A stretch of 64,000 bases of DNA, taken from an uncultured virus (IMG/VR IMGVR_UViG_3300023214_000431). Taxonomy: Duplodnaviria > Heunggongvirae > Uroviricota > Caudoviricetes. Of the stretch, positions 1-64,000 are shown one piece after another (within the stretch, counting starts at the first letter, position 1; every line of letters starts with the position of its first letter). Under the pieces are notes generated by a model. That model was given only the letters and a program-made list of their open reading frames with translations, searched no databases and was not told the origin of the DNA. The DNA lies in IMG/VR virus record IMGVR_UViG_3300023214_000431. One strand, 5' to 3'. Position numbers and translations under genes: made by a program.

Positions 1-1
1 T

Positions 2-787
2 GTGGTGCCCTGTCGAGCGGACGAGCCAGTGACCCGCCGCCGCAGCCTACCGGTCTACCTGGGGCCGGGACCCGCAGGCCGGGCACGCGCCCTCGCGCAA
101 CGCCTCAATCGTCCCCTCGCTTCGTTCCTGCGCGGGTTTGCACTCTGTAGGCCTCCGAAGGCATTGCTCGCGGCTCCGCGCCTGAAGCCCCACGAGATGC
201 CTCTGGCGCCTGAGCCAGTGGATTCTCGGGATCATGGGGTGATGGAGGCGATCACAACCTTTGGCGATGCTGGCGAGCGAGAGCTGGGCATCACGACTGC
301 TGCCGATGCGGTGAGGGCTTTCGCAGCGCTCAGGAGAATGGGGATGCGGTGGGATGGTGAACAGTGGCATAAAGAAGAACGTATCAGTGAAGAGGCAGCT
401 AGGGCGCTGTATCGCTCGTTCCGTAAAGCGATTGCGGATTCGACGACACCTGCGTTGGGCGGGATGGTGACGGTGCGGTTGTCAAAAGAGGAAGAGGAAA
501 TGCTTCCCGAGCTTGCACGCAAGGCCAATTTGCCGGTGCTGGCATACATGAGGGTTTGCGTGCTCAGTGATGGCGAGAGGAAGAAGCCCAAGGGTTTTCC
601 GACTGGCTCTTATCACCAGATCTACATGGACACATCCGAAATTGAGGAAGTGAATAATGCTGCTGCTCGTGCGAAAATGACCCGTCACCGTTATCTTCGG
701 ACGAGGGTGGTGAATGGCTTCGACGTTCGCGATATTTTTGATCTGGATGGTAGCTTCAAACTTTGGACTTTGGACTCGGTTTTCTGA
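2..787 (+). CDS. Tandem ribbon-helix-helix-like (MobC/CopG-type) DNA-binding protein; true start probably internal (~197-241)
   Basis: Two strand-helix-helix repeats: VTVRLSKEEEEMLPELARKANLPVLAYMR and QIYMDTSEIEEVNNAAARAKMTRHRYLR. Confidence 0.45.
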   Translation: MVPCRADEPVTRRRSLPVYLGPGPAGRARALAQRLNRPLASFLRGFALCRPPKALLAAPRLKPHEMPLAPEPVDSRDHGVMEAITTFGDAGERELGITTAADAVRAFAALRRMGMRWDGEQWHKEERISEEAARALYRSFRKAIADSTTPALGGMVTVRLSKEEEEMLPELARKANLPVLAYMRVCVLSDGERKKPKGFPTGSYHQIYMDTSEIEEVNNAAARAKMTRHRYLRTRVVNGFDVRDIFDLDGSFKLWTLDSVF

Positions 788-1092
788 TGGCTGAACGAAG
801 ATACAAATGCTGGGAGTGCCACCGGCCAGGTTTCAAAGAGAGTGAGTTGGTTTCGCATCGTTGTGCTGCGTGCAGAGCCCAGCGAGTGCTCGCGGTGAAA
901 GAGAATCCAGAGCTTTCGACAACCGCATGGACTGAAGAAGGTCAGCAAGTCTGGACGAAAGATGGTGCTTTAGGTGAGGATGGCGGTGTGAACTTTCGTG
1001 TGAGGAAAAAACCGATCTCGAAAGAGCAGGCAGCCAAGCGTCTCAAGAAGCTGAAGGAATTACCAACATGGAAAAACGGGTCACGGAGCTGA
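787..1092 (+). CDS. Small Zn-ribbon protein
   Basis: CWEC...CAAC; ATG overlaps the upstream TGA. Confidence 0.5.
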   Translation: MAERRYKCWECHRPGFKESELVSHRCAACRAQRVLAVKENPELSTTAWTEEGQQVWTKDGALGEDGGVNFRVRKKPISKEQAAKRLKKLKELPTWKNGSRS

Positions 1093-1460
1093 AGCCATTT
1101 CCGGAAGTGCGGGTCGTTGATAAGTTGCTCGACAAGAGTTGGGCAGCGCAGTACCGGGAGAGGGCGCGCCCGCCGCGAATTGAGTTTGGTCCTCCGGTCT
1201 TGGAAATGACGAAGGGTGAGCAGATGGTTGCCATCTATCACGAGATGGGGCACTGGTTTCGGTGTGAGCATCTACCTCGACCGAAAAATGGGAAGAAAGG
1301 CGAAGAGGCTTTTGCTGACGCTTTCGCCGAGTTTATGATTCACCCGGCACGCATGAAGCGTCATGATCCGGTAGCACACGCGGAGATGGAAATGCTCATC
1401 CGTCCTATGCACAGACGGAAAATGCAGAGTTTCGCAAAGAAGATGCTGAGGAAGCTCTAA
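1068..1460 (+). CDS. Small zincin-like metallopeptidase domain protein
   Basis: HEMGH (HExxH) followed by EEAFADAF. Confidence 0.6.
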   Translation: MEKRVTELKPFPEVRVVDKLLDKSWAAQYRERARPPRIEFGPPVLEMTKGEQMVAIYHEMGHWFRCEHLPRPKNGKKGEEAFADAFAEFMIHPARMKRHDPVAHAEMEMLIRPMHRRKMQSFAKKMLRKL

Positions 1461-2191
1461 GCTACCTTCATGGTCGTCGTTGCAGACCAATCGTGGATGT
1501 CGGCATTGCTCTTGTTGGTGATCTCGACGTAGAGGGTTTCACCAGCTTTGATGTCGCCGTTGCGGAAGGTGAAGCGCGAACCTGTCAGGTCGAAGGTGAG
1601 GTCTCGAACGCTTTGTGGGTTGGCGATGTTTTTCTTGAGCTGTGGGTGCAGGAATGAAAAGGCGGTGACCTTGAGTCCGAGTTCGCCGTTCTCGATAGCA
1701 AGAGCGTGCTCGGGGCGGACAATGAGGTCGGACATTGTGCCCTGAAGCTGTGTACGAGCGTGCATCGTGATGGTTTGGCGTGGCTCGATTTTGGCTTTCC
1801 ATGGGAAGGGGTGGGGGTCGTGGTGGAAGGCCAAAGGGAGTAAGTAGATTGGGGGTGCTGTAAATGAGCTGGCTACGAGAAGCGAGCCACGGACTTGTGC
1901 GGTCTTGCGAGAGAGGTTGCCAAGGGAGATCGACAAGTCCTTGGGGTAGTTAGGTTTCGGGAATTGAAAGCGTGCAGGAGCGTGTTTGAATAGTCCTGGG
2001 TCGAGTGTACCTGCGGCAGCAAAGTGTGAGAATGAAGCCCACTTCAGGTCGGTGACGACGACGCCTTCGTCTGCCGATTCGATTTGCAAGCCAGCGGGCG
2101 TCCTCACATCGAAATGGGGAAGAGGGTGCTCACTGTGGTTTTGTTGCTCGCCGAGAAAAATCTCGAAGGGGAGTGATTCGATGATGGCCAT
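1457..2191 (-). CDS. Beta-rich hypothetical protein; possible distant member of the DIxxG paralog family
   Basis: Long ORF; C-terminal IEPRQTITM...LYVEITN resembles 41815-42273. Confidence 0.5.
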   Translation of the reverse strand: MAIIESLPFEIFLGEQQNHSEHPLPHFDVRTPAGLQIESADEGVVVTDLKWASFSHFAAAGTLDPGLFKHAPARFQFPKPNYPKDLSISLGNLSRKTAQVRGSLLVASSFTAPPIYLLPLAFHHDPHPFPWKAKIEPRQTITMHARTQLQGTMSDLIVRPEHALAIENGELGLKVTAFSFLHPQLKKNIANPQSVRDLTFDLTGSRFTFRNGDIKAGETLYVEITNKSNADIHDWSATTTMKVA

Positions 2192-2283
2192 GGGGTTCAG
2201 TCTTTTGAGTTGGAACAACGCGGGCGCCACCGCATCTACGGCAGCGCCCTATTCGCCGCATTCGACGTTGTTTCTTGCGCCGT

Positions 2284-3249
2284 TCAGCCTTTGACGTTCT
2301 TGGGTCTTCCGGTCCCCCATTCGCCAATTTTGGCAAGCCCATGGTCGAGGTTTGCTGTGGGGTCGCCTTTGGCGCCTTCGTAGGTTTCGGTATTGGAAAG
2401 GTGGTCCTTCGATTTTGCGAAGGTGTGATCTTCTGCGTTGGGCGCCTTGTCTTGCTGTTGTGATGGTGCTTGGAAAGTTTCTGTGCCGCCGATGTTGATG
2501 GTGCCTTTGCCGAGGAAGGACACGTCTTCGGAACCGGCCTGTCGCGTGGGGTCTCCACCGCCACCGAACGAAACATCGCCGCTGACGTGCATTGAGGGCC
2601 CGGAAGGCAATATCTGAACATCGTCACCTCCAACGTTGAGAGGGCTTTGTGGGGCTTGGTCGCCACCGCCTCGTTGCTCAGGTGGTTGCGGGATGAAGGT
2701 GTCGCTCGTGTTCATGACGCCGCCATTTTGGAACGCGGAGATGGCGCCTGCGGCCTCATTGCTGACGGGTGCGGGAGCTTGAGCCTGGGCAGGCACCGGT
2801 AGCACAGGGGGCGCCAGGGGCTGTGTCTGGCTTTGCTGGATGGCCGCTGTGGGGTCGTTGGCTATGGGCTGAGGTCCAGGCGTGAACTTGACTTCGAGGC
2901 TGGTAGAGACGGGCAACGGCGGCGGCGGGAGGTTGACCCGTCTTTCGGTTGGTCCGTCTCCGTAGATGACGCCAGGGCCACCCTGCTCGTTCGAGACGGG
3001 TTGGAAAGCTGGCACGAAGCTGGCGTCGTGTGAGCCGATGTTGACAGGCGCTGGGGCCTGCTGCGGCTGTTCTTCGGGCGGCTGCGGTTGAGCCACGTCC
3101 ATGATGGTGGCGTGATCGGAGTTGATGAGGGGCGTGCCACCGGAGCGAGCGAAAAATTGCGGTTGGTCAACGCGCACGGGTTCTGAGGGGCGACCCTCCT
3201 GCTCTTCTGGAGCTGGGGGTGGTCCTTGGGGGATGTAGACTTCGGCCAT
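2284..3249 (-). CDS. Pro/Gln/Gly-rich low-complexity protein
   Basis: Long ORF; start at 3249 (MAEVY) follows the shared promoter motif and TAGACT. Confidence 0.65.
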   Translation of the reverse strand: MAEVYIPQGPPPAPEEQEGRPSEPVRVDQPQFFARSGGTPLINSDHATIMDVAQPQPPEEQPQQAPAPVNIGSHDASFVPAFQPVSNEQGGPGVIYGDGPTERRVNLPPPPLPVSTSLEVKFTPGPQPIANDPTAAIQQSQTQPLAPPVLPVPAQAQAPAPVSNEAAGAISAFQNGGVMNTSDTFIPQPPEQRGGGDQAPQSPLNVGGDDVQILPSGPSMHVSGDVSFGGGGDPTRQAGSEDVSFLGKGTINIGGTETFQAPSQQQDKAPNAEDHTFAKSKDHLSNTETYEGAKGDPTANLDHGLAKIGEWGTGRPKNVKG

Positions 3250-3276
3250 GGGGGCAAGTCTATCAGATTTTGACAT

Positions 3277-5721
3277 TCAAGCGCGAGGGTGAACGGGCAC
3301 CGAAGGAATAACGGAATCCAACCATTTGGGGCGTCGGTAGGTGGGTTTGCTGGCGACGGTCTTAAAACGATCTGAAAGAAATTCGAGATCGTCAATCACG
3401 ATAGGCTTGGTGTTGATGCCGTCTTCGGCCCACATGCGTTTGTCGTACTCCGACTTGATGCTCTTCTTGACCTTCACCATGCGAGGTGTGGCTTTGAATC
3501 CGCCACGGGCGAGGGCGCCGAGGCGCTCCTGGTTGTCGAATGTGATCGTTTCTTTGGCTTTTAATCGTTCGATGGTTTCAGGTGTGCGCAGGGGGCCAGG
3601 AAACCCCTTCATCATGATCTTGTAGTCGGCGCAACCTTTGCAGCGTTTTTCGCACTGTCGCTTGCCGTCCTTCATAACGTGCTTGCCCGGAATGATTTTG
3701 CCTTTCTTGTCTTCGAGGCATCCAGGACAAGTTTCGATGCACTTGACCTTGTATTCCTTCTCAGGCCCGTATCGCTGGTGCTCTTTCTCGAAGACGGTTT
3801 CCTTCTTCATGTAGTACATCTTCGGGCCGTAGCAGTGAACGAAGACCTTCTCCCCATTGTACTCGCGTTTGAGACCGCCGAGCTGTGTTGAGTCGGGGAT
3901 GTCCGGGCAGTCGGAGATGATGGAGTCGGTATCGCTGTAGAAGATCTGGTAACCGGCTTCGAGAATTTGCTGGGCGTAGTGCCATAGGAGCATTCGAGAG
4001 CTAGCGGTTATGTGTGCGGCGATTTGAGGGATGATGTAAGGCGCATCGACGTGAACGTCACGGATACGAACAGGGGATTCATGCTCGTAGACAGAACTCG
4101 CGCCGGGAATCTCGATGGTGTTCCAGCCGCCATCTTCGGTTTGGATCTTTTTCTTTTTCTTCGGAGGCCACTGGCTCTTTTTCATCAAATCCATGCGCTT
4201 TTGCCAGAGCGCGACGGATTCACCAGGGTAGCGAGCGGAATAGGGCTCCGACTCGTGAGGCTTGATGATGATCATCTCTTTGCGTTCGTGCTCCATCCCG
4301 AACTTGCCGAACGTGGCGTTGAGCATGATCTTGGCGACGCTGGATTTGGCTTCGTCGTACCCGGGCAGTTTCTTGTCACGGAATGCGTATAGAGTATCAA
4401 CGAAGTCTGCAAGGAAGCGTTGGCCTCGAACCCAGACTGACTTTTCGACGTGAAGGATGCGGCCTCCGATCTTCTTTAGTACCTGGAGTTCGAGCCAGTT
4501 CCAGGTGCCTGAGAAACGTCCCACTGGAAACTTCAATTTGTCGTCGTGTTGCACAGGCAGTGGGGGCAGGTAGCAAGTCTCAGGAATTTCGACAGTGCAT
4601 CGGATGAAGCCGATGTGGGTGTCCATCTTGACGTATCTGGTGAAGTCCTCGTTTTCTCCCAGGGCGACCATCTCGCCGATGGGCATGATGTTTTTCATCG
4701 AGTAGGGGTAGGAGCTATTGATGTCGTAGTACCAACCTTCCCCTTGCCTTTGAAAAACCTCGGTTCGGCCACCGAAGTAAGCGCTCCGAAAAAAGGCGTG
4801 CGCGCACCCGCCACACCCCTCATCGACTTCGCGGCTTTTTTTCTTTCGTTTTTTCTTCAGCTCGTCTTCTGTTTCTTTGGTGTCTTGGTGCTGAGGCGAG
4901 TAGGGGCATTCGGGGAAGTGGAGGTTCCTGTCGATGGGTTGGTCTTCGCGCAGGTAGCGTTTGCGAAGGAGCTTCATCGCAGTTGAGGGAGCTGTCATCC
5001 CGACTTCGCCGCCCATTTGGTCGATGAGTGAGTAGAACTTTTCGAGCACGCCATACAGCTTCACGCAGTCGCCTTCGAGGTACTCTTCCCAATGAGGGTC
5101 GTCCTCGGGCAGATTCAGGTCGTGCTCGACTTTGCCACCGTAGCCGAAGGCTTTGGCGAGTTTATCGAGGCCCGCAGGCATGATTCGGAAGCTATCGAGG
5201 AAGCGCCATGTGCCCGATGACTTGCGGTCTTTCTTGTCGGCTTCGCGCTGCTCTTCGGGCGTTCGTCGTGGTCGGCTTCGGTTGTGGCGCCAGATCTCCA
5301 TCATCTGGATGCGCCCCTGCACCGGCATGATCTTGAGCGAGTAATCTCTATGGTTCCTGGTTAACCAGGAGGGCAAAAACAACCCATCGAATGCGCCCAT
5401 GTTGTGGGCGTAGATGTCTGTGTTTTTGTAGCGGTTGATGTAGCGACCTGCCCCGATTTCTCCGAAAATGTATCGCAAGAACTTGTCGAGGCAGCCGCCG
5501 TTGGCAGTGGCGCGCTCGAACCAGGGAAGGGATTCGACTTTGGGGTCGTTGCGGAAGCTCTTGTATTCCTTGCCGTCGTAGAGGCCAACGGCGAAGGGCC
5601 GAGTGAAGCCAGCTTTCTGTGTGTCGTCGTGCTTTGACTCAATATCGAAGACGATGAACTTCCGGGGCTCGGCACTACGTTGAAGGGGCTTCAGGAATTG
5701 GGCGCGACCTTCTTTTGGCAT
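3277..5721 (-). CDS. polB: Family B DNA polymerase, protein-primed type (phi29/PRD1/adenovirus-like motifs)
   Basis: ExoI FDIES, ExoII YAHNMGAFDG, FLDSFRIMP, ExoIII YLEGD, YFGGRTE, motif A YDINSSYP, motif B KIMLNATFGKFG, motif C YSDTDS, KMY. Confidence 0.92.
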   Translation of the reverse strand: MPKEGRAQFLKPLQRSAEPRKFIVFDIESKHDDTQKAGFTRPFAVGLYDGKEYKSFRNDPKVESLPWFERATANGGCLDKFLRYIFGEIGAGRYINRYKNTDIYAHNMGAFDGLFLPSWLTRNHRDYSLKIMPVQGRIQMMEIWRHNRSRPRRTPEEQREADKKDRKSSGTWRFLDSFRIMPAGLDKLAKAFGYGGKVEHDLNLPEDDPHWEEYLEGDCVKLYGVLEKFYSLIDQMGGEVGMTAPSTAMKLLRKRYLREDQPIDRNLHFPECPYSPQHQDTKETEDELKKKRKKKSREVDEGCGGCAHAFFRSAYFGGRTEVFQRQGEGWYYDINSSYPYSMKNIMPIGEMVALGENEDFTRYVKMDTHIGFIRCTVEIPETCYLPPLPVQHDDKLKFPVGRFSGTWNWLELQVLKKIGGRILHVEKSVWVRGQRFLADFVDTLYAFRDKKLPGYDEAKSSVAKIMLNATFGKFGMEHERKEMIIIKPHESEPYSARYPGESVALWQKRMDLMKKSQWPPKKKKKIQTEDGGWNTIEIPGASSVYEHESPVRIRDVHVDAPYIIPQIAAHITASSRMLLWHYAQQILEAGYQIFYSDTDSIISDCPDIPDSTQLGGLKREYNGEKVFVHCYGPKMYYMKKETVFEKEHQRYGPEKEYKVKCIETCPGCLEDKKGKIIPGKHVMKDGKRQCEKRCKGCADYKIMMKGFPGPLRTPETIERLKAKETITFDNQERLGALARGGFKATPRMVKVKKSIKSEYDKRMWAEDGINTKPIVIDDLEFLSDRFKTVASKPTYRRPKWLDSVIPSVPVHPRA

Positions 5722-7835
5722 CAGGCAAGCACTTCCCGTTGTGTGGATTCATCCCAGGTGTCTTCAGTCGGATCGTACTCGCCAGACTCAAGGCACAGGT
5801 TGAGCCTGTGGGTTAGGAGGGAGTTTCGTTTCTTCTCTTTCGTGGCGATGATTCTGCCGAGGGATTTGTTGCCGTCGTTAGGCGTGACGACAATAGAGAG
5901 CTTCTTTCCGCGTGTGACGGACGTGTAGAGCATGTTGGCGTTGAAGAAGCCTGGGCGTCCTCGTGGCGAGGCAACGGTTATTGTCGCAGGGTATTCTGAA
6001 CCCTGGGACTTGTGGATGGAGATGGCGTAGGCGAGGCGCAGGTCACGCATCATGCTATCGTCGAAGGAATATTCGACACCATCAATGTCGACCAGTATGG
6101 ATTTTTTGCGGACCTTGAGTACACGACCAGCATCGCCATTCATGACGCCGATGTCGTGGTTGTTCTTCGTGAAGATCACTTTGTCGCCAGCCAGGAATGT
6201 GCTTCCGTCCTTGGGCTCTTCACCACGTAGAGCAAGCTGGAGGTCTTTATTGAGCTGGTCGATTCCCACGTCGCCTTTGTAAGTCGGACAAAGCACCTGG
6301 ATGTCTTCGGGTTCGATACCGAACTGCATGGGAATTTTCTCGGTAATGAGCTTCAGAATCATCTGGCGACCAGCGTATTCGTCGCGGTAGCCGAAGATGT
6401 AGAAGTCGTCACGGTCTTCGATGTTTCCGCGCTGAGGGATCTCCTGGTTCAAGATGGCTTGCGAAGCCGTGATGATGCGACTGGATTCTCCTTGGCGAAA
6501 AATCTTTTGTAGTCGAATGGTGGGGATGGTTTCGGAGTTGATGAGTTCTCGGAAGATGGCGCCAGGGCCAATCGGAGGCAACTGATCTGCATCGCCGACG
6601 AGAACAACGCGGGCGCCGCGACGGACAGCATCGAGTAGCTTTGACCCGATGTATAGGTTCACCATCGAGGATTCGTCACAGATGATGACATCTTGTTCGA
6701 GAGGCGCCTTGGGGCTTGCCTGGAACATTCCGCGCGAAGGGTCAAAGCCCAAGAGTCCATGGATGGTGTAGGCAGCAAAGCCGGTGCTTTCTCGAAGTCT
6801 ACGGGCAGCGCGACCTGTGAAGGAACACAGGCCGATGTCGAGGTTGGCCTTGTTGAAAACCTCGACAATCTTTTTGACGATGGTGGTTTTGCCGACGCCT
6901 GGACCGCCAGTGATGATTGAGATGGGAGAGCGGACAGCGAGCTTGACGGCTTCGACCTGATCCTGGCTGAGTTCGAGGGTTTTGCCGTCGTCGGTGGTGA
7001 GCGTGTTGAGGCTTTTCTCGTCAAAGCTGACAGGGTGGATTTTGTCGTGACGAAGGAAGCGGTCTATCCGTTCAGCGAGACGGTTCTCCGCGACATGCAG
7101 GTAGTATGGGTAGATGAGGGGGTATCCCTGGTGCTCATCTGCTCGAAGCAAAGGCGCTTTCAGGTCGTCAAACACTGTTTCGCGTGGCTTACAGAGTCTC
7201 TCAACAGATTCAGAAACGAACTCGTAATCCAACTCAAGGGCTTCTGCTGCTTTCACTAAGAGGCGTTCGGTGAGAAGGAACGAATGGCCATGGGAGTAAG
7301 CGGCTTCGTTCAAAACTTCCACGACCTTGGCATCGACACGACGGTCATCGTATTGGCCGACGCCTATGGATTCAGCGATCTTGTCGGCAGTGACGAAGCC
7401 GATGTCCTTGATGTCGCCGACGCAATACGGATCTTTCGTGATGAGTTCGCGAGCACGACCCTTGAGGGCGGCGAAGATTTTTTCGCCTCGCTTTTCGAGA
7501 GCGAGTTCCTCGAAGAGAAACTTGCATGAGTCGACGATTTTGAGTTGCTCTTCGTCACACTCTTCTTTGTTGGGGAAGTCGAACCATCGAACGTCGACTT
7601 GCTTACCAAAGCGTGGATGGTCAAACCACTTGCCGTGAAGGGTTACCAAGTCCCCCTGAAAGACTTGGGGCATGAATCCCTTGAACTTGACGGATCCATC
7701 GGGAAGGCCCTCATCGTCGAATTGCTGAAGCACACCTATCAGGGTGGCATCGCCCGGTGCCTTGGAAGACCAGATGATGGTAGCGATACGGCCTGTAACA
7801 CAGGCAGTTTTTCCCTCGGACATTTTTCCCTCCAT
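5721..7835 (-). CDS. recD2: RecD2/TraA-family SF1B DNA helicase
   Basis: N-terminal HhH-like IGFVTADKIA, Walker A GGPGVGKT, DESSM, GDADQLPPIGPG, IFRQ, AYAISIHKSQGSEY, YTSVTRG. Confidence 0.93.
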   Translation of the reverse strand: MEGKMSEGKTACVTGRIATIIWSSKAPGDATLIGVLQQFDDEGLPDGSVKFKGFMPQVFQGDLVTLHGKWFDHPRFGKQVDVRWFDFPNKEECDEEQLKIVDSCKFLFEELALEKRGEKIFAALKGRARELITKDPYCVGDIKDIGFVTADKIAESIGVGQYDDRRVDAKVVEVLNEAAYSHGHSFLLTERLLVKAAEALELDYEFVSESVERLCKPRETVFDDLKAPLLRADEHQGYPLIYPYYLHVAENRLAERIDRFLRHDKIHPVSFDEKSLNTLTTDDGKTLELSQDQVEAVKLAVRSPISIITGGPGVGKTTIVKKIVEVFNKANLDIGLCSFTGRAARRLRESTGFAAYTIHGLLGFDPSRGMFQASPKAPLEQDVIICDESSMVNLYIGSKLLDAVRRGARVVLVGDADQLPPIGPGAIFRELINSETIPTIRLQKIFRQGESSRIITASQAILNQEIPQRGNIEDRDDFYIFGYRDEYAGRQMILKLITEKIPMQFGIEPEDIQVLCPTYKGDVGIDQLNKDLQLALRGEEPKDGSTFLAGDKVIFTKNNHDIGVMNGDAGRVLKVRKKSILVDIDGVEYSFDDSMMRDLRLAYAISIHKSQGSEYPATITVASPRGRPGFFNANMLYTSVTRGKKLSIVVTPNDGNKSLGRIIATKEKKRNSLLTHRLNLCLESGEYDPTEDTWDESTQREVLA

Positions 7836-7888
7836 GCGCGGGGGCTACGCCGCGCGGATGGTGAGTAAATGCTAGCGTATCGTTATTG

Positions 7889-8284
7889 TCAAGATCCGAT
7901 TGTTTCGCTCTTACCAGGAACTTGAGGTCGACCCGATCCAGGCCGAAGAGTGAGGCTCAAGGTCTGGCGTATCTTGAGTTCAAGCCATGCGACAGCTTCA
8001 TCGAGGTCATTGAAGTCGCGCATCAGCGCTCGGTCGGTTGTGATGCCTTCGCCATCGTCTGCGACACAAGCAGCAGAATACTTACTTCCATGGGGTCCGC
8101 GACTCCATATGAGGGAGCCAACAACCTCGTCATCATCAGGGCCGACGAACGGTCTGAGAAGATGGCAGACAAGGTTGTTTGGAATTTGGAACCACGTCGT
8201 CCACCAAGCAACAGGTCTGCAATGACCTTCGACGAGCGCGCCTTCAGTAATTCTCTTCTGGCTTTTCTGTAGTGCTTTGCTCAT
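7889..8284 (-). CDS. Hypothetical protein
   Basis: ORF in the co-oriented minus-strand run. Confidence 0.4.
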   Translation of the reverse strand: MSKALQKSQKRITEGALVEGHCRPVAWWTTWFQIPNNLVCHLLRPFVGPDDDEVVGSLIWSRGPHGSKYSAACVADDGEGITTDRALMRDFNDLDEAVAWLELKIRQTLSLTLRPGSGRPQVPGKSETIGS

Positions 8285-8552
8285 GGCGAAGCCTTTTCTT
8301 CACACGGGCGCTCCAGATGAAGGGGAAGTAATAACATGCGAGAACGAGGACAATCGGGACCGAGATGGGCCAGGTCACTGAGATGAGACCGCACATTCGG
8401 AATCGCTCGTTGAGCTTTTCGTCAGGCATATCAGCATCAGAAGCCTCTGCAACGACAACTGCGCAGACGACGAGGGTAATGAGTACGCCAACAACGTACC
8501 ATGGAAGAAGGAACTTCCAGTTGCACGCGATGTATTCGATCACCTTAGACAC
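8244..8552 (-). CDS. Small two-TM membrane protein
   Basis: Two hydrophobic segments; WP motif in the second. Confidence 0.55.
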   Translation of the reverse strand: MSKVIEYIACNWKFLLPWYVVGVLITLVVCAVVVAEASDADMPDEKLNERFRMCGLISVTWPISVPIVLVLACYYFPFIWSARVKKRLRHEQSTTEKPEENY

Positions 8553-9166
8553 TGCTTTCTGAGCTGCTCAAGCATGCGGCTGAAGCCATTGAGTTCGTCG
8601 GGTCTGTCGCCATAGAAGCGGGCGACTTGCGGGTGCTCGAAGTGACGGTTGTACTTGCACACGGGCATGATGACCCGACCACGCGGGCGGAACTTCAGCC
8701 AACGCTCGATGTAGGGAGGCCAGTCGTCGACGAGAATCTTCCCGTAGTGCAGTCCCTTGTCCTGGACCATGGAAATTTTGATGTCGGGAAAGCCTGCGGA
8801 CAGGTGCTTTTCACACCATTGAGCTTTCTCGGTGAAGGCTGCGAGGCTTTTGCGAGGCGCTTTGGTGAAGATGTTGATGGAGAAGTCGTGCATCTTCAGA
8901 AGCGAGAGTATTTCAAATCCTCGCGGTATTGGAGGGAGGTTCGCCCAGAAGCCGGGCTGAGACTTGACCAGCCGACGCCTGGCCTTCATGTAGAGGGGCT
9001 CATCGTCTTGGCTGTAGTTGTCATAGTCCCAGGACTCGCCAGGTCCTTCGAGCACCTTTAAGCCTTCGCCCATCGCCTTTGTGAAGTCAGCGATGGTCCC
9101 ATCCATATCGACAAGCGCGATGGGGTCGGGGAGTTCGAGTGTGAAGGTTTCTTCCTGTTCACTCAT
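8540..9166 (-). CDS. HAD-family 5'(3')-deoxyribonucleotidase (NT5C-like)
   Basis: VDMDGTIADF, FWANLPP, EKAQW, ILVDDWP, YNRH. Confidence 0.85.
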   Translation of the reverse strand: MSEQEETFTLELPDPIALVDMDGTIADFTKAMGEGLKVLEGPGESWDYDNYSQDDEPLYMKARRRLVKSQPGFWANLPPIPRGFEILSLLKMHDFSINIFTKAPRKSLAAFTEKAQWCEKHLSAGFPDIKISMVQDKGLHYGKILVDDWPPYIERWLKFRPRGRVIMPVCKYNRHFEHPQVARFYGDRPDELNGFSRMLEQLRKQCLR

Positions 9167-9438
9167 GGCTTGATTTCCTTGAAGTGGTGTTCGTGTATGT
9201 CGGCCTGGATTTGAAGGCAGTCATCGCACAGAAGAACGTGAGGCATCGACGGCTTTGAAGGAAGCTCGTATTCCTTCGCTGGTTTGTCTCCGCAGACGGT
9301 ACAGCCGTCCACCTCGCCATCATTGGATTCGATTGAGCGTGCAGCCATGATGGTGAACCAAGTGGCTTCGTGGTTCATCTTTTGGAACCATTCTTTGTCA
9401 TGTACTTTCATGAGTTCACACCAGGACAGGGGTTTCAA
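9163..9438 (-). CDS. Small Zn-finger protein
   Basis: CTVCG...LCDDC. Confidence 0.55.
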   Translation of the reverse strand: MKPLSWCELMKVHDKEWFQKMNHEATWFTIMAARSIESNDGEVDGCTVCGDKPAKEYELPSKPSMPHVLLCDDCLQIQADIHEHHFKEIKP

Positions 9439-9826
9439 ACTGGCCAGTCTTCAGGATGCGTTCGCGCTCGTCGGGGTGCCACAGGCGCACGCGCCCGGGT
9501 TTCTTGTCGGGCTTGATGGCGCACTCCTTGATTGATGTGCCGACGAGGTGGTGGGATGCGAACTCGTAGCCCTTCTCGGTCTTCTTCACCGGGACTCCAG
9601 CTTGTCGCACGACACTGAACATCGAGAGCGTGTCGCGTGGTGGTCGCCAAATGGTGATGAAGCTTCCGGTTTCGCCGTCGTGGAAGTGTGCTTTGAAGGT
9701 GACCTTGACTCTCTCGCGGTCGAGTTCTTGTACGCTGTAGATGTCGATGTCGGTCCAGACGGCTGTTGCTTTGTCGGTAGCCTTGCGAGGTTTGGGAACT
9801 TTTCGTTTTCTCTTACGAGTTTTCAT
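9416..9826 (-). CDS. Hypothetical protein
   Basis: Basic N-terminus; ATG overlaps the upstream stop. Confidence 0.5.
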   Translation of the reverse strand: MKTRKRKRKVPKPRKATDKATAVWTDIDIYSVQELDRERVKVTFKAHFHDGETGSFITIWRPPRDTLSMFSVVRQAGVPVKKTEKGYEFASHHLVGTSIKECAIKPDKKPGRVRLWHPDERERILKTGQFETPVLV

Positions 9827-10374
9827 CCGGACCATCCTTTCAATCTGCGTTTCTCGAAGGGTCGTTTTTGTTGGTCGGCTCTGTGCATCCCGATCCGCAT
9901 CCTGTCGCTGATACCACGGTCGGTGTAGACGATGGTTTTGTCTGCGGCTTCGCCCCATTCGAGACCAGCTTCGATGCCCATCTTTCTTTCCGCAGGGTTC
10001 TTGTCGTCGAGCACCCCTGGAAGGGTGTACAGAGCGTGGGACGCAAAGGGTGCTTCACCATTGCGGAGGCATGCGCCCATGATGGCGCGCACGTAGCGGA
10101 TGTTTGTTTCGACTTCAGAAGGGTCGGAACTGGCGAAAGGCGACTCGATTAAGACGCGCTTCCACTGTGTGCGTTGGGGCAGCACACCGATGCGTGGCGC
10201 GAAGTCCATGGTGTGCTCAGGGCAAACGAGGCGGCTGTCTGATTTCGCGCCGCCTTTGCCCCAGCGTTGAATCGAAACGACGCCCCACCCTGGTGGCGGC
10301 TTCTCCCATTTGCGAAGGTCGAATTTCTTGTCGCATCCGGGGAAGTCGCATTGGGCGGTGTTACCGTATTCCAC
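9823..10374 (-). CDS. Zn-finger plus nucleoside deoxyribosyltransferase-like (DUF4406/DUF7768-type) domain protein
   Basis: CDFPGC...CPEH, then VLIESPFA...GEAPFASHALY...LDD...ERKMGIEAG...VYTDRGIS. Confidence 0.65.
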   Translation of the reverse strand: MEYGNTAQCDFPGCDKKFDLRKWEKPPPGWGVVSIQRWGKGGAKSDSRLVCPEHTMDFAPRIGVLPQRTQWKRVLIESPFASSDPSEVETNIRYVRAIMGACLRNGEAPFASHALYTLPGVLDDKNPAERKMGIEAGLEWGEAADKTIVYTDRGISDRMRIGMHRADQQKRPFEKRRLKGWSG

Positions 10375-10913
10375 TAGCGAACCGCCTTGTCGACTTTCTC
10401 TCGAACGTCGAAGGTTCTTTTGGTGACCATGCGCGGAATGACGAACTCGCCGTAGTTTTCTGGCACAAAACTCCAGTCGCCTTCGCGCGGGCCATGAAGG
10501 AAAAGTGTCCACACATGATCGGAAATCAAGTCGACGCGGTGGAAGTCGTTGCGGGCGATGTAGTTGTGATCGCCGGGTTTGAAGTCGCGTTGCCACTGAC
10601 GACGCAAAAGAATTTTTCCGTTGCCTTGGCGTGTCTGGATGACTTCGCGCGTTTCCCGATAGGAGCCTTCGAGAATGAACGACACGCTCCAAGTCCACGG
10701 ATGGTTGTGCAACTGCTCGAAGGTGTCGGACGCGACAAATTTGTGCAGGAGCAAACCCGGCTCACCGTCAGGTGCTGGTTTGCCTTCCAGAAAGTTTCTG
10801 TACAAGTAAGCTATTTGGTCTTTCCCGCGAGGGATGAGACGACGTTCGCCTCGGGCTGCGAACTTTTCAAGAGCTTCGGAGATTGCTTTTGCCAAGGGAA
10901 TGGACATTGGCAT
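10374..10913 (-). CDS. Cupin-fold (cysteine dioxygenase-like) protein
   Basis: LHNHPW..SFILEGSYRE...FHRV..WTLFLHG. Confidence 0.7.
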   Translation of the reverse strand: MPMSIPLAKAISEALEKFAARGERRLIPRGKDQIAYLYRNFLEGKPAPDGEPGLLLHKFVASDTFEQLHNHPWTWSVSFILEGSYRETREVIQTRQGNGKILLRRQWQRDFKPGDHNYIARNDFHRVDLISDHVWTLFLHGPREGDWSFVPENYGEFVIPRMVTKRTFDVREKVDKAVR

Positions 10914-11092
10914 GGGAAGGCACTTTCTTCAGAAGTTCACGTAGCAGTCACAGATGGCGCAGTGGCCGTAGGCTTTTTTGTGTGGGTGAACGGAGTGAAC
11001 GTAGATGTATGAGAACCCGTGCAGCCCGATCTTGCAGAGCCAACGGCTGGCTCTAGCAAGACCGAGCTTGCGAAGTAGGCAGTGAAGGCCTA

Positions 11093-11386
11093 TCACCATT
11101 CGACCGGCACGTCATGCAGCTTGTCGTACAGGTCCACAGGGATCTCGACAGCCATCGTTTGTGGTTTGGGGCCCTTCTGTACGAGCACGATGGTTTGGTA
11201 GACGGCTTGTTTCTTGCCCTCGGCATCGTGACTCTCGATGGGGTTGGGGCTGCGCCAGAGGATGGGTACGCCGCCGAGCACGGGTGCGAGCTTGACGAGC
11301 CTACGAGGCCCTACCCGTGCGATCTGGTTTTCTTGCGGACGTGGTACGGCGTCGAGGTTGATTTCGTGGATGATGGGCTCGCTCAT
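11093..11386 (-). CDS. Hypothetical protein
   Basis: Coupled ORF (ATGA overlap). Confidence 0.55.
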   Translation of the reverse strand: MSEPIIHEINLDAVPRPQENQIARVGPRRLVKLAPVLGGVPILWRSPNPIESHDAEGKKQAVYQTIVLVQKGPKPQTMAVEIPVDLYDKLHDVPVEW

Positions 11387-12501
11387 GATGCGGTGTTCTC
11401 CTGCTCTTCGGCGGTGTCGTCTTGCGTCGTGCTCGGTGCCTCCGAATCGGCCTGAGGGTCGCTGGAGACCGTCTCAGTTTCGGGGGTGTCATCGGACGCG
11501 GGCGCAGCTTCCGTGTCTGTGGAGCCGTTCTGGGCCGCTTCGGGGGCATCTGGCGCGGATTCGGAGGGCTCACTCGCTTCGGCCTCTCCGGAGACAGTCT
11601 CAGAGGACTTGGGCGGGGCTTCCGCGCGCCCATTTTTCGTGTTGCGTCTCTTCTTGTTCTTCTTCTTTTTGCCTTCACGGAATGCGGGTTTTGCTGCGTC
11701 AGCCTGGCGGCGAGCCTCGATTTCTGCCTGGTCGGCAAACTCTGGCAGCGGCATGGGCTGGGCACCCTCACCGTCTTCGGAGACCTCTTCCGTCCCGTCT
11801 TCCGAGGTTGTCTCGGAGCCCTGCTCTTGCGGCTGGGCTTGGCCTTCGAGCTGGTCCTTTTCGGGCGGCTGGCCTTCTTGGACCTCGGGCTGTGCTTCTT
11901 CAGCTTCGGTTTTCTCGGGCTCGGTGATCTCGAAAGCGTTCGAGAGGGCCTCGCGCAGAAAGTAGTGTGACGCCATCACGATGGGGCCAAGGATGCCCTT
12001 CTTGATTTCATCGGAACGGCTCAGCTCTTCCCAGGAGTAACCCGAGTAGAAGAGTTTGCCGAAGGCTTCTTGGGCCTCGGTGTTGGGGAACTCGGTGTTG
12101 ACGACGGTCTCGTATAGCAGCCGTGTCAGCGTGATGAGTTCGTCGCCTTCCATCTTGCCGAAGACGTAAGCAATGGTTTGCTTGTGCTCTTCGGGGAGGT
12201 CCGGCAGATCGGTTGCGATGCGCGAACGGAAAACCGTGTCGGCGCTTTTGATGAGAGGAAGTCGGATGGCAGCTTCGATTGCGCCTTCGACTGACTTGAG
12301 GTTCTCCCAATCGCCCTTCTCCTTGACCATGCGTCCAAGCGACGTGCAAGCCTTGAAACCCATACCGTTTGGGTTTTTTGGTCCGAGCTTTGCAGCCAGG
12401 AGTGTTTCGTAGAGGATGCGACCAAGAACAACGCTGTCCTTGTCGGAGAACGCTGCAAGCGCATCGTCCAGGGCAACTTTTTCGTCGAGAGTAATGGGCA
12501 T
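11383..12501 (-). CDS. Hypothetical protein, helical N-terminus and acidic disordered C-terminus
   Basis: 372 aa; AAAGGAAA SD; internal repeat (LGRILYET / LTRLLYET). Confidence 0.7.
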   Translation of the reverse strand: MPITLDEKVALDDALAAFSDKDSVVLGRILYETLLAAKLGPKNPNGMGFKACTSLGRMVKEKGDWENLKSVEGAIEAAIRLPLIKSADTVFRSRIATDLPDLPEEHKQTIAYVFGKMEGDELITLTRLLYETVVNTEFPNTEAQEAFGKLFYSGYSWEELSRSDEIKKGILGPIVMASHYFLREALSNAFEITEPEKTEAEEAQPEVQEGQPPEKDQLEGQAQPQEQGSETTSEDGTEEVSEDGEGAQPMPLPEFADQAEIEARRQADAAKPAFREGKKKKNKKRRNTKNGRAEAPPKSSETVSGEAEASEPSESAPDAPEAAQNGSTDTEAAPASDDTPETETVSSDPQADSEAPSTTQDDTAEEQENTAS

Positions 12502-12510
12502 GGTTTCCTT

Positions 12511-13359
12511 TCAGGCGTTGGCCTTATCTTCGATGAGCTTTTGGGGGATTTTCTTGTAGTCGGTGAGACCTGGGACGTTCTTTTGAGCGCCCAGGACGAA
12601 CTTCAGGATGTTTGTGCAAAGGATCTTCACTTCGGGCGCGAGCTTGCTCTGGTCGATTTCTTCTTGCAGTCCGGCGATCTGCTGAACAGATGCGCGTCGG
12701 GGCTTGCGTTGAGGGGGTGTGGGGTTTGATCCGTTTTTGTGATGGGGCTTGAAGGGTTTTCGACCGCCAAGCATTTTGGTGCGGACGCGCCATGCCTTGA
12801 GGGCTTCCTCGTTGGTCATGTGGGAATAGCGTTCCAGCTCGGCCTGGCTGACCAGGGGGTGCTGGGCTTGCCATGCTGCTCGCACTTCCTTGGGGACGTG
12901 TCGATACCAGCGGATGAGGTTGTAGACGTAGGGCTTGGAGAGGCCCACGACGGCAGCAAACTCGTTGCCGCGAACATCCCATTTCTCTTCCATCATGGCC
13001 GCCGACTCTGCGAGTTCGTAGTCGGTCATGTCCATGGCGAGGTAGCGCTTGAGAATGTCGACCCAATCTGGGATGGCCTTGGGACTCGGGCATTCGTAAG
13101 CGAGCACGATTGCTTTTATCTTGCGCCACTTGAGTACGCGTGCGGCTTCAACGATGAGGTCGCCCTCGCAAATCGTATACAGCTCTTTTTTGCTACCCTG
13201 GGGCTCCGCAGAGACGATGATGGGGATGAGCTGGCCTGTGGCCGACAGTTCTTTTTGAGCAGCGTCGATGGCGCTTTTGAGATGTCGCGGGCGTTTGGGG
13301 TGCTGTGTCTTCGCGATAGAGATGACGATTGATGGCGGCGGATTTTGGGCACGTTTCAT
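12511..13359 (-). CDS. ParB/Srx-like protein with HTH
   Basis: GQLIPIIV...YTICEGDLIVEAARVLKWRKIKAIV, then HTH EFAAVVGLSKPYVYNLIR. Confidence 0.65.
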   Translation of the reverse strand: MKRAQNPPPSIVISIAKTQHPKRPRHLKSAIDAAQKELSATGQLIPIIVSAEPQGSKKELYTICEGDLIVEAARVLKWRKIKAIVLAYECPSPKAIPDWVDILKRYLAMDMTDYELAESAAMMEEKWDVRGNEFAAVVGLSKPYVYNLIRWYRHVPKEVRAAWQAQHPLVSQAELERYSHMTNEEALKAWRVRTKMLGGRKPFKPHHKNGSNPTPPQRKPRRASVQQIAGLQEEIDQSKLAPEVKILCTNILKFVLGAQKNVPGLTDYKKIPQKLIEDKANA

Positions 13360-14282
13360 CAGGATGCTTCTCCCGCGATGGATGACAGGAGAAGCTCGGG
13401 CTTGTCGATGAGGTCGCGGAGCGACGCCATGTTCTCCATTTGCGAGAACGAATCCAGAAGAGACTGGACCGCCGAGCGGTAGGTCTCCAGGGTGATTCGG
13501 GCTTTGAGGTATTGCCAGCGCTGGAAGATAAAAGCGGTCTGCAAAGTGTCATCGAGGCAATAGGTGGCAATCTCTTCGAGCTTCCCGGCCTCGAACATGG
13601 CAGCAACCTGCGAGCCATCGGTATCGTCATGCTTGCCAGGCAACCCGATGAGCTGCGCAACAGAGTCGAGTTTGAGCCCGCGTGTTGCGCCGAAGTCGCC
13701 CATGGAGTCGCACAAGTCGGCGTGTTTGTTCTCGCTGTAACGATAGCGATAGTCCCGATCACCGAAGTACCACGGCATCTGGATGCCGCATTTGAGGCTT
13801 CGGAGCATGAGCACGGGCAGGTCGAATCCGCGACCGTACCACGAGACGACGGTGGGCTGGTGCTCGGCCATGAAGCCATTCCATTGCAAGAGCAGATCAC
13901 GTTCGCTCTTGTCGAGCTTGAGGCAGCCGACTTTCTTGGCGTGAAAGTTGGAATCGAGCCACACGCAGCCAATGGCGACGGGCTTGTGGGTGTGGATGGG
14001 AGCAAAGGGAGTTTTTTCGGGCTCGGGTTTGGTGAGAAATTTCTCCAGTCGGTCGAGTTTGTTGGTATCGCCCAGGCGGCGTGCGATGTCGTAAGCCTTT
14101 TCGACATCAGCAGGATGAATGGGCTGGTCGCCGATGCGCTCCATCACAACGTCGAGGAAGTTGACGCTATCCTTGGTGGGCTTTTTGTCGATGCTGATCT
14201 TCTCGATTTCAGGCTCGGGCGGCGTCCATAGCGTGAGGTCGGGAATGGTTTCGATGTCGAGTACGAGGTAGGTGGTTTGCAT
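13359..14282 (-). CDS. Stand-alone DEDDy 3'-5' exonuclease related to the PolB exo domain
   Basis: LDIETIPD, VSWYGRGFDLPVL, HADLCD, LPGK..DGSQV, YCLDD. Confidence 0.85.
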   Translation of the reverse strand: MQTTYLVLDIETIPDLTLWTPPEPEIEKISIDKKPTKDSVNFLDVVMERIGDQPIHPADVEKAYDIARRLGDTNKLDRLEKFLTKPEPEKTPFAPIHTHKPVAIGCVWLDSNFHAKKVGCLKLDKSERDLLLQWNGFMAEHQPTVVSWYGRGFDLPVLMLRSLKCGIQMPWYFGDRDYRYRYSENKHADLCDSMGDFGATRGLKLDSVAQLIGLPGKHDDTDGSQVAAMFEAGKLEEIATYCLDDTLQTAFIFQRWQYLKARITLETYRSAVQSLLDSFSQMENMASLRDLIDKPELLLSSIAGEAS

Positions 14283-14287
14283 GGGTC

Positions 14288-16585
14288 TTATCCGTATCGG
14301 TGCAGGACGGTGATGGCATTTTCCGTCTCGAATGAAGCGATGGGTGCTCGGTCACGGCGCGAGCCGCGATGGTTGTAGGAGCCACGCCTGGGCTTGTCTT
14401 CTTTGACGGCGATTTCGAGACGTTTGAGAAGCTCGTGCGGCACTTGTCGGCGGTAACGTTGCACAAGCCGCAAAGCCAGGTGGGCTTCCTTGTCGGAGAA
14501 CTCTTTTTTCTTGGTGGCGAGCTTGTGACCGATGGGGGCGTCGAAGTTGGAAAAGCCGTTACCCCCTTCGATGTTCGGGTCGCGTCGTTTAGCCAGAGCC
14601 ATGAGCGCGTCCTTGAGTACAATCTTCTTCCACAGCTCGATAGGTTCAACGGGGGCTTCGGGGCGCGCATTGATGAGCCCTTTGACGCCGACATCGGTAC
14701 TGATGTCCAATGCTCGGTCTGCAATCTCTTGCTTCGACACGATCATCTGGACCATGCGTGCATCGAGAGATCCATCGAGGACGAGGTGTTGCACGAGCAC
14801 GGAGTTTTCTTGCCCGATGCGGTGAGCCCGATCTTCTGCCTGGTTGACATTGCCGGGTGTCCAATCGAGTTCGGCGAACACGACATTGCTCGAAGCGGTC
14901 AGCGTGATGCCGACGCCGACAGCAGTCAGACCCGCGACGAAGATTTCGACGCCAGAGTTCTTGTCCTGGAATGCTTCGACGGCTTTGTTTTTGGCTTTAT
15001 CGGAGGTCTTGCCGTAGGCGACGACGGCGTACTTCTCGAACTTCTCGAACAGTGCCTCGATGACATCATGGTGGTGGGCGAAGAGGATGATCTTCTTTAC
15101 CCCTTCGTCACGCATCGCTTTGACGTGTTGGATGACGGATGGAATCTTGACGGTCGCGACTTTGCGACGAGTGGCAGCCATCTCCATGAAGGCAACACGC
15201 TGGATGTACTGGAGCTTATCGACGGCGCCGTTGTAGGCGCCCTTGTCGTTGTTCTCTTCAGCGATGGACAGTGCTGTTTGCACCATTGATAAGTCTTCAC
15301 CGAACTTGCGGTCCCACTCTTCGAGTTCCTGGGCGATGAGTCGCTTGGCTTCTTCAGTGGGCGGCAGTGAAATGATCTGACGGCGCTTTGGAGGAAGCTC
15401 CTTGAGAACGTCTTGCTTGAGCCTGCGAATCATGCAGGTAGCACGCAGACGTTCTTGCAGCTCTTCGAGGTTGGAGGCGCCATCGAATTTGAAGACCTTC
15501 TTGGTCTCGCTGACCATTTCCTCGTGGCCATCACAGTATCGAAGCGCGAAGTTCTTGAAGCTGCCGAACTGGTCAGGCGCAAGCGCTGAGAGGATGGGCC
15601 ATATCTCGATAGGGCGGTTGGGGATCGGCGTTCCGGTCATGAAGATGCGTTTGCGTCCGAGGTCGGCTAGGCCGGGCTTTTTTTTCATTCGGTCGCCGAG
15701 GACAGCGCGGCTGCGTTGTGAATCGAGGTTCTTCAGAAAGTGGGCCTCATCGATTGCAACCAGATCCCACTCGCGCTCTTGTAAAGACGCGACGATTTTG
15801 AGGTTGTTCTCGGGCAAGCGGCCCTTGCCGTTGCAACGGTGACAAAAGACAGTCTTGCGACCGAGACAGTTTTCGCAGAGCAAAGGTTCACGGGGACCGT
15901 TGCCTGAGCCGCCGCACTTGGGGCATGGCAGAGGTTCGCGGCGCTTGCCTTTGCATGGTCCCTGGCATCGCTTGTAACCGATGCGGCAGCGGTCGTAGGA
16001 CACGATGACGAAGTTGGCTTCCTTTGGAATGGAGCGATCTTCGCTACCGATGTAGAGCAGCCACTGTCGTTCATCAGGGACAAGCCAGCGTCGTGCTTCC
16101 TTCTGCCAGTTCAGGCGCAGCGATGCAGGCGAGATGATGAGGACGTTTTGAATGGACTTGTCGTAGTTGATGGCGCCAAGAACCTGGATGGTTTTTCCGA
16201 GGCCGGGCTCGTCACCAAGCAACGTGCCTTCCCGATCTGATAGGTAGTGGATGCCAGCTTTCTGGTATCCCAGGTAGGAGAGGTTTCGTGGCGATGGGAT
16301 CTCGATTGGGGCATCGGTGGCGCGAGATTTCTCGACGGCTTGCAGATGCGAGGTCAGTTGCTTCTTTGCGATGTCGTCAGCGTGTGCAGACAAGCGAGCA
16401 GCGGCGGCATCGCGTCGGGTCCACCACCCCTTTTTCAAACCGGCTCGGCAGGCGGCGCAAGAAGCCGGACCTCTGTCACATTCCACCAAACCTGGATGCC
16501 ATACGAACCCGGCTTCTCGGAGGGCGTCGCGCTCTTCATACGTCGCGATGGCGAAGTAGATTCCGTTTCGGTGGCTGATGCGCAT
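14288..16585 (-). CDS. SNF2-family (SMARCAL1/HARP-like) helicase with Cys-rich insertion
   Basis: GDEPGLGKT, IDEAHFLKN, TGTPIPNRP, IRRLKQDVLKELPPK, GVGITLT, QAEDRAHRIGQ. Confidence 0.92.
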   Translation of the reverse strand: MRISHRNGIYFAIATYEERDALREAGFVWHPGLVECDRGPASCAACRAGLKKGWWTRRDAAAARLSAHADDIAKKQLTSHLQAVEKSRATDAPIEIPSPRNLSYLGYQKAGIHYLSDREGTLLGDEPGLGKTIQVLGAINYDKSIQNVLIISPASLRLNWQKEARRWLVPDERQWLLYIGSEDRSIPKEANFVIVSYDRCRIGYKRCQGPCKGKRREPLPCPKCGGSGNGPREPLLCENCLGRKTVFCHRCNGKGRLPENNLKIVASLQEREWDLVAIDEAHFLKNLDSQRSRAVLGDRMKKKPGLADLGRKRIFMTGTPIPNRPIEIWPILSALAPDQFGSFKNFALRYCDGHEEMVSETKKVFKFDGASNLEELQERLRATCMIRRLKQDVLKELPPKRRQIISLPPTEEAKRLIAQELEEWDRKFGEDLSMVQTALSIAEENNDKGAYNGAVDKLQYIQRVAFMEMAATRRKVATVKIPSVIQHVKAMRDEGVKKIILFAHHHDVIEALFEKFEKYAVVAYGKTSDKAKNKAVEAFQDKNSGVEIFVAGLTAVGVGITLTASSNVVFAELDWTPGNVNQAEDRAHRIGQENSVLVQHLVLDGSLDARMVQMIVSKQEIADRALDISTDVGVKGLINARPEAPVEPIELWKKIVLKDALMALAKRRDPNIEGGNGFSNFDAPIGHKLATKKKEFSDKEAHLALRLVQRYRRQVPHELLKRLEIAVKEDKPRRGSYNHRGSRRDRAPIASFETENAITVLHRYG

Positions 16586-16643
16586 GGGCGAGGCTTCTGT
16601 TTCTCATACGATACACGAGATTTCAAGATTCTTGAAAGACTCC

Positions 16644-16952
16644 TTATTTTGAGGCGTTCTGGGCAGCCAGCTCTTCGATCATGGCTCGGCGTTCTTCCTC
16701 GACCTTGTTCAGATCGATCTCGAAGAAGCGAGCGAGAAGTTTCTCGGTACTCTCGGAGTGATGGACCAATTCGTTGGTGGAACGGTCGCAACACAGACCG
16801 TCTTGCTCACAACGAGCCGAGTGCTCGTGATACTTGGCGACGGTGATGCCTTGGCCTTCGAGCCATTCGAGGAACTCGCCAATCGACTGGCTTCGTTCGC
16901 GAACAGCGCGCATCTTTTCGCATTCTGGGTAATTGGTCATGGTGATGGGCAT
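16644..16952 (-). CDS. Hypothetical phage-type protein
   Basis: YPECEKM..V.E.SQSIGEFLEWL...LARFFEID pattern; coupled start. Confidence 0.55.
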   Translation of the reverse strand: MPITMTNYPECEKMRAVRERSQSIGEFLEWLEGQGITVAKYHEHSARCEQDGLCCDRSTNELVHHSESTEKLLARFFEIDLNKVEEERRAMIEELAAQNASK

Positions 16953-17989
16953 CAGGAATCCTTTGTGGTGTACAGGTGTCCGATCTTGAGTGTGCCTTCG
17001 CCTTTCCAGTAGGGCTGAATCCACTGACGGCGACGGAGAGAATGGTTGGGGCCATGCGCCTGGTTGCGCCAGTGACCACGGACGGTGTACTTCGATTGCA
17101 CAGACCATTCGGGTGTGTTGGCGTTAAGGGACTGCGAGCGCGACCACTGCTTGGCAGCGTCGATGAGATTCGAGTCGGGCTTGACCTCTTTGCCAAGCAC
17201 CCAAACTTCGGGCCCCTGGTACGCAACGGTCTTCTTTTTCTTGCCTTTCTTCTTTTTCTTTCCGCGTTGCTCCTGTCGCTGGCCTTTGCCGTTGGCAGCG
17301 ACGTAGAGACAGACGTTGATGAATAGGCGTCGCAAGGCGTGCATGGAAGACTTGTCGTACAGGCTCGTCTCGCCATCGGTGCTCTTGATCTCCATCTGCA
17401 ACCAATCACCCATGAACTCATGGTCGCCAGGCGGCAGAAGAAGTTCCCACGCAGTGGTTCGCTTGGCGTCGTTTTCTTGGAGTTCGGCCAAGGATGATTG
17501 AGCGATGAGGTGGATGACGATACGGCGCGCTGGCTCTTCATCCGGGTCGCGATGGAACCTGCCCATGTGGACGAGCGCGACAGAGGCATCGACTAGACCG
17601 CGTTCATCTTGCAGGTGCAGGAACCCAGGCGGCACGCGAATGGCGAATGCCTGGTATGGCATTTCAAGGTCGCTGCTGCGCACATCGCTGGGGTCGGTGA
17701 GTAGTAGGGACGATGCGAGAGAATGGGTGAGGTCGAAAGCGGGGAAACCTGACTGACACCAGGCAAGGGTGGAGTAGTAGCCGAGCAGCTCTTGCGTGCG
17801 CTCGCGCATCTCCCGATCTGAAATCGAGAAAAACAAATGGGGCGCGTTTCGTGAAACCGACTGTCCGAACTCGGGCAGCGTCATGCCAAGCACATCCGCT
17901 TTTTCAAGTCCGAACATCGTGCGCAGGTGCAACGCCAGCTCGGAAATACCCTTGAGCGTAGTGACATTGGGTATCTCGGACAGCCGCAT
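16952..17989 (-). CDS. Hypothetical protein
   Basis: 345 aa; C-terminal VRGHWRNQ..G...WIQPYWKG motif common in phage proteins. Confidence 0.7.
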   Translation of the reverse strand: MRLSEIPNVTTLKGISELALHLRTMFGLEKADVLGMTLPEFGQSVSRNAPHLFFSISDREMRERTQELLGYYSTLAWCQSGFPAFDLTHSLASSLLLTDPSDVRSSDLEMPYQAFAIRVPPGFLHLQDERGLVDASVALVHMGRFHRDPDEEPARRIVIHLIAQSSLAELQENDAKRTTAWELLLPPGDHEFMGDWLQMEIKSTDGETSLYDKSSMHALRRLFINVCLYVAANGKGQRQEQRGKKKKKGKKKKTVAYQGPEVWVLGKEVKPDSNLIDAAKQWSRSQSLNANTPEWSVQSKYTVRGHWRNQAHGPNHSLRRRQWIQPYWKGEGTLKIGHLYTTKDS

Positions 17990-17990
17990 C

Positions 17991-18290
17991 CTAGATGGTC
18001 CTCATCGGCAGCTTTCCGATCTGCTCGTAGTGGTGGAGAAACGCCTTGGTGCAGTAGCGCTGGTCAGGCGTGAAGCCGTGGGAGTGCGTGAAGATGAGAC
18101 GGTTAGTGCCACCGAAGACAATCGCTTGCTCGCCAATGTGCTGAACGCAGAAGTCGTCAGGACATTGCTCAAAGTAAACCGCCGCTGCGGGGATGAGAGT
18201 GTATGGCAGGTACCACCAGATGTCGTGGTGCTCGCCCTCGTTTTCCAGTTGAGCGAGAACAGTCTCAGATCTTTGCTTGATGGTGCTCAT
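17991..18290 (-). CDS. Hypothetical protein
   Basis: ORF in operon run. Confidence 0.45.
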   Translation of the reverse strand: MSTIKQRSETVLAQLENEGEHHDIWWYLPYTLIPAAAVYFEQCPDDFCVQHIGEQAIVFGGTNRLIFTHSHGFTPDQRYCTKAFLHHYEQIGKLPMRTI

Positions 18291-18462
18291 GGCTTGATGA
18301 CTTGTTCGACGACCATGGTGGTCTTGCATTCAGGGCAATTGCGCCAGTCTTGCTGGTAGGTGGTGCCTTCGTCTTCGTATGTGGTGATGCCGAGTGACTT
18401 CATTCGAGCCCACTCTTGGGGGTTGCTTTTGATGGATTCGTGTTTCTCGGGTGTACATGTCT

Positions 18463-18894
18463 TCATGGCCGATGGTTCCGCACCATCTGTTCGGCTTTCT
18501 TGTGTGCGGCCTGGAGTTCGGGCCAGTTTTTGCGGAGCCAGGCATTGCCCTCGGCGAAGGCTTCGCGCATGCGGTGGTAAACGCGATCAAAAATGGCCTC
18601 TTCGGACCCGGAGCGAAGTGTTTTCGTACATTTATGGATGCCGAAGCTGGTCTTACCCCGGAATGGGACCTCGCTCTCGTAGGCGCAGGTGACACGAATG
18701 GCGTCCTGGCCGCGTTCGCGAGCTTTTGAGGCTCGGTTGAGGGGAATTGTCGTGTAGACCTTGACCACGACGGCATCGAGGTGGTGGTTGGCGCGTTTGT
18801 AGATGACTTCCTTGCCCTGCACGGCGCGCACGAACCCGCAGGCGCGCAGGAATTGCTGGAAGCGTTCGGTGTCTAGCTCGACGTACTTAGGCAT
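18463..18894 (-). CDS. Hypothetical protein, first gene of the leftward operon
   Basis: AAGGAG SD before ATG at 18894. Confidence 0.6.
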   Translation of the reverse strand: MPKYVELDTERFQQFLRACGFVRAVQGKEVIYKRANHHLDAVVVKVYTTIPLNRASKARERGQDAIRVTCAYESEVPFRGKTSFGIHKCTKTLRSGSEEAIFDRVYHRMREAFAEGNAWLRKNWPELQAAHKKAEQMVRNHRP

Positions 18895-18914
18895 TTCGTC
18901 TCTCCTTGTATCGT

Positions 18915-18951
18915 ATCTTAGTAAGAGACCGAGTATTTTGTCAAAATATTC
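18915..18951 (-). promoter_or_regulatory. Sigma70-type promoter for the leftward operon with a palindrome over -35
   Basis: Minus strand TTGACA-N18-TAAGAT; near-perfect palindrome GAGTATTTTG-T-CAAAATATTC at 18931-18951. Confidence 0.55.
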
Positions 18952-19104
18952 TTTAGCCTCGTAACTGTCCCAAAATATAGGCACTTTTTTTCTTTTTGCG
19001 GAGCCTTGACGGGGGATGCGTCGAGGCGTACTGTCAGGCCCGTCAAGAAATTGTCGGGTTTCGACACTCGGCAACGTACCAAAGGAACAAGGAGAAACAC
19101 CACC

Positions 19105-19656
19105 ATGGCAACAGCAAAAGAAAAAGAGAGCACCAAGGCCGCAGATAGCGCGGCGTCCGCCAACGGCGCATCGGCAGGGGGCCTTCCCGCTCCCGATATG
19201 GCCCCCTCGGGCTTCCGTCGCCGCGTGTCCATCTCGGACGCGCCCTGGGTCTCCCAGGAGGCGAACAACGTCGTCTACGGGCGGCTGCTCAACCGCTACG
19301 AGATGCAGGGTCAGACGCCGCGTCGCTGGTACTACCAGATCGAGCTGCACGCCCCTTGCAAGGTTCGCATCGGCAAGGGTGAGGATGCGGAAATCGCAAC
19401 GGCCCAAAAGGGCGATGTCGTTAATCTCAACGAGAACCACAAGTTGACCTCGTTGCGTGACGTGGAGATCCCGGAGATCATCGCAGGCGCCGCCTACGAC
19501 ATCTGGGCCAAGTACGAGAACAAGATCAAGATCTCGGGTGGCCGCACCATGTGGAACGTCGACGTGCAGACCAAGCAGCTCAAGGCGCCCACGTCTCCCG
19601 TGCGTGCCCTGGCGGCTGGCGATCTGGGCGAGGCTTCGGACGACACGCCGTTCTAG
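19105..19656 (+). CDS. Putative single-stranded DNA-binding protein
   Basis: Strong SD AAGGAG, beta-rich core, acidic tail ending DDTPF (SSB-type), followed by a terminator. Confidence 0.55.
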   Translation: MATAKEKESTKAADSAASANGASAGGLPAPDMAPSGFRRRVSISDAPWVSQEANNVVYGRLLNRYEMQGQTPRRWYYQIELHAPCKVRIGKGEDAEIATAQKGDVVNLNENHKLTSLRDVEIPEIIAGAAYDIWAKYENKIKISGGRTMWNVDVQTKQLKAPTSPVRALAAGDLGEASDDTPF

Positions 19657-19693
19657 GCCGCTCGTATCCCCTGCTGAGCAGTGAAACCGGAAG

Positions 19694-19734
19694 CGGCAGG
19701 TTCTCTTCAACGAGGGCCTGTCGTTTTTCTTTTT
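19694..19734 (+). terminator. Rho-independent terminator
   Basis: CGGCAGGTTCTC-TTCAAC-GAGGGCCTGTCG followed by TTTTTCTTTTT. Confidence 0.7.
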
Positions 19735-19760
19735 CAGAACCATTCACGGAGGACAAACTG

Positions 19761-20081
19761 ATGGAAGGCGTAGAGATACAAGCGCGGTACATTTTTCCCG
19801 ATGCGCCCAACAAGCGTGCGGTGTTCGAGTTCAGTGGCGGTCAAGGCGTGCAAGAGATTGCCGAGCGTGACATCCACCAACTCATCGGCCAGATGCGCAG
19901 CGATCCGAAAGGGGGCGAGCAGAAGGCTGAGGTGTTCAGCTTCCTGGTTGTCGAAGCGAAGAAGCGTGCCGAGAAGCTCAAGGCGCAAGGTGAAACCGAC
20001 AAAGAAAAGTTGTGGGTTTCGGCAACCGATAAGCCGCTCAAGCCTGGGCAAGCTGTTGTTGGGAAGGAAGGCCAGAGCTAG
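19761..20081 (+). CDS. Hypothetical protein
   Basis: GGAGG SD. Confidence 0.6.
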   Translation: MEGVEIQARYIFPDAPNKRAVFEFSGGQGVQEIAERDIHQLIGQMRSDPKGGEQKAEVFSFLVVEAKKRAEKLKAQGETDKEKLWVSATDKPLKPGQAVVGKEGQS

Positions 20082-20083
20082 TC

Positions 20084-20479
20084 ATGCGTTTCTGTGCCGG
20101 GTGCGGTGCTCAGTGGGATGAGGACGCATTGACGTGCGTCGAATGCAGCGCCGACATTAGCATTACGTACAATCACTACCGCGCACCGATGTCCGGCCAG
20201 CCTTCGCGGATTGAAGTGCAGGGCGAGAAGGGGCGTGCGATAGGCGAAGCCATTGGCCGTGTTGTCGCCCCAGATCGCCCAGGCGTTCGGCTTGCGTTCG
20301 GTGTAGCGGGAAGGTTTCTTGGCCGACGTTTGGCCAAGGGCCACCCGCTCATCGCGATAGGCGCGGACCCAGAGTTCACGCCTGAATACAGGAAACCGCC
20401 GAAGAAAAAGCGCAAAGCGCGGAAGAAGACACAGAGCAAGCAGCTCACCAAGAAGCCACGCAAACGCAAGAAGGCTTGA
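20084..20479 (+). CDS. Zn-ribbon protein with Lys/Arg-rich tail
   Basis: CAGCG...CVEC. Confidence 0.5.
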   Translation: MRFCAGCGAQWDEDALTCVECSADISITYNHYRAPMSGQPSRIEVQGEKGRAIGEAIGRVVAPDRPGVRLAFGVAGRFLGRRLAKGHPLIAIGADPEFTPEYRKPPKKKRKARKKTQSKQLTKKPRKRKKA

Positions 20480-20524
20480 CAGTCTCTTGTATATTTTGAA
20501 AATACGAAATTCAGGAGCGCGTTC

Positions 20525-20794
20525 ATGGTGGAAAAGAAGATCTTGATTCCGACCGGGATGGACCGCATCCAAAACGTTGCTGTCAGCTACCGGGAAGTTC
20601 TGGCTGATGAAGTGATTGGGATGCAGGTCGATCCCAGCGGCGGTACATCTCGCAAGCCAGTGCAAGCGCCCGCCATAATCTACACCGACCGCCAGGGCAA
20701 CGAGATGATTGTCTACAACGATGATCTTGACGAGCCCGCCGACGAGGCCAACGACGAGGCCGACGACGAAGAAGACGAGGAAGCCGACACATGA
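20525..20794 (+). CDS. Small acidic hypothetical protein
   Basis: AGGAG SD; acidic C-terminus. Confidence 0.55.
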   Translation: MVEKKILIPTGMDRIQNVAVSYREVLADEVIGMQVDPSGGTSRKPVQAPAIIYTDRQGNEMIVYNDDLDEPADEANDEADDEEDEEADT

Positions 20795-21555
20795 GGATTG
20801 GTCTCGTCTCTGACTTGCATGAAGACCACTGGCTCTTGAAGACAGGTCGAAGTGCAATTGACGCGATTGAGGGAGGCGTCTGCGACGTTCTTGTCGTGGC
20901 AGGCGACCTCTTTCAGTATTCGCACGACCGGAATATGGCTATCACGAAGCTGCGCAACCTTCGCGACAAGGCCCCCGAGGTCATCTACGTGCCGGGCAAC
21001 CATGAGTATTACGACATGCACTTTGTGGAAGCGCAGCAAGCGCTGGAGTCGGCTTGTGAAAGCACGGACATCCAGTTTCTAACGGGCTCGGCTTCTTACT
21101 GCGAGCTTGGCGGGATAACTTTCGTCGGTGGTTCTTTGTGGTTCGATCTGAACGACAAGGACGTGAAGCGGTGTTTGCCTCGATGGTCGGACTCTTGCAT
21201 CGAGGGGCTGCTCAACAACATCCCGTGGTATCGCGAACAGGAGATGAATACGCTCAAGCGCTTCGCAGATCCGAACACGGTGGTCGTCACTCACTTTTTG
21301 CCGTCGTACATGAGCGTACATCACCAATACGCTGACGACCCATTCAACTGTCTCTTCGTCACTCAGGGAGCCGAAGAGATTATGCGGGAGAAGCAGCCTC
21401 GCCTTTGGTTGCATGGACACACGCACACGCCTTGTGACTATCGTCAGTACAACACGCGAGTCGTGTGCAAACCACTTGGCTACCCCGCAAGACCAAATCA
21501 AAAACCCCGCAAGATGCCTTTCGTCATTGATACCAAAGCAGGAGATCCAAAATGA
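20791..21555 (+). CDS. Calcineurin-like metallophosphoesterase
   Basis: SDLH, AGD, PGNHEYY, VTHFLP, HGHTH. Confidence 0.9.
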   Translation: MRIGLVSDLHEDHWLLKTGRSAIDAIEGGVCDVLVVAGDLFQYSHDRNMAITKLRNLRDKAPEVIYVPGNHEYYDMHFVEAQQALESACESTDIQFLTGSASYCELGGITFVGGSLWFDLNDKDVKRCLPRWSDSCIEGLLNNIPWYREQEMNTLKRFADPNTVVVTHFLPSYMSVHHQYADDPFNCLFVTQGAEEIMREKQPRLWLHGHTHTPCDYRQYNTRVVCKPLGYPARPNQKPRKMPFVIDTKAGDPK

Positions 21556-21959
21556 CAACGACCCTTGGAGTGGAAGTACAGCTAACCGTCTCGAAGACCA
21601 TGATGGTGATGGTGCCCGAAGGCGCTGACGAAAACACCGTCATCGAAGAAGCCATCAAAAAAGAAAAGCGCAAGTTCCAAACCCTGGGTTGGGTTCTCGA
21701 AAGCGTCGACGGCATCAACCCTGATCGCCGTCATGCGCACAACTCGGAAATCGACGATGACGACGATGATGACATCGACGACGATGAAGAGTACGCCGAG
21801 GATGAAGAGGCCGAGGAAGAGGACGAGGACGAAACCGAGGATGATGACGACGAAGATGATGACGAGGAAGATGAGGACGACGAGGAAGAAGAGGACGACG
21901 ACGATGAAGACGAGGAAGATGAGGACGAGGATGAAGAGGACGACGAGGACGAAGACTGA
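21552..21959 (+). CDS. Small protein with a ~70-residue poly-Asp/Glu tail
   Basis: GGAG SD; GAY/GAR codon run from ~21750 to 21955. Confidence 0.7.
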   Translation: MTTTLGVEVQLTVSKTMMVMVPEGADENTVIEEAIKKEKRKFQTLGWVLESVDGINPDRRHAHNSEIDDDDDDDIDDDEEYAEDEEAEEEDEDETEDDDDEDDDEEDEDDEEEEDDDDEDEEDEDEDEEDDEDED

Positions 21960-22237
21960 TGGACCCTCGTCTCCTGAAAGTCATCGGTGAGCTAGCCACT
22001 TCGCCGGGCATGTCGAAGATGGCCCAAATCAGCGCAAAAGCGACTGAGCTGGGCCTCGACGAAGAGCACGTCGGTGTCGCTGTGCAGGCGATCTGCCGCC
22101 TGGTCACCTCGAATCTTCAGAAGAAGGACGAGCTACGCGAGTTCGTAAATCACGTTGTCGACGGCGCTATCGAGGGGGGTCCTGAGCTTCTCGAAGCCAT
22201 CGCGAAGTTGACAAACGCTTCCGGTGAGGACCAATGA
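21959..22237 (+). CDS. Hypothetical protein
   Basis: TGATG coupling. Confidence 0.55.
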   Translation: MDPRLLKVIGELATSPGMSKMAQISAKATELGLDEEHVGVAVQAICRLVTSNLQKKDELREFVNHVVDGAIEGGPELLEAIAKLTNASGEDQ

Positions 22238-22539
22238 GCGAGCCGAAGGAAGAAGGGCTGGCCGCCACGATTGCGGCCAACACGCGCTTGCTCGAAAAGG
22301 TTCTCAGTGGGCTAGACAAGACACGCGATGAAGACTTGTTGCGTTCCATCCTGGATGCAGCGGCGCCCATCATTGAAGCGCAGAAAGCCAAAGCCGCTTC
22401 CCAACTTGCCGTCGCTCAGGCCGAAGAGCTGAAGGCGATGCTCGAATTACGGAAGACCATGCGTGAATCAGGCGAAGAAGAGACCGCCGACATCGACTGC
22501 CGAATCAAGTACCTGATGTCTCGACTCAAACAGGAGTAG
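22234..22539 (+). CDS. Hypothetical helical protein
   Basis: ATGA coupling. Confidence 0.55.
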   Translation: MSEPKEEGLAATIAANTRLLEKVLSGLDKTRDEDLLRSILDAAAPIIEAQKAKAASQLAVAQAEELKAMLELRKTMRESGEEETADIDCRIKYLMSRLKQE

Positions 22540-22545
22540 CAACAC

Positions 22546-23148
22546 ATGTTCATCGTAATCGAAGGCGTCGACGCTGTTGGAAAAACAACGGCGTGTGAAC
22601 GGTTAGCAAAGAAAGTTTCGCATGAGTTGAAGCGCGCCATCCATTCAATCGCCTTCCCGCGCTACAACACACAACTTGGCTGCACCATTCTTGCATGGCT
22701 CAAGGATGGTCGTGCTCTTGAGTACCCGCTAGCTTTCCAGGCGATGATGTCAGCAGACAAGATTGATGCTGCGACCATGCTCGAAGTGTACATGCAACGC
22801 GGTTCAGACATCGTGTGCTCTCGCTACTGGCAGTCCGCGCACGCATACGGAGTTCCGTCAGGCTCCGTCCCCCCCGAGATTCTCGCTGACTTCCACAAGC
22901 CGCTCCCGCAAGCGAACTACAACATCCTTCTTGACATGCCTATCGATGAGGCTCTGGCGCGTCGACCTGACAAGCGTGACGCCTACGAAAAGAACCCTGG
23001 CTACTTGGAAAAAGTTCGCCAGGAGTATCTGAATTTGTGGACAGCCGAACACAAGAAGTCCGAGCACTGGTCGGTAGTCGATGCCTCGAAGTCCGCCGAT
23101 GAAGTCTTCAACCACATCTGGGCGGAAATTTTTCTGACCGCCATTTGA
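22546..23148 (+). CDS. tmk: Thymidylate (dTMP) kinase
   Basis: FIVIEGVDAVGKTT P-loop, FPRY, SRYWQS.AY, DAYE...L.KVR. Confidence 0.88.
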   Translation: MFIVIEGVDAVGKTTACERLAKKVSHELKRAIHSIAFPRYNTQLGCTILAWLKDGRALEYPLAFQAMMSADKIDAATMLEVYMQRGSDIVCSRYWQSAHAYGVPSGSVPPEILADFHKPLPQANYNILLDMPIDEALARRPDKRDAYEKNPGYLEKVRQEYLNLWTAEHKKSEHWSVVDASKSADEVFNHIWAEIFLTAI

Positions 23149-23151
23149 CCA

Positions 23152-23367
23152 ATGCCCAAGTCGCTCAAGGAGCTGATGGATGAGCACGAAAAGTACATCA
23201 TCAGCACAACCCTACAAGCTAGCCGTCACAACAAAGAGCAAGCGGCGGCGGCCTTGGGCATCGACACGAAGACTCTGAAAAAGCTCTTGAAAAAACACGG
23301 CCTGGTGCGGCCACGCTTCGCCAAGCCACTCCCAATACCAGTCGGCAGAGCCGACGATGACCGATAA
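23152..23367 (+). CDS. Stand-alone Fis-type HTH protein
   Basis: SLKELMDEHEKYII..TL...NKEQAAAALGIDTKTLKKLLKKHGL. Confidence 0.75.
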   Translation: MPKSLKELMDEHEKYIISTTLQASRHNKEQAAAALGIDTKTLKKLLKKHGLVRPRFAKPLPIPVGRADDDR

Positions 23368-23385
23368 GCCTGAAAGGAAATTCTG

Positions 23386-23829
23386 ATGCCTGATCCCACA
23401 GAGCAAGTCACCGAAGATGTCGCCAACCGTGCAGTGGAGACAACCAAGCAAGTCATCACTTCACTCATCGAGCGCATCTACGATACCCAGCGCCAGATGG
23501 GGGTCTGGGAAGCGGAAGAAAACGACCCGGACAGCGAAGACCTGGGCAGCTTTCTGCTACACATCCACTCGAAAGTTTCCGCCGCTTATCAGATTCATCT
23601 GTCAGGCGATGTTGAATCCCCCGAGCCTGTCACCATCTCGGATGTTCTTCTCGAAACTTGTCTGGACTTGTTGGGGGCTGTGCGCCGCTTCGACAAAAGC
23701 TCGGGTGCGAAGTTCATCCAGATGGTCATCGAGCAAGCCCGCGAAGCTCAAGAGCTTCAAAAGGCCGAGGTCGAAAGTCTTGGCGAGTTCGAGGCTGAAG
23801 GTCTGGATGACAGCGCAGGAGAAGAGTGA
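23386..23829 (+). CDS. Hypothetical acidic helical protein (possibly degenerate MazG-like)
   Basis: ORF with SD; LLHIHSKVSAA resembles the NTP-PPase helix. Confidence 0.5.
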   Translation: MPDPTEQVTEDVANRAVETTKQVITSLIERIYDTQRQMGVWEAEENDPDSEDLGSFLLHIHSKVSAAYQIHLSGDVESPEPVTISDVLLETCLDLLGAVRRFDKSSGAKFIQMVIEQAREAQELQKAEVESLGEFEAEGLDDSAGEE

Positions 23830-23841
23830 TGGTGGCCCCCA

Positions 23842-24228
23842 ATGAAAATTCAGATCAGAAGGTACAAAAACAAAAAGCTGTTCGAGCCGACAAGGCAAAA
23901 GTTTCTGACGCTGGCAGAGGTTCGGCACCTGCTGGTGGTGGGAAACGAAATTCTGGTTCGGGACACACAGACAAACGACGACGTGACAGCTCTGGTACTG
24001 GCGCAGGTAGCCGCCAACAACCCTCCGGGCGACAACAAGGACGTTCAGCAAAAGCTGATCGAACTGATTCGCAAGGGACATCAAACCGACAGGGTTTTCA
24101 TGGGGAAAATGCAGGACATGATAAGGGCTCGCGAAAAGGCGCTGAACGAGATCATACGCGCGATGTATCCAAAGAAATTGTTGTCCGAGGGCCGAAAGAA
24201 CGCCTCCAGGAAATTCTCCCTAAGCTGA
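23842..24228 (+). CDS. PhaR-like N-terminal DNA-binding domain protein (possibly frameshifted, continuing to 24395)
   Basis: IRRYKNKKLF...FLTLAEV..L...G.EILVRD.QTNDDVT..VLAQ matches the PHB_acc_N pattern. Confidence 0.7.
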   Translation: MKIQIRRYKNKKLFEPTRQKFLTLAEVRHLLVVGNEILVRDTQTNDDVTALVLAQVAANNPPGDNKDVQQKLIELIRKGHQTDRVFMGKMQDMIRAREKALNEIIRAMYPKKLLSEGRKNASRKFSLS

Positions 24229-24433
24229 GGTATCAGCTCTTGCAAATCATTGCGCGGAACAACCGCATTCTCGCTACAACCAGGCCGGGCAACTTCCGCA
24301 AGCGAGTGGCTCAAATCTCCAAGCGCGGCAAGCACACTTCCGATCTGATTGCGCGCATCAATTACATCGAAGGTTGGCTTCGACAGGCCGAATAACCCCC
24401 AACTTCCTTACCCCCAAGAGGAAGGCGCGACAG

Positions 24434-25120
24434 ATGGTGACCAAGAAAACGACAAAGACAGCAACGAAGAAACCAGCCAAAAAACCGGCCAAGAAAACCG
24501 CGAAGAAAAAAGCGCTGACGACCAAGAGCAAGAAAGTGGTCGAGGGCGCGACAGTCGAGCCGGAGAAAGGTCCAGGTGGTCCACGCATCACCAAGGGCGG
24601 CAAGCTCGGTGTCTACACGACGCCAATGGATCTCATTTCGGCGGTGCTCAACCGTTTCGGTGCGATCACATTCGACCTTGCAGCGCTCAAGGAAAATGCG
24701 AAAGCGGCAAACTACTTCACGCCGAAGGAAGACGCTCTCAAACAGGACTGGTCAAAGATTGATGGCCTGTGCTGGCTCAATCCTCCCTTCACGTTCTTGC
24801 GGCCATGGGTAGAACGTTGTTTGGAGCAAGCACGCAAGGGCGCGAACATCCTATGTCTTGTGCCTGCCGCCGTGGGCTCTCGTTGGTTTCGGCACTACGT
24901 GCTTCATCAAGCCGATGTGTACTTTCTCGAAGGCCGTCTCACCTTCGACCAAGAGGCGGGAACTCCCTACCCGAAGGACTGCATGTTGGTTCACTTTCAT
25001 GCCGGGATGAAGGGCGCCATCGAAACTTGGGACTGGCGTGACGACATGGACCCGAAGTATATGAGCGACCGTCGCCGCAAGAAGCTGGAGAAGGAAGCAA
25101 GTGAAGCCGCAGAAGCGTAA
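24434..25120 (+). CDS. Phage-type DNA N6-adenine methyltransferase with H1-like basic N-terminus
   Basis: YTTP, FDLAA..ENAK..YFT...DAL.QDW, WLNPPF, LVPA, FLEGRLTF. Confidence 0.85.
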   Translation: MVTKKTTKTATKKPAKKPAKKTAKKKALTTKSKKVVEGATVEPEKGPGGPRITKGGKLGVYTTPMDLISAVLNRFGAITFDLAALKENAKAANYFTPKEDALKQDWSKIDGLCWLNPPFTFLRPWVERCLEQARKGANILCLVPAAVGSRWFRHYVLHQADVYFLEGRLTFDQEAGTPYPKDCMLVHFHAGMKGAIETWDWRDDMDPKYMSDRRRKKLEKEASEAAEA

Positions 25121-25349
25121 AGCGCCTGAGCCCCGAATCCAAATCTATGGGCCGTTCGTCCCCACGGGCGATCCTGTATGCGTTTGTGGCGGCAGTGTTT
25201 GCGTGGGCAGGCGCTACACTTGTCGAGGCTGCAAGCGGTTCCTTCTTTACTGCTATGGCGGTTGCGAAGAAGGCTGTGATGTTTCCGATCTGTGCGACGA
25301 TTGTTGGTGTCTTTTACACAACCTGGATGATGAGGCCGCACAAAAATAA
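25101..25349 (+). CDS. Small Cys-rich protein
   Basis: Several CxxC pairs. Confidence 0.4.
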   Translation: MKPQKRKAPEPRIQIYGPFVPTGDPVCVCGGSVCVGRRYTCRGCKRFLLYCYGGCEEGCDVSDLCDDCWCLLHNLDDEAAQK

Positions 25350-25478
25350 AGTGTGGCTTTAGTTTCCCCGCGCCGGGTTCGGGTCGTAGTATGGGCGGAA
25401 GACGGACCTGTGGGCATCCACCTCGCGGTGTAAGAGACGGCGAGGCACAGTCACCGAACCCCGGATGGGGCTCTGGGT

Positions 25479-25958
25479 CTACTCAGCGGGTGTGGGAATG
25501 GGCTCGGGGGCCTCGGCCTGCGGCGCAGGAGCCTCTTTCTGGGGCGCGGCAGCGGCGGGGGCTGTGGGAGCTTGGGGCGTTGTTGCGGGGGCCTGTGGAG
25601 CTGGGGCGGGCGCTGGCGCGGCTTGGGGCTGCGGTGGCAGCTTAACGGCCTGACCGAGCCCTCGGGTGGCCAGATCGGCGATGGTCTCCAGGGCCATTTG
25701 CCATTCGTTGGGGTTGACGGAGCCCTTCTCGGCGCCTGCACGGAGTGACTGGAATTGCTCCATGAAGGCCCGCCATCGAGGGAAGTCGTCGATGTCGAGC
25801 GGGGCTTCGTTGGGCTGTGGAGCGACGGGCTGCGCGGCCTGTGTTACGGGTTGAGCTTGCGCGGCTTGGCCAGCCTCCTGAGCATCGCGCATCTTGCCAG
25901 CGCAGGTTGCACAGGGGTTGGAATAGCCGGGGGCACCACAGTTCATACAATGAGGCAT
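25479..25958 (-). CDS. Zn-finger plus Pro/Ala/Gln-rich protein
   Basis: CMNC...CATC; leaderless start after the shared motif. Confidence 0.6.
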   Translation of the reverse strand: MPHCMNCGAPGYSNPCATCAGKMRDAQEAGQAAQAQPVTQAAQPVAPQPNEAPLDIDDFPRWRAFMEQFQSLRAGAEKGSVNPNEWQMALETIADLATRGLGQAVKLPPQPQAAPAPAPAPQAPATTPQAPTAPAAAAPQKEAPAPQAEAPEPIPTPAE

Positions 25959-25989
25959 GGCGCCATAATGTCGATTTTCGACAACGTTG

Positions 25990-26325
25990 TCAATTGAGAG
26001 CCGACTTGGGCACGTCCTGGTGGATGGCGCGCATCGCCCATTCGAGATCGTATTGCGCTTCGCTGACTTCTTCGGCAGGGGGCATGAGCTTCTTGCGTGG
26101 GCGCCAGCCTTCATCGTAGACCTTGCGGCTTGCCCAGGCGCCCGCGCCATAACCGATCAAAAAGAGGTCTTCGAGGAAGTTCATGATCTGAGGTGTTTCG
26201 TGGTCGCAGTGGGCGAGAGAAGAAGCCACACGACCGAGGATTCTTTGCACGTCCTGAAACTCTCGGACCTTCACAGCCGGAAGTTGGGGTCGTCGTTTGC
26301 GGGTCGTGGGCTTCTTCGCTGCCAT
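25990..26325 (-). CDS. Hypothetical protein
   Basis: AAGGAG SD. Confidence 0.6.
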   Translation of the reverse strand: MAAKKPTTRKRRPQLPAVKVREFQDVQRILGRVASSLAHCDHETPQIMNFLEDLFLIGYGAGAWASRKVYDEGWRPRKKLMPPAEEVSEAQYDLEWAMRAIHQDVPKSALN

Positions 26326-26335
26326 GGTGTTCTCC

Positions 26336-26539
26336 TTATTCGTCGGGCTGGTAGAAGTTGCGTTCGTTGTTGGGGCACTCGTCACGAAGAGTTGCGCAGG
26401 CGCGTTTGACGCTTGCTTCTTCAGTGCCGAAGACTTCGACGCTGTGTTCGCATCGAGCGCATGTCGCTTCGATGCCGTCTTGGTCGTAGCCCTTGTTGTT
26501 TTGGAGCGTGGTTTCTTCGATGTGGACGAGAACTTTCAT
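26336..26539 (-). CDS. Small Zn-binding protein
   Basis: CARC...C...CP..E.NFY. Confidence 0.55.
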   Translation of the reverse strand: MKVLVHIEETTLQNNKGYDQDGIEATCARCEHSVEVFGTEEASVKRACATLRDECPNNERNFYQPDE

Positions 26540-27161
26540 CGCATCCACGGCTGTTGGTAGAGGTTCGGCGTGTCTTCCATTTCCATCTTATGCCAGGCAT
26601 CGGCGAAACGAAAAATTTCCTGATCTGCGGCGCCATTGCGGCGCTCCTGGATGAACTTGGCGATGGCCATGGGGTTGCTTGTCCAAATCCACGAAGTCTC
26701 GCAGGAGTGAGGAAGGTACTGGCTGGACGCCTCGTAGATGCGCTTGCGGTCCATCCCCTTGGGGTCTTCGCCAGTCTCTTTGCGAAACGCCTCGAACCGC
26801 TGCTCGATGTAGTCGAGGTAATTGCCATAAGCGGTGTCCATGGAATCGGCCCAATGTTCGAGCGAGGCATCTTCCATCGTCGCGGGATGCACAACGAAGT
26901 GACCAGGGTGATGGGTGTAGCGTGTCGACTCCTGGCTTGGCGAGCCTTCTTCATCACGGTCGGAGCTAGGGCCGTGGTGAAGTAGTGATAACGGGCATCG
27001 GCCTCGAATTTCTCGATGGCTTCGAGGCGGACTTTCTCTCCGATCTCGACTTCGATTCTCCGATCTTTCATGCGCTGCAAGCACATTCCCAGCCACACGG
27101 AGACAGCGCTAATAGTAAAACCACAAGCTAGTTGCAGGATGAACTCGACGACGGGGGTCAT
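26421..27161 (-). CDS. Membrane-anchored protein whose frame runs through the thyX remnant (only the N-terminal ~65 aa look genuine)
   Basis: Leaderless start after the shared motif; N-terminal TM segment. Confidence 0.4.
   Translation of the reverse strand: MTPVVEFILQLACGFTISAVSVWLGMCLQRMKDRRIEVEIGEKVRLEAIEKFEADARYHYFTTALAPTVMKKARQARSRHATPITLVTSLCIPRRWKMPRSNIGPIPWTPLMAITSTTSSSGSRRFAKRLAKTPRGWTASASTRRPASTFLTPARLRGFGQATPWPSPSSSRSAAMAPQIRKFFVSPMPGIRWKWKTRRTSTNSRGCDESSRPHRRNHAPKQQGLRPRRHRSDMRSMRTQRRSLRH
26536..26965 (-). pseudogene. thyX: C-terminal half of flavin-dependent thymidylate synthase; N-terminal half missing
   Basis: SQESTRY, RKRIYEASSQYLP..CET..WTSN...FIQER...ADQEI.RFA; no RHR-type motif or credible start upstream. 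Confidence 0.65.
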
Positions 27162-27372
27162 GGGCACGGATAGTATCAAAACCCGACATTGAACGCGCGT
27201 CAAAAATTCTACCCAAAAGACTCGAAATTCGATAATCTGCCCGCATCTGGCAACACGTCCAGCGAGATCTTATTTCTTGACAAAAGCTAAAACCCCGATG
27301 GCCATCAAAGAAACCAAATGGTGAGGACTGCGAATGTGATACTTGCCAGGATCATTTTGATAAGCTGGTCAC

Positions 27373-27933
27373 ATGCGAGAGCGATGGGGAATCCCCGGTT
27401 GGTTCAACTTCTCAGGTTTCTACGACGAAGTAGCAGAGATGCTGCCTTCCCCGTGCCATATCGTCGAAGTGGGTGTCCTGTTCGGATGCTCGGCATCCTA
27501 TCTAGCCAAGCGTCTACGGGACCGGGGCACTTCGTTTCACTTCGATCTGGTCGACCCTTTCGACGAATCGAAACTTGGGTCCGAATCGAAGTCCACGGTC
27601 GAATTGCACAAGGGTTTTCGCAACGCATTCGATCACTATGCGAAAGCCGCCGCGCTCGATGGTGACAACATCAACGTGATTCCAACCATCGGCTTGAACG
27701 CGGCCTGGCGCTATCCCTTTCAATCTTTGGACTTCGTATTTCTTGATGGCGACCACACGGAAGCCAACGTCCACATGGAAATCGAAGCTTTCAGACCGCG
27801 AATGAAAATGGGCGCCATCCTTGCAGGCCACGACATTCAAGACGAAGGGGTCATGCGGGCGGTGACCAAATCCTTCGGAACGGCGTGGGAGACCAAACCG
27901 GGCAACGTTTGGATGAAGCGGGTTTTGAGATGA
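27373..27933 (+). CDS. Class I SAM-dependent methyltransferase (Methyltransf_24-like)
   Basis: VEVGVLFGCS, LVDPF, LDFVFLDGDH, ILAGHD. Confidence 0.85.
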   Translation: MRERWGIPGWFNFSGFYDEVAEMLPSPCHIVEVGVLFGCSASYLAKRLRDRGTSFHFDLVDPFDESKLGSESKSTVELHKGFRNAFDHYAKAAALDGDNINVIPTIGLNAAWRYPFQSLDFVFLDGDHTEANVHMEIEAFRPRMKMGAILAGHDIQDEGVMRAVTKSFGTAWETKPGNVWMKRVLR

Positions 27934-28802
27934 TGGTAGCACCTGTAGACATCATCATTCCGCTGCGTGCAGTCGACTTCGACCGCTTCGAGATCTCGTT
28001 GGCTTCGTATCGCCACTTCTGGAAGCTGACCCATCACATCTCGTTGTTCTGTAGGCCAGAGGAAAAAGACGAAGCCGCAAGGCGCTTCAAAGCCGAGGAT
28101 GTTTCCGTTTTCGACAAAAGGGAGATCTGCGGACCTGCATGGGACATCAAGCGCGGATGGTTTCGCGCCCAGGTTGTCAAGATGGCTGCTGCAAAGACAC
28201 TGGATGGGGACTTCTATCTGCCATCCGATCCGGACATCATTGTCACGCGAGAGGTGACGCCTGCGACATTCTTTCGTGATGGTCGTGCTCCCTACTATCC
28301 TGAGCGGACACTCGATCAAAGCGTCACACCCCACGAGCCCGACCGTTTCTACTCGCAGCAGGCTATCGACAAATCCTGGAAGCCTTTCTGCGAACGGCTT
28401 GGCTTCCAGTTTCCCGAGCGCCTCGTGCCACGAATGGTCACACCCTTGTCTGTTCAGACAGCCAGGCTTTCAACAGAGAAGCTCGCAGAAATCTTGGGGG
28501 TTGTTGACTGGCGTGAGGCTTGGCGTGAGTTGTGTCAGTCTATGCGGCCTTCGGATTTTGCGTTGTACTATTTGGTAGGAAAAGCCACAGGCAACCTGGC
28601 TCACTTCCACTACGAGCAAGCCTTCTTGGGCAAGAACATCCGCACCATCGAAGAGGGAGCGGCTTGGCGGCCTGAAGAGTGCTTTCGAGACGGCCATACA
28701 TGGTTTGCAATTGCAGTCGAATCGAAAAGCGGCGTGAGTCCTGAAGAGCTTCGCATTCGGTTGCGATCCTGGATTCCAGGGCTCGAAAGGAAAAGCGCAT
28801 GA
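27930..28802 (+). CDS. GT-A-fold glycosyltransferase-like protein (DUF6492-like)
   Basis: DIIIPL...D.RF...GWFRAQVVKM...DPDII (DxD). Confidence 0.6.
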   Translation: MMVAPVDIIIPLRAVDFDRFEISLASYRHFWKLTHHISLFCRPEEKDEAARRFKAEDVSVFDKREICGPAWDIKRGWFRAQVVKMAAAKTLDGDFYLPSDPDIIVTREVTPATFFRDGRAPYYPERTLDQSVTPHEPDRFYSQQAIDKSWKPFCERLGFQFPERLVPRMVTPLSVQTARLSTEKLAEILGVVDWREAWRELCQSMRPSDFALYYLVGKATGNLAHFHYEQAFLGKNIRTIEEGAAWRPEECFRDGHTWFAIAVESKSGVSPEELRIRLRSWIPGLERKSA

Positions 28803-28976
28803 AAGAAGAGAACCGAAAAGAGAAGGGGAAGGCGGCAGTCGATGGCGAAAGCATTCCCGAGTAGCCCCTGGTGGAAGTTCGGGCTGTACATCACAGTGAC
28901 GCTTGTGGGCTTGCTCATTCTCTTGCTCGACCGTTGAGTGAATTTCTAAGGCTTTGATAAAAGTTTCAAGATATTC

Positions 28977-29345
28977 ATGAGCGCAAACGACGTACTCAGC
29001 TTGATCTTTGGGCCCATCATATTGGTTTGCGGGGTCATGGGAATTTGGGTCTTGGTGAAGCTGAACATTGCGATCAGCGAATGGAAGAAGGATGCAATCA
29101 CCGTGACTGACATGACGGACGAGGATTTTTTGGATTACTGCTCGCTTCACTGTGGAACCGAGCGTGCACTCTTCAACTACGAGCAGGTGCTGCGCTTGCA
29201 CCAACTCGCCCGAGTCAAGGAGGTTCCGCAGTCGCCAGGCGGAGGATGGATGTCGATGGGGCCCAAGATGGTCGATCCTCTTGTCGAACGCGCACGTCGT
29301 TTTTCCAAATTTCAGGTACTGGATGGAGGTAAGAAACCAGGATGA
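28977..29345 (+). CDS. Membrane-anchored hypothetical protein
   Basis: N-terminal TM segment. Confidence 0.55.
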   Translation: MSANDVLSLIFGPIILVCGVMGIWVLVKLNIAISEWKKDAITVTDMTDEDFLDYCSLHCGTERALFNYEQVLRLHQLARVKEVPQSPGGGWMSMGPKMVDPLVERARRFSKFQVLDGGKKPG

Positions 29346-29677
29346 AAGCGCAACAAACTCTTTTCTCGATGACAGATCCGTCGCCTCTCGTGGGGGAGAG
29401 CGACCGCATCAAGACACTTGGCGCCCAAAGCATTCTCACGGAAAGGGACTTGAGAGATTTGGGCGCAGCCTGCATCCGAGTCTACTTGCTCATGAAGGAT
29501 GGTGCGTGGCACGGCGCCGACAAGATTCGTATGGCGGCAGGCAAAAACGGTCAGCCCGCAAGCGAGGGTCTTCGCCGGATGCGTGAGCTGCGAAAGTTCT
29601 TCAACATCGGACGGCGCCGTGTCCATGACACGCGCTTGTTTGAGTATCGCCTCACCAAGCGTGGCGAATTATTCTGA
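29342..29677 (+). CDS. Winged-HTH-like protein
   Basis: RVYLLMKDGAWH...GLRRMRELRK....I.RRR....FEYRL. Confidence 0.6.
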   Translation: MKAQQTLFSMTDPSPLVGESDRIKTLGAQSILTERDLRDLGAACIRVYLLMKDGAWHGADKIRMAAGKNGQPASEGLRRMRELRKFFNIGRRRVHDTRLFEYRLTKRGELF

Positions 29678-30171
29678 TGGAAGACGACCTCTACAAGATC
29701 CTGGGGCTCAACCCTGAAGATGATGGAAGCATCATCAAAAAGCGGTATCGCCAGCTTGCGCGCGAGCTGCATCCAGATGCGACAGGAGGCAACCCTGTCA
29801 AGGCCGAGCGGTTTCAGAAGGTAGCCATTGCATACGCGGTTTTGAGCAACGAGGCCAAGCGCGCTGAGTATGATAGAGAGAGAGAGCGAGCCGCTAGAAC
29901 CCCATCATCCACGTCGCCTTTCACGAGTCTTTTTGGCGAAGAGTTCGAGGACCTCATCGACCGCATCAACACAGAAGGGTTCAATGCGGAAGTGCTGGAC
30001 GACTTCTTGACCTTCGGCCAGAAGTTCCACCGTGATGCGCCAGAACGGATGCGGAAAGTCGCTGAAGAAAAAACTGAAGCCGCACGCAAAAGTCCAAAGG
30101 TGGGGCAGCTATTCGACTTTATCGAGGACCTCTTTGGCCTCGGTAACCCGCGTCCCAAGCGCAAGCGATGA
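29677..30171 (+). CDS. J-domain (DnaJ-type) protein
   Basis: DLYKILGL, IKKRYRQLARELHPD, AYAVLS...RAEYD. Confidence 0.9.
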   Translation: MEDDLYKILGLNPEDDGSIIKKRYRQLARELHPDATGGNPVKAERFQKVAIAYAVLSNEAKRAEYDRERERAARTPSSTSPFTSLFGEEFEDLIDRINTEGFNAEVLDDFLTFGQKFHRDAPERMRKVAEEKTEAARKSPKVGQLFDFIEDLFGLGNPRPKRKR

Positions 30172-30836
30172 TGACCAAGACGAAGATGCTCGAAACCTTT
30201 CGCACACAGCATGTGGAAGGTTGTGAGCGTTGCGACCTGTGCATCAACCGACAGAAAATCGTCTTCGCACGAGGCGACGCCAACTCGCCGGTAATGTTCA
30301 TCGGTGAAGCGCCTGGAGAAGAAGAGGACAAAGCGGGTCTTCCCTTTGTCGGCAACGCGGGTCAACTGCTCAACGATTACCTCGGGCTCATAAAGTGGAG
30401 TCCTGAGATGGTTTACGTTGCAAACGTCGTCAAGTGTCGCCCGCCTGCCAATCGCGATCCAAGCGCCCAAGAGCGAGAGGCGTGTTTCCCTTTTCTTCAA
30501 ACCCAAATTGCGGTTGTCGCGCCACAAGTGATCGTGACTCTGGGCAACGTGGCCACCCGCGCCCTCATCGGACAAGATCTGAGTGGCATCACGACCATCC
30601 GAGGCATCTGGATGAAGTACCAGTGCATCGACGTGATGCCTACGCTTCACCCTTCGTTCGTCTTGCACCAGCCTTCGGGCAAGCGCTACCTGCTCAAAGA
30701 CTTGAAGGCTGTAAAGAGCCGTCTGAAAAAAGGTGGGTCACACGCTATAATGGCCTCATGCGCGAAGTATCAGGCGTGGTGGTCATCCAACGACAAGACG
30801 GCAAAGTCTTGGGTGTTTCCCGTGGTCGTGGGGTGA
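30168..30836 (+). CDS. Uracil-DNA glycosylase family 4 (Fe-S)
   Basis: CERCDL, IGEAPG..ED..G.PFVG.AG, NVVKCRPP.NRDP, TLHPS. Confidence 0.92.
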   Translation: MMTKTKMLETFRTQHVEGCERCDLCINRQKIVFARGDANSPVMFIGEAPGEEEDKAGLPFVGNAGQLLNDYLGLIKWSPEMVYVANVVKCRPPANRDPSAQEREACFPFLQTQIAVVAPQVIVTLGNVATRALIGQDLSGITTIRGIWMKYQCIDVMPTLHPSFVLHQPSGKRYLLKDLKAVKSRLKKGGSHAIMASCAKYQAWWSSNDKTAKSWVFPVVVG

Positions 30837-31174
30837 ACCGGTGGGGGCTGCCTGGCGGTCGAGTTGAAGGTGGGGAGACACCCGCCGAAGGCGCCGCACG
30901 CGAACTCATGGAAGAAACCGGACTCGAACTCGAAGATGGCGCGCTGCTAACAGTGCTCAAATCTCCAGATCGGGAGGTCTACGTTGTGTTCGCGACTCGG
31001 GTGATTGGGCGCGCGAAACCGTATTCCGACGAAGGTGATGTGCGGTGGAAGCGCTGGGGCGCGTTGATTGACGAGACACCTTTCCGGCGCGAGATTTTGG
31101 CCATCATGCGGGCGATAGACAAGGCCGACTTGCAAACGGTAGCGACCGAACGCCGTCGATCTGACCTTCCTTGA
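30758..31174 (+). CDS. NUDIX hydrolase
   Basis: Nudix box GGRVEGGETPAEGAARELMEETGL; leaderless start 6 nt after TATAAT. Confidence 0.85.
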   Translation: MREVSGVVVIQRQDGKVLGVSRGRGVNRWGLPGGRVEGGETPAEGAARELMEETGLELEDGALLTVLKSPDREVYVVFATRVIGRAKPYSDEGDVRWKRWGALIDETPFRREILAIMRAIDKADLQTVATERRRSDLP

Positions 31175-31299
31175 TGCGGAAGAGCGGACGACCAGTTTCG
31201 TCGATACCGCAAGGTTCGGTTTTGATTTTTGCCATAGTGCAGAATCTTATCATAGGCCCTTGTCAATGTGTCCACAAAATGGTACACATCAAATCGCAT

Positions 31300-31488
31300 A
31301 TGAAAACCGCTGGAAAACGCGAGGTACGGGAGAACTTCTCGGCCTTCCTGGATGATGCCCAAACCGAGACCATCCTCGTGCTGGACCGGGGCAAGCCCTA
31401 TGCGCTCATTCAGGGAGTCGAAGGCTGGAAGCTCGAAGACGTAGTGGCAGATGAGCACAAGCCCAAACCTTCCAGAAAGAAGAAGTAA
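31300..31488 (+). CDS. Phd/YefM-like antitoxin-domain protein (no toxin partner seen)
   Basis: MKTAGKREVRENFSAFLDDAQ.E.ILVLDRGKP.ALI. Confidence 0.65.
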   Translation: MKTAGKREVRENFSAFLDDAQTETILVLDRGKPYALIQGVEGWKLEDVVADEHKPKPSRKKK

Positions 31489-31847
31489 TGTTCATCCCCC
31501 TGTCTGCCAAGCTCGAAGCGATGGACAAGTGGCGAGCGCAGTGGAAATCGCTAGCGCCAAAGCCCGACATGGAAATCCACGTTGAGTGTGCCACTTGTAC
31601 GCGCAAAGCTCATGCGACCTGGAAGTCACTCGAAAACAAAGGCTGGCTGCTGTCCATCACAACAGCAAGCATGATCATCTACCCCAAGCTGGTAGGTACA
31701 CGCACGTATTGGTGCTCTGTGTCCTGCATGGAGAATCACACACGTCTGCAAGAGTGCGGTCTCGATGCCCGTCAGCATTTCGACGAAGCCACCCGGAGTT
31801 ATCTGTACCCGCTTCCAACCTGCAACGCTCCAGGAGGCGAGACATGA
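31488..31847 (+). CDS. Zn-finger hypothetical protein
   Basis: CATC...CSVSC. Confidence 0.5.
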   Translation: MFIPLSAKLEAMDKWRAQWKSLAPKPDMEIHVECATCTRKAHATWKSLENKGWLLSITTASMIIYPKLVGTRTYWCSVSCMENHTRLQECGLDARQHFDEATRSYLYPLPTCNAPGGET

Positions 31848-32047
31848 TGACCGAAAAGGAAATGGCGAAAGAGAATCGCAAGTTCTACATCCGTCTTGCG
31901 CTCTGGGCATTGGGCGGTGTATTGACCGGCTACTTCGCGACCGAGCTGGTCGAAATCGCTGAAGGGGCAAGGTTCTTTATCACCACCGCCACAGGTCTGA
32001 TCGCAGGCTTCATCTGCATCCTGCATACCAACTTCAAGCCGATGTAG
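31844..32047 (+). CDS. Small two-TM membrane protein
   Basis: GGAGG SD; two hydrophobic segments. Confidence 0.55.
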   Translation: MMTEKEMAKENRKFYIRLALWALGGVLTGYFATELVEIAEGARFFITTATGLIAGFICILHTNFKPM

Positions 32048-32128
32048 CTCAAAAGGAAGAGCACCCCACCAACAATGTCTGCACGCATGGTTGCAAGGTA
32101 GATGCAGGTTCGAGTCCTGCCATCGGCG
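32038..32128 (+). tRNA. tRNA-like RNA with an extended non-canonical anticodon arm (identity undetermined)
   Basis: Acceptor GCCGATG/CATCGGC, D-arm GCTC-AAAAGGAA-GAGC, T-arm GCAGG-TTCGAGT-CCTGC; 40 nt between position 26 and the T-stem instead of ~22; no encoded CCA. Confidence 0.7.
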
Positions 32129-32130
32129 CT

Positions 32131-32223
32131 GAGTGCTAAAGGTCCAAAGTCGCTAAAAATCTGGTTGCTGGTTCGGCTGTCAAAACGAACAAACAAAACC
32201 GGGCCTTTAGCACTCTCTTTTTT
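32131..32223 (+). ncRNA. Long stem-loop or terminator after the tRNA-like gene
   Basis: GAGTGCTAAAGGTCC (32131-45) pairs with GGGCCTTTAGCACTC (32201-15); inner GTTCG/CGAAC; followed by a T run. Confidence 0.45.
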
Positions 32224-32257
32224 CACACCAACCCCCAACACCCAAGGAACCTATACG

Positions 32258-32590
32258 ATGAAAGAAAAGCTGTTTGAAAAAGGCGATACCGTCACCTGGA
32301 CCAGTCAGGCCAGTGGCACTCCGAAAACCAAAACCGGTACCGTCATCTATGTCTTGTCGACAGGCGAGCGGATTCCCGAGTCCGTTTTGGCTGAAGGGCG
32401 TGCGCAATTCGACATGGCATCCATGCGGTCGACTCGCGAGCACCCTTCCTACGTGGTGAAGGTCGAGCGCACCTCGAAGGCAACCGGTAAACCCATCAAG
32501 CCTTTCCTCTACTGGCCTATCGTTAGCCAGTTGGAAAAAGTTGACGCGACGGTGAAGACCGACGAAGTGTCCTACTACCCCGCAGCCTGA
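32258..32590 (+). CDS. Hypothetical SH3-like phage protein
   Basis: FEKGDTVTWTSQA.G..K.KTG.V...SYVVKV...LYWP.VSQL. Confidence 0.6.
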   Translation: MKEKLFEKGDTVTWTSQASGTPKTKTGTVIYVLSTGERIPESVLAEGRAQFDMASMRSTREHPSYVVKVERTSKATGKPIKPFLYWPIVSQLEKVDATVKTDEVSYYPAA

Positions 32591-32625
32591 AAAAACATCT
32601 CCGAACCTCTCAAGGAACACACGCA

Positions 32626-33255
32626 ATGGAACTTCTCAGCATTGAAAAACTCACTGACACGGCGGCCCCCTGGGCGCACGCTGTTCACGACCAGGCGAAA
32701 GCCAAAGGTTGGTGGAAAGATGGCGTCGAAGAGCGCAGCCCCGGCAACACCATCTTTCTCATGATCTCGGAACTGTCCGAGTCCTTTGAGGTCTACCGCC
32801 TCCCAGATCGGGAAATCGCCGACATCTGGATGGAGCCGACCAAGGAAAACCCCGAGGTCAAAAAGCCCGAAGGCTTGCCCGTTGAGCTGGCCGACACCAT
32901 TATTCGGTGCTTGGACCACATCGCCGCTCTCGCGCCGACCTGTGGTGGTGACGCCATCATCCAAATCAGCGCGCTCGATGCGTTGGATGACAAGCCCCAG
33001 ATCAACCCGGAAACGGTGTATGGCGACATCATGATGGCCATCACCAAGATGCTCTGTGGCGCCCACAACGCTTTCTTCACCGAGAACAGCAGCAAGGAGC
33101 GCAACCGCCGTCGCGCCATCCGTCAGTTGATGGGCGTTGTCGTCACCATTCTTGCCATGAGCGATGCGCTCAGCCTGGATGTGCCAAAGGCTGTGGAACT
33201 CAAGCACGCCTACAACGGCACTCGCTCCCAGCGGCACGGAGGGAAGAAAGCGTGA
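32626..33255 (+). CDS. MazG-like NTP pyrophosphohydrolase
   Basis: AKAKGWW, LMISELSE..E.YR, KPEGLPVELAD.IIRCLD, K.AYN.TR..RHGGK. Confidence 0.8.
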   Translation: MELLSIEKLTDTAAPWAHAVHDQAKAKGWWKDGVEERSPGNTIFLMISELSESFEVYRLPDREIADIWMEPTKENPEVKKPEGLPVELADTIIRCLDHIAALAPTCGGDAIIQISALDALDDKPQINPETVYGDIMMAITKMLCGAHNAFFTENSSKERNRRRAIRQLMGVVVTILAMSDALSLDVPKAVELKHAYNGTRSQRHGGKKA

Positions 33256-33614
33256 AACTCGCAGAGGTCCATCCGGTCCTCAAGCAAGCGCTCGGCTTCT
33301 TCGAGACCTTCCGCAAGATGGGTTTCACACCTGATGAAATCTTTGTTGCCTACGATCGAATGGGACAAGCCGGGCGCGTACAGGTTGTTCTGAAGGCCCA
33401 AGACAAGACGTTCTCTTGCGACGCAGGGCTCGTGACGTTCGACGGAGACAGGTTCAAGGAGCTTTGGGCCGAAGCGTCCGAGGTTTGGAATGGACAGGCG
33501 TCGGATGAAGAGCGAGAGCAACTCTGGAACGAATCGTGGGTCCGGAAGAACGCAACAAACTTCATCCTGGCTCTCGCAGCCAGAGGGTTCAATTTCAACA
33601 AGAACCTGAACTGA
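33252..33614 (+). CDS. Hypothetical protein
   Basis: GTGA coupling. Confidence 0.55.
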   Translation: MKLAEVHPVLKQALGFFETFRKMGFTPDEIFVAYDRMGQAGRVQVVLKAQDKTFSCDAGLVTFDGDRFKELWAEASEVWNGQASDEEREQLWNESWVRKNATNFILALAARGFNFNKNLN

Positions 33615-33641
33615 AAAAACCACACGAAGAAGGAGCACAAA

Positions 33642-34031
33642 ATGGAACACTACAGACAGGGTGATGTTCTCATCATCAAGCTGCCCGAAGACGCGAAGAT
33701 TCGCGAAGAGGCAGAGGCCATGAAGCCTGACAAGAACTTGGGTGTAGTCCTGGCCTATGGTGAAGTCACAGGTCATGCTCACCGACTCGATGCGAGTGTG
33801 TGCTCGCTATACGCTGAGGAAGATGCTGTCGAAGGTTTCTCGGTTCAAGAAGCTCTCATGCCCATCGGTGGCGGCATGGTTCCCCAGCCAACCGACCGCC
33901 TCTTGGACGTGAAGAAGGCGACCTTTCTCACGCACGATGAGCACGATCCGATTCAGCTCACCGAAGGAACCTACTTGGTTCGTCGGCAGCGCGAATACGA
34001 TCCGGAAACCGAACGTCTAGTTGCGGACTAA
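33642..34031 (+). CDS. Conserved phage-type hypothetical protein, usual upstream partner of DUF6745
   Basis: YRQGDVL, LAYGEVTGHAH, H.EH..I.L..G.Y.V.RQREY. Confidence 0.75.
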   Translation: MEHYRQGDVLIIKLPEDAKIREEAEAMKPDKNLGVVLAYGEVTGHAHRLDASVCSLYAEEDAVEGFSVQEALMPIGGGMVPQPTDRLLDVKKATFLTHDEHDPIQLTEGTYLVRRQREYDPETERLVAD

Positions 34032-34032
34032 C

Positions 34033-35271
34033 ATGCAAACTCGCAAGGTACGTCTCCCGCCCGCTCGTGGTTCTTTTGGTTCTTTCCAGATATTGCCCGA
34101 GCATCCCTCCATTCGTGGTAGCACGATTCCTTCTTCGCGCAGTGACGAAGAAAACTATCAAGACCTTTGGGCGGGACGTGCCTTGAACGAGTCTCCGGCG
34201 CAAAAGCCGCGCGCCGAAGCTGCTGTCAAAAGGCTCTACACGGCATGTGGCCTTCCACCACCCGACACGTTCATGTGGGTGAAGTCTCCGCGCGCGATGT
34301 TGCGGGTGGAAATCATGCTGCTGCAAGAGCGGGAAAACCCCGCTGCTACACGAGGGTGGGAACTACTCCAGCAGATTCGCAGCCATCTGTCGGTCAAGGA
34401 TGCCGGTCCTTATTGGCAGGACTTCCTGGGCCCACGTTTCACGGGCTTGCTCGGTTGTTCTTTGGATGGTCGTGTGACTTGGAGTTGCAATGCTCTGGCC
34501 CAGGTGATGGAAAACATCCTGAGTCGCATAGCGATGGAGCTAGCGGACTATGGCGGCAAACAACCGGTGGTAACACCGCTTGGTCCAATGGTCAGCGCTG
34601 GAACTCAAATCTTCGAGCACGTCCGAGATCTAAGGATGAGCCAGCTTTGCGGCCAGTTCTTCGCTAGCAAGGTAGCATACATGCTCGCGCCATCCCACAC
34701 GCTCACGAAAGAAAGTTCCATCACCACTAACGCTTTCGCCGACTTGGTTTCGGCGGCGTCCTTCTGGTTTCCTTTCCGTGGATTCTGCGTGATGTCCGAG
34801 CGTCCTACGACGATAGCTCTTGACGAAAGCGCACGGCTCCACAACCTCAAGGGTCCGGCTCTGAAATGGCCAGATGGCTTCTCGATTCACGCCGTCGCAG
34901 GGCTGGCCATCAATCCGCAGTTCATCGAAAATCCTGAGACGCTTACGGTTACGCGCATCGAGGATGAAAACAATACTGAGATCAGAAGAGCGATGATTCA
35001 GCTCTACGGCGAGCAGCGCTTCTTGAAAGACTCGGGAGCTGAAGTGGTCAGCTATGGTCGCGATGGGGCCAAGCTGTGGGCGCGGAGTTTTGCAGCAGAC
35101 GACAATGGTCCTTTCCAGATGGTGGAGTTGAAAAACTCGACACCCGAGCCAGATGGCTCCATTAAAACGTACTTCCTGCGCGTCCCTCCAACCGTGCAAA
35201 CAGCGGACGCCGCTATTGCATGGACCTTTGGCTTGGACGGGAAGGCTTACAAACCCGAGAAGGAGACCTGA
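34033..35271 (+). CDS. DUF6745-like domain protein
   Basis: SERPT.I.LD...RLH...GPA..WPDG, I..E.N.EIRR.MI, NSTPEPDGS.K.YFLRVPP. Confidence 0.75.
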   Translation: MQTRKVRLPPARGSFGSFQILPEHPSIRGSTIPSSRSDEENYQDLWAGRALNESPAQKPRAEAAVKRLYTACGLPPPDTFMWVKSPRAMLRVEIMLLQERENPAATRGWELLQQIRSHLSVKDAGPYWQDFLGPRFTGLLGCSLDGRVTWSCNALAQVMENILSRIAMELADYGGKQPVVTPLGPMVSAGTQIFEHVRDLRMSQLCGQFFASKVAYMLAPSHTLTKESSITTNAFADLVSAASFWFPFRGFCVMSERPTTIALDESARLHNLKGPALKWPDGFSIHAVAGLAINPQFIENPETLTVTRIEDENNTEIRRAMIQLYGEQRFLKDSGAEVVSYGRDGAKLWARSFAADDNGPFQMVELKNSTPEPDGSIKTYFLRVPPTVQTADAAIAWTFGLDGKAYKPEKET

Positions 35272-35566
35272 TGTCAGAACCCATTCCATTGCTGCTCAAG
35301 TGTCCCGAATGCAGCAAGCGCCACATCGACCGGGCTTCAAGGATGAAGAGCCGCCCCAGGTTCAACGAATCATCGAAGGCATCGTCCACTTCGATCTCCT
35401 ACTCAAGCAAGTTGATCGTGGTCGCCCGACCCCAGGGTCAACTCCAAACATGCATGGCATGACCCTGGCTGGCGACGCTCAAGATCGGATTTTGAAAGAG
35501 CTGGGGCCTTTCGTCGAAGCTGTCAAGAGCTACCTCCTGGGCACCGAAGATCCACCGACCGGATAG
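35271..35566 (+). pseudogene. Small Zn-binding protein apparently split by an out-of-frame deletion near 35330
   Basis: Coupled start gives PIPLLLKCPEC..RHID with no second Cys pair; protein-like start-less frame PGFKDEE... continues to 35566. Confidence 0.35.
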
Positions 35567-35572
35567 CAGGCA

Positions 35573-36319
35573 ATGATGACCTCACCCAACCGCGATCCCA
35601 AACTGATCTCCCGTATCCAAAAGCTATTGGGGCTCACCCGCAGTGGCAACTTGCACGAAGCCCAGAGCGCCTCGAAACAGGCTCACAAGCTGATGGAAGA
35701 GCACGGCCTGTCGATGGTCGATGTCCTGGAAACCAAGGGCGGCATTTTCGAGCTGAAGCTCAAGGGCCACAAGTTCCTGGAGGTCTGGCGCTGGGGGCTG
35801 TTGACGGCGTGTGCCTGGTCGAATGAAGCTCACACGGTGCGCATCGAAGAAACGCTGGGGGACGGAAGCCGAATCGTGGTAGCACACATACTCGGCACGA
35901 AAGACACCGCAGCGAAGACCTACAAGATGTTCACCCACTTCGAGAGCGAGATGGATCATGCCTCTCGCGAAGCCGTCAAAAGCGGCAACGTCATTGGCTC
36001 TGTCGAGCTGGATAGTTGGCGTCGAGGCGCGGTCGTGGGGATTCAGCAACGCATTCTCGCGAAGAGTAGCGATGCGGGTCCATCGCTCGAATTGAAGAGC
36101 CGGGCTCTGGTCATCACCAAGCGAGCCAAAGAGAAAATCAAAGAGCACGTCAAGACTGAGTACAAGGGCAAGACTTACCGCCCAACCATGTGGAAAGTCA
36201 GCACCGACTACACGGCCTACGAACAGGGTCAAGAGTTCGGCCGCACCGTGAGCCTTCCCGATGAAAATCAAAAGCAGATCGACGAATCCGAAGACAAAAA
36301 AGAAGAGGCAGCCTCGTAA
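35573..36319 (+). CDS. DUF2786-domain protein
   Basis: RIQKLLGL..S.N.HEA.SA..QA.KLMEEHGL; C-terminal AY.QG..G. Confidence 0.75.
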   Translation: MMTSPNRDPKLISRIQKLLGLTRSGNLHEAQSASKQAHKLMEEHGLSMVDVLETKGGIFELKLKGHKFLEVWRWGLLTACAWSNEAHTVRIEETLGDGSRIVVAHILGTKDTAAKTYKMFTHFESEMDHASREAVKSGNVIGSVELDSWRRGAVVGIQQRILAKSSDAGPSLELKSRALVITKRAKEKIKEHVKTEYKGKTYRPTMWKVSTDYTAYEQGQEFGRTVSLPDENQKQIDESEDKKEEAAS

Positions 36320-36482
36320 CTGCGAGGCTTGCGGCGGCTCGCTTGTAGTCGTCGAGCGCAAAGAAACGACGGCGCACGCAGGTCCGTGTCCCTTCTGCCT
36401 TTTCGACTTCGATCATTTCGTACATTCTCACGGCTTCCGCTTTCCACCCCGTAACGTTCTTGCCTAACCACCGGAGAAAAAA

Positions 36483-36722
36483 GTGCTCAACAAGCAAGGT
36501 CTCAGAATCCTCGACACCCCCGACATCACTATCGTCCTTTTTCCTGAACTCAGAGGCAAACACGACTGTCGGCACTGGCGTCAGCGCAAGGAAGTGGACG
36601 CGGCCACGGGCGAAAGCGAGGAAATCTACCGCTGTGTGATCTGCGGAGACCGCTGGCCAAAGACCATCGTGGCATCCCCGACCACCAACCTCGGCTCGAA
36701 GCTCAAGGGCGCGGTTCAATGA
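36483..36722 (+). CDS. Small Zn-ribbon protein
   Basis: CRHW...YRCVICG; GGAG SD. Confidence 0.45.
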   Translation: MLNKQGLRILDTPDITIVLFPELRGKHDCRHWRQRKEVDAATGESEEIYRCVICGDRWPKTIVASPTTNLGSKLKGAVQ

Positions 36723-37729
36723 AGAAGCGCGTCCTCATCACAGGCGGCGCAGGGTTCATCGGTCAGCACCTGGCCGGTACGCTGGTCAGTCGTAGCGAAC
36801 AACATGAAATCGTCATCATGGACAACTTCTTTACCGGTTCGCGAGACAATCTAAAAACGCCATCCTTGTCCGGTTGCGAAGCCATTCGCCACGATGTCTG
36901 CGACCCATTCCACATCGAGGTCGATGAGATTTATCACCTGGCGTGTCCGGCTTCGCCTGTTCACTACCAACGCAACCCTGTGCGGACCATCGAGACCGCT
37001 GTCCTTGGCACCTCAAACGCCTTGCGGTGCGCCCGCGACGTGGGAGCAAAAATCTTCATTGCTTCCACGAGCGAAATCTATGGCGATCCTATCGTCCATC
37101 CTCAAACCGAGAACTACAACGGCAACGTGAGCACGCTCGGCCCACGCGCTTGTTACGACGAAGGAAAGCGCTGCGCCGAATCGCTCGCGATCTCCTATAT
37201 GAATCAGTACGGTGTCGACGTTCGCATCGCTCGCATCTTCAACACCTACGGTCCTGGAATGCAGTTCAACGACGGTCGTGTCGTCTCAAACTTTATCCAT
37301 CAAGCACTCCAAGACGAGCCGCTGACCATCTATGGCGATGGCAGCCAGACTCGCTCTTTCTGCTACGTCGCTGATTTGGTCAAGGGCATCCTCTCCTACA
37401 TGGAGATGGACAAAAAGCCAGATCAGGAAATGGTGGTGAACTTGGGCGATCCGAACGAGCGCACCATCGTCGATCTGGCTACCCTGGTCGCCGAAGGGGT
37501 CCGAGCCATTGGGCGCCCGGGACTGTCCAGGGGCACGCCTTTTCAGATACACGCGCCTGTCTTCAAGCCGCTCCCCAAAGACGATCCCGTCGTGCGGAAG
37601 CCGGATATTTCGCGAGCGCAGGAGTATTTTGGCTTCTCGCCGAGCTTCACCCTCAAAGAAGGTCTCGCAAATACGATCTCCAATTTCCACGCTCGGATGA
37701 GCAAGAAGGAACAGGCCCTCTACACGTAG
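36719..37729 (+). CDS. UDP-glucuronate decarboxylase (UDP-xylose synthase), extended SDR
   Basis: TGGAGFIG, IYHLACPASPVHYQ, ASTSEIYGDP, GPRACYDEGKR, RIFNTYGP, DGRVVSNF. Confidence 0.92.
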   Translation: MKKRVLITGGAGFIGQHLAGTLVSRSEQHEIVIMDNFFTGSRDNLKTPSLSGCEAIRHDVCDPFHIEVDEIYHLACPASPVHYQRNPVRTIETAVLGTSNALRCARDVGAKIFIASTSEIYGDPIVHPQTENYNGNVSTLGPRACYDEGKRCAESLAISYMNQYGVDVRIARIFNTYGPGMQFNDGRVVSNFIHQALQDEPLTIYGDGSQTRSFCYVADLVKGILSYMEMDKKPDQEMVVNLGDPNERTIVDLATLVAEGVRAIGRPGLSRGTPFQIHAPVFKPLPKDDPVVRKPDISRAQEYFGFSPSFTLKEGLANTISNFHARMSKKEQALYT

Positions 37730-37765
37730 GATTTTCTTCTTCGACCCGGCCTGTTAGACTTGACA

Positions 37766-37799
37766 GACCGGCATCGGCCTCCCCAAACCGATGCCGGTC
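37766..37799. repeat. Perfect 12-bp inverted repeat (hairpin, possible terminator)
   Basis: GACCGGCATCGG-N10-CCGATGCCGGTC, intergenic. Confidence 0.6.
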
Positions 37800-37886
37800 G
37801 ACAAACTTGCAAGTGGAAAAGGCCATGTATCCGATCTGTTTTTTCTTGGGGCTCGTCTTTGCGCGCCTCGCCGATAGGTTCGCGAG

Positions 37887-38174
37887 ATGAAGAACGGTCA
37901 TCAGAAGAAGCGTCTGCCCAGGCTCTACATCGGGAACCTCCCGTACTCGATGACTGGCGATGCGCTGGTTCAAGAGTTCACATCTCGGGGGTTTGCTGTA
38001 GGCAGCCCGCACATCGTCATCGACAAAGAATCGGGTCAGTCCAAAGGCTTCGCCTTCGTCGAGATGAAAAGCGACAACGAGGACCATGTTGCTGATGTCA
38101 TCAGCGCCATGAACGGCTCCGTCGTCGGAGGTCGAACCGTCAAGGTCGATCGGGCCCATGAAAGGTCGCGATGA
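37887..38174 (+). CDS. RRM RNA-binding protein (bacterial Rbp type)
   Basis: RNP2 LYIGNL, RNP1 KGFAFVEM, NG..VGGRTVKV..A. Confidence 0.9.
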   Translation: MKNGHQKKRLPRLYIGNLPYSMTGDALVQEFTSRGFAVGSPHIVIDKESGQSKGFAFVEMKSDNEDHVADVISAMNGSVVGGRTVKVDRAHERSR

Positions 38175-38310
38175 TTCGTCTTACGATTCCAGCCGTCGTC
38201 GCGCTTGCCGGGGCCGTTGTCCACCTCGTTGCTCCCGGCAAGTGGGCTGATTTAGGCAAGATGGCCTTCGGCGCAGGTCTTCTTGCCCTTCTATTATGAA
38301 AGGCGGGTTG

Positions 38311-38820
38311 ATGAGCGGACACTGGTCCACAGTTGAAACGAATGTTCTTCCAATCTCGGGAACAATTCCGGGCTTGTCGATGGCTGAGTTTTCAACAGCG
38401 GCTCAGGAGCCGTTTCGGGCGCGCCGTCTCGTCATTCCGTCCTACTTGAGCCCATCCTTCGAGGTTGTCGACATCAAGGTCGGGAAAAACTCTCAACTGG
38501 CTGGAGCTACAGGAGGTATTCCTGCTGCTGTATTCTCCGAAACGGCTTACGATACTGGGGTGTTCTTCGACAAAGCCGAGGTAGGCAAAAAGCTCAACAT
38601 CCAGATACGAAATACAACGCCAGGTTCTCGTTTTTTCTCCGCTGGAGTATTGGGAGACGTTTTCGTTACTGATGAAATTTCTGGCGAAGAGGAAGCTGAT
38701 GAAGAGATGTTGTACTGGCAAGCACTCGCCGAAGTTCCTCGTCGCTACGTGAGAAGAAAGCAACAACGAATCATTCGACCTCGCAGGGCTTCTCTCATCA
38801 CTTTTGGAGGGTGGCTCTAA
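38311..38820 (+). CDS. Beta-rich DIKVGxNSQ-family protein (candidate virion/jelly-roll-like)
   Basis: PFRARRLVIP...VVDIKVGKNSQL...IPAAVFSE; paralog of 41815-42273 and 54518-55237. Confidence 0.6.
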   Translation: MSGHWSTVETNVLPISGTIPGLSMAEFSTAAQEPFRARRLVIPSYLSPSFEVVDIKVGKNSQLAGATGGIPAAVFSETAYDTGVFFDKAEVGKKLNIQIRNTTPGSRFFSAGVLGDVFVTDEISGEEEADEEMLYWQALAEVPRRYVRRKQQRIIRPRRASLITFGGWL

Positions 38821-39240
38821 ATGTTTGACAAACCAAAAACCAAATTCGGGATGGTATTTCTTTGGGTTGTTCGCATCAGCGCGGTACTTCTCCCGGCAAC
38901 CGCGAGCGCATACGTCAGCTATCGAGAAGCAAAAGCTGAGTTCGAAGAGAAGGCAGGGGCCGGGTACGATGTGCTTCTTCAAGCGGTCGAAAAGCTCTCC
39001 GACACTGTTGCCGACCAAACCGAGAAGATCGGATACCTGCAAGGTCGCATCGACAGCATCGACGCAGCCCTGGATGACGTGGTGGTCGAGGGGGATGCTG
39101 CCGAAGAAGAAGGAGCCCCTTCGCCACCTGTCCTACATCCGATGCCTGCCACGCCCCGAAAGACGATCTTCAAGCAAGAGCTGCCTCGCGACCTCGATGG
39201 CGCCTACCAGATGCAGCAAGACAAAGCCATCAATTTCTGA
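38821..39240 (+). CDS. Membrane-anchored coiled-coil protein
   Basis: N-terminal TM then heptad region. Confidence 0.55.
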   Translation: MFDKPKTKFGMVFLWVVRISAVLLPATASAYVSYREAKAEFEEKAGAGYDVLLQAVEKLSDTVADQTEKIGYLQGRIDSIDAALDDVVVEGDAAEEEGAPSPPVLHPMPATPRKTIFKQELPRDLDGAYQMQQDKAINF

Positions 39241-39286
39241 AATAATCTCGGATTTCGATAACCCCTTTCCACAGGACGAAACACCC

Positions 39287-39766
39287 ATGGGCCAAAAAGT
39301 CGCTCGCACAGGCATTCGGCGTAAGCCGGACAGGATGTATTTCATCAAAGGTACGACCGTCTACTCCGTTGCGAGAGGACGCAAAGGTGCTCCGCACAAG
39401 AAGGAAGTTTCGTTCCGCCACGAGCGCGACAACGAATACATCTACTTCCTCGATGGCGATGGCGATGTCGCTCGTGCCAAACGCAAGTTGGGCGGTCGTC
39501 GGAAGAAAAAGAAGTCCACGAAACGTCGCAGTTCTGGCCGCAAAGCGACGAAGCGAACGGCCACGAAACGCAAGACGACTAAGCGCAAGGTCGCCAAGCG
39601 TCGTGCGAGCACGACCACGACCACCACACGCAAAGCGCCCAAGCGCAAAGCGCCCAAGCGCAAAGTCGCCAAAAAGGCAGCGAGCAAGAAGTCCGACCCC
39701 AAGAAGAAGGCGCTCAAGAAGGTCATGAAGGAACTCAAGGCCATGGGTCGCGGTCTGAAGAAATAG
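39287..39766 (+). CDS. Basic chromatin-like protein: CC1-like domain plus histone-H1-like tail
   Basis: Repeats R.PDRMYFI / RDNEYIYFLDGDGDVARAK, then ~90 aa K/R/T/A-rich tail. Confidence 0.65.
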   Translation: MGQKVARTGIRRKPDRMYFIKGTTVYSVARGRKGAPHKKEVSFRHERDNEYIYFLDGDGDVARAKRKLGGRRKKKKSTKRRSSGRKATKRTATKRKTTKRKVAKRRASTTTTTTRKAPKRKAPKRKVAKKAASKKSDPKKKALKKVMKELKAMGRGLKK

Positions 39767-39776
39767 GAGAAGCACG

Positions 39777-40196
39777 ATGAGCGAGGAAAAGAAGTCACGT
39801 TTCCAAACGAGCGAGTTTTGGCTCTCGCTCATCACGACCATGCTATCAGTGGCAATGGTCGTCCTCAAAGATGGGCAGGCCATCGCGTGGGCCTCGGGCA
39901 TTGCAGCAGTGATATCCGCAGGCGTCTACGCTTTCTTTCAATCGCCGCTGCCATCTGAACAGCCAGGCGTCCGCAGCAAGGTCTTCTGGACCTCTGTCAT
40001 CACCATCGTTGGCTCAGTCGCTGTCGCGGTATCTGAGCTGGCAATCCCAGGCATTCCACATACCGTTGTTCAGGTCGCCGGTATGATCTCAGCGGCCATC
40101 GCAGCAGGCGGTTACACGATTCACCGTCGCCAAAACAAGCTCGCCGCACACGCCAAGCTCAAGGCGCGGCTCAATCCCGAAGGAACCTCCAAATGA
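39777..40196 (+). CDS. Four-TM holin-like membrane protein with internal duplication
   Basis: KSRFQTSEFW and PGVRSKVFW each precede a TM pair. Confidence 0.55.
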   Translation: MSEEKKSRFQTSEFWLSLITTMLSVAMVVLKDGQAIAWASGIAAVISAGVYAFFQSPLPSEQPGVRSKVFWTSVITIVGSVAVAVSELAIPGIPHTVVQVAGMISAAIAAGGYTIHRRQNKLAAHAKLKARLNPEGTSK

Positions 40197-40651
40197 AAAA
40201 CCTTTTGAAGAACCTCCCCCTGGTTGTCGTCTTCGTCATATTAATGACGAGCGTTGGCTGCCCAGGTTGTCCACCACCGCCCGATAGCACCTTGGGCAAG
40301 GTCATCAACTGCGCAGGTCTCAGCGCCAACCAGGCCATCCCCCTTATCCCCAAAATCAACGACTGCCTCACCGGAGCCGTTGACTGGAAGGGGTGTCTCA
40401 TCAGCCTCATCAGCCCGGCTGCTAATGTCACAACCGATGTTATCGCCTGCGTTGTTCGAGATCAGGGCGCGAAGTTTGCTGAGTCCGCTGACGACCAGCT
40501 CGAAGGAACAGCCGCCTGTGCAGCCGATGACTTCATTCGCGACTACATCCTGGGCGAACAAAAGATGACGTTCGAGGATGGCTACACGCCGCCTCCAAAC
40601 GTCGATGGTCAAGTTTGCGGCGTGCTCCTACAAGCACGAGCGTACGAATAA
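40193..40651 (+). CDS. Putative lipoprotein, Cys-rich
   Basis: Signal peptide ending SVGC. Confidence 0.55.
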   Translation: MKNLLKNLPLVVVFVILMTSVGCPGCPPPPDSTLGKVINCAGLSANQAIPLIPKINDCLTGAVDWKGCLISLISPAANVTTDVIACVVRDQGAKFAESADDQLEGTAACAADDFIRDYILGEQKMTFEDGYTPPPNVDGQVCGVLLQARAYE

Positions 40652-40673
40652 ACCACCGCTGCATGGAGAAAAA

Positions 40674-40931
40674 ATGGGCTACCGAAGCGACAAAGACATG
40701 GGCAATGAGGTCAATCACCTGGGCGGCTTCCGCCCCACTCGTCCCCGCTTCGGTGCCCGCCTCGGCTACGTGCCTGAAGGTCCACGCTTGAGCAACCGTG
40801 ACCTTGTTCTAAACCAGATCTCAGCACCTCCCTGGGGCCAACTTCCCTACATGCCATCTGCGGGATTCATGCAGCGTCCATACTGGATGCACACCCGCTA
40901 TCCCCGAGCGATTCACCGCAAGCGAGGCTGA
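40674..40931 (+). CDS. Hypothetical protein
   Basis: GGAG SD. Confidence 0.45.
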   Translation: MGYRSDKDMGNEVNHLGGFRPTRPRFGARLGYVPEGPRLSNRDLVLNQISAPPWGQLPYMPSAGFMQRPYWMHTRYPRAIHRKRG

Positions 40932-40934
40932 ACC

Positions 40935-41690
40935 ATGCCCGTCACACCACCTGGCCACTACATCCCCAAGCACATCGCCGTCATCAACCACACGCCGTTG
41001 ATGAGCGACATGGACGCGGCCTTTCACACCGAGGCCGTACGCATCCAGCTTCGCGACCATGTGGCTCCTTCCTGGGACAAAGAAGCGCCGGGCATGATGT
41101 TTTACGGCACCGCCGAAAAGCTCAAAGCCGATGAAGCAGCGCTGTTGGCCTACGTGACCGATGACGGCAACGCCGACTCGGCTGGCTACCACGCCATGCT
41201 GGCGGATCTGGTTTATGGCCTCGTGGACGTGCAGCAATCGCGGCGTCCGAGCGTTACGTTGTCACACGAGGGCAACGAGATGTACGGCAACGCTCGGCTC
41301 AACCGCGTCGTGCGTGGGCCGAAGGATCGATTGTATTACGTTGAGCTGAACGATCCAGTACAGCGCCAGACGTACCGGATTCGTGTGACGCTCTTTGGGG
41401 AGTCGCGCGATGTGGAAGTTTCGGACTTCGTGTATCCTGCGTGGTTCGGGATGCAAAACCCTGATGCTTCGAGCAAGCGAACCCACATGGACCAGCCTGT
41501 GCAGCCCTTCGAGATTGCACCGGGCGGCTACCAGATTGCCCAGGAAAACGACGGGCAAATCGTCTTTCTGTCCAAGGCTGGCGAGTTTGCCGCTCGCCAC
41601 AGCAAACACAGTCGCACGAGCCGCATCTTGCAGGGCTGCGACAAAATTCGCCGCGCACGTCAGAACGCCATTCCCCGGTGGTCGCGGTGA
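40935..41690 (+). CDS. Metallopeptidase-like protein (HExxE type)
   Basis: AGYH, TLSHEGNEM, ELNDPVQ, VSDFVYPAWF. Confidence 0.6.
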   Translation: MPVTPPGHYIPKHIAVINHTPLMSDMDAAFHTEAVRIQLRDHVAPSWDKEAPGMMFYGTAEKLKADEAALLAYVTDDGNADSAGYHAMLADLVYGLVDVQQSRRPSVTLSHEGNEMYGNARLNRVVRGPKDRLYYVELNDPVQRQTYRIRVTLFGESRDVEVSDFVYPAWFGMQNPDASSKRTHMDQPVQPFEIAPGGYQIAQENDGQIVFLSKAGEFAARHSKHSRTSRILQGCDKIRRARQNAIPRWSR

Positions 41691-41696
41691 AAGAGC

Positions 41697-41822
41697 TTGA
41701 GGCCAAGAGCGTCCAGGTCGTCGAGAGACGAGATCAGAGAAAAAGGTTTCAAGCCTGAGATGGGCCTTTCCAAGGTTTTGATGAACTCGCTCTACGGCAA
41801 GTTTGGAGTGGAGGATGAGTAA
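41697..41822 (+). other. Mini-ORF carrying a canonical PolB motif B (KVLMNSLYGKFG)
   Basis: Manual translation; motif at 41772-41807; below the ORF-track length cutoff; start uncertain. Confidence 0.5.
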
Positions 41823-42273
41823 AGCGCTCGAAGCCAAGAAAGTCACGGTTGCCGAAGGCGCCGTCATCGACCCGGAGGGACCGCCGCCGACAAGTTTTCG
41901 AGGCGAGCACATTGTGCCGCTCGCAAACGGCACAAAGCAGTTCATCCAACCTTTTCTGGATGCCAGGATTGATGCTGGCCAGACCATCAATTTGGCCTCG
42001 CGTTCGACCGAGATATTCCATCCTGAGCGTCTTGCGATTCCAGCCGAGTACGCAGCGAACGTTCAGATCTTGGACATAAGAATCGGCATGAACTCGCAGC
42101 TTCATATAGTTGGCGCCATCGACGGTTCACTTTTTTCGATGAACAACGAAATGGGCATTGCTCTCAAAATGGATTGGGTGCGACCGCAGATTGATGTCGT
42201 ACTTGTGGTTCGCAACAAGCGAGCTTTCACGGTGCAATTCAACGCCGTGTTAATAGGCCCACTGTTGCAATAG
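41815..42273 (+). CDS. Beta-rich DIRIGxNSQ-family protein (candidate virion/jelly-roll-like)
   Basis: IFHPERLAIP...ILDIRIGMNSQL...FS...LVVRN...FNAVLIG. Confidence 0.6.
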   Translation: MSKALEAKKVTVAEGAVIDPEGPPPTSFRGEHIVPLANGTKQFIQPFLDARIDAGQTINLASRSTEIFHPERLAIPAEYAANVQILDIRIGMNSQLHIVGAIDGSLFSMNNEMGIALKMDWVRPQIDVVLVVRNKRAFTVQFNAVLIGPLLQ

Positions 42274-42285
42274 GAGGACAGCACG

Positions 42286-42519
42286 ATGATCAATTTTGGT
42301 GGATGGCCAGAGCCTGGCTACCGAGTGGACATTGAAGGTGAGATGTCGCAGGAAGAAGAAAAAGCTGCCGACCGGCGCATGATGACCTTCCTGGGCATGA
42401 CGGCAGCCGCGCTCGTAGGCGCCAATGTCGTGATGAACAAGGTTTCCGATCGGGCCAAACGCACGAGCTTCAAGGCTGTCGCCCGCGCAGGGAAAGTCAC
42501 GCCGTTGCCCCTCCCATAA
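42286..42519 (+). CDS. Small single-TM protein
   Basis: AGGAGG SD; one hydrophobic segment. Confidence 0.5.
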   Translation: MINFGGWPEPGYRVDIEGEMSQEEEKAADRRMMTFLGMTAAALVGANVVMNKVSDRAKRTSFKAVARAGKVTPLPLP

Positions 42520-42529
42520 AGGCGTAATA

Positions 42530-42751
42530 ATGATTACACTTGGAGCCACGCCCGACCCCGGCGCACAAGCGCCTGACAGAGCCCCAGAGCCCCCGAAGCC
42601 GGATGGGCTCTCCTGGTCTCAGCGACCGGCTGCGCGTGGGCTGGGGGTGCTCGCTGCGCTCGTGGCGACTGGTTTCGGGGCACACCAGATCTACCGGGCC
42701 AACCGGCCCAAGGCCAGGTGGGTGAAGGGCTCTGAATTGTACCCTCGCTGA
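42530..42751 (+). CDS. Small single-TM protein
   Basis: One hydrophobic segment followed by basic residues. Confidence 0.45.
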   Translation: MITLGATPDPGAQAPDRAPEPPKPDGLSWSQRPAARGLGVLAALVATGFGAHQIYRANRPKARWVKGSELYPR

Positions 42752-42766
42752 CGTTATCCACAGGGC

Positions 42767-43015
42767 GTGGGAAAGATGTGGAAAAGCATCCTCAAAGGGC
42801 TCGATGCCATCGAGAAGGTCGACGAGAAGGTCGACGAGCTGGGGGAGCTGCGCGACCAGGCCGAGGGTGTCGTCGGTCGGGGCATTCTGACCAAGCGCTT
42901 CGTCGAGCGCACGGCACGGCTCAAGGAGGGCCTTGAAGAAAACGCGGCAAGGAAAGAGGGCCCTTCCGACTTGAAGAGCGCAGCCGAGCTGTGGGACTTT
43001 CTCACCAAGGATTGA
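42767..43015 (+). CDS. Hypothetical protein
   Basis: GC3-rich codon usage. Confidence 0.5.
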   Translation: MGKMWKSILKGLDAIEKVDEKVDELGELRDQAEGVVGRGILTKRFVERTARLKEGLEENAARKEGPSDLKSAAELWDFLTKD

Positions 43016-43017
43016 AG

Positions 43018-44016
43018 ATGAAGACGTTCGACGATCTGTACAAACGAGCGCTGAAAGCAGCGAAGAAGCCGCGCAACAAAGCGCGGGCGTCGAGCACCAT
43101 CCATCCTGGCCGGGCTGAAAAGTTTCAAGGGGCGGCATTGGGGCAAATGCCCGGCAAGGGCAAGCGCTACTACATCGTGATTGGCTTTCATCCGAAGGTC
43201 ATCGGCGAAATCGCAAGTGGTGTCCTTCAAGGCGTCAAGGGCATTTCGTCGTGCAAGGAGATCGTGCCTCAGTGGTTCACGATGGGGCGCGATGCCGTGA
43301 TTGTGATGGACGCAAAGGCGGCAGCGCGAGCGAACACTCTGACCGAAATCGAGTACGCGAAGCCAAGCGCACTGTTACGGGACGACATGGCTCTTCTGCA
43401 TCGCTTGTACGACAAGAAGATGACCCCGAGCGGTCGGCAGCAGGTGCTTCTTCATCTCATCGACTCAGCAGGCAAAGGCGCCATGCGTGTGATTCCATCG
43501 AAGATGGAGAAACTCCAAAACAAAATCTCATATTGGGATGGTCGTGCAATCTCCGAAGGAGCTGACGACATCAGTTGGGGTTTCAAAAAGCAGATGGAAA
43601 AAGGCACTGCGCCTCACATCCAGACAGCCTATGACTTGGCGGACTGGCTCACGGACAACGCGCCTGAACTCGTCACGGGGTGGAACAAGAAAGAAGGCTT
43701 CAAGCACCTGACGACATCAGATTGGGAAAAGATGATCGAGTGGGCTGCCTCTGAGATGGGATCTCGATATGAGGAAGAGTGCGAGGTCGTCGTTGCCGAC
43801 GAGAAGCTCGTTGTGCCCAAGGGCTCTTTTCTTTATGTCGCCCATGGCGGCTACCCTGTCAAAAACGAGACACTTCTCCGCGAGCATCTTCCTGCGCTGG
43901 AAAAGCACTATGGAAAGATTTTCTTGGTGAACCCCACGAGTCTTGCAATGGGCAGGCTTCGCGGGAAGGTCATGAAGCGCTCATTTGAGAGGCGCAAGGA
44001 ACGCGGCTACATATGA
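43018..44016 (+). CDS. Hypothetical protein
   Basis: Long ORF (~330 aa). Confidence 0.7.
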   Translation: MKTFDDLYKRALKAAKKPRNKARASSTIHPGRAEKFQGAALGQMPGKGKRYYIVIGFHPKVIGEIASGVLQGVKGISSCKEIVPQWFTMGRDAVIVMDAKAAARANTLTEIEYAKPSALLRDDMALLHRLYDKKMTPSGRQQVLLHLIDSAGKGAMRVIPSKMEKLQNKISYWDGRAISEGADDISWGFKKQMEKGTAPHIQTAYDLADWLTDNAPELVTGWNKKEGFKHLTTSDWEKMIEWAASEMGSRYEEECEVVVADEKLVVPKGSFLYVAHGGYPVKNETLLREHLPALEKHYGKIFLVNPTSLAMGRLRGKVMKRSFERRKERGYI

Positions 44017-44702
44017 AGCTAAGCCGCTACAATTTTCTACCCCTGGCGACCGTCAAACGCTACGAGAAGCTCGCCAAGGCCCGTGGCGTCTCGGATGTAG
44101 CACGCTCGCCTCGCGGCTTTTTGACAGCGTACAAGCGCGCAGGGGGCAAGCCAGCGAACCTGTCAGCCGAATGGCTGCGCAAGCGTGACGCTTTCATCTC
44201 TCGTCACATGGCCCAGGGCAAAAACGAGAACTTGGGTGGGGGCAGAGATCCATCGAGGCGCCACTTGGCACTCATCATGTGGGCGTACTCACCGATGGGC
44301 AAGCGGCTCAAGGCACCAAGGGTCTACGGCTACACGCCTGCGAAGTACTCGCGTGCAGGCTCATACGTCGATGGTCTGCGTGTGGGCGATGACGTGCCCA
44401 ACATGGATTCCATCGACGCCACGGTCGAGGGCGACTTTGACATCCTACCAGGCGTTCGCGAGTTCCCGCTTGCCGACATGGAAGCCAAGACGGTGCGTGA
44501 CTTGTTCTACGCGAAAGACGACATCGACCGTGTATACGCCCTGGCCGAAGAAATCGGGCGCCGAAAGTTCATCAAGCCTCTCATCATCGCCATCGACGCC
44601 GATGGTCCCTACATCGTGGAAGGCGCCCATCGCTTCGGCGCGCTTCTCGTGCTGGGCAAAAAACATCTGCCTGCGGTCATAGTGGACGAAGAGGTTGAGT
44701 AG
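44013..44702 (+). CDS. Two-domain protein with a C-terminal ParB/Srx-like domain
   Basis: IKPLII...YIVEGAHR..AL..LG...LPAVIV. Confidence 0.65.
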   Translation: MKLSRYNFLPLATVKRYEKLAKARGVSDVARSPRGFLTAYKRAGGKPANLSAEWLRKRDAFISRHMAQGKNENLGGGRDPSRRHLALIMWAYSPMGKRLKAPRVYGYTPAKYSRAGSYVDGLRVGDDVPNMDSIDATVEGDFDILPGVREFPLADMEAKTVRDLFYAKDDIDRVYALAEEIGRRKFIKPLIIAIDADGPYIVEGAHRFGALLVLGKKHLPAVIVDEEVE

Positions 44703-45078
44703 GAAGCTCGAAGAGCATTGACTCTTTCCATAACTCTGCAATTTCGGCTTCGGACAGCTTGACCTGAGCGACAGCCTCTTGGGCTAGCTTGGCGGCTTTC
44801 TTGATCAGTCTGCGGTCGGCGGCTGTTAGCTTTTCGCTATCGATCACGTTGATGTACAGATGATGTCCTTGGACACAGACGCAGCCATGGCGCACGAACA
44901 CCTGCCGCCGTAAAATGCCATGGGGCTTGAGCACTTTGCGCACCGCATCCGCCATCCGTTTGTGAATCACATAGGGCGCGCCAAGGGGTAAATCTGGTTG
45001 GAAGTAGGAATCGAGGCGAATACGTATGGTGTGCCACGCAGGCGCCACTCGCCCCGGTTTGTAGTCGACCGCGCTCAC
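44677..45078 (-). CDS. Hypothetical protein
   Basis: ORF in minus-strand run. Confidence 0.5.
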   Translation of the reverse strand: MSAVDYKPGRVAPAWHTIRIRLDSYFQPDLPLGAPYVIHKRMADAVRKVLKPHGILRRQVFVRHGCVCVQGHHLYINVIDSEKLTAADRRLIKKAAKLAQEAVAQVKLSEAEIAELWKESMLFELPTQPLRPL

Positions 45079-45245
45079 AGCGTTCTTCCGTTAGGCGCGT
45101 TCTTTACGGGGCAGGATTCTCAAGGACAATTCACAATCTGCCATGAGAAAGGCCATGGCGACGATGCCGCCGATGCACAGAAGCGCAAGATAGAAGAGCT
45201 TCGAGCGTAGAAGGTATTTCAGGGTGCCTCTGGCGTTCAAGTAGT

Positions 45246-45833
45246 TCATGTAAGTTTCCTGATAGTTGGGGCCTCGTACTGCGGCTTCACTTCCTTGAAG
45301 ATCCGAACGAACATGATTCCTTGTTCGATGGCATCGTCAAGCGCGTGATGCGTAGGGAAGTTGGCCTTGGTAGCTCCTTTGAAGCCTTTTTTGGCTTTGA
45401 GGACGCTCATGGCAAGTGTTTTGATGTCCAGAGCCTGGAAGCCGAACGGCGAGCTGCCGAGGTACTTTATGAAGTACCAGTACAGGAACATGAAGTCATA
45501 GCTCGCGGGATAGGCGACGCAGACGGGCTTGGCCTCGTGCTTGTTGCACAACTGTTCGATCCACCTACGCGTGATGCGCATGGCATCGTCAGGGGCGGCC
45601 GGGTTGACTCGGGTGGCGTCATAGGCCGCCTTGTTTTTCTTCGAGCCGTTCCAGAACTCCATGGTGCCAGGGTGCTGGTCGTTGGAGATCTGAACGAGGT
45701 TCATCTCGTGTGTACCAACTGGCGTTTCGTTGCCAGGCTCGAACGCAGCGAGGCCATAGGACAGCATCGAATACGGGCCTGGAATGGGGCCATCGGATTC
45801 GACATCGAGGGAGAAGTACAGCTCTTTTGCCAT
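45246..45833 (-). CDS. DEDDh 3'-5' exonuclease
   Basis: SLDVESDGPIPG, YDFMF, LDIKT, THHALDDA. Confidence 0.85.
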   Translation of the reverse strand: MAKELYFSLDVESDGPIPGPYSMLSYGLAAFEPGNETPVGTHEMNLVQISNDQHPGTMEFWNGSKKNKAAYDATRVNPAAPDDAMRITRRWIEQLCNKHEAKPVCVAYPASYDFMFLYWYFIKYLGSSPFGFQALDIKTLAMSVLKAKKGFKGATKANFPTHHALDDAIEQGIMFVRIFKEVKPQYEAPTIRKLT

Positions 45834-46213
45834 CAGTTGACCCCGAGGCGATAAGGCGCGTCGCGAATGGTCGAAACGACTTTGGCGCTCAGCTCATCGT
45901 GAAGAGTGTTGAAGCGCTGGGTGGCTTCAACCAACTGCTCGGTGAGCAGCTTGAGCTTGTGAGACATCTGGATGGTCTCTTGCGCGACGCGGTTGCGCAG
46001 AGCCTGTACGGCGCACATTGGATCTATGGCGGCCCACTCGATGGGGATGTAGCCAGACAGTTCATCATCGCATCCAGGCTCTGTCAGCCAGACGATGGAA
46101 TTGTGATGCTTGAGAACTTGGCTGCGCCACACCTTGATTTCGAGGCCGTTCTCGAATGTCGCGAAGTAGACAATCGAGCCAGGCGGCATTCCTTTTTCCA
46201 ACTGTGTCGTCAT
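45833..46213 (-). CDS. Hypothetical protein with a C-terminal coiled coil
   Basis: AGGAG SD; TGATG coupling to the exonuclease. Confidence 0.5.
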   Translation of the reverse strand: MTTQLEKGMPPGSIVYFATFENGLEIKVWRSQVLKHHNSIVWLTEPGCDDELSGYIPIEWAAIDPMCAVQALRNRVAQETIQMSHKLKLLTEQLVEATQRFNTLHDELSAKVVSTIRDAPYRLGVN

Positions 46214-46223
46214 GGCATCTCTC

Positions 46224-46574
46224 CTAGAAGATGGGCTCAGTATCGGGAACATCGTCATCGTCTTCCCAGACGTGATCCCACTTCAGATCGGGGTTCTTGA
46301 AAATCTCGTGCTCGCCTTTGTGGCCCTCGAACTTGTCGCACTGGACGCCTGTGCGTCCATCGCCTTCGCGAGCTGGGCAGCGCCTGCTCAGAGCGAGAAA
46401 GAAGATCACTGTCAGGCAGTGAAACTCGGCATCACTCGATTGCAGCACGCGCTTGTCGACGATGCGTTTGCGAGAGGGGAGGGAAGCGAGCCACAACGTG
46501 ATCTCTTCTCCCAGCTCTGCTCTATCGCGGGCCTTGGTGGCCGTGAAAACTTTCACCTCTGTATACCTCATCAT
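46224..46574 (-). CDS. Conserved small hypothetical domain plus C..H tail
   Basis: VKVFTATKARDR.ELGE.IT.WL...QSSD.EFHCLT. Confidence 0.55.
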   Translation of the reverse strand: MMRYTEVKVFTATKARDRAELGEEITLWLASLPSRKRIVDKRVLQSSDAEFHCLTVIFFLALSRRCPAREGDGRTGVQCDKFEGHKGEHEIFKNPDLKWDHVWEDDDDVPDTEPIF

Positions 46575-46721
46575 CCTGCACCATCCTGTCATTGTCGTGA
46601 CTCGGGGCTTCTCACGGTCACCCGAGCCGAACGCCGCCGTGAGCGGTCCTACACTGCGTCTTCTTTGGTCGTCCCCTACCGGTTCATCCTTCCAAGAGTG
46701 TCACAGTAGGCACGAAGTTGC

Positions 46722-46931
46722 TTAGCTCGTGGCCTCCGGGTCTTGGAGATTCGACGCCGCATCCGCCAGCACAGTCAGCGTTGAGGCGTACTTGCGGGCC
46801 TGGGCAGGAGTGAACTTGACCTTGCCCATGGTCACCTTCTTCTCTTCCGCGTCGAGACCCAAGGTGGGCGGCTTGGCGGGAGCGGGTGACTTGCGAGCCT
46901 TCTTGCCATTGTTGTTGGGAGCATCAGCCAT
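46722..46931 (-). CDS. Hypothetical protein
   Basis: AAAGGA SD. Confidence 0.55.
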   Translation of the reverse strand: MADAPNNNGKKARKSPAPAKPPTLGLDAEEKKVTMGKVKFTPAQARKYASTLTVLADAASNLQDPEATS

Positions 46932-46959
46932 GTGAATCGTTCCTTTCCTTTGCGTGTGT

Positions 46960-47286
46960 TCAGTTGTCGTCTTCGTCGTTGGTTGAAAAAATCAGTGAGC
47001 CAAAGATTGCCGCCGCTCCAATCCCGAGACCGAGCGCGATGGCTGCGAGATGTGCGGGAACTTCATTGGCGGGTGACCAGAGCACCGCCATGAAGAGAAA
47101 AAAGAAGCATGGGATGGCGCCGATGGGCTTTTCGCCTGCCATGGAAAACGTGGTGAGCAGGGCGCCTGTGACGGAGGCGAGGATGAACGTGATAATGATG
47201 GAGACGAGGCCGATGTTTTCCAGAGCGACCGAGCGCAGGAGTACGGCGATGCCGATGACGGTTGCTGTTTGCTTGATGGCTTTCAT
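46960..47286 (-). CDS. Small multi-TM membrane protein
   Basis: Hydrophobic throughout. Confidence 0.55.
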   Translation of the reverse strand: MKAIKQTATVIGIAVLLRSVALENIGLVSIIITFILASVTGALLTTFSMAGEKPIGAIPCFFFLFMAVLWSPANEVPAHLAAIALGLGIGAAAIFGSLIFSTNDEDDN

Positions 47287-47501
47287 GGGGCCTTCTCCAA
47301 TTTTTTGAGGGGCGTCGGAGGGAAATTTTTGTTGATGAAATCGAGAACGGCTTTTCTCGATTCATCCTTGGCCTTGTTGGTGCTCTTCGAGCGCCCTCGA
47401 CCTTCGATGGATTTTTCGATAGGCGCTCGCCTCATCGCCACACAATGAAAGACCCACTCACCGTCTTCATGGATGTTGGGCGCTTTCACTTGATTTGCCA
47501 T
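47283..47501 (-). CDS. Hypothetical protein
   Basis: AAAGGA SD before MANQVK. Confidence 0.45.
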   Translation of the reverse strand: MANQVKAPNIHEDGEWVFHCVAMRRAPIEKSIEGRGRSKSTNKAKDESRKAVLDFINKNFPPTPLKKLEKAP

Positions 47502-47637
47502 TAGTTTATTCCTTTCAGTTACCTGCGACAAAGTTCTCGTTGCACGAGACACACAGAGTGTCGCCCGGCTTGCAGATGTAAAGGCCGCAGCCCTGTCGTT
47601 GATATTCTGTATCTTGGCAAGAGTCAAAATACTTGGG

Positions 47638-47685
47638 TGATACGAAATCTCTGTCCGTTTTTCTGTGGACAGAGATTTCGTATCA
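47638..47685. repeat. Perfect 19-bp inverted repeat
   Basis: TGATACGAAATCTCTGTCC-N10-GGACAGAGATTTCGTATCA. Confidence 0.85.
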
Positions 47686-47886
47686 GCCCTCACTCTCTTC
47701 TTGCCCCTCCTTGCACCCGCGAGCGTTGTGGCCCTTGCCACCGCACTTCGAGCAGGTCATCACGCGCCCGGTTTTCACGTCAGTCTCACCTCGCTCTGCC
47801 TGTTCAGCGGCACGACGCTCGCCAGGGGTGACCTTACGGCCGAACCCGGCGAAGTAGATGAGTCCCCCTAGCCCTTTGTGGTACAC
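47683..47886 (-). CDS. Small CCHC zinc-knuckle protein
   Basis: CSKCGGKGHNARGC. Confidence 0.55.
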   Translation of the reverse strand: MYHKGLGGLIYFAGFGRKVTPGERRAAEQAERGETDVKTGRVMTCSKCGGKGHNARGCKEGQEESEG

Positions 47887-47889
47887 GGC

Positions 47890-48150
47890 TCAGTCCGCCA
47901 GGCCCAGGGCCGCTGCGATACGCGGGTGTTCGTCCTGCACGTCACAGAGGACAGCTCTTGTCACAGCGCCATTGAAGGGCTCGCCGAGGTTATCAGACTC
48001 GAACCACCCACGAATGGAGTTGCCTGGGATCTTGCCCGCGTGAACGAATCGTGCGTCGTACCTACGAGCAATTTGGTGCAGCTTGCGTGCAGCCGAATCC
48101 GTGATGTATCGGCGCACTAAGCCAAACATATGAGGTCCGTTGTTGTACAT
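47890..48150 (-). CDS. Hypothetical protein
   Basis: AAGGAG SD. Confidence 0.55.
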   Translation of the reverse strand: MYNNGPHMFGLVRRYITDSAARKLHQIARRYDARFVHAGKIPGNSIRGWFESDNLGEPFNGAVTRAVLCDVQDEHPRIAAALGLAD

Positions 48151-48261
48151 TGTCTAAACTCCTTGCGATCAAATGAAAGAGAACTGTTATAAAGACGAGC
48201 GAGGCGAGCTTAGTATTCTAAGTATTTTGAATACTCAGAAGATTAGTCGCCGCGCCGGGGG

Positions 48262-48516
48262 TCATTTTGAGTATTGGCAGATAGCCGCATCGCCTTCGAC
48301 CACCAATGTATGGTAGCGGTTCCTGCAACCCACACCGCGCTCCGGCTGATAGTCATAGCAATGCTCGCGTCTCTCTCGCTTTTCACGAGCTTCATGCTCA
48401 GCAGCATCATTCCAAGTAGCGAGCAAGCTGAAAAAGACTCCTAGCCCGATTGCAATGAGGATGACGATTGCTGTCCGCAAGATGATGGGTCGCTTCAACC
48501 CGTTCCAGTCGATCAT
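48262..48516 (-). CDS. Small single-TM Cys-containing protein
   Basis: AAGGAG SD; TM segment. Confidence 0.5.
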   Translation of the reverse strand: MIDWNGLKRPIILRTAIVILIAIGLGVFFSLLATWNDAAEHEAREKRERREHCYDYQPERGVGCRNRYHTLVVEGDAAICQYSK

Positions 48517-48850
48517 TTTTGCTCCTTCTTCACCATGCGAGCCAGTAGATTGCGCTGAGAACGGACGCGGCGATGGTCCACAAGATGAGTTTTTCGGTGA
48601 ATGAAAGTTCGTCCATGGCGTTTGTCTCAGCAATCTGCTTTCGGATCGTCATAGGTGCCTCCTGTGGTCGTTCGGGCCATCTCTCGATCTATAATCCTAC
48701 GACGATCTAAAATATCAAAGTATTCTATAAAAGTGAAATACAACTGTTCCGGTCACGCAGGCCCCCCTCCTATTTGACGCGTAAGGTTAAAGCTATGCCC
48801 ACACGGAGGAAGACATATTTGAAAAACGATCTTGTTTTGTGTGGTGGCTA

Positions 48851-48879
48851 TTGTCGAAATTCGATAATATCCTGTCGCC
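48851..48879 (+). promoter_or_regulatory. Shared palindromic promoter/operator motif upstream of the cas gene
   Basis: TTGTCGAAATTCGA-TAATAT-N9-ATG; related copies at 3260, 19051, 25968, 27173, 27219, 39245, 56760 and 63283. Confidence 0.6.
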
Positions 48880-50679
48880 ATGAAACGTAAGACCAGCTCG
48901 AAGCCTACCCGCATTTACTCCTTTTGGTGCCACGGCCCCACTCCCGAGACTGCCGAGCTATTCAAAAAGCAGTACCGTGCAGCCAGGCGGTTCAAAAACA
49001 AGCTCATCGAAATCGAGCAGCTCCGTCGCAAAAGACGCGATGAACTTGTGGCTCAGGTTCGAGCGGTTGCTGGAACCGACGCACAGATTGCTGAGTGTCA
49101 GAAGAAAATCGAGAATCTCCGCAAGGCTGTAAAAAGCGTTCACATCAAAGAGCGTTCGCGCAAAACCAACAGCACAGCCAAGAACCAGATCGCACAAGAG
49201 AAAGCCGAGCTGAAAAAGCTCTACGCGCTCCGCAAACAGCAGGCTGAGACCGCGCGCAATGAGCACGCCGCTGACCTCAAGCAGATCGATGATGAGTCCT
49301 ATGTAGCCAGAAAACTGGCATATAACGAAAGCGACTGCCAGTGGGGAACGAAATTGCTCGTGATGAAAGCGGCCGAACAAGCGGCGAAAACCCCCACAGG
49401 TCCACAGTTCCGAAAAAGCCTCCGTATTGCTCCTTGCGATCCAGGCCCCACAGGGCGCATCGGTGTTCAGATTCAGTCGACAAAACCTCTAGGCAAAGAG
49501 AAGCTGCTGCAACGAGGCGACACGCGCTTACGTATCACGTTGGCAGACCGGTCTCTCCCTCAAACGGGTAAGCGGCCTTTGGGTAGCGTGGAGATTCGAC
49601 TTGGAAGCGATGGTCGCAAACCCATCTGGGGCAAGATGCCTTGCAAGTTCAACCGCGAGATACCTGATGACGCTGACATCAAATGGGCATGGATAAAGCG
49701 GAGCAAGGAAGGACAAAAGATCCGCTACAAACTTTCCTTGGTGATTGAGTCAGAAACCTTCGCGACGCGAAAGCAGGCCCACCCGTACGCGCTTTGCGCA
49801 CTCGACGTGGGTTGGAGAAAGAAGCCTGAGGACAGCCATCTTCGGTTTGGGTTCTTGTATGACGGCAAGAACTGTCAGTCCTATCAATTTGACCCGCGCC
49901 TACAAGGTGCTCTGAACAAGGCAGCCGATCTCCAGAGCATCCGCAAGAAAAAGTTCAACACCATAAAAACAGCGATCTTGTCAGTGCTTTCGGAAAGGCC
50001 CGAAGCGAAGGAAGTCTTCAAGCACCTCGACAAGATCAAAAGTCCGCAATCGCTTTATCGCCTCTTCTTCGAGTGGAGAGAAGCTGGGAGCCCAGGAGAC
50101 GATCTCTTCGGCTTACGCTTCAACGAGTGGCGCCTGCGAGAAAACCATCTCTATCGCTACGAAAGCGGCACTCGACGCCATGTTCGAGCGTCTCGCAAAG
50201 AAACGTACCGTCAGACAGCACGCCAGCTTGCTTTGACTTACGAGACCATTGTCATCGAAAAATTTGATTTGCGTAAGGTCATTCGTCGGCAAGAAGCTGA
50301 AGACAAGGACGCCGAGATGCACGATGAAGCGCGCTCGCAGCGTTTCCAGGTTGCCATCAGCGAGTTTCGGCGTGAGCTGGCAGTCCAAGCTCAAAAGCAT
50401 GGCTCACGCATTCTCGGAGTGGATGCCGAATACTCGACGCTGACCTGTCACCACTGCGGATTCACGGAAACCTGGGATAAGATTCCTTTCATCAAGCACA
50501 CCTGCGCGTCCTGCAAACGCACATGGGACCAGGATGAGAACGCCGCCATTAACTTGTTCCAGAAGGCCACGCACAAACTGAAAAACGAGCGGTCCAGTGA
50601 CATTCAAAAGCCGGGGACCGCTCGCAAAAAGAAAAACGCTGGGTTAAACAATACAAGTGGAGCACCAGCGGCGCTCTGA
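48880..50679 (+). CDS. cas12m: Compact type V CRISPR effector, Cas12m (V-U1)-like, with an apparently intact RuvC triad
   Basis: 599 aa; long N-terminal coiled coil; G.IGVQIQ, RLGS....W, R.IPDDADI; RuvC-I ALDVGWR (D309), RuvC-II IVIE (E460), Zn ribbon C523xxC526/C542xxC545, RuvC-III WDQDENAA (D552); array starts 71 bp downstream. Confidence 0.85.
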   Translation: MKRKTSSKPTRIYSFWCHGPTPETAELFKKQYRAARRFKNKLIEIEQLRRKRRDELVAQVRAVAGTDAQIAECQKKIENLRKAVKSVHIKERSRKTNSTAKNQIAQEKAELKKLYALRKQQAETARNEHAADLKQIDDESYVARKLAYNESDCQWGTKLLVMKAAEQAAKTPTGPQFRKSLRIAPCDPGPTGRIGVQIQSTKPLGKEKLLQRGDTRLRITLADRSLPQTGKRPLGSVEIRLGSDGRKPIWGKMPCKFNREIPDDADIKWAWIKRSKEGQKIRYKLSLVIESETFATRKQAHPYALCALDVGWRKKPEDSHLRFGFLYDGKNCQSYQFDPRLQGALNKAADLQSIRKKKFNTIKTAILSVLSERPEAKEVFKHLDKIKSPQSLYRLFFEWREAGSPGDDLFGLRFNEWRLRENHLYRYESGTRRHVRASRKETYRQTARQLALTYETIVIEKFDLRKVIRRQEAEDKDAEMHDEARSQRFQVAISEFRRELAVQAQKHGSRILGVDAEYSTLTCHHCGFTETWDKIPFIKHTCASCKRTWDQDENAAINLFQKATHKLKNERSSDIQKPGTARKKKNAGLNNTSGAPAAL

Positions 50680-50750
50680 TGGGCAATGGTAGTAGGCGCT
50701 TGAAAACGCGCTTGCAACCAATCGAGTTCTTTGACAATTTAAAAGCTGCC
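50680..50750 (+). promoter_or_regulatory. CRISPR leader
   Basis: Relatively AT-rich 71 bp between the cas stop and repeat 1; the degenerate repeat lies at the opposite end. Confidence 0.6.
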
Positions 50751-51422
50751 GTAGCGAAGCGTGCTAGGACGCAGATCTTCCTAGACACAGGTAGCTACGT
50801 CCGATTTAGCAGGGGAGAAGGAGTAGCGAAGCGTGCTAGGACGCAGATCTTCCTAGACGACCTGCTCCCGCGTCCCCCTTTTGACACGGAGGAACCGGTA
50901 GCGAAGCGTGCTAGGACGCAGATCTTCCTAGACTGATCTTTTCGGGTTGCCTACACCTGAAAACATCACGTAGCGAAGCGTGCTAGGACGCAGATCTTCC
51001 TAGACTGATCTTTTCGGGTTGCCTACACCTGAAAACATCACGTAGCGAAGCGTGCTAGGACGCAGATCTTCCTAGACTGTCCTGCGGGCGACGCGCCTGC
51101 AAAGCTGATCGAGGTAGCGAAGCGTGCTAGGACGCAGATCTTCCTAGACTGCCCATGGCCACCACCTCTTTTGGCCTCGACGACGCCAGGTAGCGAAGCG
51201 TGCTAGGACGCAGATCTTCCTAGACGATGTCCTGCTCCAGACTGCTCTTGGAGGGCCTGCATGGGTAGCGAAGCGTGCTAGGACGCAGATCTTCCTAGAC
51301 GGTCACGCGGTAGCGAAGCGTGCTAGGACGCAGATCTTCCTAGACCCCACTGTGATGCGCGACGAATTTCCCATGACCCAGATGTATCGAAGAAGGGTGC
51401 TAGGGCGCAGCTCTCCCTAGAA
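50751..51422 (+). CRISPR. CRISPR array: 9 identical 36-bp repeats plus 1 degenerate terminal repeat, 9 spacers
   Basis: Repeat GTAGCGAAGCGTGCTAGGACGCAGATCTTCCTAGAC starting at 50751, 50823, 50898, 50970, 51042, 51114, 51190, 51265, 51310; degenerate copy 51384-51422; spacers 36, 39, 36, 36, 36, 40, 39, 9, 38 nt; 3' hairpin CTAGGA/TCCTAG. Confidence 0.98.
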
Positions 51423-51495
51423 GAAGCTGGAACGGTTGCAGTCTCCGGAAGTCAAATCCTTCCCAGGCAATGGCGAAACAGGTCATAATGCCCAT

Positions 51496-51891
51496 ATGCC
51501 TTCCAAGCGCCGCCCATCGAGCACTCTAAACAACCAACACAGGGGGATGCTGCGCGCGTTCGAAGAAGCGTTGCAGGCAGCCCCTCCACCGCCTGGCATG
51601 GACATCGCGCCGGTCGCAAAGCCAATGGGTGGCAAGAGCGTCGAAGAGCGCTACCGCAAGCTGCGCAGGCGTGTGAAGAAGCGTCTTGCTCGGCGATACA
51701 TGACCGACCCCGAGGGACGTGAAAAGTACGTCAACGGCTCCATTCACGTCGTGATTGGCAGGTACATGATCAAGGGCGACATGTTGGATTGGGACCACGA
51801 GTTGCGAGGCATCCACGCCAAGATCGACTCGAAGCTCAAGCTGAAGATGCTGACCTACTTGGCAAAGAAGCTGAAGGTGAGGACGACATGA
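51496..51891 (+). CDS. Basic hypothetical protein
   Basis: Leaderless start 6 nt after CATAAT. Confidence 0.55.
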   Translation: MPSKRRPSSTLNNQHRGMLRAFEEALQAAPPPPGMDIAPVAKPMGGKSVEERYRKLRRRVKKRLARRYMTDPEGREKYVNGSIHVVIGRYMIKGDMLDWDHELRGIHAKIDSKLKLKMLTYLAKKLKVRTT

Positions 51892-52340
51892 AACGAACCG
51901 CAATCATTCTCTTCATCGCTGGGTGCTGTGGAACCACAACCCCCACAGTATGGAAAGGGCAGCGAATGCACGTCAAAGCCGACGCTGGCGCGCAAGCCCG
52001 CTGGAAGGTTGAAAACGCAGAGGCGATGCTCAAGGAGCTGGATGCTGCCGAGGCGAAAGCCTTGGCACTTGTTCCTCCGGAAAAGCGCGCCGAGGTCAAA
52101 GCCCTGCGAGACAAGCTCGTCATCCGAATCTACAGCAATCAATATGACTGCTCTGGGGCTGCTGGAACTTACGACGGCAACGGCGGCGTCTGCGTGTCGT
52201 GGTTTGAAAAATACGTCGATGAAAGGCGTCTGTCACGGTTACCGGCACATGAGTTCGGGCACGGCGTCGCGAACATCCTGGGCATCTATGGTAATGAGTC
52301 AATTCACGACTGGATGAAAGATGTTGAATGGGGCTACTAG
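51888..52340 (+). CDS. Putative lipoprotein with an HExxH metallopeptidase motif
   Basis: Lipobox IAGC; HEFGH. Confidence 0.6.
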   Translation: MKRTAIILFIAGCCGTTTPTVWKGQRMHVKADAGAQARWKVENAEAMLKELDAAEAKALALVPPEKRAEVKALRDKLVIRIYSNQYDCSGAAGTYDGNGGVCVSWFEKYVDERRLSRLPAHEFGHGVANILGIYGNESIHDWMKDVEWGY

Positions 52341-52406
52341 ACTGCCACTGAAGGTGGAATGTCCATCGAAGAAGACTGCCTCTTTATCTAAGAGTTGAGA
52401 AGGGAC

Positions 52407-52820
52407 ATGACGACTTTCGACGAAAGCTACGAACGCGCCATCGAAGCCAGTAAGAAGAAGCGCAAGCGTCGCCCATCATCCGAATATAAAAAGCAGATGC
52501 GACAGGAGCGCAAGGAGCTTGCGCCTTATCTCGACAAGTTGGTCTTGGATTACGTCCACGACGAGTACCGCCGCTATCGCGAGAGGCCGCAGCGTGGCGA
52601 GCCCTGTGTCACCGCAGTTGAGATCCGGGAGATGACTTCAATTCGTCGTGTGGATGTTCCCGACAACCTGGCTGACAACTACAACCTGATGACGAAAAGC
52701 GAGAAGCTCACCGCCATCAACTCATCCCTTCAGCGGCTCAAGCGCAAAGGACTTCTGCAATCCTCGCTGGGTTTCAATATGTTCGGCAAAGAAGCCCGCT
52801 GCTTCGAGCCGGTGGAGTGA
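52407..52820 (+). CDS. Winged-helix-like hypothetical protein
   Basis: TA.EIRE...INSSLQRLKRKGLL. Confidence 0.5.
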   Translation: MTTFDESYERAIEASKKKRKRRPSSEYKKQMRQERKELAPYLDKLVLDYVHDEYRRYRERPQRGEPCVTAVEIREMTSIRRVDVPDNLADNYNLMTKSEKLTAINSSLQRLKRKGLLQSSLGFNMFGKEARCFEPVE

Positions 52821-52824
52821 CGAC

Positions 52825-53385
52825 ATGAACCGACACCACTGCACCATCGACAAATGCTACAAGGTCCAAAAGGGCAAGCTCGTCAACGTCTGTCCGAACT
52901 GCACGCATGGTGCGATGACCTCGGTGCTCGGCTACACGCCAAAGGATGCCAAGTACCAACTGCGATCTGCGGTGGCCATGGCACGGAAGCACCCCCGCAC
53001 ATTTCAGATCCCGGATGCCGGACAGAGGTCCAGCCTGCCCAAAGGCGCTCACGCAAAGCTGATGTTTCGCAAGGGGACAAGCGCAGAGCGGATGTGGGTA
53101 CGCATCACGTCTCGCACGGGCACGGGGAGCAAGACACGGTATCGGGGCAAGCTCGCGAACAGCCCTGTGCTCGTGGACTTGAAGATGGGCTCGACGGTCG
53201 AGTTTGGTCCGCAGCACATTATCGACATCACTTCGGCCCAGGGCTATGAGCGATTGAGCAACGCGCAAAAGGCTTGCGTCCAGCTTTTCATGCCTGAAGA
53301 GATGGCTGCCTATAAAGCCGGGCGTTTCAGCTCGCGCAAGCAAGCCGCAGCGGTGACGTATTCCCGCGCACGCCGCGAGTGCTAA
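52825..53385 (+). CDS. DUF2314-like domain protein
   Basis: AKLMF...ERMWVRI....YRGKLANSP...L..G..V.F...HIID. Confidence 0.6.
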   Translation: MNRHHCTIDKCYKVQKGKLVNVCPNCTHGAMTSVLGYTPKDAKYQLRSAVAMARKHPRTFQIPDAGQRSSLPKGAHAKLMFRKGTSAERMWVRITSRTGTGSKTRYRGKLANSPVLVDLKMGSTVEFGPQHIIDITSAQGYERLSNAQKACVQLFMPEEMAAYKAGRFSSRKQAAAVTYSRARREC

Positions 53386-53735
53386 TGTAATGTGTGGCGG
53401 TGCCAGGGAAATCGCGATGGGCTGCCAGAACAGCGGCCTAGCCCCTGGCGCCGTCAACCAATCTTGATGGTGATGAGGTGACAGCCCTACTAGCAGATGC
53501 CGAAGGCGATGTGGTCATGGTGGACGTGACCACCGACAACATGGTCGTGGTCACCGCCGCAAGCAACCGCGAAGAAGGCACGCCTGAATCCGCGCTATGG
53601 TTTGCAGCGCGCTTGCGTCGGGAGAGTCCACTTCTCGAAGAGGTAGCCAAGGCTGTCGAGCATGCGGCTCACACCGCGATAAGGCGCAGGCAGAGCAAAC
53701 TTCCCCCACCTTCCTGACCGTGGTATGGGTGGGGT

Positions 53736-54521
53736 GTGGACACTCAAAACTTGATATTGGTGCTCGGTCTCTTCAAGCGCACCGGCACCAACTACCTGAA
53801 AGACCTTCTCTGCTGCCACCCCGCTTGCGTGTTCTCTCGCATCCCTGAAGACTTCTTGCTCGTTAAATCCGATCTACTGCTCAAGTACGTCGAGCAGACC
53901 TACACGGCATGGGGCATCGCGGGAAAGCACCTTCAGCCTCAGCTCATGGAGCACATTCGTAAGGGGCTCGTCCAACTGCTAGCAAGCCACGCACGCAATG
54001 CTGGACACCCAAGGCGCGTCGTGTGCAAGACACCCACGGTCGAAGGCATCGAGAACGTCGATGCACTCTTCCCAGGCGCCAAGGTCGTTGTCATCGTACG
54101 AGATGGTCGTGACACGCTTGAATCCGGGCGACGGTCATGGGATTGGCTACTACCGGAAAAAGCCGCCGAGTGGCGTCAGAACGTGCAGCGGCTACTGACC
54201 TTCGAGCACAACAATCCTGGCCGGTGCCTTCGCATCCGCTACGAAGATCTGATGACGGACATGCACGGGGTGATGGGTGAAGTGCTTGAGCACTGTGGCC
54301 TCGGCCAGACCTTATACAATTGGAATCTGGCTGCAAGGTTGCCGGTGCGTGGCAGCTCGGACATTCGGCATAAGGGAGGCCCCGCAGAGCGAATGCACTG
54401 GCGTGGCGTTGAGCGTCCCTCGGATTTCTCACCGATGGGCAGGTGGCAATCCTGGTCGCCACAAGACCGTCTCGACTTCGACGCCATTGCAGGCGATATG
54501 CTGAAGGTGCTTGGCTACTAG
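53736..54521 (+). CDS. Sulfotransferase family protein
   Basis: 5'-PSB VLGLFKRTGTNYL, KTP, 3'-PB IVRDGRD..ES, IRYEDL. Confidence 0.85.
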   Translation: MDTQNLILVLGLFKRTGTNYLKDLLCCHPACVFSRIPEDFLLVKSDLLLKYVEQTYTAWGIAGKHLQPQLMEHIRKGLVQLLASHARNAGHPRRVVCKTPTVEGIENVDALFPGAKVVVIVRDGRDTLESGRRSWDWLLPEKAAEWRQNVQRLLTFEHNNPGRCLRIRYEDLMTDMHGVMGEVLEHCGLGQTLYNWNLAARLPVRGSSDIRHKGGPAERMHWRGVERPSDFSPMGRWQSWSPQDRLDFDAIAGDMLKVLGY

Positions 54522-55237
54522 AGCTTTATCTTGACAATTCCAAGCAAATCGTGCTGTGGGTTCATCAAGCTCTTGTTCAGATCTGCGAACTCGAACTTAA
54601 CAGCAACCCCCTGTGTGATCTGAATTGGCAGGAGCTGTTTGAAGTTCAGGTAGGTGCGGCCCTCCGGATCTAGCGCGAAGTCGTATGGAATTTCATCTCC
54701 ATACCGGATGTCCTGGTGTGGGTGAACAAAGGCTGTTTCGTGAAAGCTCAAAGAGACCTGCTCTGTCTTGAGTAGCTCGGCGAGCCGAGGGGTGATCAAG
54801 AAAGCCTGAGCTTGGCAAAGAACCTGAGAGATGGCTGTGCCGCGTAGATCGAATGGCAGCAGAGCATTGTAGTAGGACCGGTTTCGTTCTTCTCTCAGAT
54901 CGAGTACCCCGCGTCCAACGTAGTTGCCGCCCTTCGAGGCGGTTTCATCGTCGGCGACATGCAAGAGATTCACTACGTAGTCCATTGCAGCAGGCGCTTT
55001 GTCGAGAAACAGATCATGAGCCTGGAAATGATCGAGAAGCTCAGAATTGAAATGGCCTGGGCATACAGATTGTGAGTTATTTCCCACTTTGATGTCGCTC
55101 ACGAGTGTTCCCTTGGGCAACGGAGGCTCGAACTTGAAACCAGTGATCGAAAGGAGCATGAGGTAGTTGTTGGACAGGCGGAAGTTGGTTGAATTTCCTA
55201 CCTTGAAATTCAACGGGCCTGAAACGGTATGAGTCAT
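54518..55237 (-). CDS. Beta-rich DIKVGxNSQ-family protein (longer paralog)
   Basis: VSDIKVGNNSQ...LFLDKA; AAGGAG SD. Confidence 0.55.
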   Translation of the reverse strand: MTHTVSGPLNFKVGNSTNFRLSNNYLMLLSITGFKFEPPLPKGTLVSDIKVGNNSQSVCPGHFNSELLDHFQAHDLFLDKAPAAMDYVVNLLHVADDETASKGGNYVGRGVLDLREERNRSYYNALLPFDLRGTAISQVLCQAQAFLITPRLAELLKTEQVSLSFHETAFVHPHQDIRYGDEIPYDFALDPEGRTYLNFKQLLPIQITQGVAVKFEFADLNKSLMNPQHDLLGIVKIKL

Positions 55238-55268
55238 TTTTGTTGGCTCCTTTGTCTTTTTGCGATTA

Positions 55269-56423
55269 TTAGTTCCGCAGTTGGAAGTTGAAAAGCTCCA
55301 ACCACTGAATGCCCATCTTTTCTTTGGCAAAGAAGGTCTTGCTGACCTCGGCGAGCTTCTTGCCTTCTTGAAGGAAGGCATCGTAGTTGTCGAAAGCAAG
55401 TTTCACCGATTGGACAACAGCATCAATGTGTTCGCGTCCGTAAGGCAGCTTGAAGAGCCTGCCGCCGATGACGTAAGGAGCAACACCTGGGGCAGCCGAA
55501 CAAAAGGGCACAGCGCCCAGGTACTGCGCCTCGATGAGCGTGTCGATGTCGTAATGGTCCATCTTGTCGGAGCAATGGACATAAGCCGCGCAGGAGCTGT
55601 CCAGCTCTTCGGCAAGCTCGATGTCGTGCGAGCGCAGCCCAGCACGAATGCGCTCAACGAGGACTGTTGGACCGTTGTAGGTGACATAGGCGCAGCGCCG
55701 CTTCTGCTCTTGCGCGGTTGGTAGCGCAATACCGGGCCGGTACAAGATCGAGAAAACCCTATCTGGATCGATGAAGGGAAAGTGTTCGAGGAAGATTTGC
55801 CTGACCTCGCCCGAGTAGCACACGAAGCCTTTGACGTGAGCGAGGGCTTCGAACTTGCTTGCATCGAGATTCCGCAAGTCTTGCTGGGAACGAATGAGAA
55901 GGTGTGTGGGCATGTCCATGAAGTCTGGTGAAATCGACACGCGCCCATCGGGAGCAAACGTGCAGCCCAGATCTTCGAGTGCGTCGACAAGCGCGGTGGG
56001 GCCCTTGTTGAAGCGAATGGGCATTGGCCATTTGAGGCACGTCGCCAAGTTTTCCATCTCGCCTATGATGGCTTGGTGGCCACTGGCGCGAGCGTATTCG
56101 AGACCTCGCTGGGTGAAAGTCCACTTGTGGCGCAAGTTGAAGTGCGCGTAGGCAATATCGGCGAAAAACTCCTTGAGGTTTTCTTGCTCGAAGAAATCAG
56201 GGGGCGCGCATTGCGCGGCAAGGTGGGCAAGTCGTACCACATCCCCCGAGCAGCTTTGTCCTTGTGCTCGATACATGAGCGAGGCGAGCCGGAAAGTCAC
56301 CTCATAGTTTGATGGCGCAATGAGATGGGCCTCGGTCAGCAGCCCCACGGCTTTGGCGTTGTCGGTAGTCGAGTCCGCTTGCTCGACCAGATCGACGACG
56401 CGCTGAGGATTCCAGTCCTTCAT
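55269..56423 (-). CDS. TPR-like N-terminus plus GT-B glycosyltransferase-like domain
   Basis: Helical repeats; C-terminal TLIEAQYLGAVP resembles the GT-B EA...G.P motif. Confidence 0.5.
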   Translation of the reverse strand: MKDWNPQRVVDLVEQADSTTDNAKAVGLLTEAHLIAPSNYEVTFRLASLMYRAQGQSCSGDVVRLAHLAAQCAPPDFFEQENLKEFFADIAYAHFNLRHKWTFTQRGLEYARASGHQAIIGEMENLATCLKWPMPIRFNKGPTALVDALEDLGCTFAPDGRVSISPDFMDMPTHLLIRSQQDLRNLDASKFEALAHVKGFVCYSGEVRQIFLEHFPFIDPDRVFSILYRPGIALPTAQEQKRRCAYVTYNGPTVLVERIRAGLRSHDIELAEELDSSCAAYVHCSDKMDHYDIDTLIEAQYLGAVPFCSAAPGVAPYVIGGRLFKLPYGREHIDAVVQSVKLAFDNYDAFLQEGKKLAEVSKTFFAKEKMGIQWLELFNFQLRN

Positions 56424-56746
56424 TCCTTCCCTTTCAGGCTCACCAAGATCTCGAAACCCGAATCTTCCATCAGTGACGGCGTGTCCTGCTGCATGAAGGT
56501 CCGCAGCTCATGGACGTTTTCGCTGACGGTTTCGAGGTGGTAGCGGCGCGGACCTTCGCCCTTGAGCTGTACGTCCACCTCGTGGGCGCCTGTGCCCGGG
56601 GGCACCTCGATGACGTACTCGCCGAGAACGGGATTGCCATCTCGATCTAAAGACCGGGAGATCTTGCAGTTCACGGCGTCGGGGGTTTCGCCGGGGGTGT
56701 AGCGCCCGTAGGCCACAGGAGTTTTGGGTTTGGGTTGACCATCCAT
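56420..56746 (-). CDS. Hypothetical protein
   Basis: Leaderless start after the shared motif and TAGGCT. Confidence 0.5.
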   Translation of the reverse strand: MDGQPKPKTPVAYGRYTPGETPDAVNCKISRSLDRDGNPVLGEYVIEVPPGTGAHEVDVQLKGEGPRRYHLETVSENVHELRTFMQQDTPSLMEDSGFEILVSLKGKE

Positions 56747-56775
56747 GGCGCGAAGCCTAACATCGAAATCCGACA

Positions 56776-57732
56776 ATGGGAACCGAACTCGCAAATCTCG
56801 CAAATACCATCGAGCGGGCCTTCTGTGCCTTGGCCTCGGTCACCACTCACTACAACCGCTTCGACTACGAGGATGGTGACGACTTCATCGAAACGATGAT
56901 GACCATTGAATCGCTGGTTGCAAACGGCGGGGTGAACCATCGCGATCTGGTTGCTCGATTTCGCGCCGGGCGTCGCACCGAAATCAATGGCCGAATCGTC
57001 ACTTTCGGCAACCGCGATGCTACAAGCCAGATGGGCAAGCTGCGTGCGTCCAAAGACCCTTTCTACCTGGCAACCGATGGTCAGACCAACGGCGCAGCGA
57101 TGCGGGCGATGGCACCCGCGTTCTTCTTCACGAGCTTCGACGAGATGGTCTACGCCACGGCTTTCATCTCACGCATCACGCACGCGCATCCTGACGCCCA
57201 GATGGCTGCCGTCATGATGGCTCTGGCCTACCGTCTGGCGTTCCTCGAAAGAGGGGATTGGAGCCTATCTGACCTGGTTGTTGATGTTTCTCGCGCCATG
57301 GTTCTCCTTGGTCCTGCATACGAGCGCTCAGGGCTATACATCGTCAAAACATTGGAACTCTTTCCAACGAGTGCCAACGAAATCAAAAGCGACATCGGCT
57401 TTTGCCACTCAGCCAACTCGTCCCCGCTTGCAGCCGTCATCGTCGGAAAAGACGTACAACGCTGCTACGAGTTTCTCGACCACGGCTTTCCTCCAGAGCC
57501 GCACAAAATCTGGCTTGGAAGCGACCGCTACCTCGATGAGCTGGATGACAATGACAGCGCACTTAATCACCTGGGCACAGAAGATCGGGCTGCTAGCACA
57601 ACCTATGACGCCGACACCTTCTACTCGATGGCAATGCCCTTGATGGCGATGCGTGAGCGCGGCCCACGCAAGCACGGCATTTTCGAGAGCTTCAAAGAGT
57701 TGAGCCAGGAGCTTGCAAAACGATGGGCATAG
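56776..57732 (+). CDS. ADP-ribosylglycohydrolase (ARH/DraG)-like protein
   Basis: DGDD, TNGAAMR..P, SRITHAHP.A, DADT. Confidence 0.75.
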   Translation: MGTELANLANTIERAFCALASVTTHYNRFDYEDGDDFIETMMTIESLVANGGVNHRDLVARFRAGRRTEINGRIVTFGNRDATSQMGKLRASKDPFYLATDGQTNGAAMRAMAPAFFFTSFDEMVYATAFISRITHAHPDAQMAAVMMALAYRLAFLERGDWSLSDLVVDVSRAMVLLGPAYERSGLYIVKTLELFPTSANEIKSDIGFCHSANSSPLAAVIVGKDVQRCYEFLDHGFPPEPHKIWLGSDRYLDELDDNDSALNHLGTEDRAASTTYDADTFYSMAMPLMAMRERGPRKHGIFESFKELSQELAKRWA

Positions 57733-58364
57733 TGTGGGGCAAATCGGGTTTCTTCCTGGGGAGGTTCAGCGCATCGCTAGCCGCCGAAACCCGCAAGATC
57801 TTGCTACAGCATTTCTTGAACCCGAAGGACTACAATCCAGACCGGGTTCATCAATACGAAGAGTCAACCTTCTTCCCGCGTTTGGCTGTAAGCGAGCGAA
57901 TGAAGACCCTTGGCGCTGAAGTTGCTGGAGCGGCTTTTGGCAAGCTCATGACCTGTCGTTCGGCTCAAATTGCGTTGCGCTTTCCCGAGCGCCCTGCGGT
58001 GCCCTGGCACGTCGACAAGGTTTGCGCGCACGCTGCCGCACTGATGAGGGCTCCGATTGACCATCCCTTCAAAACCGACGCCATCGTGGGATTATATCTA
58101 TCACCAGTCACACTCGACAGCGCGCCTTTGACGCTCGACTCTGCCAGCCATACGGACAACATAGCGTTCGCCAAAGAACACGGCTACAAGATGCTGAGGC
58201 GCGGGGTGCTCCCAAAGCGGAAACCCGAGCCAGTCGTCATCATTGGCGACCCAGGCCAAGCCATCATGATGCACCCACTTCTCACCCACATGGTTCCTGA
58301 AAACAAAAGCAACGACATCCGGGTCGCTGTCTACTTCCGAATGATCTACCACGGATCTGCATAG
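57723..58364 (+). CDS. 2OG-Fe(II) dioxygenase, PhyH-like
   Basis: QIALRFP, WHVD, VGLYLS, SH, GDPG....H..L.H....N....IR.AVY. Confidence 0.7.
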   Translation: MGIVWGKSGFFLGRFSASLAAETRKILLQHFLNPKDYNPDRVHQYEESTFFPRLAVSERMKTLGAEVAGAAFGKLMTCRSAQIALRFPERPAVPWHVDKVCAHAAALMRAPIDHPFKTDAIVGLYLSPVTLDSAPLTLDSASHTDNIAFAKEHGYKMLRRGVLPKRKPEPVVIIGDPGQAIMMHPLLTHMVPENKSNDIRVAVYFRMIYHGSA

Positions 58365-59122
58365 TGATAGCTCAGAAAAAACGCGTCACGGTCCTCTCGT
58401 GCCCAGGGCGTGAAGACCAGCTCTTCACCACACTCAGAGCACTCAACGCCTCGGGGCTCGAAGGCGCAAACGAGTACATCGTATACACCGATGGTCCTAT
58501 TCTGGGCAGCGACGGATTTCACTTCATGGGCCGATGGACAATCGAAAACCTATGGGCCCCGCAAAGAGCATCGAGAAAGAACCTGGAAGCCTTCTACCGG
58601 ACTGTCGTGATGGCCTCGATAGAAAAGGTGGGAATGAACTTATTTCTCGAAGACGACATTCGCCCGTGCCAGGGAGCCATCAAACGCATGTTCGATGTTG
58701 GTGTTCCCGAGGGCGCGCCCTTCACCACCTTCTTCGATATGAAAGAGTTCTATCCCGGCACGCCCGAGGGACTCTACAAAGTTCCTTTACATGGGGTGGA
58801 TAGGCGTGGCTTTTGGGGTCTGCAAGCTGTTCTGTTCAATCAGCCCCTTATCACCGAAGCGATTGTCGAACCAGGCTCCAAGGGCCGAGAACACTTTCAC
58901 GAGCGCATGGCGAAGTACAAGGCGCACTCCGACATGGTTTTGATCGAGGCTCTTGAAAAGGCCGGATACGACCATTACGCTGCTCACCTGCCGTGTTTGG
59001 TCGAGCACGTAGGCCACGCCAACTCATCAATTTGGAAGTTTGGCGAGCACGACATTTCTCGCAAGGCCACCAACTTCCCTGGCGAGACCTTCAACACACA
59101 GGCGCTGAGAAAATTCACATGA
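58364..59122 (+). CDS. GT-A glycosyltransferase-like protein
   Basis: LFLEDDI, FWGLQAVLF, PCLVEHVG..SS. Confidence 0.6.
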   Translation: MIAQKKRVTVLSCPGREDQLFTTLRALNASGLEGANEYIVYTDGPILGSDGFHFMGRWTIENLWAPQRASRKNLEAFYRTVVMASIEKVGMNLFLEDDIRPCQGAIKRMFDVGVPEGAPFTTFFDMKEFYPGTPEGLYKVPLHGVDRRGFWGLQAVLFNQPLITEAIVEPGSKGREHFHERMAKYKAHSDMVLIEALEKAGYDHYAAHLPCLVEHVGHANSSIWKFGEHDISRKATNFPGETFNTQALRKFT

Positions 59123-59865
59123 GCTATGCCCCAAAGGCTCAGCGATACTCACAACAGGAACGACGCCAAATGATGAACTCAGGCACCACCATCATTCTCT
59201 GTGAAGGCGATCAAAGTCGCCTGTGGAATCTCGCCGAGATTAAGCAATTCATCCACTTTGGTGGCAGGCCGTTGCTTAGCCGTACCATCGAACAGATTGA
59301 CAGACATATCGGTCGCCAAAACATCATTCTCAACGGGCCCGACAACCACACCTGGAAGACCTACGCTCAAGAGCGCGGCCTTCCCCTCGTCCATGAAAAA
59401 AACCGCGACCCCGATCAGCCTTTTCTCGACGTTCTCGAACACTTCATGGGGCTGTGGAATACCGAAGCGCCAACAACATTTCTCTACGGTGATGTCATCT
59501 GGTCCGAGCGTATGATGCGCGAGCTGTACAAGCCCCGCCACAATGAGATCTGGTTTGCCACTCGTTTCTCCCCCGCGCCCGGCATTGGTACATGGCGTGC
59601 GGAAATCTACGGCTTCACGTTCCTCCCGAGTTTCCACGCCAAGCTCAAGGAGATGCTCAAGTCGCGCCAGCCCTCCCCCTACCATGCCATTGACGACGTG
59701 TGGGGGCTCTTTCATTGGCTCATGGACACGCGTGACAACCTGTCCGGCGAGCCGGGCTTTCTCGACGCAGGCGAAGACGACTACACCTTCGACATCGACT
59801 ACCCAGGTGATGTCGAAGGCATTCCCGTTCTCGAAATGCTTGCAGCCGAAGAACAAGGCTCATGA
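59119..59865 (+). CDS. Nucleotidyltransferase (sugar or choline-phosphate type)
   Basis: IILCEG.QSR.W...KQ.....PLL.RTI.Q, FLYGDV..S, DIDYP.D. Confidence 0.7.
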   Translation: MSYAPKAQRYSQQERRQMMNSGTTIILCEGDQSRLWNLAEIKQFIHFGGRPLLSRTIEQIDRHIGRQNIILNGPDNHTWKTYAQERGLPLVHEKNRDPDQPFLDVLEHFMGLWNTEAPTTFLYGDVIWSERMMRELYKPRHNEIWFATRFSPAPGIGTWRAEIYGFTFLPSFHAKLKEMLKSRQPSPYHAIDDVWGLFHWLMDTRDNLSGEPGFLDAGEDDYTFDIDYPGDVEGIPVLEMLAAEEQGS

Positions 59866-60107
59866 GCTGGATCTTCAAAGACGATAAAGGCAACGAGCTG
59901 TCTATCACCATCAATCAGCAAATGGCCGCCCTCGTGCGCAGTTGGCGCGTTGACGAAGGATGCACCTGGCGCAAGATTGCTGAGAAATTCGCGTCGCTCT
60001 TTCCCACGCACTCACTTGCAAATGGCACCCAACAAAACGGCGCCGAGCTATGCGCCGAAGCCGCCATCCTCCACAAAGAAGATCCATCACAACCCCCGTG
60101 GCAGTAA
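59862..60107 (+). CDS. Hypothetical protein
   Basis: ATGA coupling. Confidence 0.5.
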   Translation: MSWIFKDDKGNELSITINQQMAALVRSWRVDEGCTWRKIAEKFASLFPTHSLANGTQQNGAELCAEAAILHKEDPSQPPWQ

Positions 60108-60109
60108 AC

Positions 60110-60379
60110 ATGATCCAAACCATCGGACGCCTGAACCATCACCCCCTCGAAGGCACTCTCTTCGTCGGCTGTCGCATCACGAAGCTCGGCCTGGCCGCCT
60201 TCGAGGTCGAGTTGCCCGAACCGAATTTGCTGCTCATCGCCCAAACGCCGTGGCCCACCCACACCGTCACCGTCATCGACAAAGGCCCCACGACAAAGCA
60301 CATCGTCTCCTACGGTCCTGATGAACGCCCCCACGTCTCGCCCGCCTGCCCCTTCAAAGCCTTCATCTACAAGCCATGA
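60110..60379 (+). CDS. Hypothetical protein
   Basis: ORF in operon run. Confidence 0.45.
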   Translation: MIQTIGRLNHHPLEGTLFVGCRITKLGLAAFEVELPEPNLLLIAQTPWPTHTVTVIDKGPTTKHIVSYGPDERPHVSPACPFKAFIYKP

Positions 60380-60690
60380 CGAAAATCGACTGGATACTCC
60401 TGCTCGTCTGCATCCGACTTGCCATCGACTTTATCTCGATAGGCTGGTTCCAGGGACGGAGGCTGTACTACATCATCAAGAAAAGTCGGATGGTCGACCT
60501 GGAGGCTGAGGTGGCGGGTCACTGCCTCGAAAAGCAGATAGCAGAAGCAACAGGCCCGTGTCAGATCTGCTTGAAGCGGACCGCGAGCCATTGCTTGCTT
60601 TGCAGGCAGAACGTGTGCGGACAGGCGTGCTTCACCGACCACATCAAGATCTCGAAGGACTGCGCGCCACCCGAGCACCCTGTCGCCTGA
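60376..60690 (+). CDS. TM plus B-box-like Cys/His domain protein
   Basis: CQIC...CLLC...C...C..DH. Confidence 0.5.
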   Translation: MTKIDWILLLVCIRLAIDFISIGWFQGRRLYYIIKKSRMVDLEAEVAGHCLEKQIAEATGPCQICLKRTASHCLLCRQNVCGQACFTDHIKISKDCAPPEHPVA

Positions 60691-60938
60691 TGGCCTACCT
60701 CCCGCCGCGCTGCGAGCTGTTCAAGCCCACCACGGTCCTGGGATGGATATGCTGCGCCTGCGGCCACTTCACGGCCTACAAGAGCCGCCAGTGCCACAAC
60801 CACAACTGCGACCACTGGCGCTGTTACAAGCCCATTCCGGAAACGCCGCGAGAGGCGCCCAAGAAGCGCCCTGGGCGGCCGCCCAAAAAGAAGCACGCCA
60901 AGAGATCGAAAAGCCTTGAGCGTTCGATCAGATCGTGA
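60690..60938 (+). CDS. Small Cys-rich protein with an AT-hook-like motif
   Basis: WICCACG...C....C.H.RC; KRPGRPPK. Confidence 0.45.
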   Translation: MAYLPPRCELFKPTTVLGWICCACGHFTAYKSRQCHNHNCDHWRCYKPIPETPREAPKKRPGRPPKKKHAKRSKSLERSIRS

Positions 60939-60978
60939 TTTCATCTAAGGCTCAGTCAGACATGACGCTTCCTTCAGC

Positions 60979-61815
60979 GTGAGGCTTTTGCTATCTTGCA
61001 AAAGAAAAAGTGTGCTTGATAATGAGAGCACCCCCGCCATTGGAAGTTTCAACCGTAAAGTGTCTGCAACCGTTACAGAGCCCATTAAAGCTCCTAACAC
61101 CAGAGCGCCCACGCCTAAAGGCGGCGCTGCTGATTTACAAGAGCTTTTAACGGTCGATGAAGTCGCTGAAAAGCTGGGCGTCACTCACGTCACGGTTCGC
61201 AACCGGATTAAAGAAGGACGCTTCCATCCCATACGAGCCAAGCGAGGCGACCGGCAACGCATCTTGATCCCACCCCATGAGGTCGAAATTGAGATAGCGC
61301 GCGTCGAAGAAGTACGGCGCAAAATCCCAGGCAAAATTGGCGAAGGCCAAACAACGGTTTCTAAAAAGCAAACTCAGTCGGAGAAAACTGAAAAGTCAGA
61401 GATCGCACAACCTGAAAAAAAGGTTGAAAAGGCACGTCAATCGATACAGGACGGCGAGAAATGTGCGCAAGCCGTAGCTCTATTTCGAGAAGGCAAGAGC
61501 CCACTCGATGTCGTTGTCGAAATGAAGGTCGACTTCGAGACTGCCGAATATTTCTCGAAATGTTATGAGCGCCTGCAACCTGGGTGGTTTTTGCCGCCCA
61601 AACAATTCGCTCGCGTCCGCGTGCTGATTGGTTGGGATGAACACCCACCCACGCCCGAAGGCTTCGACAAAGCCATCAACGCCTTCATCGCCAAAGAACT
61701 TGGATGCCAGAAGTCTGAAGAGCCGCTACCGCAAGAGTTTGATGAAAGTGAGCTGACGCCTGAAGAACAACGTCAGCTTGCCGAGTTGGGAGACAAGGCG
61801 ACAACCGATGACTAA
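60979..61815 (+). CDS. Excisionase/MerR-like HTH DNA-binding protein
   Basis: LLTVDEVAEKLGVTHVTVRNRIKEGRF...RILIP..EV; start uncertain. Confidence 0.7.
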   Translation: MRLLLSCKRKSVLDNESTPAIGSFNRKVSATVTEPIKAPNTRAPTPKGGAADLQELLTVDEVAEKLGVTHVTVRNRIKEGRFHPIRAKRGDRQRILIPPHEVEIEIARVEEVRRKIPGKIGEGQTTVSKKQTQSEKTEKSEIAQPEKKVEKARQSIQDGEKCAQAVALFREGKSPLDVVVEMKVDFETAEYFSKCYERLQPGWFLPPKQFARVRVLIGWDEHPPTPEGFDKAINAFIAKELGCQKSEEPLPQEFDESELTPEEQRQLAELGDKATTDD

Positions 61816-62085
61816 CTTCAAAAAAGGCTTGGCCAGAAAAATCAGACTCTTCTCGTAACTGGCCGCGTTCGCCCTGTTTGTGTATCCGAAAGAAATCCAG
61901 ACCCTGATGATGTGGTCGTCCATATCCTCATGGCGCCACACAACATCGGCTCAGACCATGAGCCCACGCACTTTTCTCTACGCGCTTACCGCGATGAAGA
62001 CACGGAGTTTCCTGGAAGAGTGATGACCTTCATCCTGTTCCCCGACAACGACACCGAGCCGCAATCCCAAGAGGACAAGACCTGA
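61808..62085 (+). pseudogene. Frameshifted paralog of the N-terminal domain of 62085-62987
   Basis: Manual translation GRVRPV..DDVV..HFSLRAY..VMTF aligns with GRVQPV..DDTV..RFSLRAY..VMTF; the frame has no start of its own. Confidence 0.6.
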
Positions 62086-62987
62086 TGCCAGCCCCCGTAA
62101 AGAAGATTCGCCGCTTCATGGAATCGTGCCTGAGCCGCTTCGATGACGTGTCCCTGCACCTCTTCCAAATAAACGTCAACGGTCGTGTCCAACCTGTCTG
62201 GAGGTCCAACAAGAAGTGGACTATCGACGACACGGTTCCCATCATTGCCGAAACTGCGCAAGAGACCGCCAACGGCAATGCAGGACTGACACGCTTCTCG
62301 CTTCGAGCCTACGATGCTGAAAACGAAGAGCGCATCGCCTCGGACTTGGTGATGACCTTCGCTTTGCAAGCAGAAGATTCCGGCGACTACGACAACGCAC
62401 TTTCCGAGCCTGCGACCAACGAAGGTCTACTCGCAATGCTCATGCGCCACAACAACGAACTTCACCGCCAGTCGTCAGGCACCTGGGGCATGATGTTTCA
62501 GTACCTCACCGGCATCGTTCACAGCCAACAAGAGCAGATTGAAAAGCTCACGGGCGAACGGATGCAAAACGCTGCGACCATGGAAGAGCTGGTCAGCAAG
62601 AAACACGAGCGCGACATGGAGGCCAAGGAAAGAGAAGCCGCCAACAAGCGCAAGGAAGAAACCATGGGCAAGCTCCTGTCGCTTTTGCCTGTCGCAGTCA
62701 ATAAGCTCGCAGGCAAGGAACTCATCCACCAAAAAGAGACCTTGTTCGAGATGACCTCGACCGAGTTCATCCGTTCGATTCGTCCCGACCAGCTCGACGC
62801 CCTTCTCGAAACCGGCGTCATCGACAAACACCAGCTCACCCTCATCGGCACCATGTTGGAGCAAGTCTCCAAACGCATGGTCACTCCGGACGAAAAAGAA
62901 GAACAGTCGAGCAAGGCGCAGTCCGCCGCAACCAGCGGTCTCGGGCCCCTGGGTGCCCTCGGGAACTTCCTGTCCATCGGCAAATAA
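62085..62987 (+). CDS. Hypothetical protein with a coiled coil
   Basis: 300 aa; TGATG coupling. Confidence 0.75.
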   Translation: MPAPVKKIRRFMESCLSRFDDVSLHLFQINVNGRVQPVWRSNKKWTIDDTVPIIAETAQETANGNAGLTRFSLRAYDAENEERIASDLVMTFALQAEDSGDYDNALSEPATNEGLLAMLMRHNNELHRQSSGTWGMMFQYLTGIVHSQQEQIEKLTGERMQNAATMEELVSKKHERDMEAKEREAANKRKEETMGKLLSLLPVAVNKLAGKELIHQKETLFEMTSTEFIRSIRPDQLDALLETGVIDKHQLTLIGTMLEQVSKRMVTPDEKEEQSSKAQSAATSGLGPLGALGNFLSIGK

Positions 62988-63206
62988 GTGTTACGCTTGA
63001 CCCATGCGGCCTGATCGCGGTCCTCATCGCCGCGAACCAAGCTACCAAAGTCGCAAAAGCCTGGGGAGAGGATCTTTCCGTCCGGGGCACGCGTGTTCAG
63101 TACCTTTCCCGATCTAGCTGACATCTCAGCGGCTTGACGCGCCCGTCAAAAAAGTTTCAAATTTCCCAATTTGGACTTGCGGCGAAAGTCGATTCCTGGA
63201 TCGGAG

Positions 63207-63227
63207 TTGGCAAAAGTATTTTGCCAA
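63207..63227. promoter_or_regulatory. Perfect 9-bp-arm palindrome in a long intergenic region
   Basis: TTGGCAAAA-GTA-TTTTGCCAA. Confidence 0.45.
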
Positions 63228-63452
63228 GAGACTCTGCAATACCTTCGATCACAGAGTTTCTGTGCGTGCCTACCTGTCGCAGTTGTCGAAACTCGACAAG
63301 GGTTTTTCTTTTAGGCGTCACTGGCTAGCCTTTAAGAGCACTTGGTTTTGGAGTGTGGCAAGCGCTGAAGAGTCAGCGCGGCACCGCATCTTCGGACCCA
63401 TCAAAACCCGCCTCGCGATGGGTCGCGGGGGCAATATCAGGAGATCTGAAAC

Positions 63453-63968
63453 ATGGCACTCGCAGTTTCACAGAAGGACATCATCAACTTCAAGCAGCGC
63501 GCCGAGCGCATGACCAACAAGGCCCGGAACATCATCCAGGAGCAGAAGAAGACGATGGAGACGGTGGTCACGACCACCGAGGTTTCCGCCGCTTCCTTCC
63601 TGTTCGGTCTTGCTCAGGGCAAGTTCGGCGGCATTCAGATCGTCGGCGTGCCGGTCGATCTCCTGGCGGGCATCGGCTTGCACATCCTGGCCTTCTCGAA
63701 GGTCGGTGGCAAAGCGAACGAGTCGCACCTGCACGCCTTTGGCGATGGTGCTCTCGCGTCCTTCTTCAACCACCTCGGTCGCGATGTGGGCTACGCCGTG
63801 CAGACGGACGCTGACCGCAAGCGCATCGCCGAGTTCGCGACGAAGAAGAAGAAGACGTACATGACCACCCCCGGTGGCGCGTACAGCTTCGGTGTCAGTG
63901 GCGAGTCCGGGGGCGCAGCCCTCGCCGACGAGGAACTCGCCCGCATGGTCAGCGCCGGTCGGCGCTAG
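63453..63968 (+). CDS. Membrane-associated protein, probably highly expressed (candidate virion protein)
   Basis: AGGAG SD, strongly GC3-biased codons, hydrophobic segments. Confidence 0.65.
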   Translation: MALAVSQKDIINFKQRAERMTNKARNIIQEQKKTMETVVTTTEVSAASFLFGLAQGKFGGIQIVGVPVDLLAGIGLHILAFSKVGGKANESHLHAFGDGALASFFNHLGRDVGYAVQTDADRKRIAEFATKKKKTYMTTPGGAYSFGVSGESGGAALADEELARMVSAGRR

Positions 63969-64000
63969 GGCCAGCACATCACAGGCGGCGCCCCTTCGGG

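Follow-up and report, generated by a model that had tools for sequence, protein, structure and literature searches.

The 64,000-nucleotide stretch of DNA analysed here (the window) carries a locus that is probably a minimal type V-M CRISPR system residing on a mobile element, with a crRNA-guided, DNA-binding silencer that would serve in competition between elements. The system would comprise one Cas12m effector of the branch with a D-E-D RuvC triad, together with its own array. Sequence, profile and predicted fold all identify the protein as a full-length Cas12m (type V-M, formerly V-U1). The following features can be distinguished:

48880..50679, + strand: cas12m gene, 599 aa, type V-M / V-U1, with a D-E-D RuvC triad (ORF with ATG start)
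48952..49386, + strand: long helical REC region, residues 25-169, coiled-coil-like helices (DSSP on the AF2 model)
49651..49653, + strand: N258 codon, at the near-invariant His of the family HRxLP motif (alignment)
49804..49806, + strand: RuvC-I Asp309 codon, ALDVGWR (sequence, alignment)
50257..50259, + strand: RuvC-II Glu460 codon, IVIEKFD (sequence, alignment)
50446..50514, + strand: zinc ribbon / TNB, C523, C526 ... C542, C545 (Pfam PF07282)
50533..50535, + strand: RuvC-III Asp552 codon, WDQDENAA (D in 167/169 sequences)
50680..50750, + strand: gap of 71 bp between gene and array, presumed from its position to be the leader
50751..51422, + strand: CRISPR array, nine identical 36-nt repeats and one degenerate repeat, nine spacers

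Effector gene and family

A preliminary description of this DNA had recognised a 599-aa RuvC/zinc-ribbon protein followed, after 71 bp, by a ten-repeat array, and had likened the protein to Cas12m. The reading frame, the gap and the array (nine exact copies and one degenerate copy) are all present, and phmmer, a family profile, PADLOC and AF2/Foldseek agree on the family. The best PDB match of the protein is the Cas12m chain 23vw_A (phmmer; E 3.2e-63, residues 10-560). When the family profile (A2) was compared against the PDB, 23vw was retrieved at 1.7e-181, 8hio/8hhl at about 3e-94, 8pm4 at 4.2e-89 and 23vu at 1.1e-76, while the next family followed at 6.3e-16 over the C-terminus only, a gap of 60 orders of magnitude between Cas12m and the TnpB-like chains. 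The PADLOC Cas12u1 model matches protein residues 9-564 at 4.1e-83, covering profile positions 2-531 of 533. A PADLOC model labelled Cas12f (PDLC01692) also matches over the full length with a similar score, and presumably represents the V-U1 group under an older label.

The AF2 model of the 599-aa protein (pLDDT 91.6, pTM 0.87) is predicted to adopt the bilobed Cas12m fold, with WED, a long helical REC insertion, RuvC and a zinc-ribbon TNB. The REC helices in this model span residues 25-58, 61-91, 98-128, 130-150 and 155-169 (DSSP), and Omura et al. give a coiled-coil REC2 insertion as a trait of Cas12m2. In the Foldseek comparison the whole chain of the predicted model aligns to Cas12m structures, which make up the top four matches (TM 0.65-0.79; 8hhl 0.79), with TnpB and Cas12f at about 0.4. 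The zinc-ribbon cysteines C523, C526, C542 and C545 are all present, each shared by 160 to 167 of the 169 aligned sequences. The family profile recovers 3395 representative clusters at E <= 1e-30, and the effector shares only 49% identity with its closest relative in the databases. The Cas12m tree, which was built without TfCas12m, UnCas12m, ApCas12m, MmCas12m, GoCas12m and MvCas12m, places the effector inside Cas12m, with MsCas12m in the same 167-row ingroup. Profile search, phylogeny and structure prediction all group the protein with Cas12m and not with IS200/605 TnpB. The earlier suggestion of an intermediate between TnpB and Cas12m is rejected on the nested position in the tree, the Cas12m fold (TM 0.79, against about 0.4 for TnpB) and the profile gap to TnpB.

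On alignment, D309, E460 and D552 are the true RuvC positions, as had been proposed; D309 falls in the same column as the Asp of the 23vw motif AIDLGWR and as H317 of MmCas12m2 (ALHLGWR). The intact triad had been presented as exceptional, but D-E-D was found in 133/169 aligned family sequences and in 30 of the 31 rows of the effector's own clade, and is by this alignment the commonest state around the protein. Described Cas12m clades carry HEK/HQK (clade 1), HDD (clade 2), DED/NED (clade 3) and DED/DND/NED (clade 4; PMC10442227), and the D-E-D state of the effector fits clades 3 or 4. The accompanying statement on degenerate RuvC sites in characterised Cas12m proteins applies to H-D-D MmCas12m2, but not to four of the eight tested proteins, which are D-E-D (PMC11013384).

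The open reading frame is intact at full family length, and all near-invariant residues are kept except at position 258. This column holds H in 161/169 aligned sequences and N in this effector alone, so that the His of a conserved WED His-Arg pair is replaced, while R259 is retained (169/169). The pair is a conserved feature of Cas12m rather than a formally defining one, and corresponds to H269/R270 of MmCas12m2, with the N258 column equivalent to H269 (profile alignment). Since H269 contacts crRNA C(-1) in MmCas12m2 (PMC10442227), guide binding could be altered in the effector. The evidence is compatible with a smaller novelty, namely that the unique His258-to-Asn replacement, together with a repeat in which position -23 is Watson-Crick paired, may mark an altered recognition of the crRNA 3' handle.

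Array, repeat RNA and carrier element

Nine exact copies of the repeat GTAGCGAAGCGTGCTAGGACGCAGATCTTCCTAGAC start at positions 50751, 50823, 50898, 50970, 51042, 51114, 51190, 51265 and 51310, and a tenth, degenerate copy (51387-51422) is identical at 26/36 positions. The window contains nine matches to a 24-nt repeat core, against 0.00 expected (100 shuffles). The position of the degenerate repeat, on the side of the array away from the gene, is consistent with a leader next to the gene. A promoter and terminator scan gave no convincing promoter in the 71-bp gap and nothing useful overall. A search against Rfam likewise yielded nothing useful. The spacers measure, in order, 36, 39, 36, 36, 36, 40, 39, 9 and 41 nt and comprise seven distinct full-length spacers, one duplicate (spacer 4 repeats spacer 3) and one of only 9 nt (spacer 8). 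The duplicate and the 9-nt spacer had gone unmentioned in the preliminary description. The order of gene and then array recurs in the relatives L001, L007, L009, L010 and Virus Rctr197k. Arrays of relatives are more irregular still (spacers of 3-52 nt).

The repeat is, judged from its base pairing, a Cas12m-type pseudoknot scaffold ending directly 5' of the spacer. Stem I pairs positions 9-11 with 20-22 and stem II positions 14-19 with 29-34; across 20 repeats from this array, L007, L010 and the PpCas12m array, 98.1% of these positions are paired, compensatory change occurs in 6/9 pairs, and 0/500 shuffles reached the observed values. Even the degenerate repeat keeps these pairs, with G19:C29. 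The same layout of stem I, GC, stem II and a terminal ...GAC is common to the MsCas12m, MkCas12m and PpCas12m plasmid-record arrays, and the pseudoknot agrees with published crRNA descriptions for PmCas12m and for MmCas12m2 (PMC10442227). Furthermore, from locus to locus the scaffold of the repeat changes in step with the clade of the protein.

No match to the repeat was found in the window outside the array at up to three mismatches, and the best local alignment for an anti-repeat from -4.9 kb to +3.1 kb scored 21 (shuffle mean 18.4, maximum 31). With no anti-repeat found and with a co-varying pseudoknot repeat, the system looks tracr-independent, with a single crRNA, as had been suggested. 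A Pfam scan of 65 ORFs gave no family match to Cas1, Cas2, Cas4 or TnpA, which bears out the earlier description of the locus. V-M loci contain arrays but lack other cas genes (PMC10691335), and the present locus has this arrangement, with a single effector beside an array and without cas1/cas2/cas4. As regards targets, none was found for the spacers within the window when up to 30% mismatches were allowed, and there was no exact match in IMG/VR for the first 24 nt of two of the seven distinct full-length spacers. No match was obtained for the whole array in phage and plasmid collections (blastn, distant mode), nor for the 36-nt repeat in an exact search of IMG/VR.

The mobile element that carries the locus is probably a large phage, and may instead be plasmid-like. 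It had been described as a virus, but none of the 111 ORFs scanned matched a structural PHROG category (27/111 matched any PHROG); the window is 64 kb of a possibly larger element, and the lack of structural genes in it is compatible with a phage. For the PolB encoded in the window, the relatives in phages and plasmids are all distant and of tectivirus type, and none turned up in IMG/VR or in the three virus records with Cas12m relatives. Two large unannotated ORFs were included in an Atlas search, one giving no match and the other matching a glycosyltransferase. A search with the Cas12m protein retrieved two distant viral loci (L001 and L002), and a metagenome scan with a four-sequence alignment (A3) retrieved four loci. 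One 3-kb record (L008; LFUG01005142.1) is identical over residues 1-314 and adds no context. The genome scan returned only two MAG matches, both distant (24-27% identity), and thus gave no host lead.

Silencing, cleavage or decay

In the proposed mode of action, the array would be transcribed together with the gene from the + strand, and each 36-nt repeat would fold into the pseudoknot scaffold, with its ...GAC end directly 5' of the spacer and the crRNA alone acting as guide. The complex would recognise PAM-flanked DNA, form an R-loop and stay bound, blocking the transcription or replication of a competitor without cutting it. New spacers, if still acquired, would have to come from an adaptation module acting in trans. 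Binding without cleavage, pre-crRNA self-processing and the role in competition would follow, by extension, from published tests on relatives.

It is unlikely, by comparison, that the effector is a true RNA-guided DNase, whose D-E-D site holds two metals and cuts or nicks the target, perhaps slowly, on one strand, or under other conditions, so that the locus would destroy rival DNA instead of silencing it. All three catalytic positions are canonical and coincide in the alignment with RuvC residues of the Cas12m and TnpB structures, and the retention of D-E-D in 133/169 relatives and 30/31 members of the clade suggests selection on the triad; such conservation across deep divergence argues that the triad does something. 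DNA hydrolysis by the D-E-D clades 3 and 4 was allowed as possible by Omura et al. (PMC10442227), and a 2026 preprint on myxophage MV-1 (bioRxiv 10.64898/2026.09.14.751636) suggests nuclease activity for a phage D-E-D Cas12m. However, dsDNA cleavage was seen with none of eight Cas12m proteins in a PAM-library assay, four of them D-E-D (Ms, Ap, Un and Tf; PMC11013384, Table S2), including TfCas12m, the closest solved relative, and one protein from a viral scaffold. Purified MsCas12m cut neither target DNA nor target RNA and lacked collateral activity, and TfCas12m gave plasmid interference when targeted to the ori; the negative assays were performed at 37 °C in one buffer, with only two proteins purified (PMC11013384). 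Conversion of the HDD site of MmCas12m2 to DED did not restore cutting (PMC10442227), which indicates that features besides the triad block catalysis. The RuvC site of MmCas12m2 instead mediates metal-dependent binding of the non-target strand (PMC10442227), a function that would likewise account for the conservation of the acidic residues. R118-K119 of the effector align with R111-R112 of the Arg-rich non-target-strand pocket in the same protein.

A narrower form of this reading, in which the triad is under selection and the branch, here on a phage-like element, is a conditional nuclease or nickase missed by assays at 37 °C, is rather more doubtful; if true, it would provide a tracr-independent RNA-guided DNase of roughly 600 aa. 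The puzzle is family-wide, as a canonical two-metal triad is retained in most Cas12m proteins although those that have been tested fail to cut. Should some D-E-D members cut under the right conditions, compact single-RNA nucleases would be available, and should none do so, the role of the conserved triad, perhaps metal-mediated strand binding, would need explaining. This locus is no better placed than hundreds of its relatives to provide the answer.

Less probable again is a decaying or repurposed remnant, in which immunity has been lost and the locus may only regulate genes of the element or its host, or do nothing. The duplicated and 9-nt spacers may be a sign that the array is not being maintained any more, and the degenerate terminal repeat, the N258 replacement of a near-invariant crRNA-contacting His, and the even less regular arrays of the relatives point in the same direction. 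Against this, the reading frame is intact at full family length with all other near-invariant residues kept, nine repeats are identical at every base, the pseudoknot pairs persist even in the degenerate copy, and seven spacers are of normal length. Decay would also fit the lack of adaptation genes in the Pfam scan and of protospacers in the searches (the window itself, the collections of phages and plasmids and, for two spacers, IMG/VR), but both are usual for V-M loci (PMC10691335) and for virus-borne arrays. The silencer remains the preferred reading.

That the protein is an IS200/IS605-type TnpB merely lying beside an unrelated repeat array is very improbable and already effectively refuted: the sole Pfam match is to the shared TNB zinc-ribbon domain (PF07282, Cas12f1-like_TNB; E 6.5e-13, residues 495-559), NCBIfam TnpB models match the C-terminal third and PHROGs labels the family 'transposase', but the TnpB models score only 39-49 bits, where the cut-offs are 100-425, and reach no further than residues of about 416-588, the Pfam scan gave no TnpA, a CRISPR array rather than an omega-RNA lies 3' of the gene, the fold is nearer to Cas12m (0.79) than to TnpB (TMq about 0.4), and the repeat scaffold varies with the protein clade. 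Assignment to Cas12f (type V-F) was likewise rejected, with TMq values of 0.37-0.43 to Cas12f structures and no anti-repeat.

Comparison with known systems

TnpB (e.g. ISDra2, 8exa) and Cas12f have the C-terminal core of RuvC and zinc ribbon in common with the effector, but are without its long helical REC insertion. TnpB uses an omega-RNA, while Cas12f (400-550 aa) acts as a dimer with a tracrRNA; neither an omega-RNA nor a tracrRNA with a dimer is indicated at this locus.

Among Cas12m proteins, the best full-length PDB sequence match is TfCas12m of Thermoanaerosceptrum fracticalcis (QNB45423.1, PDB 23vw; Bigelyte et al. 2024, PMC11013384), with 23vw identified as TfCas12m because both have the same N-terminal sequence. 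Like the effector it is a single crRNA-guided protein, with the triad D306/E459/D550 as against D309/E460/D552 and a length of 567 aa as against 599 aa (PMC11013384). It is, however, divergent in sequence and not the nearest relative in metagenome data, is encoded on a chromosome (CP045798.1; PMC11013384) rather than on a mobile element, and has a His (VVLHREIP) where the effector has N258. MsCas12m from the Allomeiothermus silvanus plasmid pMESIL02 (WP_013159911.1) also has a D-E-D triad (D274/E429/D518), a mobile replicon, a downstream array and the same repeat layout, but is only 25.6% identical (tblastn), is 536 aa long and belongs to another subclade of the same ingroup; its D274A variant was unaffected in pre-crRNA processing (PMC11013384). 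The clade 2 proteins MmCas12m2 and GoCas12m (8hhl, 8hio, 8pm4) match the effector in whole-chain fold (TM 0.75-0.79), share a pseudoknotted crRNA scaffold and have the basic pair R111/R112 that is also aligned here. They differ in an H-D-D site that binds one Mg2+ (PMC10442227) instead of D-E-D, in a Foldseek identity of only 17-19%, and in H269 at the position of N258.

Two further proteins, likened to the effector by description, precede the viral carrier proposed in the preliminary description. UnCas12m (D304/E457/D548, 583 aa), from the IMG/VR scaffold Ga0104756_100012943, did not cleave dsDNA (PMC11013384). MvCas12m of myxophage MV-1 (D305/E463/D555, 610 aa compared to 599 aa; bioRxiv 10.64898/2026.09.14.751636) lies next to an eight-spacer array and has no cas1/2/4 or tracrRNA and no spacer targets found, as is the case here; the phage genome of MV-1 is complete and its host assigned, in contrast to the mobile-element context of the present locus. 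The claim of that preprint to a first phage Cas12m is weakened by the older GenBank record of Virus Rctr197k, which holds a homologue and an array. Tests on D-E-D members have been published, and Cas12m genes on phages are known from public records and from a preprint; to these the present locus adds one divergent D-E-D Cas12m on a mobile element and little beyond.

Gene and array organisation of the locus

As the preliminary description had stated, the window encodes a 599-aa protein and, 71 bp beyond the end of its ORF, a ten-repeat CRISPR array. Nine of the repeats are exact copies of the 36-nt sequence GTAGCGAAGCGTGCTAGGACGCAGATCTTCCTAGAC and the tenth is degenerate.

48880..50679, + strand: cas12m ORF (599 aa)
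49651-49653: codon 258 of cas12m, Asn replacing the His of the HRxLP motif
50751-51422: CRISPR array, nine exact 36-nt repeats and a degenerate tenth copy
51387-51422: degenerate tenth repeat

The 24-nt repeat core occurs nine times in the window, against 0.00 occurrences expected from shuffles. The spacers measure 36, 39, 36, 36, 36, 40, 39, 9 and 41 nt, with spacers 3 and 4 identical (duplicated region 50934-51041) and spacer 8 a 9-nt stump (51301-51309). The described absence of adaptation genes, transposase and anti-repeat was likewise upheld: none of 65 ORFs from across the window matched a Cas1, Cas2, Cas4 or TnpA family of Pfam, and an anti-repeat was found neither as a near-exact match nor by local alignment from -4.9 kb to +3.1 kb (best score 21; shuffle mean 18.4, maximum 31). 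No protospacer was found within the window, in IMG/VR using the first 24 nt of two of the seven distinct full-length spacers, or in the phage and plasmid collections using the whole array as query.

The gene-then-array layout with related repeats recurs in metagenome loci L007/L009 and L010 (arrays at L007:4398-5049, L009:1156-1807 and L010:11980-12404). Repeat spacing in these arrays is very irregular, with spacers of ~3 to 52 nt (L007, L009) and ~5 to 36 nt (L010). Together with the 9-nt and the duplicated spacer of the window, this gives the impression of arrays shaped by deletions and duplications occurring between repeats, not by a Cas1-Cas2 ruler.

The repeat is predicted to form two interleaved stems, stem I joining G9-C10-G11 with C20-G21-C22 and stem II joining C14-U15-A16-G17-G18-A19 with U29-C30-C31-U32-A33-G34, while the unpaired A35-C36 abut the spacer. 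This fold corresponds to the pseudoknot-plus-stem scaffold described for PmCas12m and, in PMC10442227, for MmCas12m2. When 20 repeats were aligned (window array, L007, L010 and the plasmid array of PpCas12m), 98.1% of cells were paired and six of the nine pairs had changed on both sides, values reached by 0/500 shuffles; all slid controls dropped to 28-55% paired. The degenerate terminal repeat of the window retains pairing through a compensatory G19:C29.

Assignment of the protein to Cas12m

Sequence, profile and fold comparisons, together with the repeat structure, confirmed the Cas12m-like assignment made in the preliminary description. The best PDB sequence match is 23vw_A, a 'CRISPR-associated DNA-binding protein Cas12m' (E 3.2e-63, residues 10-560), followed by 8pm4 (GoCas12m), 23vu (UnCas12m4a) and 8hhl/8hio (MmCas12m2). 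The 23vw chain could be identified as TfCas12m because the N-terminal text of the published protein matches the PDB alignment; the literature search found no paper on structures 23vu, 23vv or 23vw. A family profile built from 150 relatives sets the Cas12m chains sharply apart from TnpB-like ones.

Matches of the family profile to PDB sequences
23vw: E 1.7e-181
8hio / 8hhl: E about 3e-94
8pm4: E 4.2e-89
23vu: E 1.1e-76
Next chain, a TnpB-like protein, C-terminus only: E 6.3e-16

The PADLOC Cas12u1 model spans the protein end to end (4.1e-83), V-U1 being the former name of V-M according to PMC11013384. A confident AlphaFold2 model (pLDDT 91.6, pTM 0.87) returned Cas12m structures as its top four Foldseek hits, over the whole chain (TM 0.65-0.79), including the predicted long helical REC region with helices across residues 25-169. 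The protein is therefore a Cas12m, and neither a TnpB nor a form between both. TnpB was rejected on the NCBIfam TnpB models, whose scores of 39-49 bits fall below the cut-offs (100-425) and whose matches cover the C-terminal third only, on a fold similarity of only about 0.4 (as for Cas12f) and on the lack of TnpA among the 65 ORFs scanned, while the proposed TnpB-Cas12m intermediate had to be abandoned given the full-length Cas12m matches and the gap in both profile and fold scores. The sole Pfam match is the shared TNB zinc-ribbon domain.

The N-terminus MKRKTSxxPTRI (48880-48912, residues 1-11) is strikingly conserved in the 26-sequence alignment, being kept in many relatives that are otherwise 27-35% identical, and runs into the first WED strand of the model (E10-17). 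The His of the HRxLP motif is near-invariant (161/169 sequences), with the window alone carrying Asn, at residue 258. In the profile alignment this column corresponds to H269 of MmCas12m2, described in PMC10442227 as hydrogen-bonding to crRNA C(-1) and stacking on G(-23). Positions 1973-2914 of the metagenome record LFUG01005142.1 (3049 bp) encode residues 1-314 at 100% identity; this fragment thus also has Asn258, and all or part of this element therefore exists in a GenBank WGS record.

RuvC triad and probable mode of action

D309, E460 and D552 occupy the canonical triad positions named in the preliminary description, and the four zinc-ribbon cysteines are present. The distribution of the triad was determined in an alignment of 169 sequences, comprising the window, three published Cas12m from plasmid records, three virus-borne relatives and all 162 returned library proteins, with no row removed. 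D-E-D occurs in 133/169 and other states in 36/169, a tally covering the family's neighbourhood of the window rather than the whole family, the 150 representatives being top matches of a window-centred profile. On a FastTree phylogeny (local support only, no bootstrap), the window and rows P0001, P0002 and P0062 form a group (support 100) in which all four are D-E-D, within a 31-row clade where 30 are; at least 16 changes are required for the non-D-E-D state, and the bench-tested D-E-D MsCas12m falls in the same 167-row ingroup. D-E-D thus appears from these sequences to be the ordinary, majority state in this neighbourhood.

In PMC10442227, Cas12m clades are distinguished by triad (1, HEK/HQK; 2, HDD; 3, DED/NED; 4, DED/DND/NED), and clades 3 and 4 are suggested as possible DNA hydrolysers, which would favour a true nuclease or nickase; in the same paper, converting HDD of MmCas12m2 to DED did not restore cutting. 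PMC11013384 reports eight assayed Cas12m proteins, four of them D-E-D (MsCas12m, ApCas12m, UnCas12m and TfCas12m), with dsDNA cleavage in 0/8 and PAM-dependent DNA binding in six in a PAM-library assay. In that paper, target DNA and RNA were left uncut by MsCas12m and GoCas12m after purification, and neither protein had collateral activity; MsCas12m D274A still processed pre-crRNA, and TfCas12m aimed at a plasmid ori blocked the plasmid. The canonical triad stands, but the step from triad to likely nuclease is weakened, because four D-E-D relatives have been tested and D-E-D is the majority state; nuclease or nickase activity of the window protein is accordingly unlikely. Most probably, the crRNA would guide Cas12m to PAM-dependent binding of DNA, and the bound, non-cutting protein would silence a rival element. 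Decay or repurposing of the locus is ranked as less likely still than a nuclease.

Carrier element and known type V-M loci

The window encodes a replication and nucleotide-metabolism gene set.

3277-7835 and 13359-16585, - strand: polymerase, helicase and exonuclease genes
8540-10913 (-), 22546-23148 (+) and 32626-33255 (+): nucleotide-pool genes

A protein-primed-type family B DNA polymerase (PF03175, 814 aa) adjoins a RecD2-like helicase, and an SNF2 helicase and a PolB-like 3'-5' exonuclease are also present. In the phage and plasmid collections, the only relatives of this polymerase are distant ones of the tectivirus type (about 27% identity), an unusual feature in an element of 64 kb or more; the other virus records carrying Cas12m relatives do not share the polymerase. 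The nucleotide-pool genes encode a 5' deoxyribonucleotidase (NT5C), a nucleoside 2-deoxyribosyltransferase-like protein, thymidylate kinase and a MazG-like pyrophosphatase; the same-strand ORFs 9823-10698 and 10374-10913, both with PHROGs matches, share about 325 nt, possibly because of a frameshift or a wrongly called start. Dam and other methyltransferases, ParB-like proteins, a NikA-like protein and one tRNA-like gene are also encoded, the last called by ARAGORN as a 92-nt tRNA-Cys with an ACA anticodon (32038-32129, +), odd in both length and anticodon. A sugar/modification cluster (53736-59865) includes a sulfotransferase, a GT4/CgeB-like glycosyltransferase (Atlas match; nearest clusters mostly Planctomycetota), an ADP-ribosylglycohydrolase, a PhyH-like dioxygenase and an NTP-transferase-like protein, with an NAD-dependent epimerase separate from it (36719-37729). 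A 195-aa exonuclease (45246-45833, -), 3 kb upstream of cas12m, matches PADLOC 'Effector, Exonuclease' (PDLC00753, E 7.6e-30) and the Pfam Rv2179c-like 3'-5' exoribonuclease. PHROGs matches were obtained for 27 of the 111 ORFs scanned, none in the structural, packaging or lysis categories, and the genome scan gave no host lead. Our impression is that the gene content resembles a large phage more than a plasmid, a phage being the likelier carrier.

Type V-M systems are strongly enriched on plasmids and are also encoded by some prophages (PMC11656645), and the source of UnCas12m is an IMG/VR scaffold (PMC11013384, Table S2). A preprint of September 2026 reports a type V-M locus in a myxophage, with eight spacers, a 610-aa MvCas12m (D305/E463/D555) and no cas1/2/4, tracrRNA or spacer targets. 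Virus Rctr197k (KX853510.1, Caudoviricetes, 197 kb), whose record predates the preprint's claim of the first phage Cas12m, encodes a 30%-identical D-E-D homologue of the window protein.

5971-7839: Rctr197k Cas12m homologue, annotated only 'similar to transposase'
7873-9387: Rctr197k annotated CRISPR directly downstream, 1.5 kb, about 21 repeats

A second small CRISPR in Rctr197k (655-909) adjoins another 'transposase-like' gene. The arrays adjoining the bench-tested MsCas12m, MkCas12m and PpCas12m share the layout and ...GAC repeat end of the window array, and the window locus belongs to the already known type V-M kind.
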